A stretch of DNA of 64,000 nucleotides from assembly GCA_002269645.1 (NCBI GenBank), contig NIVC01000349.1:62001-126000 (forward strand). Direction: 5' to 3'. How positions within the stretch are numbered: position 1 is the first letter of the stretch; each line of letters begins with the position of its first letter. The notes under the pieces were generated by a model. The model was not told the DNA's origin. It was given only the letters and a program-made list of their open reading frames with translations, and did no database searches. The translations under genes were made by a program, and so were the position numbers. This document shows positions 1 through 64,000 of the stretch, one piece after another. This stretch comes from Macrostomum lignano (taxonomy: Eukaryota).

Positions 1-222
1 AAGAGGGACCCACTGAAGGATCTGGAAGAGGGACCCACTGAAGGATCTGGAAGAGGCACTCACTGAAGGATCTGGAAGAGGCACTGACTGAAGGATCTGG
101 ATTAGTTGATGAGGCTAAATGTTTTGAATACACGAAGAGTCAGCAGCTTTACTGAGACTGGAATCTGCATTGTGAGCAGTTTAGCACTCCAATTACTCAA
201 TTTCGCACATACACGCTGCCAG

Positions 223-593
223 GTCAAGCTGACGTATTCGAAGCCCTTGGCACATGCGTGCTGGACAGCGCATTCCAAGGCTACAACGGATGCATATTTG
301 CCTACGGCCAGACAGGCTCGGGGAAATCCTACACAATGATGGGATCGCAGGACTCTCAGAAGGGGATCATTCCCCGACTATGCGACGCAATGTTCAATAG
401 GATTCAATCGCAGGGCGTCTCTGACGATTCCGTCAGCTGCAAAGTGGAAGTCAGCTATATTGAAATCTACAATGAGAAAGTGCACGATCTGCTGGATTTG
501 TCCGGACCGAAGAAGTACTTGAAAGTTCGAGAGCACAATATCTTGGGTCCGTATGTTGATGGATTGTCCCAGCTGGTTGTGTCCTCTTTTGAG
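223..593 (+). CDS. KIF13: KIF13-like kinesin-3, internal exon (motor domain, P-loop); upstream exons lie outside the window
   Basis: Translates GQADVFEALGTCVLDSAFQGYNGCIFAYGQTGSGKSYTMMG...VSYIEIYNEKVHDLL...LKVREHNILGPYVDGLS. AG acceptor 221-222, donor GTGAGT at 594. Confidence 0.93.
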
Positions 594-639
594 GTGAGTG
601 GTTTTATTAACTACCATAATGGATTTTATTTAGGACAGA

Positions 640-940
640 TTGAGTAGGTTTGCATGCAGAGCTCAGATCAGTTGAGTAGGTTTGCATGCAGATCTCAGAT
701 CAATTGAGTAGGTTTGCATGCAGATAGCTCAGATCAGTTGAGTAGGTTTGCATGCAGAGCTCAGATCAGTTGAGTAGGTTTGCATGCAGATCTCAGATCA
801 ATTGAGTAGGTTTGCATGCAGAGCTCAGATCAGTTGAGTAGGTTTGCATGTAGATCTCAGATCAATTGAGTAGGTTTGCATGTAGATCTCAGATCAGTTG
901 AGTAGGTTTGCATGCAGATAGCAGCAGATCTCAGATCAGT
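640..940. repeat. ~32-bp minisatellite (TTGAGTAGGTTTGCATGCAGA[G/T]CTCAGATCA[G/A]), ~9 copies
   Basis: Directly visible. Confidence 0.9.
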
Positions 941-2019
941 CATACAAAGGGAAGTGATATGCAAAAGTAAATATCGATAAAATGAGTAAGTGGCTTGGAT
1001 AATGAAAGAGAGTTGAGTGAATGAAGTGAGCGACAGGACCGCTCGGCCAGAGATAGAGAGATTCGGAGAATTGAATTGACGCCCGTGCGGGCAGTGGAAC
1101 TTGACTGCATGCGAGGAGTTCGGGGGCTCCAACTAACACGGATGATTTAGAAGGGGAGCCGAGCTGCAGCTGGGAAGGCTGGGGGCTCTTGGGACTTTTT
1201 TGGCGGGAATAGCTTATAAGAGCTTGTAGAAAGGAATTTTCCCACCATCGAATGCAGCGAACACAGAAAGGGAGCGGCGGTCGTCCCGCATAGAAATCTA
1301 ATTTTTATCCCCAAGGCTATCCTCTTCTAGCCTTCCATCCTTGCTTTGCCTATTTTTTCACCCTCAATCCTTATCCTGTGCCGGGGGACTGGGTCCATGG
1401 ACTCCTACATCTAGAACCTGGACCTAACTCTTATTCTAAAGCTTAAATGAAAGTCTTCGCGGTATTTGAGTATGAAAACAATGATTGCAATCAAGATTGA
1501 TAGGGTCATAAATAAAAGTTGGTTGAATTGTTTTGTGCGTGTTCTGGTGTGAACTCCAGATTCTGGCTCTGGTGTAATCCATGACTTTATAAGACTCTTG
1601 CCTACTGAAGTGTCTTGTCTTGTCTCCACACAGAGTTTGTTATCTCCTCTACCTCTACACACGCTGCGTGCACCTGCTAAAGCTTCAAGTTATCAGTTGT
1701 GTAGTGTGTGCTATAGTGTGGGCTTGCAGGCTCTGTGATATCTGTTCTGTGTGTTGTGTGTCATTTACCAACGTCTTTTAACTGGTCTTTTCCCGGTTCT
1801 CCTATGTCAGTTTTTTTAGCGGCCCATTTGTACACGCAGGCACAGCACTGGTACACACGCTCACACGGGGTGTACATCGGTCCTTTGACTTTCTAATACT
1901 GTCAGGCATGAATATAGCCGCGCCCCCAATCGACACGATAGGGGTCGTGGTGTGAGAGTTGGACTTGTTTACCGTTGTAAGCTGTTCTGCCATTCTGCCA
2001 ATTGCTTTCGAAGGGAGAA

Positions 2020-4510
2020 TGAGAGGGATGGAGAGAGTAAGAGGGAGAGAGTGAGAGTGAGAGAGTGAGAGGGTCGAGGGAGAGAGTGTGAGAGGGTGAG
2101 AGAGTGTGAGAGGGAGTGAGAGTGAGAGAGAGTGAGAGGATTTGAGAGGGGTAGAGAGAGTTAGAGGATCGAGGGAGAGAGTTTGAGAGGATGAGAGTGT
2201 GAGTGTGAGAGGATAAGAGAGTGTGGGAGGGGAAGAGACAGTGGGATGGAGAGAGAGAGTGAGAGTGAGAGGGAAAGAGTGTGAGAGTGTGAGAGTGAGA
2301 TGGAGAGAGAGAGTGAGAGTGAGAGGGAAAGAGTGTGAGAGTGAGAGAGTGTGAGGGAAAGAGTGTGAGAGTGAGAGTGAGAGGGAAAGAGTGTGAGAGT
2401 GAGAGAGTGTGAGAGTGAGAGTGAGAGAGTGAGAGGGAGATAGTGTGAGTGTGAGAGGGAGAGAGTGTGAGAGTGAGAGTGAGAGAGTGAGAGGGAGAGA
2501 GTGTGAGTGTGAGAGGGAGAGAGTGAGAGAGTGAGAGTGAGAGAGGGAGAGAGTGTGAGAGTGAGTGTGAGAGGGAGAGAGTGAGAGTGAGAGAGGGAGA
2601 GAGTGTGAGTGTGAGAGGGAGAGAGTGTGAGAGTGAGAGAGTGAGAGTGTGAGTGTGAGAGGGAGAGAGTGTGAGAGTGAGAGTGAGAGAGTGTGAGTGT
2701 GAGAGGGAGAGAGTGTGAGAGTGAGAGAGTGAGTGTGAGAGGGAGAGAGTGTGAGAGTGAGAGTGTGAGAGTGAGAGAGTGAGAGTGTGAGAGAGTGAGA
2801 GTGTGAGTGTGAGAGAGTGAGAGTGTGAGAGTGTGAGAGTGTGAATGTGAGAGGGAGAGAGAGTGAGAGTGTGAGAGTGTGAGTGTGAGAGGGAGAGAGT
2901 GTGAGAGTGAGAGAGTGAGTGTGAGAGGGAGAGAGTGTGAGAGTGAGAGTGTGAGAGTGAGAGAGTGAGAGTGTGAGAGAGTGAGAGTGTGAGTGTGAGA
3001 GAGTGAGAGTGTGAGAGTGTGAGAGTGTGAATGTGAGAGGGAGAGAGAGTGAGAGTGTGAGAGTGTGAGTGTGAGAGGGAGAGAGTGTGAGAGTGTGAGA
3101 GTGTGAGTGTGAGAGTGAGAGTGTGAGTGTGAGAGGGAGAGAGTGTGAGAGTGTGAGTGTGAGAGTGAGAGAGAGAGTGTGAGAGTGTGAGAGTGTGAGT
3201 GTGAGAGAGTGAGAGTGTGAGAGTGTGAGTGTGAGAGAGTGAGAGTGTGAGAGTGAGAGTGTGAGAGTGTGAGTGTGAGAGGGAGAGAGTGTGAGAGTGT
3301 GAGAGTGTGAGTGTGAGAGAGTGTGAGTGTGAGAGTGAGAGTGTGAGTGTGAGAGGGAGAGAGTGTGAGAGTGTGAGTGTGAGAGTGAGAGAGAGAGAGT
3401 GTGAGAGTGTGAGTGTGAGAGAGTGAGAGTGTGAGAGTGTGAGTGTGAGAGAGTGAGAGTGTGAGAGTGAGAGTGTGAGAGGGAGAGAGTGTGAGAGTGA
3501 GAGAGTGAGTGTGAGAGGGAGAGAGTGTGAGAGTGAGAGTGTGAGAGTGAGAGAGTGAGAGTGTGAGAGAGTGAGAGTGTGAGTGTGAGAGAGTGAGAGT
3601 GTGAGAGTGTGAGAGTGTGAATGTGAGAGGGAGAGAGAGTGAGAGTGTGAGAGTGTGAGAGGGAGAGAGTGTGAGAGTGTGAGAGTGTGAGTGTGAGAGT
3701 GAGAGTGTGAGTGTGAGAGGGAGAGAGTGTGAGAGTGTGAGTGTGAGAGTGAGAGAGAGAGTGTGAGAGTGTGAGAGTGTGAGTGTGAGAGAGTGAGAGT
3801 GTGAGAGTGTGAGTGTGAGAGAGTGAGAGTGTGAGAGTGAGAGTGTGAGAGTGTGAGTGTGAGAGGGAGAGAGTGTGAGAGTGTGAGAGTGTGAGTGTGA
3901 GAGAGTGTGAGTGTGAGAGTGAGAGTGTGAGTGTGAGAGGGAGAGAGTGTGAGAGTGTGAGTGTGAGAGTGAGAGAGAGAGAGTGTGAGAGTGTGAGTGT
4001 GAGAGAGTGAGAGTGTGAGAGTGTGAGTGTGAGAGAGTGAGAGTGTGAGAGTGAGAGTGTGAGAGTGTGAGAGTGTGAGTGTGAGAGGGAGAGAGTGTGA
4101 GAGTGTGAGAGTGTGAGTGTGAGAGAGTGAGAGTGTGAGAGTGTGAGTGTGAGAGAGTGAGAGTGTGAGTGTGAGAGTGTGAGAGTGTGAGTGTGAGAGA
4201 GTGAGAGTGTGAGAGTGTGAGTGTGAGAGAGTGAGAGTGAGAGTGTGAGAGTGTGAGTGTGAGAGGGAGAGAGTGTGAGAGTGAGAGAGTGAGAGTGAGA
4301 GTGTGAGAGAGTGAGAGTGTGAGAGTGTGAGTGTGAGAGGGAGAGAGTGTGAGAGTGAGAGAGTGAGAGTGTGAGTGTGAGAGGGAGAGAGTGTGAGAGT
4401 GAGAGAGTGAGAGTGTGAGTGTGAGAGGGAGAGAGTGTGAGAGTGAGAGAGTGAGAGTGTGAGTGTGAGAGAGAGAGAGAGTGAGAGTGAGATGGAGAGA
4501 GATTGAGAGT
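2020..4510. repeat. Compound (GA)n/(GT)n low-complexity tract, ~2.5 kb
   Basis: Directly visible; generates spurious S/H/T/L ORFs. Confidence 0.95.
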
Positions 4511-5582
4511 GAGTGTCCTTCCCATCTCGCCCTGTGTCCTTTCCCAAGCTCACCCATCCGTTCCTCAAGCTTCTTTATCTTCATGTCCCTCCAGTACGGC
4601 CTCTGTCCCCAGCTGCCCACCCCCTCAGTCTGTCATCTGTGATTTTTTATATTCTTTAGCCGTTCTGTCTATATATTTTTATTACTTTCCTCGAATTCTG
4701 CTGTCTGGTGGCAGAGCGGACTAAACTGATTAAATTTTGCCTTTCTACTCGTATTCCATCTGTGCCATCGCCATTGTCAATTTCCCATTTGTAGATCTGT
4801 CCATTGTGCTCTCAATCTCCCACTCTGTCTCCGCTTCCTTCCCCCTCCTGTCCCGCTTTTTTGTTACTTGATTCTTGATTAAAATCGCATCATGGACTGT
4901 TATCCGGAGATCTGGATTAGAAAGCCATGGCCATTTAAACTCCAGGTTTCCAGTGCATCTTTTAACTGTCTATTTCATTATCAGCATTGCCCTGATTGAA
5001 TTTCTGGTTTACAATAGTACTATTAATTATAGTATAGTACCGTAATAAAAGCCTTATATGCATAAAATTTGCATATGAATGAGCGAGGGGCGGTAGCGTG
5101 TTTGAACATTCAATTGAGTTTGATAACAATTATAATCATAATAGTGTAATATTAATAATTCTATATGAATGTGCATATCTGTAGTTGGTTGCTTCAATTG
5201 CATACAGGGGATTTGGTTACTCTAATAAACTTGAGGCTGGCTCAAGCCCCAACTCAACATCAGAGGGACTAATGTATGCATCGGCTAGAGGGTCAAGCCA
5301 TTGATTAGATGTCAGGGCTTAACTTGAGCCTCGTTGCTTTGCAATTTCTTCTTTTTTTCCTATATACTTGCTGTGCATGTGTTACATAATCTCAACCGAT
5401 TCTGGATTAGGCTCCTGAATTCCTGGTCGCTTGCGTCCGCCTTTCAGTATGTTGAGGATGTTGGGGAGTGTTTTTGTACCAGCTAAAAAATCAGTAGAAT
5501 AGTATTGCTATATTTGTATTTTTATGTATTTCTTTCTCTATATGTAACATTTTTGGATTGGATATTTTTGTATATCTGTATA

Positions 5583-6700
5583 GCTGAGAGATGGGATCTG
5601 AGAGATGTGATGTGGAGTTGTGATATGAGAGATTGTGTCTGAGAGATGGGATCTGAAAGATGGGATCTGATAGATGGGATCTGAGAGATGAGATCTGAGA
5701 GATGGGATCTGAGAGATGTGATGTGGAGTTGTAATATGAGAGATTGGATCTGAGAGATGGGATCTGAAAGATGAGATCTGAGAGATGGGATCTGAGAGAT
5801 GTGATGTGGAGTTGTGATATGAGAGATTGTGTCTGAGAGATGGGATCTGAAAGATGGGATCTGATAGATGGGATCTGAGAGATGAGATCTGAGAGATGGG
5901 ATCTGAGAGATGTGATGTGGAGTTGTGATATGAGAGATTGTGTCTGAGAGATGGGATCTGAAAGATGAGATCTGAGAGATGGGATCTGAGAGATGTGATG
6001 TGGAGTTGTAATATGAGAGATTGGATCTGAGAGATGGGATCTGAAAGATGGGATCTGAAAGATGAGATCTGAGAGATGGGATCTGAGAGATGTGATGTGG
6101 AGTTGTAATATGAGAGATGGATCTGAGAGATGGGATCTGAAAGATGGGATCTGAAAGATGAGATCTGAGAGATGGGATCTGATAGATGGGATCTGAGAGA
6201 TGGGATCTGAGAGATGTGATCTGAAAGATGGGATCTGAGAGATAGGATCTGAGAGATAGGATCTGAGAGATGGGATCTGAAAGATGGGATCTGAAAGATG
6301 AGATCTGAGAGATGGGATCTGATAGATGGGATCTGAGAGATGGGATCTGAGAGATGTGATCTGAAAGATGGGATCTGAGAGATAGGATCTGAGAGATAGG
6401 ATCTGAGAGATGGGATCTGAAAGATGGGATCTGAAAGATGAGATCTGAGAGATGGGATCTGATAGATGGGATCTGAGAGATGGGATCTGAGAGATGTGAT
6501 GTGGAGTTGTAATATGAGAGATTGAATCTCAGAGATGGGATCTGAGAGATGGGATCTGAAAGATGGGATCTGGGAGATGGGATCTAGGAGATGGGATCTG
6601 AGAGATGGGATCTGGGAGATGGGATCTAGGAGATGGGATCTGAGAGATGGGATCTGAGAGATGGGATCTGGGAGATGGGATCTAGGAGATGGGATTAGAG
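5583..6700. repeat. 12-bp-based minisatellite (GAGATGGGATCT) with higher-order variants
   Basis: Directly visible. Confidence 0.95.
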
Positions 6701-6795
6701 AGATGGTGAAGCTATATAGAAGTAATATATAGAAGTAGATGCCACAGTTTAACAATCATAACCGCTAATACACCACCAACACCAACAACACACAG

Positions 6796-7605
6796 GACAT
6801 CGATAGCCTGATGAACGAGGGCAACAAGTCTCGCACTGTGGCCGCCACCAACATGAACAACGAGAGCAGCAGATCTCACGCTGTGTTCAACATCACCCTG
6901 ACACAGACCGTCAGCGACTATCAGCTGGATGTACAAGGCGAGAAAGTCAGCAAGTTGAGTCTGGTTGACCTCGCTGGCAGCGAGAGAGCCGTGAAAACCG
7001 GAGCAGTCGGCGACCGGCTTCGCGAAGGCTCAAACATCAACAAGTCGCTGACAACGCTCGGCTTAGTGATCTCAGCTCTGGCTGATAACTCCAAGACTAA
7101 GAAATTTGTACCTTACAGAGACTCAGTGCTCACCTGGTTGCTCAAAGACAATCTGGGTGGTAATTCTCGCACCTTGATGGTTGCCACACTGAGTCCGGCT
7201 GGGGATAACTATGAGGAGACTCTGTCAACTCTGCGCTATGCCGATCGAGCTAAGCGAATCGTCAACCACGCTGTTGTGAATGAAGATCCCAATGCTAGGA
7301 TTATTCGAGAGCTCAGAGAGGAAGTTGAAACTTTGAAAGCTCAACTGGAAAGTGCTCAAGCTGTGGCCGCTCCGCAGCTGACTGAGAAACTGCAGGAGAG
7401 CGAGAAACTGATGAAGGAGATGTCCAAGACTTGGGAGGAGAAACTGCTGGAGACTGAAAGACGGCACAAGGAGAGACACGAAGCCCTAGAGAAGATGGGC
7501 GTCTCAGTGCAGGCCAGCGGGATCAGGGTGGACTCGAGCTCGTGCTATCTGGTCAACCTCAATGCCGATCCCAGCCTCAATGAGCTGCTTGTGTACTATT
7601 TGAAG
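6796..7605 (+). CDS. KIF13: KIF13-like exon: switch I/II, neck, start of FHA region
   Basis: [31 protein letters not shown]...[10 protein letters not shown]...[13 protein letters not shown]...[18 protein letters not shown]...[22 protein letters not shown] acceptor 6793-6795, donor at 7606, phase 0/0. Confidence 0.95.
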
Positions 7606-7955
7606 GTGAGACTAGGGTGAGACTAGGCTGAGACTAGAGCAAGACTAGGGTGAGACTAGAATGCGACTATCGTGCGACTAGGGTGAGACTAGAGTGAGAC
7701 TAGAATGAGACTAGGGTGAGACTAGAATGCGACTATCGTGCGACTAGGGCGAGACTAAGGTGAGACTAAGGGGAGACTAGGGTGAGACTAAGGTGAGACT
7801 AGGGTGAGACTAGGGTGAGACTAAGGGGAGACTAGGGTGAGACTAAGGGGAGACTAGGGTGAGACTAGAGTGAGACTAGGGCAAAACGAGGGTGAGACTA
7901 GAGTGAGACTTGAGTAAGACTAGAGTGAGATTAGATTGAGAATAGAGTGAGACTA
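7606..7955. repeat. 11-bp minisatellite (GTGAGACTAGG) starting at the splice donor
   Basis: Directly visible. Confidence 0.9.
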
Positions 7956-8433
7956 GAGGGAGATCACAGACACAGTGAACCTATAAGCATGTCATGTCAG
8001 CAGGCTCCATAAACAGAAAATAAAATGCTGACTCACACATTTCACTCCCTGTGCACTCAATATGCTCACATATCAGTAAGTAAAATTTATTATCAGATTT
8101 GCTATCAAAAAACCAGACTTTAAGAACACCTGCCCTAATCGAGGTACACTTAATTAATTAGTCTTATTAGCTAATGTAATCTGCAATATACTGAAAAGTA
8201 ATAGGGGGTTAGGCAATCTCAACAAGTTAATTAAATGCACTGCAATCCTTACTTGATTAATAATAAGAATCTGATATAAATAGTGTTAAATAAAATTCAG
8301 AATTTGCGCATGTGACATTTTTGAGCCGAAGAGCACTAGAGCTGGGTGTTTCTAATTTGCATAGATTGCAGACTTTTGCAGTGTCAAGTTAATAACATTT
8401 TGCTTGTCCATATTCTCTGATCTATTTTGCAAG

Positions 8434-8564
8434 GAGCGAACCTGCATTGGTTGCGCCGAGAATCAGGATATTCAACTCAATGGTCTTGGCATAAAGCCGC
8501 AGCACTGCGTTATCACAGTCAGCAATGAGGACGATGTATTGATTGCGCCACAGCCCCATGCCAG
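8434..8564 (+). CDS. KIF13: KIF13-like exon: FHA domain part 1 (not in ORF track)
   Basis: Manual translation ERTCIGCAENQDIQLNGLGIKPQHCVITVSNEDDVLIAPQPHA. Acceptor AAG 8431-8433, donor GTGAGA at 8565, phase 0/2. Confidence 0.9.
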
Positions 8565-8584
8565 GTGAGACAAGATCTGGTGGA

Positions 8585-10470
8585 GTCCCCGATAGATATC
8601 TGCTGTGTGATCTAGTGAGATTGGATTCCCCGATAGATATCCTACTGTGTGATCTAGTGAGATTGGATTCCCCGATAGATATCTGCTGTGTGATCTAGTG
8701 AGATTGGATTCCCCGATAGATATCCTACTGTGTGATCTAGTGAGATTGGATTCCCCGATAGATATCTGCTGTGTGATCTAGTGAGATTGGATTCCCCGAT
8801 AGATATCCTACTGTGTGATCTAGTGAGATTGGATTCCCCGATAAATATCTGCTGTGTGATCTAGTGAGATTGGATTCCCCGATAGATATCCTACTGTGTG
8901 ATCTAGTGAGATTGGATTCCCCGATAGATATGATACTGTGTGATCTAGTGAGATTGGATTCCCCGATAGATATTTTAATGTGTGATCTAGTGAGATTGGA
9001 TTCCCCGATAAATATCTGCTGTGTGATCTAGTGAGATTGGATTCCCCGATAGATATGATACTGTGTGATCTAGTGAGATTGGATTCCCCGATAGATATCT
9101 CACTGTGTGATCTAGTGAGATTGGATTCCCCAAAAGATATCCTACTGTGTGATCTAGTGAGATTGGATTCCCCAAAAAATATCCTACTGTGTGATCTAGT
9201 GAGATTGGATTCCCCGATAGATATCCTACTGTGTGATCTAGTGAGATTGGATTCCCCAAAAGATATCCTACTGTGTGATCTAGTGAGATTGGATTCCCCG
9301 ATAGATATCCTACTGTGTGATCTAGTGAGATTGGATTCCCCAAAAGATATCCTACTGTGTGATCTAGTGAGATTGGATTCCCCGATAGATATCCTACTGT
9401 GGGATCTAGTGAGATTGGATTCCCCAAAAGATATCCTACTGTGTGATCTAGTGAGATTGGATTCCCCGATAGATATCCTACTGTGTGATCTAGTGAGATT
9501 GGATTCCCCGATAGATATCCTACTGTGTGATCTAGTGAGATTGGATTCCTCGATAGATATTTTAATGTGTGATCTAGTGAGATTGGATTCCCCGATAGAT
9601 ATCTCACTGTGTGATCTAGTGAGATTGGATTCCCCGATAGATATCTCACTGTGTGATCTAGTGAGATTGGATTCCCCGATAGATATCCTACTGTGTGATC
9701 TCGTGAGATTGGATTCCCCGATAGATATTTTAATGTGTGATCTAGTGAGATTGGATTCCCCGATAGATATCTCAATGTGTGATCTAGTGAGATTAGATTC
9801 CCCGATAGATATCCTACTGTGTGATCTAGTGAGATTAGATTCCCCGATAAATATCCTACTGTGTAATCTAGTGAGATTGGATTCCCCAAAAGATATCCTA
9901 CTGTGTGATCTAGTGAGATTGGATTCCCCGATAGATATCCTACTGTGTGATCTAGTGAGATTGGATTCCCCGATAGATATCTCAATGTGTGATCTAGTGA
10001 GATTAGATTCCCCGATAGATATCCTACTGTGTGATCTAGTGAGATTGGATTCCCCGATAGATATCCTACTGTGTGATCTAGTGAGATTGGATTCCCCGAT
10101 AGATATCTCAATGTGTGATCTAGTGAGATTAGATTCCCCGATAGATATCCTACTGTGTGATCTAGTGAGATTGGATTCCCCGATAGATATCCTACTGTGT
10201 GATCTATTGAGATTGGATTCCCCGATAGATATCTACTGTGTGATCTAGTGAGATTGGATTCCCCGATAGATATCTACTGTGTGATCTAGTGAGATTGGAT
10301 TCCCCGATAGATATCCTACTGTGTGATCTATTGAGATTGGATTCCCCGATAGATATCTGCTGTGTGATCTAGCGGATTCCCCGATAGATATCTGCTGTGT
10401 GATCTAGCGGATTCCCCGATAGATATCTGCTGTGTGATCTATTGAGATTGGATTCCCCGATAGATATCGA
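8585..10470. repeat. 42-bp minisatellite (GTGAGATTGGATTCCCCGATAGATATCCTACTGTGTGATCTA), ~45 copies
   Basis: Directly visible; 14-aa periodic ORFs. Confidence 0.95.
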
Positions 10471-10534
10471 TGGTCTAAATCTAGAGATTAATTTCTCCAA
10501 TAGATACTGAGATTCCCGCCCTCCCTCACGCCAG

Positions 10535-10656
10535 AACCCTGTTGAACGGTTGCGAGATCACATCACCAACGAAGGCAAAACACGGTGACAGGATTCTGTG
10601 GGGCAATCATCACTATTTTCGTGTTAATCATCCAAAGATGGCCGCGTCAGCTTCTC
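10535..10656 (+). CDS. KIF13: KIF13-like exon: FHA domain part 2 (not in ORF track)
   Basis: (R)TLLNGCEITSPTKAKHGDRILWGNHHYFRVNHPK matches the kinesin-3 FHA motif HGDRILWG. Phase 2/1, donor GTGAGT at 10657. Confidence 0.9.
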
Positions 10657-10739
10657 GTGAGTTGCTTTAATAAACATAAACAATTTTACAATAAATAATG
10701 AAATCAACTGGAAACTTTAATCAAACAATTTTTCGTTAG

Positions 10740-10862
10740 ATGAGACGTCAAATTTTGATTACGCGGATGCTCAAGCCGAAGTCGCCCTGAATGGCACCTC
10801 GTCTGAGTCGCTGCGGCTGGCTATGGAAGCTTTGGAACGGCGCTACGAGTCTGATAAAGAGG
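10740..10862 (+). CDS. KIF13: KIF13-like exon: post-FHA stalk
   Basis: ETSNFDYADAQAEVALNG...MEALERRYESDKE. Follows an 83-bp intron, TAG acceptor, donor GTGAGG at 10863, phase 1/1. Confidence 0.85.
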
Positions 10863-10884
10863 GTGAGGCAGTGTTTGCGGATAT

Positions 10885-11480
10885 CAGGGAGGATTTGACT
10901 GTCTACTGGATGGTCAGGGAGGGTTTGACTGTCTACTGGATGGTCAGGGAGGGTTCGACTGTCTACTGGATGGTCAGGGAGGGTTCGACTGTCTACTGGA
11001 TGGTCAGGGAGGGTTTGACTGTCTGCTGGATGGTCAGGGAGGGTTTGGCTGTCTGCTGGATGGTCAGGGAGGGTTTGACTGTCTGCTGGATGGTCAGGGA
11101 GGGTTAAGGAGTAGAATGGAAGGTCAGAGAGGGTGTAAGAGTGGAATGGAGGTTCAGAGAGGGTGTAAGAGTGGAATGGAGGTTCAGAGAGGGTGTAAGA
11201 GTGGAATGGAGGTTCAGAGAGGGTGTAAGAGTGGAATGGAGGGTCAGAGAGGGTGTAGGAGTAGAATGGAGGGTCAGAGAGGGTGTAGGAGTGGAATGGA
11301 GGGTCAGAGAGGGTGTAGGAGTGGAATGGAGGGTCAGAGAGGGTGTAGGAGTGGAATTGAGGGTCAGAGAGGGTGTAGGAGTGGAATGGAGGGTCAGAGA
11401 GGGTGTAGGAGTAGAATGGAGGGTCAGAGAGGGTGTAGGAGTGAAATAGAGGGTCAGAGAGGGTGTAGGAGTGGAAAGAA
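10885..11480. repeat. Two adjacent 30-bp minisatellites, both with a GAGGGT core
   Basis: Directly visible; 10-aa periodic ORFs. Confidence 0.9.
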
Positions 11481-11787
11481 GGAGTTAATACACTCATAGA
11501 CCGCCAATTTAGGAAATGCCTTCTGTTTACAAGAGTTAAGTATATATAGTTTCCGTATTGTCATGTCATAAATTAATAAGAACATTCTATCTTAATTCTA
11601 TTCTCTTTTTTGAATTAAAACTGCAGTTTTTCCTCTCTGCCGTCTCTGCCTAATCTGGCCTGTGCGATCAGGATTTCTCTTTGCACTGGGCATCAGTTCA
11701 CGCCTCGTCTGTCTCGCTCAGACTCCCGCTCCATCAGCTCGCCATCCTCGCTCCCCAACAAATTCTTCTTTTTTCGTTTTTTCGTCT

Positions 11788-11834
<47 letters not shown>

Positions 11835-13029
11835 GAGAGAGAGAGTAAGCGAAAGCTGAGATGGAAAGGGGATGGGAGAGGCGGAGATGAGGGGAAAAGT
11901 AGGGAATAAAGTTTGAAACTGGCCACGAGCCAGACCTGGTCATTCCCGAATCTCCCATGGGAGATCCCCGGCCTCTCCTTCATCCGCTCTTCCTGCGACA
12001 TTCCTTCATTCTCCGGCTCTGTGGCTCTGCTTTTGCTGCTGCTTGCTGCTTTTTGACGCTTGTTTTGTTCTTCACTAAATTTGTTGTCTCTAGATCTGTC
12101 TGAATCTGTAGATCTGTCTGTAGATCTGCCTGTAGATCTGTCTGTAGATCTGCCTGCATATCTGTATGAAGATCTGTTTGTAGATACATCTGTTCATAAA
12201 TTTGTTTATAGATGTCTATGGATCTGTCTGTAGATCTGTCTATATATCTGTATGTAGTCTGTCTGTATATCTGTCTATAGATCTCTCTCTAGATCTCTAT
12301 GTAGATCTGTATATAGATCTCTATCTAGATCTGTCTATAGATCTATCTGTAGGTTTAACTGTAGATCTCTGTAGATCTCTCTGTAGATCTGTCTGCAAAT
12401 TCCTATACCTATGAATGTGTCCGTATTTCCCTATAAAATTTCTATTCATTATTTGTCGAAAATGAAGAATAATAATTGTAATCATATAAATTTTTGATGC
12501 CTTATCTTTAATAAAATAAGTTAAAAGAATCCGGTGCGTCTGTGTCTGGTACTCCTGTGCTTGGTACGATACTACTAAGACACTCAGACAGCGAGCAAGA
12601 CATCTTTTCATGAAGTTTCATGGAGAACTAGTATGCTGTTTGTGTGTTGTGTGTGTCAGCCGTCAGCTCGAGCAATGGGGAGGCTGCCGAGGCAGGGATG
12701 AGAAGGCCGCTCTGTGTCCAGGGGATTTGTCTGTCCGCTTCCTTCCCTTCCCCTCATCCTCCACCCCCAGCTTCTCCTGCGAGTGCCGCGGCTAATTATC
12801 CTGTCTGAGAGCGCGCATCCCCGTCTCTGTGTTCATCTCTCTTCCTCTCCTTAACTCTGTTTTTTCCTGCTGCTGGCCCTTGCTTTTTTCCGAGTTTCTT
12901 TCTGCTCCGCTCTGTGCTCTCTTCACCGTCGTCTCTTAACTGTTGTTCGGTTTGCACTTCAAATCCTTCGCTTGTGTCTTATAAGCTCTGATGCGTCTTT
13001 CTCTTATCTTCTATTAAAGTACTTTTCAA

Positions 13030-16000
13030 GGCTACGTGTGCATAGTACTGTATTCTCAAATAGTTTTCGATACATATCGGTAGGAAGCTAATTAAGCTAC
13101 GTGTGTATAGTACTGTATTCTCAAATAGTTTTCGATACATATCGGTAGGGAGCAAATTAGGCTATGTGTATGTGTGTATATTACTGTATTTTTTAATAGT
13201 TTTCGACACACATCGGTAGGGAGCTAATTAAGCTACGTGTGTAAAGTACTGTATTCTCTAATACTCGTACTTTTCGATACATATCGGTAGATAGCTAAGC
13301 TACGTGTATAGTAGTGTATTCTCTATTAGTTTTCGATACATATCGGTAGATAGCTAAGCTACGTGTATAGTAGTGTATTCTCTAATAGTTTTCGATGCAT
13401 ATCGGTAGATAGCTAAGCTACGTGTATAGTAGTGTATTCTCTAATAGTTTTCGATGCATATCGGTAGATAGCTAAGCTACGTGTATAGTAGTGTATTCTC
13501 TATTAGTTTTCGATGCATATCGGTAGGGAGCTAAGCTACGTGTATAGTAGTGTATTCTCTAATAGTTTTCGATGCATATCGGTAGATAGCTAAGCTACGT
13601 GTATAGTAGTGTATTCTCTAATAGTTTTCGATGCATATCGGTAGATAGCTAAGCTACGTGTATAGTAGTGTATTCTCTAATAGTTTTCGATGCATATCGG
13701 TAGATAGCTAAGCTACGTGTATAGTAGTGTATTCTCTAATAGTTTTCGATGCATATCGGTAGGGATCTAAGCTACGTGTATAGTAGTGTATTCTCTAATA
13801 GTTTTCGATGCATATCGGTAGATAGCTAAGCTACGTGTATAGTAGTGTATTCTCTAATAGTTTTCGATGCATATCGGTAGATAGCTAAGCTACGTGTATA
13901 GTAGTGTATTCTCTAATAGTTTTCGATGCATATCGGTAGGGATCTAAGCTACGTGTATAGTACTGTATTCTCTATTAGTTTTCGATACATATCGGTAGAT
14001 AGCTAAGCTACGTGTATAGTAGTGTATTCTCTATTAGTTTTCGATGCATATCGGTAGGGATCTAAGCTACGTGTATAGTAGTGTATTCTCTAATAGTTTT
14101 CGATGCATATCGGTAGGGATCTAAGCTACGTGTATAGTAGTGTATTCTCTATTAGTTTTCGATGCATATCGGTAGGGAGCTAAGCTACGTGTATAGTAGT
14201 GTATTCTCTAATAGTTTTCGATGCATATCGGTAGATAGCTAAGCTACGTGTATAGTAGTGTATTCTCTATTAGTTTTCGATACATATCGGTAGATAGCTA
14301 AGCTACGTGTATAGTAGTGTATTCTCTATTAGTTTTCGATGCATATCGGTAGATAGCTAAGCTACGTGTATAGTAGTGTATTCTCTATTAGTTTTCGATG
14401 CATATCGGTAGGGATCTAAGCTACGTGTATAGTAGTGTATTCTCTATTAGTTTTCGATACATATCGGTAGATAGCTAAGCTACGTGTATAGTAGTGTATT
14501 CTCTAATAGTTTTCGATGCATATCGGTAGATAGCTAAGCTACGTGTATAGTAGTGTATTCTCTATTAGTTTTCGATACATATCGGTAGATAGCTAAGCTA
14601 CGTGTATAGTAGTGTATTCTCTATTAGTTTTCGATGCATATCGGTAGGGATCTAAGCTACGTGTATAGTAGTGTATTCTCTATTAGTTTTCGATGCATAT
14701 CGGTAGGGATCTAAGCTACGTGTATAGTACTGTATTCTCTATTAGTTTTCGATGCATATCGGTAGGGATCTAAGCTACGTGTATAGTACTGTATTCTCTA
14801 TTAGTTTTCGATGCATATCGGTAGGGATCTAAGCTACGTGTATAGTACTGTATTCTCTATTAGTTTTCGATGCATATCGGTAGGGATCTAAGCTACGTGT
14901 ATAGTAGTGTATTCTCTAATAGTTTTCGATGCATATCGGTAGATAGCTAAGCTACGTGTATAGTAGTGTATTCTCTATTAGTTTTCGATGCATATCGGTA
15001 GGGATCTAAGCTACGTGTATAGTAGTGTATTCTCTATTAGTTTTCGATACATATCGGTAGATAGCTAAGCTACGTGTATAGTAGTGTATTCTCTATTAGT
15101 TTTCGATGCATATCGGTAGATAGCTAAGCTACGTGTATAGTAGTGTATTCTCTATTAGTTTTCGATGCATATCGGTAGGGAGCTAAGCTACGTGTATAGT
15201 AGTGTATTCTCTATTAGTTTTCGATGCATATCGGTAGATAGCTAAGCTACGTGTATAGTACTGTATTCTCTAATAGTTGTCGATACATATCGGTAGGGAT
15301 CTAAGCTACGTGTATAGTAGTGTATTCTCTAATAGTTTTCGATGCATATCGGTAGATAGCTAAGCTACGTGTATAGTAGTGTATTCTCTATTAGTTTTCG
15401 ATGCATATCGGTAGGGATCTAAGCTACGTGTATAGTAGTGTATTCTCTAATAGTTTTCGATGCATATCGGTAGGGATCTAAGCTACGTGTATAGTAGTGT
15501 ATTCTCTATTAGTTTTCGATGCATATCGGTAGATAGCTAAGCTACGTGTATAGTAGTGTATTCTCTAATAGTTTTCGATGCATATCGGTAGGGATCTAAG
15601 CTACGTGTATAGTACTGTATTCTCTAATAGTTTTCGATGCATATCGGTAGATAGCTAAGCTACGTGTATAGTAGTGTATTCTCTATTAGTTTTCGATGCA
15701 TATCGGTAGGGAGCTAAGCTACGTGTATAGTAGTGTATTCTCTATTAGTTTTCGATGCATATCGGTAGATAGCTAAGCTACGTGTATAGTACTGTATTCT
15801 CTAATAGTTGTCGATACATATCGGTAGGGATCTAAGCTACGTGTATAGTAGTGTATTCTCTAATAGTTTTCGATGCATATCGGTAGGGAGCTAAGCTACG
15901 TGTATAGTACTGTATTCTCTAATAGTTGTCGATACATATCGGTAGACAGCTGATTAGGCTACGTGTGTATAGTACTGTATTCTCTAATTGTTTTCGATAC

Positions 16001-16130
16001 ATATCGGTAGACAGCTGATTAGGCTACGTGTGTATAGTACTGTATTCTCTAATTGTTTTCGATACATATCGTTAGGGAGCTAAGCTACGTGTGCATAGTA
16101 CTGTATTCTCTAATTGTTTTCGATACATAT
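13030..16130. repeat. 59-bp tandem array (AAGCTACGTGTATAGTAGTGTATTCTCTAATAGTTTTCGATGCATATCGGTAGATAGCT), ~50 copies
   Basis: Directly visible. Confidence 0.95.
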
Positions 16131-16847
16131 CGCTGATCCAATAAGCCACACATTTTCCAAAATTCTGCTATTAAGTCAGCCCAAAAGCCTCAATCTTTGT
16201 TAAAGAAACATCTTCGAAATTCGGTTTTAAGCAGACTTTGGCTCAACCTGCCTGAATAATTCACTCTAATGCCCCCCCCCCCCCAGCGGGATTATTGATC
16301 AGAGTCCACACCGAAACTGCTTTTCCCCAAAGCTCGGATTGTAAATCATCTGCTTTCTATAAATACTTTTCTCTCTCTCTCTCCGCCTCATAATTTATGA
16401 ATTGGTCCTTTGCCTCTCCTTACTCGCCTGTTTTGGCTTATAACGAATGCTCGTCTCAGTTCGACTGTTGTGGGATTAACAGATTAGCGTGGATGGCTTA
16501 ACTTGCATGCCATCCTAAAAGGTCTCATAAGTACTCATACACACATGGCTCACGCAGGGTGTACATTGGCTTAGCATATGTGGTGCGACTGTCTCATAGT
16601 ATGAAATGTACTTTTCACTTTTAATTACACCAGTTTCTGTCTGAAATCTGTGCTGCATGTTGACTGGAGTCAATATGCCTATCAGTCTTGAGTAGTACAT
16701 TCTGACCGGATTTGCTAAGTCATTCGTATCGGGTAGCGTAAACAGATTACCGATAATAAATCTCCTTTTATTTGGCTTGCATTCGATCGGCTCCTGAGTG
16801 GGAAACTTGGGAAACTGTACTTTCTACAATAGCTCTGCATATACTGT

Positions 16848-16851
<4 letters not shown>

Positions 16852-16893
<42 letters not shown>

Positions 16894-16916
16894 GTCTATC
16901 TGTATATCTGTCTGTG

Positions 16917-16951
<35 letters not shown>

Positions 16952-16956
16952 ATGTA

Positions 16957-16995
<39 letters not shown>

Positions 16996-17000
16996 ATGTA

Positions 17001-17043
<43 letters not shown>

Positions 17044-17064
17044 ATGTATGTCTGTCTGTCTGTC

Positions 17065-17139
<75 letters not shown>

Positions 17140-17166
17140 TAGTGTCTGTCTGTCTGTCTGTCTTAG

Positions 17167-17249
<83 letters not shown>

Positions 17250-17275
17250 GTCTGTCTGTCTGTCTGTCTGTCTGT
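16852..17275. repeat. (CTGT)n microsatellite
   Basis: Directly visible. Confidence 0.95.
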
Positions 17276-17969
17276 ATATCTCGCAACAGTATTTTTAGAA
17301 CTCCCATACCCTCCGCGCTCAGAGTCGAAGCCCCTCATCTCTGTCCCCCCAACCCAGTGGTTCAGCGCCTCGAAGTGCCGCAAAACTACCAACCAACCAA
17401 CCAGCCAAAACCCCGCTGTCCTTAATCCCGTCTCTTCTACCCTGTCGCGCGTTCATTTCAGTGAGCTGTTCGTTCTCTCAGAGCTCTTGAAGGAGCCGAG
17501 AGGAGGGGCAGTCCTTGTCTCAAATCGGTCGCTGTCCCAGCCTCTCTTGTCTCCTCAGTCATGCGTAACACAGACTGCATGCTTTCACTGTCAGAAATCT
17601 GCTCCTCTCTCAGACCCGAGCCGCTCTCAGATCGCTGAGATGGGCGATTTCGCTTCTGCACTCTGCCCCCCCCCCTCTCTGGCTTTTGTCGGTGTTGTAA
17701 ATCGCCTCGTTGAAGAGGAATTGGATCGATGAACTGAGAGAGACAGAGAGAGAGAGATAGAAGGACAGGGGAAAGTTGATGAGTGCTGAATTGCTAAACA
17801 TTTTGATGTGTCTGTCTGTCTGTCTGTATGTTAATTGCTTGAAGATATTGCCAACATAAATTGGCCCATTTCTGCTTTTGAATTTCTCCTATTTTTATTG
17901 TACCGCATTTTTATAGTCTGTTTAAGGAGCTTGTTAGTCACTATATGTGTCTAAAAGCTACTATTCGCG

Positions 17970-19175
17970 TCTGTAAGCCTGTATTAGTGCCTGTAAGCCT
18001 GTATTAGTGTCTATAAGCCTGTATCAGCGTCTGTAGGCCAGTATTAGTGTCTGTAAGCCTGTATTAGTGCCTGTAAGCCTGTATTAGTGTCTGTAAGCCT
18101 GTATTCGTGTCTGTAAGCCTGTATCAGCGTCTGTAGGCCAGTATTAGTGTCTGTAAGCCTGTATTAGTGTCTGTAAGCTTGTATTAGTGTCTGTAAGCCT
18201 GTATCAGCGTCTGTAAGCCAGTATTAGTGTCTGTAAGCCAGTATTAGTATCTGTAGGCCTGTATTAGTGTCTGTAAGCCTGTATTAGTGTCTGTAAGCCT
18301 GTATTAGTGTCTGTAAGCCTGTATTAGTGTCTGTAAGCCTGTATTAGTGTCTGTAAGCCTGTATTCGTGTCTGTAAGCCTGTATCAGCGTCTGTAGGCCA
18401 GTATTAGTGTCTGTAAGCCTGTATTAGTGTCTGTAAGCTTGTATTAGTGTCTGTAAGCCTGTATCAGCGTCTGTAAGCCAGTATTAGTGTCTGTAAGCCA
18501 GTATTAGTGTCTGTAGGCCTGTATTAGTGTCTGTAAGCCTGTATTAGTGTCTGTAAGCCTGTATTAGTGTCTGTAAGCCTGTATTAGTGTCTGTAAGCCT
18601 GTATTAGTGTCTGTAAGCCTGTATTCGTGCCTGTAAGCCAGTATTAGTGTCTGTAAGCCTGTATTAGTGTCTGTATCAGCGTCTGTAAACCTGTATTAGT
18701 GCCTGTAAGCCAGTATTAGTGCCTGTAAGCCAGTATTAGTGCCTGTAAGCCAGTATTAGTGTCTGTAAGCCTGTATTAGTGTCTATAAGCCTGTATTAGT
18801 GTCTATAAGCCTGTATTAGTGTCTATAAGCCTGTATTAGTGTCTATAAGCCTGTATTAGTGTCTGTAAGCCTGTATTAGTGTCTGTAAGCCTGTATTAGT
18901 GTCTCTAAGCCTGTATTCGTGTCTGTAAGCCTGTATCAGCGTCTGTAGGCCTGTATTAGTGTCTGTAAGCCTGTATTAGTGTCTGTAAGCCTGTATTAGT
19001 GTCTGTAAGCCTGTATTAGTGCCTGTAAGCCTGTATTAGTGTCTGTAAGCCTGTATTAGTGTCTGTAAGCCTGTATTAGTGCCTGTAAGCCAGTATTAGT
19101 GTCTGTAAGCCTGTATTAGTGCCTGTAAGCCTGTATTAGTGTCTGTAAGCCTGTATTAGAGTCTGTAAGCCTGTA
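17970..19175. repeat. 20-bp minisatellite (GTCTGTAAGCCTGTATTAGT), ~60 copies
   Basis: Directly visible. Confidence 0.95.
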
Positions 19176-19312
19176 AACTCTGTAAGTCAGTATGCAGCCC
19201 TATATTCATATACCATACCGAATGCATATCACCGCACTCACCCTGCAGTCCCAGTTGCAGCTGATAAGCTAAAAGTACAAAAACCCATCTCTCCTCCCCA
19301 ATCCTCTCGCAG

Positions 19313-20253
19313 AGGCCCTGGCTCGCCAGAAGCAGATGTACGAAGGCCTGTTGAAAAACTTCAGCAATATTTTATCGCCAGCCACGCCAAGCTACTGCCC
19401 GCCTATGATGCTGATGTCTCACGATGGCGCCAGCAGTTTCAGTTTGAGCAGCAGCGGTGCCGGTGGCTGTGAGCAGGGCAGCTCAGACGGTCCGGAAGGG
19501 CAGCAGCTCAAGGCGCAGCAGTTGAACCTCAGCCGGCTGAAGGAGCAGCTGGCCCGAGCGAACGCTCTGGTGCGCGAGGCGAACTTCCTGTCAGCCGAGC
19601 TGGGCGCCGGCGTGGAGTACAGCGTCACCCTGCAGATCCCGGCGCACAACCTGATCCGGCGTCACATCGCCACGGAGCCGGCCATTCAGCTGACTGCAGC
19701 TGGCAGCGATGAAGACGCAGACAGTCCGGGACCTGTGCTGGCCACCTGGAGTCTGGACAAGTTCGAGAATCGCCTGGTTGACATGCGCGAGTCTTACCAC
19801 GAATTCACTGCCGGCTCCACTGATTCTGTGTCGGCGTTCCGCGACCACCACGAACAGCACGACCTGATCGGGGTGGCGCACGCCTTTCTGTCGCCCCTGT
19901 TTTACGACGCTCCGCTTGACTACAATGTGCCGGTGATCAACACCCAGGGCGAGATTGCCGGCAAACTGCACGTCAGGCTGGCGAAAGTCTCTGGCAGATT
20001 CGAACCCGGGCAGCAGGTCACGCTGAAGGTGTGCATTCGCAGCGCCAAGGCTCTGCCGAAAGAGTTGTCGCACTTTGTGTACGTGCAGTACCAGCTCTGG
20101 GGCATGTCGGCTCCGCAGGTGGTGCCTCCCGTCACTGCCGACTGCGGCGACCCGCCGCCTGACCTCATCGCCTTCGACCACGAGGCCCAGTTCGACATCT
20201 TTGTTAATGACGAGTTCCTAGAGTTTGCTGCGGATGGCTCCCTGGCTGTGCAG
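19313..20253 (+). CDS. KIF13: KIF13-like exon: coiled coil, stalk and C2-like region
   Basis: [11 protein letters not shown]...[18 protein letters not shown]...[17 protein letters not shown]...[11 protein letters not shown]...[13 protein letters not shown]...LSHFVYVQY...[14 protein letters not shown]. Phase 1/0. Confidence 0.9.
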
Positions 20254-20267
20254 GTTGGACTGCTGCC

Positions 20268-20271
20268 TGTG

Positions 20272-20316
<45 letters not shown>

Positions 20317-20319
20317 TTG

Positions 20320-20380
<61 letters not shown>

Positions 20381-20383
20381 TTG

Positions 20384-20436
<53 letters not shown>

Positions 20437-20459
20437 TTGTGTCTGTCTGTCTGTCTGTG

Positions 20460-20502
<43 letters not shown>

Positions 20503-20511
20503 GTGTCTGTG

Positions 20512-20576
<65 letters not shown>

Positions 20577-20687
20577 GGTCTGTCTGTCTGTGTGTCTGTC
20601 TGTGTCTGTATGTCTGTCTGTCTGTCTGTCTGTCTGTCGTCTGTCTGTCTGTCTGTCTGTCTCTGTCTGTCTGTGTGTCTGTCTGTG

Positions 20688-20736
<49 letters not shown>

Positions 20737-20808
20737 GACTGTCTGTCTGTCTGTCTGTCGTCTGTCTGTCTGTCTGTCTCTGTCTGTCTGTGTGTCTGTC
20801 TGTCTGTG

Positions 20809-20841
<33 letters not shown>

Positions 20842-20923
20842 GACTGTCTGTCTGTCTGTCTGTGTCTGTCTGTCTGACTGTCTGTCTGTCTGTCTGTGTC
20901 TGTCTGTGTGTCTGTCTGTCTGT
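20268..20923. repeat. (GTCT)n microsatellite filling almost the whole 700-bp intron
   Basis: Directly visible. Confidence 0.95.
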
Positions 20924-20953
20924 CCCATGCACAGCAGTCCCAATGCCCCCCAG

Positions 20954-21149
20954 GTGTACGGCAACCGCAGCAACGGCGCGGAGGTCCGGGGCGAGCGCAT
21001 CGGGGACAACTGGTCCGAGTACTGCCGCCGCCTGGAGATGTGGCTGTGCATCCAGGAGCTGAGCGAGAACGGGCAGTACCTGCCTGTGGAGATCCAGCAC
21101 CCCACGCAGAGGGACCGGCAGGGCAGGGAGAAGGACGTCATCCCCACGG
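20954..21149 (+). CDS. KIF13: KIF13-like exon: stalk
   Basis: VYGNRS...[28 protein letters not shown]...KDVIPTG. Phase 0/1, donor GTCAGT at 21150. Confidence 0.88.
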
Positions 21150-21916
21150 GTCAGTGGCGCTTGCGGGCGGGAATTCCGGGTAGAGAAATTCTTCATAGAG
21201 AAATCGCCTTTACAAACGTCGCTGCTTGGAAAAATTGTCTGTTAAATGCCTCGAAAGATCTAAGATTGTTGCCACTGAAAACCCCGGCTTTGTTGCAATC
21301 TCCTCTAAGAAAATCTCACCTGAGAAAATCGCCCTTGAGAAAATCTCTTTTCAGGAAATCACCCTAAGAAAATCTCTTCTAAGGAAATCACCCTAAGAAA
21401 ATCTCTTCTCAGAAAATCACCCTAAGAAAATCTCACCTGAGAATAACTCACCTGAGAAAATCGCCCCTGAGAAAATCGCCCCTCAGAATAAGCTTCTCCA
21501 AATCAGGCACTGAAAACATGAAACGCCGGAGCCCAAAGGAATGCTGACATCACATTAGATGAGCTGCCAGTGTTCCAAACTGGCGTTTCTCAGATTGTGG
21601 TGACATGCGTTTCTCAGATTTTCTTTGTGACACCGGAATCAGCGAACTCGCTTATCTGTGGGTTGAAAGGTTATTTTAAACTGCCTTTATTTGGGCAAAC
21701 AGGCTGGTCTTGTGGTGACTCTCTTATCTCTGTCTGTACATTTGACTGCACTGCATTCTGCTGTGTCACCTGTGTCTCCTGATCTCAATCCTGATCACCT
21801 GATCTCACTCTGTTTCTGAACAACCCGCTCTCATGCTCACTGTGCTCAATGCCACTTCATTTTATGCGCTTTTTACATGTAGTTAGTTCCTGTGTTTCAT
21901 GCGGTGCAGGCAGCTC

Positions 21917-22831
21917 CCAGCTGTCTCCTCTCCCCTCTCAGCTGTCTCCTCTCCCCTCTCAGCTGTCTCCTCTCCCCTCTCAGCTGTCTCCTCTCACCTC
22001 TCAGCTGTCTCCTCTCCCCTCTCAGCTGTCTCCTCTCCCCTCTCAGCTGTCTCCTCTCACCTCTCAGCTGTCTCCTCTCCCCTCTCAGCTGTCTCCTCTC
22101 CCCTCTCAGCTGTCTCCTCTCCCCTCTCAGCTGTCTCCTCTCCCCTCTCAGCTGTCTGATCTCCCCTCTCAGCTGTCTGCTCTCCCCTCTCAGCTGTCTG
22201 CTCTCCCCTCTCAGCTGTCTGCTCTCCCCTCTCAGCTGTCTGCTCTCCCCTCTCAGCTGTCTGCTCTCCCCTCTCAGCTGTCTGCTCTCCCCTCTCAGCT
22301 GTCTGCTCTCACCTCTCAGCTGTCTCCTCTCACTTCTCACAATAAAATTTATCTGAGTTTAAATTTAGGATATTTCTATCAAGCGAGTGCCAAGGTGACA
22401 CCTGGGGTCTGTTAACTAGCTGAGCCACCCTGCTTGGCTCATGGCAGCTGTAGAGACACTTGTCAGAAGCTTAGCTTCTGGCTGATGGGCGGAAAAACAG
22501 GCACTGATAGACAGACCCATCAGGCAGGTCCCATCACACAGACCCCATCACCCAGACCCCATCACAGACCCCATCACACAGACCCCATCACCCAGACCCC
22601 ATCACACAGACCCCATCACACAGACCCCATCACACAGACCCCATCAGCCAGACCCCATCAGACAAACCGCATCAGACAGGTCCCATCAGACAGACCCCAT
22701 CAGCCACCCCATCACGCCGCCGCCCTTCAAACGTACCCCATCGCGCCCTTCAAACGTACCCCATCGCGCCCTTCAAACGTACCCCATCGCGCCCTTCAAA
22801 CGTACCCCATCGCGCCCTTCAAACGTACCCC
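21917..22831. repeat. Three intronic arrays: 21-bp (CAGCTGTCTCCTCTCCCCTCT), 14-bp (CAGACCCCATCACA), 23-bp (GCCCTTCAAACGTACCCCATCGC)
   Basis: Directly visible; the last array ends at the acceptor. Confidence 0.9.
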
Positions 22832-22833
22832 AG

Positions 22834-23621
22834 GCGGAGTGTACCGCCTCAAGCACGGCCAGTCCCGCCGGCTGCTTATCCGAGTTCGTCCCGTCAGCGG
22901 TCCGGAGTCGGGCAGCCTGCCGGTGATCTGCGAGCGCATCACGGACGTGTCGGTGGGCTGCATTGTGCGCCGGGACCGCAGCATGCAGAGAGGCCTCGAC
23001 AGCTACCAGGAAGAGGACCTGACCCGCCTCAGGGACAAATGGAGAGAGGCCGTCTCCAGGCGTCAGGGACATCTGCAGTCTCAGTTGAGCCTCATCACCT
23101 CCAAGCCGGTGAAGACCGCGGCAGATGAGGCCAGGGAGCGGTCGCTGATGGAGCAGTGGAGCAGAATGACGGTGGAGAAGGAGGCTGTGCTGGTGCCCAG
23201 GCCGCACTCCTGTGTGCCCGGAGCTCCAGCTGACTGGGACCCCCCGCTGGGCATGGAGGAGCACATCCCGGTGCTGTTCTTGGATCTGCAGCCTGACCAT
23301 CACCAGCGGCTTGAGCTGCCGCCAGCAGGTGTGAACTCGCAGCTGCCCAAAGAGCACAACAGCGAGTTTGTGCAAGTCCCCATCATGCGGAGTCTGGACA
23401 AAGACTGCTGCGTCATCTGCCAGTGGGACGCTTCACTGCACGACTCGATCTATTTGAATCGGATCACGGGAAATAACGAGCTCATCTACCTGATTGTGCG
23501 GGCCAGGGTTCGAATCTCGCACCCGGCTCCAATGGATATTGTGCTGAGGAAGCGGGCGTGCGTTTCGGTGTACAAGTCAAAGGGCATCAGAAGTGCCCTG
23601 TTTGGCTACATGAGAGCCTAT
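22834..23621 (+). CDS. KIF13: KIF13-like exon: conserved kinesin-3 stalk domain
   Basis: GGVYRLKHGQSRR...DSYQEEDLTRLRDKW...VPGAPADWDPPLGMEEHIPVLFLDL...WDASLHDSIYLNR...SHPAPMDIVLRKR. Phase 1/0, donor GTGAGT at 23622. Confidence 0.92.
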
Positions 23622-23769
23622 GTGAGTCCGGCCTCTGCCGATCCGATCCGCGTGAGTCGATGTTGTCACCTCCCGTCTGCACCTCTATGCTTGCTTTTGC
23701 ACTGCTGCTTTTTGCTGCTTTTAGTGGCATTGTTGTGGGGTTGCTGGATTCACCTGTACGGGAATTGAA

Positions 23770-25950
23770 GACTGACAGGCAGATTATACAGACTGACAGA
23801 CAGATTCTACAGACTGACAGGCAGATTATACAGACTGACAGACAGATTTTACAGACTTACAGACAGATTCTACAGACTGACAGGCAGATTACACAGACTG
23901 ACAGGTGATTTTACAGACTGACAGGCGGATTATACAGACTGACAGACAGATTCTACAGACTGACAGGCAGATTATAAAGACTGACAGACAGATTCTACAG
24001 ACTGACAGGTGATTATACAGACTGACAGGTGATTTTACAGACTGACAGGCAGATTATACAGACTGACAGATAGATTTTACAGACTGACAGACAGATTCTA
24101 CAGACTGACAGGCAGGTTATAAAAACTGACAGACAGATTCTACAGACTGACAGGCAGATTATACAGACTGACAGACAGATTCTACAGACTGACAGGCAGA
24201 TTATACAGACTGACAGACAGATTTTACAGACTTACAGACAGATTCTACAGACTGACAGGCAGATTACACAGACTGACAGGTGATTTTACAGACTGACAGG
24301 CGGATTATACAGACTGACAGACAGATTCTACAGACTGACAGGCAGATTATAAAGACTGACAGACAGATTCTACAGACTGACAGGTGATTATACAGACTGA
24401 CAGGTGATTTTACAGACTGACAGGCAGATTATACAGACTGACAGATAGATTTTACAGACTGACAGACAGATTCTACAGACTGACAGGCAGGTTATAAAAA
24501 CTGACAGACAGATTCTACAGACTGACAGGCAGATTATACAGACTGACAGGTTATTTTACAGACTGACAGGTGATTTTACAGACTGACAGGCAGATTTACG
24601 GACTGACAGGTAGATTATACAGGCTGACAGGCAGATAGATAGATTGTACAGACTGACAGCCAGATTTTACAGACTGACAGGCAGATAATACAGACTGACA
24701 GGCAGATTATACAGACTGACAGGCAGATTATAAAGACTGACAGACAGATTCTACAGACTGACAGGTGATTATACAGACTGACAGGTGATTTTACAGACTG
24801 ACAGGCAGATTATACAGACTGACAGATAGATTTTACAGACTGACAGACAGATTCTACAGACTGACAGGCAGGTTATAAAGACTGACAGACAGATTCTACA
24901 GACTGACAGGCAGATTATACAGACTGACAGGTTATTTTACAGACTGACAGGTGATTTTACAGACTGACAGGCAGATTTACGGACTGACAGGTAGATTATA
25001 CAGGCTGACAGGCAGATAGATAGATTGTACAGACTGGCAGCCAGATTTTACAGACTGACAGGCAGATAATACAGACTGACAGGCAGATTATACAGACTGA
25101 CAGGCAGATTATACAGACTGACAGGTTATTTTACAGACTGACAGGTGATTTTACAGACTGACAGGCAAATTTACGGACTTACAGGTAGATTATACAGGCT
25201 GACAGGCAGATAGATAGATTGTACAGACTTACAGCCAGATTTTACAGACTGACAGGCAGATAATACAGACTAACAGGCAAATTTTACAGACTGACAGGCA
25301 AATTTTACAGACTGACAGCCAGATTATACAGACTGACAGGCAGATTATACAGACTGACAGGCAGATTATACAGACTGACAGGCTGATTATACAGACTGAC
25401 AGGCAGATTATACAGACTGACAGGCTGATTATACAGGCTGACAGGCTATTTTACAGACTGACAGGCAGATAGATAGATTGTACAGACTGACAGCCAGATT
25501 ATACAGACTGACAGGCAGATTACACAGACTAACAGGCAGATTATACAGACTGACAGGCAGATTACACAGACTGACAGGCAGATTACACAGACTGACAGGC
25601 AGATTATACAGACTTACAGGCAAATTTTACAGACTGACAGCCAGATTATACAGACTGACAGGCAGATTACACAGACTGACAGGCAGATTATACAGACTTA
25701 CAGGCAAATTTTACAGACTGACAGCCAGATTATACAGACTGACAGGCAGAATATACAGACTAACAGGCAGATTTTACAGACTGACAGGCAGATTACACAG
25801 ACTGACAGGCAGATTATACAGACTGACAGGCAGATTATACAGACTAACAGGCAGATTTTACAGACTGACAGTTAGAATATACAGACTTACAGGTGCTGTG
25901 CTGACCACTTGGTGTAAAACAGGCTGACAGGTAAGGCATACAGACTGACA
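23770..25950. repeat. 21-bp minisatellite (CAGACTGACAGGCAGATTATA), ~100 copies
   Basis: Directly visible. Confidence 0.95.
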
Positions 25951-26447
25951 GGTGAGTGTGAAACAGACTAACTCCAATTCTAAGAAAGACAGGATGCAGA
26001 TTAAAGAATCATCAAAAGTTTGTTCAGTGCGTCTTTTTGAAAATTGGTTTAAAACGGGAGATTTCAATCAAGAATGCGCTGCCCAGACTCGATGAGTTTG
26101 GTTGGGAAGATGAAGCCATTTTATATTCTCGTCACTGACAGCAACTGGTAGGTGGCATTCAGTTCACTTTTTTAAACTCATTATATCCAATTTAAACCCT
26201 AATAACCTTTGTACTTCTTGAAATCTAGTTTAGATAGTAATTTTTTTTTGTTTTGCTTTTTGCACGCCTTTATTAGTCTACTTTTAGCGGCAGTTTTAGT
26301 AAATTGCTGCTATTTTTCTTGCATGAACCTGTCATTGTTTAGCTGAAGTGAGTCTCTTACCTTAGTTGTTGTGTTGATGTTGTCAACTTTATTTTTGTGT
26401 ATTCTAAAGTGCATGAAGCTCTTTGTTTGAAGGGATTTGAAGACTGA

Positions 26448-27234
26448 CTGTGCTGGGATCTGAGGACGGGCTGAGCTGGGATCTGAGGACTGGCTGAGCT
26501 GGGATCTGAGGACTGGCTGAGCTGGGATCTGAGGACTGGCTAAGCTGGGATCTGAGGACTGGCTGAGCTGGGATCTGAGGACGGGCTGAGCTGGGATCTG
26601 AGGACTGGCTGAGCTGGGATCTGAGGACTGGCTAAGCTGGGATCTGAGGACTGGCTGAGCTGGGATCTGAGGACTGTCTGAGCTGGGATCTGAGGACTGT
26701 CTGAGCTGGGATCTGAGGACTGGCTAAGCTGGGATCTGAGGACGGGCTGAGCTGGGATCTGAGGACTGGCTGAGCTGGGATCTGAGGACTTGGGATCTGA
26801 GGACTGGCTGGGCTGGGATCTGAGGACATGGCTGAGCTGGGATCTGAGGACGGGCTGAGCTGGGATCTGAGGACTGGCTAAGCTGGGATCTGAGGACTGG
26901 CTGAGCTGGGATCTGAGGACGGGCTGAGCTGGGATCTGAGGACTGTCTGAGCTGGGATCTGAGGACTGGCTAAGCTGGGATCTGAGGACTGGCTGAGCTG
27001 GGATCTGAGGACTGTCTGAGCTGGGATCTGAGGACTGTCTGAGCTGGGATCTGAGGACTGGCTAAGCTGGGATCTGAGGACGGGCTGAGCTGGGATCTGA
27101 GGACTGGCTGAGCTGGGATCTGAGGACTGGCTGAGCTGGGATCTGAGGACTTGGGATCTGAGGACTGGCTGGGCTGGGATCTGAGGACATGGCTGAGCTG
27201 GGATCTGAGGACGGGCTGAGCTGGGATCTGAGGA
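26448..27234. repeat. 23-bp minisatellite (GCTGGGATCTGAGGACTGGCTGA)
   Basis: Directly visible. Confidence 0.95.
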
Positions 27235-27260
27235 CGCAACCGGTCCCATCATGTCCCCAG

Positions 27261-27716
27261 GACCTCATCTCGGAGACGGGCATCACCTATCAGATTGTGT
27301 CCAGCATTCCCCCAGCAACTGGGGAAGTGGAGGACCGCAAGTCCCTGGCAGTGCTGGCCGCAGCCTCATCAGACGCCATCAGCTCCCTGGCAGCTGGAGG
27401 CTCGGCAGAGAACTCAAGCAGCTGCTCACTGCTGGCCGAGTCCTCCGCCATCGGCGACTCCAAACTGACTGACGGAAATTCCGCCGCTCCCGGGTCAGCC
27501 GCCTCATCTGCCGCAGGTGCCTCATCAAACGGAAGCTGGAAACCAGCTCAGCCGGACAGTGAGACCTACATCAAGCAGTACCTGAGCGCAGTGTCGGCTG
27601 TTGAGTACTTCCTTCGGGAGGAGAAGGCCCGGCAGGAGGCTGCGGTGAAATTCTCCAAGAATGCAAAAACCAGAGCGACCAGAAAGTCCATGCAGGTCAT
27701 GGGCGCGGACGGTGGG
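27261..27716 (+). CDS. KIF13: KIF13-like exon: end of stalk domain
   Basis: DLISETGITYQIVSSIP...EVEDRKSLA...SETYIKQYLSAVSAVEYFL...RQEAAVK. Phase 0/0, donor GTGAGT at 27717. Confidence 0.85.
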
Positions 27717-27988
27717 GTGAGTTGCGGCTGTGTGGGTTTCTGTGCGGCCGTTTAGAGTAGGATAAACTGTTTATGGACTGTTTATATCATAAGATAAACA
27801 GTTTATATCATGATAGCCAAGCCAGGGTTTTCACCATAGATACGTTAATAAGGTTTTAAGAAGGTAAGATATTCGTAAGTAAAATTTACCAAGTATATTA
27901 AAAACGGTCTTAAAATGTTTTACTTGGCTACTCATCACAGTCAGTCAGTAGCTAATATCGAACATGATTTCGCTACGCCAAATTTCAG

Positions 27989-28214
27989 CAAATGATTCGA
28001 TCCGTATCGCTTGGCTCGCTGAGTCTGCTCAAATTAAATGAGCCCGGCTATCTTGCCGGTGGTCAGGCAGCCTCTGTCGCCGCGGCCGCTGGCGGGCCGC
28101 CGGTCCCCCCGCAGCAGCAGCAGCCGCAGCAGCAGCCCAGCGCTTCTGTGCAGAACCTGCACGCCGCACTGCGCAGAGCCGAACCGCCGAGCGCTCTGAT
28201 TGGCCCAGTTGGCA
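27989..28214 (+). CDS. KIF13: KIF13-like exon: low-complexity tail (Ala/Gln/Pro)
   Basis: TTTCAG acceptor, open frame QMIRSVSLGSL...IGPVG, donor GTAAGT at 28215. Phase 0/1 fits the neighbours; little sequence conservation to confirm. Confidence 0.7.
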
Positions 28215-28289
28215 GTAAGTGTGCGAGCCTGTGCGTGCGTGCCTGTGATCACGGGTTCGAATTCGGGATCTGTGCGCTGCTTGGGGAAC

Positions 28290-28942
28290 CCTCTGTACCC
28301 TCTCCTGTCCTCTCTGTACCCTCTGCTGTCCACTCTGTACCCTCTCCTGTCCTCTCTGTTCCGTCTCATGTCCCCTCTGTACCCTCTCATGTCCCCTCTG
28401 TACCCTCTCATGTCCCCTCTGTACCCTCTTCTGTCCCTCTGTACCCTCTGGTGTCCCCTCTGTACCCTCTCCTGTCCCCTCTGTACCCTCTCCTGTCCCC
28501 TCTGTACCCTCTTCTGTCCCTCTGTACCCTCTCCTGTCCCCTCTGTACCCTCTTGTGTCCCCTCTGTACCCTCTCCTGTCCTCTCTGTACCCTCTCATGT
28601 CCCCTCTGTACCCTCTTGTGTCCCCTCTGTACCCTCTCCTGTCCTCTCTGTACCCTCTCCTGTCCCCTCTGTACCCTCTTGTGTCCCCTCTGTACCCTCT
28701 CCTGTCCTCTCTGTACCCTCTCCTGTCCTCTCTGTACCCTCTCCTGTCCTCTCTGTACCCTCTCCTGTCCTCTCTGTACCCTCTCCTGTCCTCTCTGTAC
28801 CCTCTCCTGTCCTCTCTGTACCCTGCCCTGCCCCCTCTGTACCCTCTCCTGTCCCCTCTGTACCCTCTCCTGTCCTCTCTGTACCCTCTCCTGTCCTCTC
28901 TGTACCCTCTCCTGTCCTCTCTGTACCCTGCCCTGCCCCCTC
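28290..28942. repeat. 20-bp minisatellite (CTCTGTACCCTCTCCTGTCC)
   Basis: Directly visible. Confidence 0.95.
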
Positions 28943-28958
28943 TACTGTTCACCTGTAG

Positions 28959-29020
28959 CAGCAGTTCTAAAACTCAACCTTAATCGGCCGTCTGCTTTTA
29001 GAACGCCCGGAGCCTCCTGA
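28959..29020 (+). CDS. Candidate alternative terminal (stop-containing) exon of KIF13
   Basis: Pyrimidine tract plus TAG/CAG acceptors. The only open phase (1) matches the upstream donor and reads AVLKLNLNRPSAFRTPGAS-stop. Confidence 0.4.
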
Positions 29021-29287
29021 AGGTATTGCATAAATTTTCAATTTAAGTAATTTAAGTTTTATATAATCTGTTTTACTAGATATTGTTAATCTTGAACAAG
29101 TACGCTGTTTTACCAACCCGAGCAGTTTTTAAATATTCTTTCGAACAGTTACTCATAAATATTAAATATTAAAAATCACAGTGTTCTTTAGCATGAGCTT
29201 GCGGTGCTGCAGAAGTTCCTGTCCTGTTTCATAAATTGCATCTTTTACTTTTATTTTCTAAATACGATTGCAGTGAGGGCAGCTGCT

Positions 29288-29960
29288 CCTCTTCTCTCAT
29301 CTCCCCTCTCTCATCTCTCCTCTCTCATCTCTCATCTCTCCTCTCTCATCTCTCATCTCCCCTCTCTCATATCTCCTGTCTCATCTCTCATCTCTCCTCT
29401 CTCATCTCTCATCTCTCATCTCTCATCTCCCCTCATCTCTCATCTCTCCTCTCTCCTCTCTCATCTCCCCTCTCTCCTCTCTCATCTCTCCTCTCTCATC
29501 TCCCCTCTCTCATCTCTCATCTCTCCTCTCTCATCTCTCCTCTCTCATCTCTCATCTTCCCTCTCTCATCTCTCATCTCTCATCTCCCCTCTCTCCTCTC
29601 TCATCTCTCCTCTCTCATCTCTCATCTCCCCTCTCTCATCTCTCCTCTCTCCTCTCTCATCTCCCCTCTCTCATCTCTCATTTCTCCTCTCTCCTCTCTC
29701 ATCTCTCCTCTCTCATCTCTCATCTCTCATCTCTCATCTCTCCTCTCTCATCTCTCATCTCTCCTCTCTCATCTCCCCTCTCTCATCTCTCATCTCTCAT
29801 CTCTCATCTCTCCTCTCATCTTTCCTCTCTCATCTCTCATCTCGCCTTTCTCATCTCTCCTCTCTTCTCTCTCTTCTCCCAACTCCCTCCTGATCTCTCT
29901 TGTCTTATCTCCCTCTTCTTTCTCTTTTCTCTTTTCTCTCTCCTCCATCTCCCACACATC
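29288..29960. repeat. CT-rich low-complexity tract (CTCAT/CTCCT); a similar tract lies at 48500-49470
   Basis: Directly visible. Confidence 0.9.
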
Positions 29961-30457
29961 TCTCAATCTCCCCACACCGCGCCCCCGATACCCTTTTTGA
30001 AGCGTTGTCTTTGAGCTTTGAACAAATTCTTACCCACAGTCCAGCAATGCCTTAAAAATCGCAATTTTCATATTCACAAGAATATCATGACAAGAAATCT
30101 TGTCCTGCCAACCTGTTTGCAGGCAGCCGCCCCAACTTTCTTAACTTGAACACGCAAAAGATTAGAAAGTACTGGCCAATAGGTAAATATTTGAATCGGC
30201 GCCAGAAATTCAGTTAATCAGCTGACGGAGTCGTGTTTTCTCACTCCGGTTTTATTTTGGCGCATCATTATTGATTTATTTTTCATTTTTACCCGAGAGA
30301 CTGCCGTCTGTGATATTTATGAGAACTCAGACTGCCGTCTCACTGCCCACCCCGTCCCCTCATGTCAGTCGTATTGCTCAAATATTTCTGTTGCAGTAGG
30401 CTGTCAGTGTTGTGAACTAACTGAAAACAGCTCATACTCAAGACGCTTGTGCTTTCT

Positions 30458-31550
30458 GAGTGAGACTGAGATACTCTGGGTAAGACTGAGATACTCTGGG
30501 TGGGACTGTGATACTCTTGGTGAGACTGAGATACTCTGAGTAAGACTGAGATACTCTGGGTAAGACTGAGATACTCTGAGTGAGACTGAGATACTCTGGG
30601 TAAGACTGAGATACTCTGAGTGAGACTGAGATACTCTTGGTGAGACTGAGGTACTCTGGGTGGGACTGAGATACTCTGGGTGGGACTAAGATACTCTGAG
30701 TGAGACTGAGGTACTCTGAGTGAGACTGAGATACTCTAAGTGAGACTGAGATACTCTGAGTGAGACTGAGATACTCTAAGTGAGACTGAGATACTCTGGG
30801 TGGGACTGAGATACTCTAAGTGAGACTGAGGTACTCTGAGTGAGACTGAGATACTCTAAGTGAGACTGAGGTACTCTGAGTGAGACTGAGATACTCTAAG
30901 TGAGACTGAGATACTCTGAGTGAGACTAAGATACTCTTGGTGAGACTGAGATACTCTAAGTGATACTGAGGTACTCTGGGTGAGACTGAGATACTCTGGG
31001 TGGGACTGAGATACTCTGGGTGAGACTGAGATACTCTGAGTGAGACTAAGATACTCTTGGTGAGACTGAGATACTCTGGGTGGGACTGAGATACTCTAAG
31101 TGAGACTGAGGTACTCTGAGTGAGACTGAGGTACTCTGGGTGAGACTAAGATACTCTTGGTGAGACTGAGATACTCTAAGTGAGACTGAGGTACTCTGGG
31201 TGAGACTGAGATACTTTAAGTGGACTGAGATACACTGGGTGAGACTGAAATACTCTGGGTGGGACTGAGATACTCTGAGTGAGACTGAGATACTCTGGGT
31301 GAGACTAAGATACTCTTGGTGAGACTGAGATACTCTAAGTGAGACTGAGGTACTCTGAGTGAGACTGAGGTACTCTGAGTGAGACTAAGATACTCTTGGT
31401 GAGACTGAGATACTCTAAGTGAGACTGAGGTACTCTAGGTGAGACTGAGGTACTCTGGGTGAGACTGAGATACTCTGGGTGGGACTGAGATACTCTGGAT
31501 GAGACTGAGATACTCTGAGTCAGTCTGAGATACTCTGAGTGAGTCTGAGA
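30458..31550. repeat. 20-bp minisatellite (GTGAGACTGAGATACTCTGA), partly re-duplicated at 32514-32750
   Basis: Directly visible. Confidence 0.95.
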
Positions 31551-31663
31551 TGATGCATCGCACGAGCTGCCTCAGCATCGCAGCAGCTCAGCATTAGTCC
31601 AGACTTACTAATGCCCTGCACCCAATTAGTGTATTAGCATTTTAACTCGCACTTTGTCACTTA

Positions 31664-32513
31664 CTATATGACTATGATAAGTACTTCCGGCGCCTCAGCC
31701 TAAGTAAAAAGGCTCTTACGCCACTAGAGATAATTTAGATTCCAGATTGGGAGTGTACTCATGTACACTAAAAGCCAAATTAGACTATAGAGGACTGTAC
31801 AGGGCAGTATCAAAAAACCAAACCTCCCCGGGGGACAGTGACAGCGGTTCGACGAACCAGTCAGGAAGCCCGTGCCCAAAAAACCAGGTTAGAAGGCCCC
31901 CAAAGCCTATTAGAGGTGGCCCGAAGGCCTAGAGCCGTGGCAACCATGCTGGGGCCGATCGCCCACCACCCCCGGGTACAAAACAAAAACCTCCCCGGGG
32001 CCAGAGGGGGTTGAGTGAACCATTCAGGGAAGCCCGTGCCTACTCCTGGGTTAGTTAAGCCAATGCCGGTCATTTGACCGCTCCCCACGGCCGTGGCAAC
32101 CCGAAGGAGCCTCCCCCCCAACTAAACCCCGGGTACTCTTGCCAACAGACAGTCTCTTATCTTTGAAGCGGCAGGAGGGCTAATCGCCGGGACTGTTTCA
32201 CCCTTTGCTTCGCCAACCCGCCATTTCTATTGTGACCGTGCCAACGGTCTCGTCCTGCTCAGACTCAGTCCTGGTTCTGGCACACTCCAGCTTTAATAGG
32301 GTCGCTGGCTGTACGCTCAGAGGGCGCCTGAGGGATACCGTCAGAGCACCTTGGTACAGGTATAGGCCTGCCTTCCTATACAGCTACCCACAGCCCCTCC
32401 CGATCCACTATTACCCTCCAACCCAGCCTACTCACTCATTACAAGCTTTCAGCCAGGCAGAGACAAGTTTCACAGAAGTGACTGCGGTTAGGCGTCTCTA
32501 TGCGAGACAAAAC
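31664..32513. mobile_element. 850-bp insert flanked by a 349-bp direct repeat (31315-31663 / 32514-32862); possible truncated retroposon
   Basis: Flanks are near-identical (one substitution seen); the insert is unique and more GC-rich than its surroundings. Confidence 0.5.
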
Positions 32514-33321
32514 CTTGGTGAGACTGAGATACTCTAAGTGAGACTGAGGTACTCTGAGTGAGACTGAGGTACTCTGAGTGAGACTAAGATACTCTTGGTG
32601 AGACTGAGATACTCTAAGTGAGACTGAGGTACTCTGGGTGAGACTGAGGTACTCTGGGTGAGACTGAGATACTCTGGGTGGGACTGAGATACTCTGGATG
32701 AGACTGAGATACTCTGAGTCAGTCTGAGATACTCTGAGTGAGTCTGAGATGATGCATCGCACGAGCTGCCTCAGCATCGCAGCAGCTCAGCATTAGTCCA
32801 GACTTACTAATGCCCTGCACCCAATTAGTGTATTAGCATTTTAACTCGCACTTTGTCACTTAATTATAATATATATAATTATATATTTCCATAAGTCGGA
32901 TCCGATATCTGACTATTGTGTTTATTTTGTTAGCCATGCAGTACTGTCAGTAGGTGAAATGCATATGAATCTATTTTAGCATGCCGCATGAACTGACAAC
33001 TCCTGTATCAGGTGCTTACTACTGTGAGTAGCAGTGCAGCATGCGGAAAGTAGGGAATCCAAACTCTCCCTTCCGGTTCAGGTTTCAGTCTGAAAGCCCA
33101 GAAGCGCGCTATGCTACTTAGGCTAAACAGTAGGCTAAATATGTACCAAATTGCGCGCTTTTCAGTAACTTGACCTTTATTTGTTCATTTTAGTTTAACT
33201 TTTTCAGTTTTTATTGCTCTTGTTCTTCTTTGTTATGAAGTTTGTGGCTTGATGGATTGCGAGTGAGAAGGTGGGAGAGAGGGTGTGAAGGGAGGGTGTC
33301 AGAGACAGATGTAAATAATGT

Positions 33322-33820
33322 TAGTGGATGTCAGACGGCATGACTGGTGAATGTCAGTGGATGTCAGACGGCATGACTGGTGAATGTCAGTGGATGTCAG
33401 ACGGCATGACTGGTGAATGTCAGTGGATGTCAGACGGCATGACTGGTGAATGTCAGTGGATGTCAGACGGCATGACTGGTGAATGTCAGTGGATGTCAGA
33501 CGGCATGACTGGTGAATGTCAGTGGATGTCAGACGGCATGACTGGTGAATGTCGGTGGATGTCAGACGGCATGACTGGTGATTGTCAGTGGATGTCAGAC
33601 GGCATGGCTGGTGAATGTCGGTGGATGTCAGACGGCATGACTGGTGAATGTCAGTGGATGTCAGACGGCATGACTGGTGAATGTTAGTGGATGTCAGACG
33701 GCATGACTGGTGAATGTCAGTGGATGTCAGACGGCATGACTGGTGATTGTCAGTGGATGTCAGACGGCATGACTGGTGAATGTCAGTGGATGTCAGACGG
33801 CATGACTAGTGAATGTCAGA
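33322..33820. repeat. 33-bp minisatellite (GAATGTCAGTGGATGTCAGACGGCATGACTGGT); shorter paralogs at 44612-44851 and 55345-55582
   Basis: Directly visible. Confidence 0.95.
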
Positions 33821-33836
33821 CGTCAGAGCTCTGCAG

Positions 33837-34287
33837 CCCCTCGCCCCCCTCCGCTCCCTTCCAACCCGGCGTCAGCAGCGGCCAAGAACCCCTGATCAGC
33901 CCGCTGTCCTCGCACCCTGCCGGAGTCCTTGGCGGAGCCGGAGGCAGCGGAGGCGGTGGCGCAGGAGGCACCGGAGGCGCAGGCGGGCTGATGTCGCGGT
34001 CCTCGCTGCTGCTGACTCCCATGAAGCCGCTGGCTGAGGAGGCCGCCAGCTTCGGCGGACACCGCGGCGGCCCCGGCGGCGACTTCCTCGGCGAGGCGGA
34101 CTTCCCCGACCGAGGCGGCGACGCGGCCTCTGAAGACAGCGACGGCGGTGACGGGGGCAGCCGGCGCCGGAATCCCTTCAACGAGGACTGCGGAGGGCGG
34201 ATGCGGAAGAGCAAGTCGGAGAGGGCACAGCTGACGCAGTCCATGTACCTGGACAGGGACACCTCGTGGGCGGCCTTCCAGCAGCAG
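33837..34287 (+). CDS. KIF13: KIF13-like penultimate exon, copy A (Gly/Ser/Pro-rich tail)
   Basis: Open frame ...LISPLSSHPAG...RRRNPFNED...WAAFQQQ, donor GTGAGG at 34288. One C shorter than copy B at 33889-33892; an alternative AG at 33825-33826 keeps it in frame. Confidence 0.7.
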
Positions 34288-34865
34288 GTGAGGATGTGAG
34301 GGAATCGGTCAGGTGGGATGTGAGGGAATCGGTCAGGTGGGATGTGAGGGAATCGGTCAGGTGGGATGTGAGGGAATCGGTCAGGTGGGATGTGAGAGAA
34401 TCGGTCAGGTGGGATGTGAGAGAATCGGTCAGGTGGGATGTGAGAGAATCGGTCAGGTGGGATGTGAGGGAATCGGTCAGGTGGGATGTGAGGGAATCGG
34501 TCAGGTGGGTTGTGAGGGAATCGGTCAGGTGGGATGTGAGGGAATCGGTCAGGTGGGATGTGAGGGAATCGGTCAGGTGGGATGTGAGAGAATCGGTCAG
34601 GTGGGATGTGAGGGAATCGGTCAGGTGGGATGTGAGGGAATCGGTCAGGTGGGATGTGAGAGAATCGGTCAGGTGGGATCTCAGTGGGGAATCAGTCAGG
34701 TGGGATGTGAGGGAATCGGTCAGGTGGGATCTGAGTGGGGAATCGGTCAGGTGGGATCTGAGTGGGGAATCAGTCAAGTGGGATCTGAGTGGGGAATCAG
34801 TCAGATGGGATCTGAGTGGGGAATCAGTCAGATGGGATCTGAGTGGGGAATCAGTCAGATGGGAT
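34288..34865. repeat. 24-bp (CAGGTGGGATGTGAGGGAATCGGT) grading into 27-bp (GGGATCTGAGTGGGGAATCAGTCAGAT) array; paralogs at 45314-45614 and 54587-54885
   Basis: Directly visible. Confidence 0.95.
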
Positions 34866-34885
34866 GTCAAACCTGCCGCTCTCAG

Positions 34886-35465
34886 GAGGTGCCGCAGCCC
34901 GTGGACTCCGCAGTCCTCGAGACCGCGCAGCCGCCACCCGCTGAGCCCCCGGAAGCTCCGTCGCCGACGCAGCCGCCGCCCCCGCCGGTGGGCACCGCGG
35001 CGGAGCAGCCGCCGGAGGCCGCGGAGGCCGGCGAAGGCGAGGGCCTTGTCCGCCTCACCCGCCTGCTGCAGAGCCCAAGCGCTCCGCCCAGAAGGCGCCG
35101 AACGGCGGAGGCGGTGACGAGGAGTTCTCCGACAGCGCGTCAGCCTTCGGCTCCCGACAGGACCTCAGCGGCTCCGGCAGGGTGGACACCGCGCCGCCAG
35201 CCTGGCTGAAGCCGGGTGAGCCGTGTCTGGTGCAGCAGCCGCAGGGCGCGAAGCTGCCGGGTCACGTGAGGTTCTGCGGCCCGACCCAGTTCGCGGCGGG
35301 CACCTGGGTGGGGGTGGAACTGGACCAGCCGAGGGCCGCAACGACGGCTCGGTGAAGGGCGTCAAGTACTTCAGGTGCAGGGCCCGGCACGGTCTGTTCG
35401 TCAGGCACGACAAGGTGCTGCAGCCGCAGAGGAGGGCGTGGCAGCAGATGAAGGCTGGAAAATGA
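34886..35465 (+). CDS. KIF13: KIF13-like terminal exon with CAP-Gly domain, copy A (apparent 1-bp frameshifts)
   Basis: CAP-Gly motif GHVRFCGPTQFAAGTWVGVELDQ/PEGRNDGSVKGVKYFRC is split across frames by missing C at ~35075 and ~35330 relative to copy B. Confidence 0.8.
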
Positions 35466-36367
35466 GGCTGCGGCTCTCGTGCCAGTTTGGAGTTCTCCAT
35501 CAGCCTCTCCATCAGCCTCTCCAGCTTCCTCATCAGTCTCTCCAGCTTCCCCATCAGCCTCTCCAGCTTCCCCATCAGCCTCTCCAGCTTCCCCATCAGC
35601 CTCTCCAGCTTCCCCATCAGCCTCTCCAGCTTCCCCATCGGCCTCTCCAGCTTCCCCATCAGCCTCTCCAGCTTCCCCATCAGCCTCTCCAGCTTCCCCA
35701 TCAGCCTCTCCAGCTTCCCCATCAGCCTCTCCAGCTTCCCCATCAGCCTCTCTCTTTTCCCAGTCTATGAGCCAAACCCCACTGAGACTGCAAGCTTCTC
35801 TGCTGCATCAGTGTCCAATTCCCATTGCTGATCACCTCAAGCAATGGTCAGTCACCTGTCAATCAAAGCCGATCAGCCTCGAGTCCCCACAACCAGTTTC
35901 AGTCCCAGCCAGTCCCCAGTTAATCTGCATTCATTCCCCAGTCACAGTTCTAACAATCTTCTCTGTTGCATAATCGAACTGATTTATTTATTGTGATGTA
36001 CTACTGATTCACAATTTGTTATAAGTAGTAAGTCATGCGTTTTGTGCGTCTTTTTTGTCACGCAGTTCTTCAGTCCCGAGGAAAGTATTCCATTAATTGC
36101 TGCTATTGGCCTTTTTTACGAATTGAAATTGCTTGTCAGTTTTGCTTTTTTATTTCCTGAGTTGGTTGCCTTCACCCCGGATGGCACTGCAGTCTGTCAG
36201 TATTTGTGTCACCTTCAGTACCTGCTGTTCGACTCCTTCATTCATTTGGTGATTTTGTCCCAAACCATGCGGTCTGTCCCGACCTGGACTGTCACCTCCC
36301 AATGTGATTGACATTGTCTGCGGATTAAAGCTTTTGTGTTTTTTTACCTGCATCTGCATTGACAACT

Positions 36368-36373
36368 AATAAA
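36368..36373 (+). terminator. Candidate polyadenylation signal of KIF13 copy A (paralogous site 47094-47099 in copy B)
   Basis: AATAAA ~900 nt after the CAP-Gly exon stop; motif match only. Confidence 0.3.
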
Positions 36374-36464
36374 TATGCGCTGATATACAACTCGTACTGA
36401 CTACTTAGCTAGTTTCAGAACACTTCAATACAGTCAGCCGCTGTTCTCTGAGTCTTTGTAGCTC

Positions 36465-37262
36465 AATATGTAAGATTACATGTAGCTCAATATGGAAGAT
36501 TACATGTAGCTCAATATGGAAGATTACATGTAGCTCAATATGGAAGATTACATGTAGCTCGATATGGAAGATTACATGTAGCTCAATATGGAAGATTACA
36601 TGTAGCTCAATATGGAAGATTACATGTAGCTCAATATGGAAGATTGCATGTAGCTCAATATGGAAGATTACATGTAGCTCAATGTGGAAGATTACATGTA
36701 GCTCAATATGGAAGATTACATGTAGCTCAATATGGAAGATTACATGTAGCTCAATATGGAAGATTACATGTAGCTCGATATGGAAGATTACATGTAGCTC
36801 AAAATGTAAGATTACATGTAGCTCAATATGGAAGATTACATGTAGCTCAATATGGAAGATTACATGTAGCTCAATATGGAAGATTACATGTAGCTCAATA
36901 TGGAAGATTACATGTAGCTCAATATGGAAGATTGCATGTAGCTCAATATGGAAGATTACATGTAGCTCAATGTGGAAGATTACATGTAGCTCAATATGGA
37001 AGATTACATGTAGCTCAATATGGAAGATTACATGTAGCTCAATATGGAAGATTACATGTAGCTCGATATGGAAGATTACATGTAGCTCAAAATGTAAGAT
37101 TACATGTAGCTCAATATGGAAGATTACATGTAGCTCAATATGGAAGATTACATGTAGCTCAATATGGAAGATTACATGTAGCTCAATATGAAAGTTTACA
37201 TGTAGCTCAATATGGGAGATTACTTGTAGCTCAATATGGAAGATTACATGTAACTCAATATG
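36465..37262. repeat. 24-bp minisatellite (CATGTAGCTCAATATGGAAGATTA); paralogs at 47185-48027 and, inverted, 52016-53022
   Basis: Directly visible; 8-aa periodic ORFs. Confidence 0.95.
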
Positions 37263-37525
37263 GATAATGTGGCATCTGGGTGGGGAATCAGTCAGATTTG
37301 GGATCTGGGAGATGGGATCACACGATTCAGCCACCCCAGCTCCCCAGTGGCCGAGTCAGTTCCTAAGCTGACATTCCAGTCTGTCCGGGCCCTCGGCTGA
37401 GCAGAAATTTCAGACGAGGTCATCAGTGAGAGCTTCGATTCTGGGCTGAATTTCGGCAGGAACCTTATTGCGAATATTGGTGAAAGTTTGGTGAAAGTTT
37501 CTGACTGTATATTACAGGTGAATCA

Positions 37526-40070
37526 TTCGTCTCTGCGAGGCGGATGATTGCTTGGTGGTAAACGTTGAACAGTGTAGGTGAGGTAGCGCAGCCTTCTCGG
37601 AGGCCTCGTTGAGGGAAGAAGCCGGTACTGACTTCTTTGTCGCACATCACCTTGTACATGGTGTGCTCGTGCAGGTCGCGGGGCTTCGCGATGACACGGT
37701 CGGGCATGTTGTAATGCTTCAGCAGTTCCCACAATGCTGGTTTGTTAACCCGAGGGTACGCCTTTCGCAGATCGAGGAGCGTTATCTCACCGTTCATGGA
37801 ATCCACAAAGTCTGGGCTGTCCCGCAGCTTTTCCGCGTCCTCGTTTAGCCTCAGTAGAACTTGTGTGGGGTCCATCGTGGAGCGGCCTTTGTGGAAACCG
37901 GCTTGGTTCTCGTCCAGGATGCCAATCTGCTCGGCCCAGGTCCCTACACGGGTTGCTAGGATTCAAGCGATGATCCTACTGACGCTTGGTAGAAGGCAGA
38001 TGCCGCGAAAGTTGTTGAGGTTGGACCGGTCGCCCTTTTTGTGCAGCGGGATTATTAGGCCGGTCTTCTCCTGGTCGTCCCACTATGGGGCTGGTGTTTG
38101 CCACAGTCGGTGGATTTCTGATCGCAACGCTGCACGGACCTCCCTGCAGGCTCCGGTGAGGTATCGGATTCGGATTCCGTCCTCCTCCGGCGCGCCGTCC
38201 CTGATCTTTCTAAGTTCCGTTTCGATCTCGCTGTCGAGAAGATCTTTGTCTATTTCTTCGTTCGCGCGGTGTAGCGATACACCATCACCCGTTGGTCCTG
38301 GCGCGCTGCGCAGGAGGGAGAACATGGTCTCCGGGTCGTTTTCGAAACGTTGGTTCTGGACAAGCGCTAGGTGGTCTTTAAAAGCTTCGGCCGAGAACAT
38401 TGGGAGCGTTTTCCCGTTGTTGATGTTCGGGTTGCTGGCCTTCCCAATTTTTCTTAGGCATTCATACATTCCTCCGGTGTTGCCGATCTCACAGTTATGT
38501 CTGCACTCTTCCGCTATACCTGTCCACAATTGATCCTCCCATTCCTGGAGCTTGTTTTTTGTGCTTTTCTGCAATTTTTAATGTGCTCCTTAGCCTGCTC
38601 TGCCCGCATTGTGTTGTATTGCGACTAGTGTTCTTCTGGGTCCTTCCGCGTGCTGTTGCGTTGGGCCAATGCTTCGGCAATTGCTCGGTTTAGTTGTTGT
38701 AATTCTTGTTCATGTCCGATAAGCCAGCAGTTAGTTTGCCTGCTTTTCACTCCACAGATACGCTTGGCGGCTTCGAGGACTTCCCTTTCGACTTCCTGCC
38801 ACGGTGGGTCGGGCGCTGTTCGGTTCTCGGTTTCACTGTTGGTTGGTCTTTTGAGCTTCTCCCAGGCCTCACTGGTTGCTTTTTTGTACTCTTCCTGCAC
38901 TTGAGTGACTCGCAGCCGTTCCCAGGTGATGTTCTCTCTCTTTTTTGTGTTTTGTGGATAGTGCTTGTTCGGTGCGCAGTACCGCTCGGCGAACTGCCGG
39001 TGCAGAGTCAGTACTTTTGGCAGATGGTCAGAGAGTGAGGATCCATGGTCCGTTCTGATCCGTTGGACGATTCGTTGCCTTTGTTCTTTCTTCAGTATGA
39101 AACCGTCGAGCTCGTACCAGCGCTTTGAGGCCGGGTTTTTCCATGTGCCACGTTCGTTTTGCTGGTAGAAGGAGCTTGCCCACACTAGGTTCAGGCTCTC
39201 CATCCACGCTAGCATATCTATTCCTTGGTCATTCGTGTCTCCGATGCCGAACTTGCCGGTGCTGACGAAATTTCTGTTCTGGTCTCTGCCTATGCTCGAG
39301 TTGACATCGCCTCCGATTAAAAGTAGTGATCTTTTAGCAACCGTATGTTTGATGCGTTCGATCTCGGTGCGGATAGTTTCCAGGTCGGTTTCGTAGTTCT
39401 CACTTCCCTTGAACGGATGGTAGACCGCCATCAGGGTGACTTTGTCGATTTCGATCGCCAGGGTGCGCTCGGCCGGATGTATTTTTCGTCCGCTGGCGTC
39501 CCACAGAGTCCATGCGGTGTTGCTTAACAGGATTCCAACCTTATGGGAGTGAACTAAGTAGGCGTCTTGCTTCAGATGGTGGAACTTTCTTATTCCTACG
39601 CCCTTTGTGTTTAGTTCTGTCATTAACGTAATGTCCCATTTTTCCAAGGCAACTTTTACCATTTCGCCGAATCTGGCTGATCCGATGTTGGCCCTCTGTG
39701 TGTTCCAGGTTGCTACTTCGATCTTGCTGTTCGACCAGCGTTCGGTGGCCCTTAGTCTACGCCTGTCTGTTTTTTTCCTGCGGTCATCCTCCCGCTTTCG
39801 TTTACGGCGTTTGTTTCTCGCGGCCTTCTGGCCTTGTGTTCTTGGTCCGGGGTTCTTCTCGATCGATTGCAGGCGAAAGATGACTTCTGCGGTGCGTCTG
39901 TTTTCCGTCTCTGTCTCTCTTCCGTTCTTCTCCATTCTCGTTTTCATCGGGTTTTTGACCTTGATATTGTTTAGGGAGGTGCTCTGTGTGGTCGGTCCAG
40001 AGCCACTCTGATAGGAGAAGGTTTGCCCACGAAACATAGCTTTTACACTATGTTCGCGAGCCTCTCTCCC
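37526..40070 (-). mobile_element. Decayed APE-RT non-LTR retrotransposon (RTE-like), 3'-truncated within RT, copy 1
   Basis: APE motifs ATWNT, LIGGDVN, ELDGFI, SDH; RT motifs IIPLHKKGD, NFRGICLL, ENQAGF, DLRKAY, GLREGCATSPTLFN. In-frame stops. Clade call is tentative; boundary with the Gypsy is approximate. Confidence 0.88.
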
Positions 40071-43000
40071 ACCCCCCCCCCCGGTTCTCTCTTTGCCGGC
40101 CGGATGGCCGCCCGCTTGGCACCTCTTGACGGTGGAGAACCGTTGCACCAGCCAGAAGATGTCGTCCTCGTCGTCGTCCTTCTCAGCATTCTCATCCTGT
40201 TCCACTCCCCTCCGTTCCTTCGGGTAAGGTGCTGGTTTCTGACTCTTCTGCTTCTTGTTCCTCGTGTCCTGCCGCTTCATCATGCCACCCGGTTGACAGT
40301 CTCCCTTCTGCTCCTCGGCACACAGTCTAAGGTTATTGTAGTGTACCACCTTGCACTTGCATTTGGATTCCTCGGGTCCTGGACCCGGTACAACGCGTCT
40401 GACAGCTTCTCCAGGACATTCACTGGGCCGCGCCAGTTGATATGAAACTTGCTTTTCTCTCCCACCTCCAAGCACGGATAGTACAGCAAGACAGTGTCAC
40501 CCTTCTGAATCGCCTTGCCCTTCACTTTCCGATCGTAGTTCATTTTCTGTCGTCGCTGAACCGTCTCGCGACCTTCTCGAACGTGTTCATGGGCATGAAG
40601 CAGGTTCTGCTGGATCTCTTGCACAAACGAGGGATAGCTGTCCGTCTTTTGCCTAAGGTCCTCTGGTTCGAATCCCAGCAGCATCTCCTGACCATGCAGC
40701 ATGTAGCAGGGCGTGTAACCGGTGGACGCCTGGACCGTCGATCGATAAGCCATCAAGGCACTTGGCAGGTACTCCTCCCAGGCGTTCTGACCCTTCTCTA
40801 CCAGATACGTGCGCAAACTTTTCTTCAGGAACCCGTTAAATCGTTCCACCTGTCTGTTGCCACTCGGGTGGTAGGCGCTCGTCCTGGTCTTCTTTACACC
40901 CAACAGCTCGCACAGCTTCCTGACGATCCCCGACTCAAAGTTCCTTCCTTGGTCCGAGTGAAGTACCCGGGAGCACCCGTGATTGGCAATCCAGCGTTCG
41001 AATAGCACTCTTGCAATCGTTGTCGCCTTCTGGTTCCGGATGGCATAAGCGTCTGGCCACTTTGAGAACGCATCTTGCACCGTGAGGATATAGAAGTTTC
41101 CTTTCTTGCTCCGTGGCAGCGGCCCGATGACGTCCGTCATCTTGATATCGAATGGGCTTGAACTCGGAATCGGCTCCATCGGTGCAACCGGTCTCTTGCC
41201 AGTCTTGGCCTTGGTGCAGTCCAAACAGGCTTTTACGTGCTCTTCGACCTCGCGGCCAAGTCCAGGCCTCCAGAACGATTGCTGCACCTTCTCCTTGGTC
41301 TTGAAAATCCCGACGTGCCCTCCACTCCGTCTGGCATGAGCCTCTTCCAGCACCGCTCTCAGCATATTCCGTGGCAACACCACTTGCGGGTGACGTCCAC
41401 TGCCCGTATGACACAGCAGCACCTCACTGTCTGACACCTCAAGGTCACGACGTCTTTCGACAATCCTCCTTGCCGTCGGTGAGATGCGTCGCAAATGCTC
41501 TTCGGTAATCTCTCCGTCGCCGTGTGCCAGCAGCTCCATCGCCTGACGAATGTCGCTGTCCATCTTCTGGCTCTCCCTGATCTCCTCCGAGGTCCACCTC
41601 TGTAATCCCAACGCGTTCACGCCGATCTGCTCTTGTGCACATCCGGGACAACTCTCGCTTCTTTGATGGCGCCGACGTGGCTTCCTGGAGAGAGCGTCTG
41701 CGTGTTGATGTTTGACTCCAGAACGATGTTCGATGCGATACTTGTACGGTGCCAAGAGCTCTAGCCATCTGGCCAGCTGTCCTTCTACGTCCCGCAGCGA
41801 ATGCAGCCACTTCAAGCTGCTGTGATCGGTGCGCACTAGAAACTCTCGCCCCATCAGGTAATAACGAAACTTCTGTACGAAAAACACCACGGCCAGCAAC
41901 TCGACTAGTGTCGTGCAGTAATTCCGTTCTTCTCGCGACAACGTCCTGCTCCCGTAAGCTATTACCTTCTCACTTCCATATTTCTGCACTTGTGAAAGCA
42001 CAGCGCTAATTCCTTCTTTTGTGCTACCGTCCGTGTCTAAAACGAATTCTCCAGCGTCCTCCGCAAAGTTTGGAAACGCCATGACCTCCGATCCCTGCAA
42101 ACTTTCAGGGCCTCGAATGCGGCTTGTCACTCTTCATCCCAGCTCCACGGGCAATCCTGTCGGGTCCGTCGCAGCATCGGCTCAGCAATGCGGGAAAAAT
42201 CTGCGATAAACTGCCGGTAATACCTTACTTCCTTGGCATTCTTCGGCGTTGGCCAGTCACGAATTTCAGCAATCTTTTCTGAACTCGTGGTGATTCCATC
42301 AGCTGACACTACGTGTCCAAGGAAAGTCACTGACTTCAACAAGAATGCGCACTTTTTCGGCTTCAATTTGATGTTCCCTGCTCGCAACCGACGAAAAACC
42401 GTTTGCAGCCGCTCCAGGTGCTCCTCCACCGTTCTTGACCACACTAGCAGGTCGTCCAGATACACCAAACAACTTCGAGCACAACTTCCCCAACACTACA
42501 TTTATTAGTCGGCTGAATGAAGCCGGCACATTCGTCAATCCAAATGGCATAACGTTCCAGGCGTACTGCTGCACCCGGTGTGAAACGCCAAAGGCCGTCT
42601 TTAGTCTGTCGCTGGGTTCCACCGCCATCTGCCAGTATCCCGACTGCATGTCTATGGTCGAAAAAATCTTGGCACCGCCTAGGCTCTCCAACAGGTCATC
42701 TGTCCTAGGCAAAAGCACTGCATCCTTCTTGGTCACTTCATTCAGTTTCCGGTAGTCACAACAGAACCTCAGTGAACCGTCCTTCTTTTTCACGCACACC
42801 ACTGGAGAGCACCATGGGGACTGGACCTCGCTGATTCTTCCAGCTTCCAACAAGTCGTCCAACTCCTTGTCCACTTCCTGCCGCAGGTACGGGGGAATCC
42901 GTCTCGCCGCTTCCTTCACAGGCCTGGCATCACTAGTGTCGATCTCGTGCTTCATCACGGTCGTACAGCCGAGATCCTTGGAGTCCTTAGCAAAGACAGC

Positions 43001-44178
43001 CCGATGTTGGGAAAACAGCTCTCTGAAGTCGGCTTCCTCCTCCTCCGACAGGCCACACGAACCCCACTCACAGAATTCTTCGATCGGGTTCCATGCTTCC
43101 GTTTCATTCTTGGCCTCTCGTCCAAGCGCACTACGTTGACACCTCCGTTCGGTTCCAAAGGAATAAACCAGCCAATCGTCTCTCCCTTCTTGACCCTCAT
43201 TCTACAACTGGATGTATTCAGCAATCTCGTCGGCAGCCGTCCATCCTCGCCGGGCGCTACCAGAGCTCGGGCCAGCGCCAACTCCTTCTCAGCGGCCTTC
43301 ACGGCTTTTCTTCCGTTATGCCAACCGATCCGCAGTTTCTTGCGCCCTTTTTCTGCACCCTGGCTGACATGATCACTTCTTGCGCAGGTTCCAGAAATAC
43401 CGTTGTATCGGCTTTTATTCGACACACCACAAGCAGCTCGCCTTTCTGCCGTATTGGAACTTTAACATCACCAACTCGAAAGACAAACTCGGAATAGTGG
43501 ATGACGCAACGATGCTGTTTGAAAAATTCGGACCCGAGGATTACGTCATAACGCAATACATCCACTACAAAAAAATTCGCTGACCACCGCTCGCCGCCAA
43601 TCTCCACGTCCAGCACAATGCAGCCTCTCATCCTCATCGCACCTCCATTGGCCGTTAAAAGGGAACCGTCCATTCCAGTCAGTCTCTCCCTCACCTCTTG
43701 CGGCAGCCTCAGGAAAACATCCCAGCTCAGCACTGACACACTTGCACCACTGTCTAACAGCAGAGCCACTGGCTTGCCGGAAACCGCACCGGAACTAAAA
43801 ACTGTCAAGGACTCCGTTGAGACCGACGAACACGCCTCTTGAACCAGGTTGCTTTTTGAATTCCCATCACCAGAGACGCACTTGGATTTATTTACAGGGT
43901 TAGTGAGCAACACCGGTTCCTCGCTCCTGGGAGACTCTCCCCGGTCGGTCCCCTCGGCCCATTTCCCGACTTTGGACACTTGAAGGATAGGTGGCCTTCA
44001 CCGTTGCACTTGTGACATCGTACTGGCGATTTCCCGTTTCCACTTGTCTGGCTGGTCTTCTTGGGACACTTTGATGAGATATGGCCCCACTCTCGACACA
44101 AAAAACACTGCACCGCCTTCCGACTCGCCGGGGTCGGCTCTGCCGCTTCTCCAGACCTCCGCTCCTCCATCTAGCTCG
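40071..44178 (-). mobile_element. Decayed Ty3/Gypsy internal region (gag end, PR, RT, RNase H, IN), no LTRs, copy 1
   Basis: Two CCHC knuckles (CFLCREWGHISSKC, CHKCNGEGHLSFKC), LLDSGAS protease, SPWCSPVVCVKKKDGSLRFCCDYRKLN and YLDD RT, FVLDTDGS RNase H, HHCC plus DVIGP/HSDQGRNF/VERFN integrase. The PR-RT-RH-IN order is Gypsy. Stops and frameshifts present. Confidence 0.93.
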
Positions 44179-44867
44179 TATTTTAGCATGCCGCATGAAC
44201 TGACAACTCTTGTATCAGGTGCTTACTACTGTGAGTAGCAGTGCAGCATGCGGAAGGTAGGGAATCCCAACTCTCCCTTCCCGTTCAGGTCTCAGACTGA
44301 AAACTTAGAAGCGCGCTATGCTACTTATGGCCAGTAGGCTAAATATGTACACATTTACGCGCTTTTCAGTAACTTGACCTTTATTTGTTAGTTTATGTTA
44401 CAAACATTTTCCGTTTTTCATTGCTCTTGCTATTCTTTGTTATGAAATTTGTGGCTTGCTGAAATGCGAGTGAGAGGGAGGGTGTGAGAGGGAGAGTGTG
44501 AGAGGGAGAGTGTAAAAAGGAGAGTGTGGGAGGGAGAGTGTGGGAGGGAGGGTGTGAAAAGAAAGGTGTGAAAGGAAAGATTTGAGCTGGGTGCCAAAAG
44601 CAAATGTCAAGAATGTCAGTGGATGTCAGACAGCATGACTGGTGAATGTCAGTGGATGTCAGACGGCATGACTGGTGAATGTCAGTGGATGTCAGACGGC
44701 ATGACTGGTGAATGTCAGTGGATGTCAGACGGCATGACTGGTGAATGTCAGTGGATGTCAGACGGCATGACTGGTGAATGTCAGTGGATGTCAGACGGCA
44801 TGACTGGTGAATGTCAGTGGATGTCAGACGGCATGACTAGTGAATGTCAGACGTCAGAGCTCTGCAG

Positions 44868-45313
44868 CCCCCCCTCCGCTCCCTTCCAACCCGGCGTCAG
44901 CAGCGGCCAAGAACCCCCTGATCAGCCCGCTGTCCTCGCACCCTGCCGGAGTCCTTGGCGGAGCCGGAGGCAGCGGAGGCGGTGGCGCAGGAGGCAGCGC
45001 AGGCGCAGGCGGGCTGATCTCGCGGTCCTCGCTGCTGCTGACTCCCATGAAGCCGCTGGCTGAGGAGGCCGCCAGCTTCGGCGGTCACCGCGGCGGCCCC
45101 GGCGGCGACTTCCTCGGCGAGGCGGACTTCCCCGACCGCGGCGCCGACGCGGCCTCTGAAGACAGCGACGGCGGTGACGGGGGCAGCCGGCGCCGGAATC
45201 CCTTCAACGAGGACTGCGGCGGGCGGATGCGGAAGAGCAAGTCGGAAAGGGCACAGCTGACGCAGTCCATGTACCTGGACAGGGACACCTCGTGGGCGGC
45301 CTTCCAGCAGCAG
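44868..45313 (+). CDS. KIF13: Duplicated KIF13 penultimate exon, copy B (intact)
   Basis: Near-identical to 33837-34287. CTGCAG acceptor in phase 1, donor at 45314, no frameshift. Confidence 0.6.
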
Positions 45314-45634
45314 GTGAGGATGTAAGGGAATCGGTCAGGTGGGATGTGAAGGAATCGGTCAGATGAGGGAATCGGTCAGGTGGGATGTGAGGGAATCGGT
45401 CAGGTGGGATGTGAGGGAATCGGTCAGGTGTGGTGTGAGGGAATTGATCAGGTGGGATGTGAGGGAATCGATCAGGTGGGATGTGAGGGATTCGGTCAGG
45501 TGGGATCTGAGTGGGGAATCAGTCAGATGGGATCTGAGTGGGGAATCAGTCAGATGGGATCGAAGTGGGGAATCAATCAGATGGGATCTGAGTGGGGAAT
45601 CAGTCAGATGGGATGTCAAACCTGCCGCTCTCAG

Positions 45635-46558
45635 GAGGTGCCGCAGTCCGTGGACTCCGCAGTCCTCGAGACCTCGCAGCCGCAACCCGCTGAGCCCCCG
45701 GAAGCTCCGTCGCCGACGCAGCCGCCGCCCCCGCCGGTGGGCACCGCGGCGGAGCAGCCGCCGGAGGCCGCGGAGGCCGGCGAAGGCGAGGGCCTTGTCC
45801 GCCTCACCCGCCTGCTGCAGAGCCCCAAGCGATCCGCCCAGAAGGCGCCGAACGGCGGAGGTGGTGACGAGGAGTTCTCCGACAGCGCGTCGGCCTTCGG
45901 CTCCCGACAGGACCTCAGCGGCTCCGGCAGGGTGGACACCGCGCCGCCAGCCTGGCTGAAGCCGGGCGAGCCGTGTCTGGTGCAGCAGCCGCAGGGCGCG
46001 AAGCTGCCGGGTCACGTGAGGTTCTGCGGCCCCACCCAGTTCGCGGCGGGCACCTGGGTGGGGGTGGAACTAAACCAGCCCGAGGGCCGCAACGACGGCT
46101 CGGTGAAGGGCGTCAAGTACTTCAGGTGCAGGGCCCGGCACGGCCTGTTCGTCAGGCACGACAAGGTGCTGCAGCCGCGGAGGAGGGCGTCGCAGCAGAT
46201 GAAGACTGGAAAAATGAGGGCTGCGGCTCTCGTTTGGAGTTCTCCATCAGCCTCTCCATCAGCCTCTCCAGCTTCCCCATCAGTCTCTCCAGCTTCCCCC
46301 ATCAGCCTCTCCAGCTTCCCCATCAGCCTCTCCAGCTTCTCCATCAGCCTCTCCAGCTTCTCCATCAGCCTCTCCAGCTTCTCTACCAGCCTCTCCAGCT
46401 TCCTCATCAGCCTCTCCAGCTTCTCCATCAGCCTCTCTAGCTTCCCCATCAGCCTCTCCAGCTTCCTCATCAGCCTCTCGCTTTTCCCAGTCTATGGGCC
46501 AAACCCCACTGAGGCTGCAAGCTTCCCTGTGCTGCATCAGTCCAATTCCCATTGCTGA
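45635..46558 (+). CDS. KIF13: Duplicated KIF13 terminal exon with intact CAP-Gly, copy B
   Basis: Continuous ORF EVPQSVD...SPKRSAQK...GTWVGVELNQPEGRNDGSVKGVKYFRCRARHGLFVRHDKV...SHC-stop. Confidence 0.65.
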   Translation, partial: EVPQSVDSAVLETSQPQPAEPPEAPSPTQPPPPPVGTAAEQPPEAAEAGEGEGLVRLTRLLQSPKRSAQKAPNGGGGDEEFSDSASAFGSRQDLSGSGRVDTAPPAWLKPGEPCLVQQPQGAKLPGHVRFCGPTQFAAGTWVGVELNQPEGRNDGSVKGVKYFRCRARHGLFVRHDKVLQPRRRASQQMKTGKMRAAALVWSSPSASPSASPASPSVSPASPISLSSFPISLSSFSISLSSFSISLSSFSTSLSSFLISLSSFSISLSSFPISLSSFLISLSLFPVYGPNPTEAASFPVLHQSNSHC

Positions 46559-49500
46559 TCACCTCAAGCAATGCTCAGTCACCTGTCAATCAAAGCCGAT
46601 CAGCCTCGAGTCCCCACAACCAGTTTCAGTCCCATCCAGTCCCCAGTTAATCTGCATTCATTCCCCAGTCACAGTTCCAACAATCTTCTCTGTTGCATAA
46701 TCGAACTGATTTATTTATTGTGATGTACTACTGATTCACAATTTGTTATAAGTAGTAAGTCATGCGTTTTGTGCGTCTTTTTTTTCACGCAGTTCTTCAG
46801 TCCCAAGGAAAGTATTCCATTAAATGCTGCTATTGGCCTTTTTTACGAATTGGAATTGCTTGTCAGTTTTGCTTTTTTATTTCCTGAGTCGATTGCCTTC
46901 ACCCCGGGTGGCACTGCAGTCTGTCAGTATTTGTGTCACCTTCAGTACCTGCTGTTCGACTCCTTCATTCATTTGGTGATTTTGTCCCAAACCATGCGGT
47001 CTGTCTCGACCTGGACTGTCACCTCCCAATGTGATTGACATTGTCTGCGGATTAAAGCTTTTGTGTTTTTTACCTGCATCTGCATTGACAACTAATAAAT
47101 ATGCGCTGATATACTACTCGTACTGACTACTTAGCTGGTTTCAGAACACTTCAATACAGTCAGCCGCTGTTCTCTGAGGCCTTGTAGCTCAATGTGGAAG
47201 ATTACATGTAGCTCAATATGGAAGATTACATGTAGCTCAATATGCAAACATGTAGCTCAATATGGAAGATTACATGTAGCTAAATATGGAAGATTACATG
47301 TAGCTCAATGTGGAAGATTACATGTAGCTCAATATGGAAGATTACATGTAGCTCAATATGGAAGATTACATGTAGCTCAATATGGAAGATTACATGTAGC
47401 TCAATATGGAAGATTACATGTAGCTCAATATGGAAGATTACATGTAGCTCAATATGGAAGATTACATGTAGCTCAATATGTAAGATTACATGTAGCTCAA
47501 TATGTAAGATTACATGTAGCTCAATGTGGAAGATTACATGTAGCTCAATATGGAAGATTACATGTAGCTCAATATGGAAGATTACATGTAGCTCAATATG
47601 GAAGATTACATGTAGCTTAATATGGAAGATTACATGTAGCTCAATATGGAAGATTGCATGTAGCTCAATGTGGAAGATTACATGTAGCTCAATATGGAAG
47701 ATTACATGTAGCTCAATATGGAAGATTACATGTAGCTCAATATGGAAGATTACATGTAGCTCAATATGGAAGATTACATGTAGCTCGATATGGAAGATTA
47801 CATGTAGCTCAATATGGAATATTACGGGTAGCTCAATGTGGAAGATTACATGTAGCTCAATATGAAAATTACATGTAGCTTAATATGGAAGATTACATGT
47901 AGCTCAATATGGAAGATTGCATGTAGCTCAATATGGAATATTACATGTAGCTCAATATGGAAGATTACATGTAGCTCAATATGGAAGATTACATGTAGCT
48001 TAATGTGGAATATTACATGTAGCTCAATACTAGCTGGGGTAGGCTGTCTGCCAGAATCCAGAATTCTAATCTCCCTGGTAGACTTGAGCAATTTAAATAG
48101 ATTTAAATAGAAAATTCTGAGTGAGTTTTCTTATCAGTTGGGGTTGATGCAATCTTTAAAATTGGTAGTGAAGTTTCTCGCTGATAAAATTTGCATTAAA
48201 AAAGCCCATTTAAAACAGTTTTTTCGAATATTTAATCATCTTAGCATTGAGCTAGAGCTTAATAAAATTACATGTACCGTCCCGGGCACATTTGACATCT
48301 TTTGGCGAAGAAACGGAGAAAATCGGTTGAGCCTTTCGGGAGATAATCGATTTCGAACAAGCAAGCAATATGGAAGAACTCCCATCACCGGAATTCCATT
48401 CCCTGAATTATCCATCAACTGAAATTCCATGTCTTGAACCCTATCTTCCAAATCGTCTCCAAATTCTTTACAAAACCTTTCAAAGACCATAGCTCAAAGA
48501 CTCTCACGTCTCTCATATCTCCTCTCTCCTCTCTTCGCTATTATCATGACTCTCTTCTCTCTCCTCTCTCTCATCTCATCTCTACCCTACTCCATTATTT
48601 ATCTCTTTTCCCTCGTCTTTCGTCTGCACCCTCTCCTGTCTCAGTCTCCTCTCTTCTCTCATATCTCTCCTCTTCACTTCTGCCTCCTGTCTCCTCTCTT
48701 CTCTCCTCTCTCATATCTTATCTCTACTCACTTATCTATCGTCTCTCCTTAACCCCCTCTCTCTCTTCTCTTTTCTCTCCTCTCTGCTCTCATTTCTCAT
48801 ATCTCATATACGCTCTCACACTCTACTTTCTTATCTCCCATCTTTCTTTCCTCCTTTCCACTATCCCCTGTCTCTTCGCTTCTCTCTTTTTATCCTCTCC
48901 ATTCTCTCTTTTCTCCTCTCCTTGCTCCTTTCATCTTCTCCCCTCTCTTCTCTAATCTCTAATCTCTTCTCTCTTTTGTTCTCACTCATCTCTTTTCTCA
49001 TCGCATCTCTCATCTCTCCTCTCCTCACTACTTTCCTCTCTTAACTCTCTCATCTCTGATCTTTCATCTCTCTCCTCTCTTCTCTCTCTCTTCTCCTTTC
49101 GCTTCTCTCTCCTCTCTCTCCTCTCATCTCTACTACCTTATTTATACCTTCTCCCTGGTCTTTCGTCTCTACTCTCTCCTGTCTCCTTTTTCCCCTCTTC
49201 TCTCCCCTCCTCTCTCATCTCTCATCCCTCATCTCACTCTTTCTTTCTTCTCTACTCTCCTCTCTCATCTCCTCTCTCCTCTTCTCTTCTCTCTCACTCT
49301 TTATTCTCGCCTTACTCTCCTATTCTCTCCCATATGTCATCTCTAATCTCTCCTCTTCTCTTCTCTCTCCCTCTTTATTCTCGCCTTACTCTCCTATTCT
49401 CTCCCATATGTCATCTCTAATCTCTCCTCTCTCATATCTACTCTCTTTTCTATCTTCTCTTTTCTCTTTTCTCTGACTGACTGAAGGTACCAAATCCACC

Positions 49501-49698
49501 GAAATCCTCTCCGTGAAACAGAAATCTATCAAAATTTTCTTTGGGAAATTGAAAGCCATCAAAATCGTCTCCGTGAAACAGAACTTCATCAAATAATACC
49601 CAACATTTCCATGAAATTGCAGTCCATCAAGACTGCTAAATAGAGATCCAAAAGATGCTTTCCATACTTAAAAATATTCAAGTTAGAGGCGTCAGTGG

Positions 49699-49749
49699 TT
49701 AGGGTTAAGGTTAGGGTTAGGGTTAGGGTTAGGGTTAGGGTTAGGGTTA
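49699..49749 (+). repeat. Interstitial telomere-type tract (TTAGGG)x8 with one TTAAGG variant
   Basis: Directly visible. Confidence 0.9.
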
Positions 49750-50439
49750 CCATCATTTCATCGTTCTTTCATTTCATTGCTATCTGTAGCCTACTGGGCA
49801 TTCACTGTGTACACTGAACCCTATCGCCGCCACCCCCAACACGGGGTTTTATTTGAATTGAAGTGTCAGAAAATTTTAAGAATGAGTTCTTCTTGAATGT
49901 TGTGCTTCTTGTTTTCATGAATAAAGCAAGAAAATTATATTCCCGAACTTAGCGTGGCAAGCTCTTTTCAGCAGTATAAGTCTCTCCTCTCAAGGTTTAA
50001 AACTCGGGAACAGTTAGCGTTTGAAATTTCCCAATTTCCCGACTGCCTGCCTGAGAGGCTCGCAAGTTTGTAATCTGTAATTTATAATTTGTGTACATAT
50101 ATCTGTTTATTTTACAGTTTAGAATTGCAGAGCACTTTGTATTGCTGTTATTTTGCATTGAATTTATTTATTTATTTATTTAACATGCTATTTTGGCTAC
50201 TCTCGTAGAGTAGTAAGCTGTTGATGAGCTTGTTTGGGTCATTAGAATTTGCACAATTGTAGTGCGATTGTTTGCACTACAATTTTTAAAACTCACTGCA
50301 GTGCCTGTTTTGTGTATTTGATTTTTCACTATTTAGCTCACTACACTTTCACATTATTTCTTCTGTCACAAACCTAATTCACAAGAGCACTCTTCCATTA
50401 TTAAACATTGGTTTTACAATAAAAATGCAATATTAATGA

Positions 50440-51827
<1,388 letters not shown>

Positions 51828-52015
51828 NNNNNNNNNNNNNNNNNNNNNNNNNNNNNNNNNNNNNNNNNNNNNNNNNNNNNNNNNNNNNNNNNNNNNNNNN
51901 NNNNNNNNNNNNNNNNNNNNNNNNNNNNNNNNNNNNNNNNNNNNNNNNNNNNNNNNNNNNNNNNNNNNNNNNNNNNNNNNNNNNNNNNNNNNNNNNNNNN
52001 NNNNNNNNNNNNNNN
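51828..52015. other. Assembly gap (188 N)
   Basis: Run of N directly visible. Confidence 1.
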
Positions 52016-53646
52016 TTGAGCTACATGTAATCTTCCATATTGAGCTACATGCAATCTTCCATATTGAGCTACATGTAATCTTACATATTGAGCTACATGT
52101 AATCTTACATATTGAGCTACATGTAATCTTACATATTGAGCTACATGTAATCTTCCATATTGAGCTACATGCAATCTTCCATATTGAGCTACATGTAATC
52201 TTACATATTGAGCTACATGTATATTCCATATTGAGCTACATGTAATCTTCCACATTGAGCTACATGCAATCTTCCATATTGAGCTACATGTAATCTTCCA
52301 TATTGAGCTACATGTAATCTTCCATATTGAGCTACATGTAATCTTCCATATTGAGCTACATGTAATCTTCCATATTGAGCTACATGTAATCTTCCACATT
52401 GAGCTACATGTAATCTTACATATTGAGCTACATGTAATCTTACATATTGAGCTACATGTAATCTTCCATATTGAGCTACATGCAATCTTCCATATTGAGC
52501 ACATGTAATCTTACATATTGAGCTACATGTAATATCTCATATTGAGCTACATGTAATCTTCACATTGAGCTACATGCAATCTTCCATATTGAGCTACATG
52601 TAATCTTCCATATTAAGCTACATGTAATCTTCCATATTGAGCTACATGTAATCTTCCATATTGAGCTACATGTAATCTTCCATATTGAGCTACATGTAAT
52701 CTTCCACATTGAGCTACATGTAATCTTACATATTGAGCTACATGTAATCTTCCATTGAGCTACATGTAATCTTCCATATTGAGCTACATGTAATCTTCCA
52801 TATTGAGCTACATGTAATCTTCTCATATTCAGCTACATGTAATCTTCCATATTGAGCTACATGTAATCTTCCATATTGAGCTACATGTAATCTTCCACAT
52901 TGAGCTACATGTAATCTTCCATATTGAGCTACATGTAATCTTCCATATTGAGCTACATGTTGCATATTGAGCTACATGTAATCTTCCATATTGAGCTACA
53001 TGTAATCTTCCACATTGAGCTACAAGGCCTCAGAGAACAGCGCTGACTGTATTGAAGTGTTCTGAAACCAGCTAAGTAGTCAGTACGAGTAGTATATCAG
53101 CGCATATTTATTAGTTGTCAATGCAGATGCAGGTAAAAAACACAAAAGCTTCAATCCGCAGACAATGTCAATCACATTGGGAGGTGACAGTCCAGGTCGA
53201 GACAGACCGCATGGTTTGGGACAAAATCACCAAATGAATGAAGGAGTCGAACAGCAGGTACTGAAGGTGACACAAATACTGACAGACTGCAGTGCCATCC
53301 GGGGTGAAGGCAACCAACTCAGGAAATGAAAAAGCAAAACTGACAAGCAATTCCAATTCGTAAAAAAGGCAATAGCAGCAATTAATGGAATACTTTCCTT
53401 GGGACTGAAGAACTGCGTGAAAAAAAAGACGCACAAAACGCATGACTTACTACTTATAAAAAATTGTGAATCAGTAGTACATCACAATAAATAAATCAGT
53501 TCGATTATGCAACAGAGAAGATTGTTGGAACTGTGACTGGGGAATGAATGCAGATTAACTGGGGACTGGCTGGGACTGAAACTGGTTGTGGGGACTCGAG
53601 GCTGATCGGCTTTGATTGACAGGTGACTGAGCATTGCTTGAGGTGA

Positions 53647-55326
53647 TCAGCAATGGGAATTGGACTGATGCAGCACAGGGAAGCTTGCAGCCTCAGTGGG
53701 GTTTGGCATATAGACAGGGGAAAAGCGAGAGGCTGATGAGGAAGCTGGAGGCTGATGGGGAAGCTAGAGAGGCTGATGGAGAAGCTGGAGAGGCTGATGA
53801 GGAAGCTGGAGAGGCTGGTAGAGAAGCTGGAGAGGCTGATGGAGAAGCTGGAGAGGCTGATGGAGAAGCTGGAGAGGCTGATGGGGAAGCTGGAGAGGCT
53901 GATGGGGGAAGCTGGAGAGACTGATGGGGAAGCTGGAGAGGCTGATGGAGAGGCTGATGGAGAACTCCAAACGAGAGCCGCAGCCCTCATTTTTCCAGTC
54001 TTCATCTGCTGCGACGCCCTCCTCCGCGGCTGCAGCACCTTGTCGTGCCTGACGAACAGGCCGTGCCGGGCCCTGCACCTGAAGTACTTGACGCCCTTCA
54101 CCGAGCCGTCGTTGCGGCCCTCGGGCTGGTTTAGTTCCACCCCCACCCAGGTGCCCGCCGCGAACTGGGTGGGGCCGCAGAACCTCACGTGACCTGGCAG
54201 CTTCGCGCCCTGCGGCTGCTGCACCAGACACGGCTCGCCCGGCTTCAGCCAGGCTGGCGGCGCGGTGTCCACCTGCCGGAGCCGCTGAGGTCCTGTCGGG
54301 AGCCGAAGGCCGACGCGCTGTCGGAGAACTCCTCGTCACCACCTCCGCCGTTCGCGCCTTCTGGGCGGATCGCTTGGGGCTCTGCAGCAGGCGGGTGAGG
54401 CGGACAAGGCCTCGCCTTCGCCGGCCTCCGCGGCCTCCGGCGGCTGCTCCGCCGCGGTGCCCACCGGCGGGGCGGCGGCTGCGTCGGCGACGGAGCTTCC
54501 GGGGGCTCAGCGGGTTGCGGCTGCGAGGTCTCGAGGACTGCGGAGTCCACGGACTGCGGCACCTCCTGAGAGCGGCAGGTTTGACATCCCATCTGACTGA
54601 TTCCCCACTCAGATCCCATCTGATTGATTCCCCACTTCGATCCCATCTGACTGATTCCCACTCAGATCCCATCTGACTGATTCCCCACTCAGATCCCACC
54701 TGACCGAATCCCTCACATCCCACCTGATCGATTCCCTCACATCCCACCTGATCAATTCCCTCACACCACACCTGACCGATTCCCTCACATCCCACCTGAC
54801 CGATTCCCTCACATCCCACCTGACCGATTCCCTCATCTGACCGATTCCTTCACATCCCACCTGACCGATTCCCTTACATCCTCACCTGCTGCTGGAAGGC
54901 CGCCCACGAGGTGTCCCTGTCCAGGTACATGGACTGCGTCAGCTGTGCCTCTCCGACTTGCTCTTCCGCATCGCCCGCCGCAGTCCTCGTTGAAGGGATT
55001 CCGGCGCCGGCTGCCCCCGTCTCCGCCGTCGCTGTCTTCAGAGGCTGCGACGGCGCCGCGGTCGGGAAGTCCGCCTCGCCGAGGAAGTCGCCGCCGGGCC
55101 GCCGCGATGACCGCCGAAGTGGCGGCCTCCTCAGCCAGCGGCTTCATGGGAGTCAGCAGCAGCGAGGACCGCGAGATCAGCCCGCCTGCGCCTGCGCTGC
55201 CTCCTGCGCCACCGCCTCCGCTGCCTCCGGCTCCGCCAAGGACTCCGGCAGGGTGCGAGGACAGCGGGCTGATCAGGGGGTTCTTGGCCGCTGCTGACGC
55301 CGGGTTGGAAGGGAGCGGAGGGGGGG
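53647..55326 (-). pseudogene. KIF13: Third, inverted copy C of the last two KIF13 exons (54886-55326 and 53647-54565), many 1-bp indels
   Basis: Reverse complement of copy B; the CAP-Gly reads through in ORF 53505..54272 but upstream parts are frameshifted. Confidence 0.7.
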
Positions 55327-56013
55327 CTGCAGAGCTCTGACGTCTGACATTCACTAGTCATGCCGTCTGACATCCACTGACATTCACCAGTCATGCCGTC
55401 TGACATCCACTGACATTCACCAGTCATGCCGTCTGACATCCACTGACATTCACCAGTCATGCCGTCTGACATCCACTGACATTCACCAGTCATGCCGTCT
55501 GACATCCACTGACATTCACCAGTCATGCCGTCTGACATCCACTGACATTCACCAGTCATGCTGTCTGACATCCACTGACATTCTTGACATTTGCTTTTGG
55601 CACCCAGCTCAAATCTTTCCTTTCACACCTTTCTTTTCACACCCTCCCTCCCACACTCTCCCTCCCACACTCTCCTTTTTACACTCTCCCTCTCACACTC
55701 TCCCTCTCACACCTCCCTCTCACTCGCATTTCAGCAAGCCACAAACTTTCATAACAAAGAATAGCAAGAGCAATGAAAAACGGAAAATGTTTGTAACATA
55801 AACTAACAAATAAAGGTCAAGTTACTGAAAAGCGCGTAAATGTGTACATATTTAGCCTACTGGCCATAAGTAGCATAGCGCGCTTCTAAGTTTTCAGTCT
55901 GAGACCTGAACGGGAAGGGAGTTGGGATTCCCTACCTTCCGCATGCTGCACTGCTACTCACAGTAGTAAGCACCTGATACAAGAGTTGTCAGTTCATGCG
56001 GCATGCTAAAATA

Positions 56014-59000
56014 CGAGCTAGATGGAGGAGCGGAGGTCTGGAGAAGCGGCAGAGCCGACCCCGGCGAGTCGGAAGGCGGTGCAGTGTTTTTTGTCGAGAG
56101 TGGGGCCATATCTCATCAAAGTGTCCCAAGAAGACCAGCCAGACAAGTGGAAACGGGAAATCGCCAGTACGATGTCACAAGTGCAACGGTGAAGGCCACC
56201 TATCCTTCAAGTGTCCAAAGTCGGGAAATGGGCCGAGGGGACCGACCGGGGAGAGTCTCCCAGGAGCGAGGAACCGGTGTTGCTCACTAACCCTGTAAAT
56301 AAATCCAAGTGCGTCTCTGGTGATGGGAATTCAAAAAGCAACCTGGTTCAAGAGGCGTGTTCGTCGGTCTCAACGGAGTCCTTGACAGTTTTTAGTTCCG
56401 GTGCGGTTTCCGGCAAGCCAGTGGCTCTGCTGTTAGACAGTGGTGCAAGTGTGTCAGTGCTGAGCTGGGATGTTTTCCTGAGGCTGCCGCAAGAGGTGAG
56501 GGAGAGACTGACTGGAATGGACGGTTCCCTTTTAACGGCCAATGGAGGTGCGATGAGGATGAGAGGCTGCATTGTGCTGGACGTGGAGATTGGCGGCGAG
56601 CGGTGGTCAGCGAATTTTTTTGTAGTGGATGATTGCGTTATGACGTAATCCTCGGGTCCGAATTTTTCAAACAGCATCGTTGCGTCATCCACTATTCCGA
56701 GTTTGTCTTTCGAGTTGGTGATGTTAAAGTTCCAATACGGCAGAAAGGCGAGCTGCTTGTGGTGTGTCGAATAAAAGCCGATACAACGGTATTTCTGGAA
56801 CCTGCGCAAGAAGTGATCATGTCAGCCAGGGTGCAGAAAAAGGGCGCAAGAAACTGCGGATCGGTTGGCATAACGGAAGAAAAGCCGTGAAGGCCGCTGA
56901 GAAGGAGTTGGCGCTGGCCCGAGCTCTGGTAGCGCCCGGCGAGGATGGACGGCTGCCGACGAGATTGCTGAATACATCCAGTTGTAGAATGAGGGTCAAG
57001 AAGGGAGAGACGATTGGCTGGTTTATTCCTTTGGAACCGAACGGAGGTGTCAACGTAGTGCGCTTGGACGAGAGGCCAAGAATGAAACGGAAGCATGGAA
57101 CCCGATCGAAGAATTCTGTGAGTGGGGTTCGTGTGGCCTGTCGGAGGAGGAGGAAGCCGACTTCAGAGAGCTGTTTTCCCAACATCGGGCTGTCTTTGCT
57201 AAGGACTCCAAGGATCTCGGCTGTACGACCGTGATGAAGCACGAGATCGACACTAGTGATGCCAGGCCTGTGAAGGAAGCGGCGAGACGGATTCCCCCGT
57301 ACCTGCGGCAGGAAGTGGACAAGGAGTTGGACGACTTGTTGGAAGCTGGAAGAATCAGCGAGGTCCAGTCCCCATGGTGCTCTCCAGTGGTGTGCGTGAA
57401 AAAGAAGGACGGTTCACTGAGGTTCTGTTGTGACTACCGGAAACTGAATGAAGTGACCAAGAAGGATGCAGTGCTTTTGCCTAGGACAGATGACCTGTTG
57501 GAGAGCCTAGGCGGTGCCAAGATTTTTTCGACCATAGACATGCAGTCGGGATACTGGCAGATGGCGGTGGAACCCAGCGACAGACTAAAGACGGCCTTTG
57601 GCGTTTCACACCGGGTGCAGCAGTACGCCTGGAACGTTATGCCATTTGGATTGACGAATGTGCCGGCTTCATTCAGCCGACTAATAAATGTAGTGTTGGG
57701 GAAGTTGTGCTCGAAGTTGTTTGGTGTATCTGGACGACCTGCTAGTGTGGTCAAGAACGGTGGAGGAGCACCTGGAGCGGCTGCAAACGGTTTTTCGTCG
57801 GTTGCGAGCAGGGAACATCAAATTGAAGCCGAAAAAGTGCGCATTCTTGTTGAAGTCAGTGACTTTCCTTGGACACGTAGTGTCAGCTGATGGAATCACC
57901 ACGAGTTCAGAAAAGATTGCTGAAATTCGTGACTGGCCAACGCCGAAGAATGCCAAGGAAGTAAGGTATTACCGGCAGTTTATCGCAGATTTTTCCCGCA
58001 TTGCTGAGCCGATGCTGCGACGGACCCGACAGGATTGCCCGTGGAGCTGGGATGAAGAGTGACAAGCCGCATTCGAGGCCCTGAAAGTTTGCAGGGATCG
58101 GAGGTCATGGCGTTTCCAAACTTTGCGGAGGACGCTGGAGAATTCGTTTTAGACACGGACGGTAGCACAAAAGAAGGAATTAGCGCTGTGCTTTCACAAG
58201 TGCAGAAATATGGAAGTGAGAAGTAATAGCTTACGGGAGCAGGACGTTGTCGCGAGAAGAACGGAATTACTGCACGACACTAGTCGAGTTGCTGGCCGTG
58301 GTGTTTTTCGTACAGAAGTTTCGTTATTACCTGATGGGGCGAGAGTTTCTAGTGCGCACCGATCACAGCAGCTTGAAGTGGCTGCATTCGCTGCGGGACG
58401 TAGAAGGACAGCTGGCCAGATGGCTAGAGCTCTTGGCACCGTACAAGTATCGCATCGAACATCGTTCTGGAGTCAAACATCAACACGCAGACGCTCTCTC
58501 CAGGAAGCCACGTCGGCGCCATCAAAGAAGCGAGAGTTGTCCCGGATGTGCACAAGAGCAGATCGGCGTGAACGCGTTGGGATTACAGAGGTGGACCTCG
58601 GAGGAGATCAGGGAGAGCCAGAAGATGGACAGCGACATTCGTCAGGCGATGGAGCTGCTGGCACACGGCGACGGAGAGATTACCGAAGAGCATTTGCGAC
58701 GCATCTCACCGACGGCAAGGAGGATTGTCGAAAGACGTCGTGACCTTGAGGTGTCAGACAGTGAGGTGCTGCTGTGTCATACGGGCAGTGGACGTCACCC
58801 GCAAGTGGTGTTGCCACGGAATATGCTGAGAGCGGTGCTGGAAGAGGCTCATGCCAGACGGAGTGGAGGGCACGTCGGGATTTTCAAGACCAAGGAGAAG
58901 GTGCAGCAATCGTTCTGGAGGCCTGGACTTGGCCGCGAGGTCGAAGAGCACGTAAAAGCCTGTTTGGACTGCACCAAGGCCAAGACTGGCAAGAGACCGG

Positions 59001-60118
59001 TTGCACCGATGGAGCCGATTCCGAGTTCAAGCCCATTCGATATCAAGATGACGGACGTCATCGGGCCGCTGCCACGGAGCAAGAAAGGAAACTTCTATAT
59101 CCTCACGGTGCAAGATGCGTTCTCAAAGTGGCCAGACGCTTATGCCATCCGGAACCAGAAGGCGACAACGATTGCAAGAGTGCTATTCGAACGCTGGATT
59201 GCCAATCACGGGTGCTCCCGGGTACTTCACTCGGACCAAGGAAGGAACTTTGAGTCGGGGATCGTCAGGAAGCTGTGCGAGCTGTTGGGTGTAAAGAAGA
59301 CCAGGACGAGCGCCTACCACCCGAGTGGCAACAGACAGGTGGAACGATTTAACGGGTTCCTGAAGAAAAGTTTGCGCACGTATCTGGTAGAGAAGGGTCA
59401 GAACGCCTGGGAGGAGTACCTGCCAAGTGCCTTGATGGCTTATCGATCGACGGTCCAGGCGTCCACCGGTTACACGCCCTGCTACATGCTGCATGGTCAG
59501 GAGATGCTGCTGGGATTCGAACCAGAGGACCTTAGGCAAAAGACGGACAGCTATCCCTCGTTTGTGCAAGAGATCCAGCAGAACCTGCTTCATGCCCATG
59601 AACACGTTCGAGAAGGTCGCGAGACGGTTCAGCGACGACAGAAAATGAACTACGATCGGAAAGTGAAGGGCAAGGCGATTCAGAAGGGTGACACTGTCTT
59701 GCTGTACTATCCGTGCTTGGAGGTGGGAGAGAAAAGCAAGTTTCATATCAACTGGCGCGGCCCAGTGAATGTCCTGGAGAAGCTGTCAGACGCGTTGTAC
59801 CGGGTCCAGGACCCGAGGAATCCAAATGCAAGTGCAAGGTGGTACACTACAATAACCTTAGACTGTGTGCCGAGGAGCAGAAGGGAGACTGTCAACCGGG
59901 TGGCATGATGAAGCGGCAGGACACGAGGAACAAGAAGCAGAAGAGTCAGAAACCAGCACCTTACCCGAAGGAACGGAGGGGAGTGGAACAGGATGAGAAT
60001 GCTGAGAAGGACGACGACGAGGACGACATCTTCTGGCTGGTGCAACGGTTCTCCACCGTCAAGAGGTGCCAAGCGGGCGGCCATCCGGCCGGCAAAGAGA
60101 GAACCGGGGGGGGGGGGT
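56014..60118 (+). mobile_element. Decayed Ty3/Gypsy internal region, copy 2
   Basis: Reverse complement of 40071-44178 with shared lesions plus extra 1-bp indels. Confidence 0.93.
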
Positions 60119-63100
60119 GGGAGAGAGGCTCGCGAACATAGTGTAAAAGCTATGTTTCGTGGGCAAACCTTCTCCTATCAGAGTGGCTCTGGACCGACCA
60201 CACAGAGCACCTCCCTAAACAATATCAAGGTCAAAAACCCGATGAAAACGAGAATGGAGAAGAACGGAAGAGAGACAGAGACGGAAAACAGACGCACCGC
60301 AGAAGTCATCTTTCGCCTGCAATCGATCGAGAAGAACCCCGGACCAAGAACACAAGGCCAGAAGGCCGCGAGAAACAAACGCCGTAAACGAAAGCGGGAG
60401 GATGACCGCAGGAAAAAAACAGACAGGCGTAGACTAAGGGCCACCGAACGCTGGTCGAACAGCAAGATCGAAGTAGCAACCTGGAACACACAGAGGGCCA
60501 ACATCGGATCAGCCAGATTCGGCGAAATGGTAAAAGTTGCCTTGGAAAAATGGGACATTACGTTAATGACAGAACTAAACACAAAGGGCGTAGGAATAAG
60601 AAAGTTCCACCATCTGAAGCAAGACGCCTACTTAGTTCACTCCCATAAGGTTGGAATCCTGTTAAGCAACACCGCATGGACTCTGTGGGACGCCAGCGGA
60701 CGAAAAATACATCCGGCCGAGCGCACCCTGGCGATCGAAATCGACAAAGTCACCCTGATGGCGGTCTACCATCCGTTCAAGGGAAGTGAGAACTACGAAA
60801 CCGACCTGGAAACTATCCGCACCGAGATCGAACGCATCAAACATACGGTTGCTAAAAGATCACTACTTTTAATCGGAGGCGATGTCAACTTGAGCATAGG
60901 CAGAGACCAGAACAGAAATTTCGTCAGCACCGGCAAGTTCGGCATCGGAGACACGAATGACCAAGGAATAGATATGCTAGCGTGGATGGAGAGCCTGAAC
61001 CTAGTGTGGGCAAGCTCCTTCTACCAGCAAAACGAACGTGGCACATGGAAAAACCCGGCCTCAAAGCGCTGGTACGAGCTCGACGGTTTCATACTGAAGA
61101 AAGAACAAAGGCAACGAATCGTCCAACGGATCAGAACGGACCATGGATCCTCACTCTCTGACCATCTGCCAAAAGTACTGACTCTGCACCGGCAGTTCGC
61201 CGAGCGGTACTGCGCACCGAACAAGCACTATCCACAAAACACAAAAAAGAGAGAGAACATCACCTGGGAACGGCTGCGAGTCACTCAAGTGCAGGAAGAG
61301 TACAAAAAAGCAACCAGTGAGGCCTGGGAGAAGCTCAAAAGACCAACCAACAGTGAAACCGAGAACCGAACAGCGCCCGACCCACCGTGGCAGGAAGTCG
61401 AAAGGGAAGTCCTCGAAGCCGCCAAGCGTATCTGTGGAGTGAAAAGCAGGCAAACTAACTGCTGGCTTATCGGACATGAACAGGAATTACAACAACTAAA
61501 CCGAGCAATTGCCGAAGCATTGGCCCAACGCAACAGCACGCGGAAGGACCCAGAAGAACACTAGTCGCAATACAACACAATGCGGGCAGAGCAGGCTAAG
61601 GAGCACATTAAAAATTGCAGAAAAGCACAAAAAACAAGCTCCAGGAATGGGAGGATCAATTGTGGACAGGTATAGCGGAAGAGTGCAGACATAACTGTGA
61701 GATCGGCAACACCGGAGGAATGTATGAATGCCTAAGAAAAATTGGGAAGGCCAGCAACCCGAACATCAACAACGGGAAAACGCTCCCAATGTTCTCGGCC
61801 GAAGCTTTTAAAGACCACCTAGCGCTTGTCCAGAACCAACGTTTCGAAAACGACCCGGAGACCATGTTCTCCCTCCTGCGCAGCGCGCCAGGACCAACGG
61901 GTGATGGTGTATCGCTACACCGCGCGAACGAAGAAATAGACAAAGATCTTCTCGACAGCGAGATCGAAACGGAACTTAGAAAGATCAGGGACGGCGCGCC
62001 GGAGGAGGACGGAATCCGAATCCGATACCTCACCGGAGCCTGCAGGGAGGTCCGTGCAGCGTTGCGATCAGAAATCCACCGACTGTGGCAAACACCAGCC
62101 CCATAGTGGGACGACCAGGAGAAGACCGGCCTAATAATCCCGCTGCACAAAAAGGGCGACCGGTCCAACCTCAACAACTTTCGCGGCATCTGCCTTCTAC
62201 CAAGCGTCAGTAGGATCATCGCTTGAATCCTAGCAACCCGTGTAGGGACCTGGGCCGAGCAGATTGGCATCCTGGACGAGAACCAAGCCGGTTTCCACAA
62301 AGGCCGCTCCACGATGGACCCCACACAAGTTCTACTGAGGCTAAACGAGGACGCGGAAAAGCTGCGGGACAGCCCAGACTTTGTGGATTCCATGAACGGT
62401 GAGATAACGCTCCTCGATCTGCGAAAGGCGTACCCTCGGGTTAACAAACCAGCATTGTGGGAACTGCTGAAGCATTACAACATGCCCGACCGTGTCATCG
62501 CGAAGCCCCGCGACCTGCACGAGCACACCATGTACAAGGTGATGTCCGACAAAGAAGTCAGTACCGGCTTCTTCCCTCAACGAGGCCTCCGAGAAGGCTG
62601 CGCTACCTCACCTACACTGTTCAACGTTTACCACCAAGCAATCATCCGCCTCGCAGAGACGAAACGTGCCGAAAGAGCCACGGCTATCGGACTCGAGCAT
62701 GATATACGGTGGACTACACGCTCTGGGCACAGTTTACCACCCCAACGTGTCAACATCTACAACGAGGAAACCACAGAGGTGAACATCTCCATATCGCTGT
62801 TCGCGGACGACACGACGATCATTGGCACAAGAGCTGAGTGCCAGCTCGGCACACAGACCGTAAAGGAAATAATGGGCACGCTGGAAGAACGCACTAACGA
62901 CGACAAGGAAGAACATGCGGTCTTAGGAACTGAAGAGGCTAAGAAAATCCGAATGCTCGGGACCTGGCTGGGAAGAAAAGAAGACCTAGGCCAGAGACTG
63001 CAAAGGGGGGCCAGAGCGTGGGCGGGCGTGCGCAACATGCTACGCCGCACTCGACTGAGCAAGAAGACCCAAGCCAGAGTGGTCGAGGCCTGCGTTGAGA

Positions 63101-63243
63101 GCACGATGCTTTTCAACGCCGGAGCGCGCCCTTTCCAAAAAGGAGAAATTCGCAAACTGCAACAAGCAATGGATCGGCGGTATCGAACAATATGGAGTAG
63201 CAAGTCGAAACCACCGCTGATCGAAATGGAGGTCGATCGGGAC
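60119..63243 (+). mobile_element. Decayed APE-RT LINE (RTE-like), copy 2, longer but still 3'-truncated
   Basis: Same as copy 1 and continues through LFADDT and MLGTWL to WSSKSKPPLIEME. TAG stops at 61562 and 62104 and a TGA at ~62224 are shared with copy 1. Confidence 0.9.
60323..60346 (+). other. 2A-like ribosomal skipping motif SIEKNPGP (second copy at 39843-39866, - strand)
   Basis: AEVIFRLQSIEKNPGP lies ~40 codons upstream of the APE domain. Matches the ExNPGP core; the canonical D is replaced by S. Confidence 0.6.
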
Positions 63244-64000
63244 TGACAGAAACTGAACAAAGCTGCTGTTGCTCCGAGTCAGCCTGAAGTACATGGTCCA
63301 CTCTGCTGTGTTCCAAATCGACTCATTGAATGCCACGGGAGCTCCGACATTGTAGAACTCCCCATAACTGGCACTGAAATTCTGCTTGAAGCAGGCCCCC
63401 TCCTCTGCCGACCTCTCCACGCCGAACTGGTCCTCGATGGCGAAGGTACGCGGGTACACCAGGTTGTCGAGGCCCCTCCTGAAGTCGAACGCAGCCACGA
63501 GGTCGCCAACCTGCGCCTCCGTCTTGCACACGAACCTGTGCCTGCTGTGGCACCTGTCACTGCGCAGTCGACCAGCTGACAGCGTGACGCAGTTCACAGT
63601 CCAGTCCGCACTGTCCGGGTGTCCAGTCTCCCATGCGGGCAGCTTGTTGTCGTGTTTCCCTAAGAAATCCGTCCACTGGTAGCAGAGCTCGCGACCCGCA
63701 CTGTCAGGGAAGCAGGGGTTCAGCTTGATGAGGCCGAGCCACACCGAGTCGAGCAGCTCTGCCGACTCGCAGCTGTCGATTCCGAAGCTGAGCTTGTTCA
63801 CAAAGTCCAGCTCAGACTGGGTGAGTACCGACGCCAGCTGCGACGAGTTTCGCTGGCAGTAGAAGTTGGCCTCGTTGAAGTTGGCCTCAAACTGCGGCAT
63901 CACGTAGCACTGCTCGTCGTGCAGCCACCAGCCGCTGGGACATCGGCCCTTCGACCGCCACCACAAGTCGACGAGACTGCTGGAGTTGGCGCTCAACTTG
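63244..64000 (-). CDS. C-type lectin domain protein, partial (enters from the window edge, breaks off at the LINE junction)
   Basis: CPSGWWLHDEQCY...ANFYCQRNSSQLASV...VWLGL...YQWTD...WETGHPD...NCV...DRCHSRHRFVCK is a canonical CTLD Cys/Trp pattern. Confidence 0.85.

Follow-up and report, generated by a model that had tools for sequence, protein, structure and literature searches.

A Ty3/Gypsy remnant and a 2A-bearing LINE lying head to tail in Macrostomum lignano

Two retroelements in an inverted duplication

The window, a stretch of 64,000 nucleotides of contig NIVC01000349.1 of Macrostomum lignano, holds two copies of the same arrangement, in which a fragment of a Ty3/Gypsy retrotransposon is followed in the same orientation by a LINE with an APE-type endonuclease and a reverse transcriptase (RT). 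The copies and their main parts are:

37526..62663, no strand: inverted duplication with arms 37526-47709 and 52501-62663 (10.2 kb, 99.4% identity)
37526..44176, minus strand: copy 1, with the same Gypsy fragment and LINE as copy 2 but in the opposite arm; its LINE breaks off inside the RT at 37526
38625-40475, minus strand: through-frame ORF of copy 1 (616 aa), with SIEKNPGP at 39843-39866 and KVVHYNNLR at 40326-40352
56016..59889, plus strand: copy 2, Ty3/Gypsy internal region, 5'-truncated (Pfam, frame map, tblastn to Gypsy pol proteins)
56092-56214, plus strand: gag CCHC knuckles (motif coordinates)
56430-56450, plus strand: protease DSG (motif coordinates)
57727-57747, plus strand: RT YLDD (motif coordinates)
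58247-59908, plus strand: RNase H and integrase ORF, with the integrase HSDQGRNF at 59228-59251
59991..63237, plus strand: copy 2, single-ORF APE-type LINE, 5' complete and 3' truncated (tblastn, ORFs, Pfam RVT_1)
60467..61174, plus strand: APE endonuclease domain, IEVATWN to LSDHLPK (family profile, catalytic motifs)
61615..63237, plus strand: LINE RT, with FADD at 62800-62817 (Pfam RVT_1, E = 7.2e-12)

The Gypsy region matches the Pfam families zf-CCHC, Asp_protease_2, RVT_1, RT_RNaseH, Integrase_H2C2 and rve, and in Pfam and the frame map the order protease, RT, RNase H and integrase is present together with a gag zinc knuckle. With the Ty3/Gypsy elements (Metaviridae) it shares this order behind the gag CCHC, the VHxNNLK motif at the integrase C-terminus and a polypurine tract that is followed by an LTR starting with TGT. 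It differs from them in that there is no 5' LTR, most of gag is gone, the 3' LTR is at most partial, pol has several frameshifts (seen as frame changes in the frame map of copy 2) and the tail frame has no stop codon. Comparison with a paralogous flank puts the 5' breakpoint in gag at 56016, straight against flanking sequence that is not transposon-derived. Two flanking LTRs are absent, and the region has no direct repeat in the window besides the inverted arm.

The LINE spans aa 4-972 of a 1161-aa relative in tblastn, and lies in three ORFs (59993-61564, 61615-62106 and 62314-63246) with at least one frameshift (near 61565-61615) and an in-frame stop (62104-62106). The APE domain named in the preliminary description of this DNA is real, though by family profile only: a 20-sequence profile matched AP endonuclease/ExoIII structures in the PDB at E = 1.5e-8 and the motifs TWN, TELN, GGDVN, ELDG and SDH were located, while the window sequence alone stays below the Pfam threshold. 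The LINE relatives exceed the Pfam Exo_endo_phos thresholds. The RT follows the APE without a change of strand and aligns in tblastn to aa 431-972 of P0123. In full-length relatives one ORF encodes leader, 2A, APE, RT and a zinc finger; in the window the homology stops at ...PPLIEME (63211-63231) and the C-terminal ~190 aa are missing. No intact LINE end was found, and the match to relatives breaks off at aa 972 of 1161 (window position 63237). Both elements are truncated and frameshifted according to the frame map, and dead, as had been described.

The spacer between the arms holds satellites and an N gap (51828-52015), an assembly gap near the centre of the inverted duplication. Over the transposon part, 6.8 kb in length, the arms are 99.85% identical (3 substitutions and 5 indels). 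The two copies of the preliminary description are the arms of a single inverted duplication and not independent observations, and what they represent is one junction, duplicated. No further copy of either element was found in the window.

The boundary between the Gypsy fragment and the LINE

The following features, all on the plus strand, define the boundary in copy 2:

59825..59835, plus strand: frameshift with ~1 nt lost, between RVQDPRNP (59801-59824) and KVVHYNNLR (59836-59862), in both copies
59836..59862, plus strand: KVVHYNNLR, conserved integrase C-terminal motif and last clearly Gypsy-coding sequence
59878..59893, plus strand: CAGAAGGGAGACTGTC, polypurine tract AGAAGGGAGA (59879-59888) and LTR start TGTC (from 59890)
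59890..59990, plus strand: putative 3' LTR, whole or truncated, ~100 nt, TGT...ACA, with a provisional 3' limit
59992..60027, plus strand: LINE 5'-terminal GAN/GAY codon-like repeat, translating as DENAEKDDDEDD (DNA collinearity)
60042..60100, plus strand: conserved LINE 5' DNA block, GCAACGG..CTCCACC..AGAGGTGCCAAGCGGGC..GGCAAAGAGA (local alignment)
60106..60117, plus strand: G12 run of copy 2, inside the LINE 5' region and not at the junction
60139..60141, plus strand: TAG that ends the KVVHYNNLR frame of copy 2; in copy 1 it lies in another frame
60152..60154, plus strand: nearest ATG (MFRGQ...) in the 2A frame downstream of the LINE 5' end, 62 codons before NPGP
60323..60346, plus strand: SIEKNPGP, 2A-like (StopGo) motif, 47 codons upstream of the APE TWN

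In the Gypsy relatives KVVHYNNLR aligns with KVVHFNNLK, QVVHFNNLR or KTVHSNNLA, and ...RVQNPRNRARTKVVHFNNLK is read in one frame across the counterpart of the 59825..59835 frameshift. In the window RVQDPRNP and KVVHYNNLR are in different frames in both copies, and the integrase ORF therefore stops in the other frame, at the TGA at 59906-59908. The integrase thus does not run on into the tail, contrary to what had been proposed, and this shift, together with others within pol and within the LINE, leaves no single open frame through pol, 2A, APE and RT.

The preliminary description also held that no LTR separates the elements. We found a polypurine-tract/LTR-start motif at 59878-59893, beginning 16 nt past KVVHYNNLR and identical at 16 of 17 positions to the motif directly after the pol stop in L004, the closest Gypsy relative. 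With at most one error allowed it is the sole match in the 64-kb window besides its own duplicate, and none of 100 shuffled windows contained a match. The Gypsy element of L006 has the same layout (stop, AGAGAGGGAGTAG, then an LTR starting TGTAAG...), and LTRs in the Gypsy relatives are short (121 nt in L006, 154 nt in L003). The start of the putative LTR is set by the motif and its 3' limit, at 59990, by the point where LINE homology starts; the exact junction we infer to lie within 59894-60041.

From there on, the sequence is that of a LINE 5' end. The GAN/GAY repeat is collinear with (GAY)n runs at L001 (245-280) and L009 (2716-2770), each of which lies at the boundary of an AT-rich flank and a LINE, and positions 59992-60135 as a whole are collinear at the DNA level with the LINE 5' ends of these two independent loci, the upstream flanks of which are AT-rich and Gypsy-free. 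The LINE 5' limit rests on this collinearity. DDDEDDIFW, previously taken for the acidic tail of Gypsy, is the translated (GAY)n repeat at the 5' terminus of the LINE. At the protein level the stretch is also like acidic runs in Gypsy tails (P0002, p = 0.007), and we set aside any protein-level assignment of the acidic run, the next 26 aa and the leader as non-discriminating, Gypsy tails and LINE leaders scoring alike; the origin of the acidic stretch is decided solely by the collinearity of the DNA with the LINE loci.

The conserved block (aligned over 60037-60105) scores 15.5 to L001 and 19.0 to L007 in local alignment, whereas 3000 segments from elsewhere in the window reach at most 13.5 and 698 segments from other loci at most 14.0, and it has no match in the 3' regions of the Gypsy relatives. 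These ~60 nt have been kept at the DNA level though the APE regions of the elements are only 30-41% identical, and may serve as an internal promoter or RNA element. No description of the (GAY)n terminus and the conserved block was found in the literature searched on 2A-bearing LINEs. The G-run has counterparts in L001 (GAGAACGAAACAG) and L009 (G5), and the L007 5' region has a G8 run. A stable hairpin at the LINE 5' end (z = -3.5) involves the G-run and is not conserved in L001; no meaningful Rfam match to an HDV-like ribozyme or other known RNA was obtained there.

Several other candidates near the boundary were discarded. The purine tract with G-run at 60094-60128 is not the Gypsy polypurine tract, as it is collinear with LINE 5' regions and the real motif is that at 59878-59893; no complete short LTR with terminal inverted repeats was found after 60119 or 60142. 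Two stretches, 59936-60009 and 59863-59935, seemed to match L002 and L005, respectively, but these matches are non-collinear or of low complexity. The alternative-frame SRGAKRAAIRPAKRE was considered as the Gypsy terminal motif RRYPxRNRxPxRY, and an HMM of 23 relatives gave no significant match in any frame; in the LINE leaders, too, the HMM of the Gypsy tail terminal motif found nothing.

The open frame of copy 1 does exist as described: KVVHYNNLR, DDDEDDIFW and SIEKNPGP, followed by the APE motifs, lie within 616 codons, and the reported ~165 stop-free codons are 166, from KVVHYNNLR (aa 42) to NPGP (aa 208). The homopolymer difference is confirmed as well: copy 1 has 11 C at 40072-40082, where copy 2 has 12 G at 60106-60117. 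Of the claim that frame continuity depends on this run, one part stands, in that its length picks the upstream frame that is joined to the 2A, but the run is inside the LINE and not at the junction. Copy 2, too, has an open frame, from 59912 through the 2A motif. Like its relatives, the LINE would natively lack stops in the 2A frame over more than 100 codons before NPGP, which would leave ~43 T-poor codons from the pol end and the LTR as the only ones that had to be stop-free; the run length (11 or 12) would select the frame joined. The computed chance of an open bridge is ~0.21, times 1/3 for the frame, an argument that hangs on the natively open LINE leader because a random 96-codon stretch of the same composition is stop-free only ~3% of the time.

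The 2A-like motif and the relatives of both elements

The motif x(I/V)(E/H)xNPGP occurs in at least 26 of the LINE relatives, at a distance of 38-112 residues from the APE on its N-terminal side, among others as DIEPNPGP, DVEKNPGP, NIEKNPGP, TIEKNPGP and TIHPNPGP. SIEKNPGP has S at the canonical D position, where the relatives have D, T, N, G or C. A Met is found 7-137 residues before NPGP in the relatives, and P0001 (E = 1e-73) has its own Met, then DIEPNPGP and then the APE; in the window the ATG at 60152..60154 is a plausible LINE start codon. The relatives have both motif and leader, with start codons of their own and no Gypsy upstream, and judged from the sequences both of these, like the conserved 5' DNA block, belong to the LINE lineage. 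In intact members, going by published assays, the ribosome would skip the G-P bond at the motif, which would free a short N-terminal leader from the APE-RT protein.

A 2A upstream of the APE has been published for ~50 LINEs (Odon et al. 2013, PMC3708506), in the APE-type clades L1Tc/Ingi, CR1, Crack, L2 and Rex1, and known variants include E to H in Crack elements and D to Q in one active element. The window LINE agrees with these in having x(I/V)ExNPGP N-terminally in a long ORF, directly upstream of the APE and then the RT, and its relatives likewise have a single long ORF. It differs in the S at the canonical D, in that its 2A is putative and the copy dead and 3'-truncated, and in the conserved 5' DNA block and (GAY)n terminus that its lineage adds. 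With the viral 2A/StopGo sequences (of picornaviruses and others) the motif shares the C-terminal NPGP after (I/V)Ex and, by analogy, the expected ribosome skipping at G-P, whereas in the LINE lineage it would split only a short, poorly conserved leader from the APE-RT and not two functional polyprotein domains.

An exhaustive search gave 953 LINE relatives. Among the best 150 of these, none has an integrase upstream and none has an alignment that reaches into the N-terminal 100 residues of the fused ORF; in all of them the APE starts at protein position 236 or before, leaving no room for an integrase. None of six LINE-relative loci shows a LINE preceded by a Gypsy integrase end; four of them have short upstream flanks (144-318 nt in L001, L002 and L007, 104 nt in L008). 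In L008, an independent contig, a same-lineage LINE is followed by Gypsy RNase H-integrase, the reverse of the order in the window. None of the four Gypsy-relative loci contains a LINE; the Gypsy relatives end normally, with stop, polypurine tract and LTR and no LINE downstream. Close relatives of the window elements were absent from a search of 5.8 billion proteins (best LINE match 36% identity, best Gypsy match 54%), and none were found by exact-protein look-up or in metagenome contigs.

Origin and meaning of the junction

We consider it highly probable that the Gypsy remnant and the LINE are separate dead retroelements lying head to tail, that their join is fortuitous and that there is no hybrid element. 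The arrangement is in all likelihood an ordinary transposon pile-up of a Gypsy remnant beside a LINE, and not a new hybrid, because the 2A-like signal is the LINE's own, as in its relatives. Of the two readings offered in the preliminary description, that of a LINE which landed in frame by chance is favoured: 2A, leader and 5' DNA block are traits of the LINE lineage, the Gypsy relatives end normally, a polypurine tract and LTR start lie between the elements, and the two copies are one duplicated locus. For the other, a co-translated Gypsy-2A-LINE hybrid, no positive evidence was found, and it was partly built on an acidic stretch given to the wrong element.

The Gypsy part would have lost its 5' LTR and most of gag, running from 56016 to the KVVHYNNLR of the integrase C-terminus and on through the polypurine tract at 59879-59888 into the first ~100 nt of the 3' LTR. 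From ~59991 a single-ORF APE-type LINE would start at its own 5' terminus, in the order (GAY)n repeat, conserved 5' block, G-run, variable leader, SIEKNPGP, basic stretch, APE and RT, to be cut at 63237. Most likely the LINE inserted into, or just past, the Gypsy 3' LTR; rearrangements would then have cost the Gypsy its 5' end and the LINE its 3' end, and the whole block would finally have been duplicated once and inverted, be it in the genome or as an assembly artefact. As in other nested or adjacent insertions, unrelated elements abut here with no functional link (compare L008); the window differs from these in the shared orientation, in the shared frame of one copy, and in that the target-site duplication and the rest of the LTR are not preserved. 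No target-site duplication, second LTR or LINE 3' end that would establish an insertion could be identified in the window. Nor did a comparison of filled and empty sites succeed: an older paralogous flank (36987 to 32972) stops exactly at the Gypsy breakpoint, and the sequence past it matches the post-LINE sequence of neither copy 2 nor copy 1.

The same block could have arisen in one step, as a chimeric retrocopy, if the LINE RT, on reaching the 5' end of a full-length LINE RNA, had switched to a Gypsy transcript near its 3' end within the LTR, copied back to mid-gag and stopped. A single insertion of 5'-truncated Gypsy and 5'-complete LINE would result, a dead one-off that founds no hybrid family. 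This would require fewer events than an insertion plus deletions, and it is consistent with the shared orientation, with a Gypsy part truncated in gag directly against non-transposon flank at 56016, and with a complete LINE 5' end that adjoins Gypsy ~100 nt into a short LTR, roughly at the end of the Gypsy transcript. Chimeras from template switching by LINE RT are on record, as passages in PMC2104539 and bioRxiv 10.1101/2025.02.02.635956 indicate; in known cases (U6-L1 chimeras, and the MINE/WEIRD chimeras of Magnaporthe, PMC2104539), as would hold here, a copy of another RNA lies 5' and the LINE 3' in direct fusion and one orientation. However, the LINE part of known chimeras is usually 5'-truncated, whereas that of the window is 5'-complete, and the donor would be a retrotransposon RNA; moreover, the junction shows neither poly(A) nor added bases, the LINE 3' end and the target-site duplication that mark a single insertion are missing, and no filled-versus-empty site pair was found. 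We regard such a retrocopy as unlikely, although it is the alternative to be taken most seriously. Considerably less likely is an assembly artefact, in which the junction or the second copy would be a chimeric join or a false inverted duplication. Near-identical arms around a spacer with an N gap and long satellites, differing mainly by small indels of which one is a homopolymer length, would fit it, but the arms also differ by three substitutions and in their ends (copy 1 is cut at 37526, copy 2 runs to 63237), and the junction sequence is identical in both.

A true relic of an LTR/non-LTR hybrid, with Gypsy pol and LINE APE-RT in one polyprotein split by the 2A, appears improbable in the extreme. 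The 616-codon frame of copy 1 that joins KVVHYNNLR to the APE and the position of the 2A motif between them speak for it. One 2026 preprint (PMC13405545) mentions a Ty3-like RT with a 2A-like peptide at its C-terminal end, so that similar juxtapositions exist elsewhere; this, too, counts for the hybrid. Against it, the motif, the leader and the 5' DNA block occur in the LINE lineage without Gypsy, the polypurine-tract/LTR-start motif lies between integrase and LINE, both copies have a frameshift in pol ahead of the tail and no LTR pair surrounds the joined unit. Neither an upstream integrase (none among the best 150 of 953 LINE relatives), a downstream LINE (none in four Gypsy relatives) nor the Gypsy terminal motif in LINE leaders was seen, and the two copies are one duplication. 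A related reading in which the join is not accidental makes the N-terminal 2A an insulator: a LINE in frame behind a translated ORF, here the Gypsy pol/LTR transcript, would be reached by read-through and still release a clean APE-RT, with a Gypsy-2A-LINE hybrid family in the genome as its extreme form. To this, too, we give hardly any credence.

The locus, which we read as two separate dead elements, carries a caution: neither an open frame that crosses from one transposon into another nor near-identical "copies" within one inverted duplication give more than weak support to a hybrid element, and LINEs are already known to have 2A-like motifs upstream of the APE. The LINE of the window has not been described before and belongs to a widespread lineage of single-ORF elements that carry a 2A-like motif at the N-terminus, and a modest by-product of the analysis is the 5' end of this lineage, with its (GAY)n terminus and conserved block of ~60 nt.

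The fused frame and its two copies

All the sequence features on which the preliminary description had based a possible hybrid of LTR and non-LTR elements (a Gypsy pol and a LINE APE-RT translated together and split by a 2A peptide) were found. In copy 1, the minus-strand arm of an inverted duplication, they lie in one ORF of 616 codons, whereas copy 2, on the plus strand, differs in the length of the G-run (12 at 60106-60117, against 11 at 40072-40082 in copy 1). In copy 2 the KVVHYNNLR frame is closed by a TAG at 60139-60141, whereas a second one reads without a stop from 59912 past the 2A motif and into the APE domain (ORF 59993-61564).

Features of ORF 38625..40475 (minus strand, copy 1)
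aa 42, minus strand: KVVHYNNLR
aa 100, minus strand: DDDEDDIFW, followed by a glycine run
NPGP at aa 208, minus strand: SIEKNPGP, followed by the APE motifs

The APE assignment holds at the level of the family but could not be made from the window sequence alone, with which Pfam gave no APE match; a profile of this sequence and 19 relatives matches AP endonuclease/ExoIII structures (E = 1.5e-8), and the catalytic motifs are in place.

The two copies go back to one event: 52501-62663 is 99.4% identical over 10.2 kb to the reverse complement of 47709-37526, and in the transposon part the arms differ by 3 substitutions and 5 small indels, one of which is the G-run. No further copy of either element was found within the window. 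Both copies thus represent a single historical junction, irrespective of whether the duplication is genuine (perhaps a very recent palindrome) or arose in assembly (a false duplication or fold-back). The spacer between the arms contains long satellites and an assembly gap (51828-52015, N). Large repeat arrays occur here and elsewhere, and several of them give long spurious ORFs.

Repeat arrays in the window
36457-37264, 47183-48029, 52016-53024: 24-bp satellite
33317-33819, 44611-44850, 55344-55583: 33-bp repeat
50479-50849: (CTAT)n microsatellite

We also observed a third, older copy of the repeat-rich flank upstream of the Gypsy element (32972-36987, minus strand, 85-94% identity), which stops exactly at the 5' breakpoint of that element; the sequence beyond it matches nothing after the LINE. 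An ORF at 53505-54272 (minus strand) encodes a CAP-Gly domain with a strong Pfam match (E = 4.5e-24) and, after it, minisatellite-like coding repeats rich in serine and proline; paralogues of this ORF lie in the other arm and in 34550-36000.

The 2A motif and the 5' end of the LINE

The only word-index match to the fused ORF was the LINE-relative protein P0001 (36% identity, E = 1e-73), which starts with a methionine of its own; an 87-residue leader, DIEPNPGP, a basic stretch and the APE domain follow in that order, and in-frame stops precede the protein on its contig. An exhaustive search with the same ORF gave 953 relatives; in the best 150 of these no alignment begins before query residue 102 (most begin at 194 or beyond), and the APE domain starts at protein position 236 at the latest, too early for a pol to fit in front of it. 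The motif x(I/V)(E/H)xNPGP is present in at least 26 relatives, 38-112 residues ahead of the APE TWN motif, and full-length relatives are single ORFs of 1161-1323 residues with the order leader, 2A, basic stretch, APE, RT and C2H2 fingers. The same arrangement was described by Odon et al. upstream of the APE domain in about 50 APE-type LINEs, with variants at the D and E positions of 2A that are either tolerated or inactive (PMC3708506), and a 2026 preprint adds 16 species (PMC13405545). Judged by these comparisons, the 2A motif is a feature of the LINE itself, already known for LINEs, and not a divider between Gypsy and LINE products.

The LINE aligns from 60305 to 63237 with residues 4-972 of a 1161-residue relative, so that its coding 5' end is complete and roughly the last 190 residues are missing; its frame shifts near 61565-61615 and is interrupted by an in-frame stop at 62104-62106. 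Directly past the cut-off at 63237 lies an ORF with a C-type lectin domain (63519-63885, minus strand, Pfam E = 3.4e-10), which from stop to stop extends antisense into the LINE RT.

Upstream of the coding part, the 5' regions of two independent loci of LINE relatives align with 60037-60105 (69 nt; scores of 15.5 for L001 and 19.0 for L007, against maxima of 13.5 for 3000 other window segments and 14.0 for 698 segments of other loci); no match was found in the 3' regions of four Gypsy relatives. Multiple alignments placed 59992-60135 collinear with L001 and a third LINE locus, L009, in the common order GAY-codon repeat, GCAAYGG, TC.ACC.TC, GCCAAGCGGGC, GGCAAA and G-rich patch. In L001 and L009 the GAY repeat marks the exact boundary between an AT-rich flank (35-37% GC) and the LINE (45-49% GC), and no Gypsy sequence was found in the 2.7 kb upstream of the LINE in L009 or in the shorter upstream flank (about 250 nt) of L001. 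Because of this collinearity and flank boundary, DDDEDDIFW, taken before as a Gypsy acidic tail, is LINE sequence, namely the repeat at its 5' terminus in translation; the G-run likewise lies inside the LINE and not at the junction. Comparison at the protein level is not decisive here, since acidic runs occur both in Gypsy tails and in LINE leaders. The purine tract with the G-run (60094-60128) was also considered as a Gypsy polypurine tract and was ruled out by the same collinearity.

This 5' region, a (GAY)n terminal repeat and a block of roughly 60 nt (..AGAGGTGCCAAGCGGGC..GGCAAA..), is shared at the DNA level by relatives whose APE is just 30-41% identical to that of the window. Since the position of the start codon is not conserved, the block may act as a promoter or RNA element instead of encoding protein. 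At 60107-60177 the G-run and GGGAGAGAGG can pair with CCTTCTCCTATC in a long predicted hairpin (fold z = -3.5), a pairing that is not conserved in L001.

Common LINE 5' region
window 59992-60135
L001 245-385
L009 2716-2860
L007 85-136

The Gypsy 3' end and the open frame

The Gypsy element shows the Ty3/Gypsy order of gag CCHC knuckles, protease, RT, RNase H and integrase (Pfam, tblastn), lacks a 5' LTR and starts abruptly within gag at 56016, where the older paralogous flank (36987 to 32972) stops matching. Its pol has at least 4 frame changes, one of them, in both copies, between RVQDPRNP (59801-59824) and KVVHYNNLR (59836-59862). Because of this frameshift the integrase ORF ends at 59906-59908 in another frame; it does not continue into the LINE, and of the Gypsy element just the last few dozen codons share the downstream frame.

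Nor is an LTR wholly absent between the two elements, as had been stated. In the locus (L004) of the closest Gypsy relative, P0002 (50% identity), CAGAAGGGGAGACTGTC follows directly 3' of the pol stop, and with at most 1 error this 17-mer occurs in the window just at 59878-59893, beginning 16 nt after KVVHYNNLR, and in the duplicate arm (0 of 100 shuffled windows). In a complete relative (L006) the pol stop is followed by AGAGAGGGAGTAG and a 121-nt LTR that starts with TGTAAG and ends with CTTACA. This match and the layout of L004 and L006 point to a polypurine tract at 59879-59888 and a 3' LTR that putatively starts at 59890. A pol stop, to be expected immediately 5' of the tract, is no longer there in that frame, which is unsurprising where pol has shifted frame several times. 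The two elements meet between 59894 and 60041, most probably close to 59990, after a putative LTR piece of roughly 100 nt, whole or truncated.

In many pol proteins of this Gypsy lineage (P0002, P0004, P0013, P0017, P0022, P0025 and others) the acidic tail, which is variable, leads into a conserved basic motif at the C-terminus, R(R)YPxRxRRxPxRYG...H; this motif is missing from the window copy. In L004 (a Logan contig), a DnaJ-like ORF at 2165-2650 (MFYELLDVPENASASQVKKSYYRLMRHFHPDK...) follows the pol stop by ~100 nt and could reflect a chimeric transcript or gene capture.

In LINE relatives no stop interrupts the 2A frame over the 107-154 codons before NPGP, so the stretch from ~59991 to the 2A motif is open by descent, which leaves just about 43 codons (59863-59990) of non-coding origin. 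At 11.5% T and a per-codon stop probability of 0.035, this bridge is open by chance with a probability of ~0.21, times 1/3 for the frame. The argument rests on the natively open LINE leader, since a random 96-codon stretch is stop-free ~3% of the time. With 11 G the conserved QAG block shares the frame of the 2A motif, as it does in L001, L007 and the LINE-relative protein P0235; with 12 G it is shifted out of that frame.

Origin of the junction

Close relatives of either family were not found in protein collections or metagenome contigs. Among the more distant ones, the LINE is not preceded by a Gypsy integrase end in any of the six LINE-relative loci, and the four Gypsy-relative loci hold no LINE-like sequence. 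L008 (1-5239, ENA ERZ893895) holds a full-length LINE of the window's lineage (P0124, 105-3986) and, from 15 nt past its stop codon, a fragment of Gypsy RNase H-integrase. The two lie in different frames and in the opposite order to the window, which shows that nesting of these kinds of LINE and Gypsy is common and not stereotyped. The 104 nt upstream of that LINE contain a weak Gypsy RNase H-like motif, a layout unlike a simple insertion.

Insertion of a LINE into or beside a Gypsy LTR with deletions afterwards fits the window arrangement, as does a single template switch, in which the LINE RT would have jumped from the 5' end of the LINE RNA to a Gypsy transcript. The latter takes fewer steps to reach a 5'-truncated Gypsy joined to a complete LINE 5' end; the LINE 3' end, a target-site duplication and an empty site, all missing from the locus, would be needed to tell the two apart. 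With either origin, two dead retroelements have piled up in an ordinary way; the 2A motif is a known LINE feature, and a Gypsy-2A-LINE hybrid element is very unlikely.
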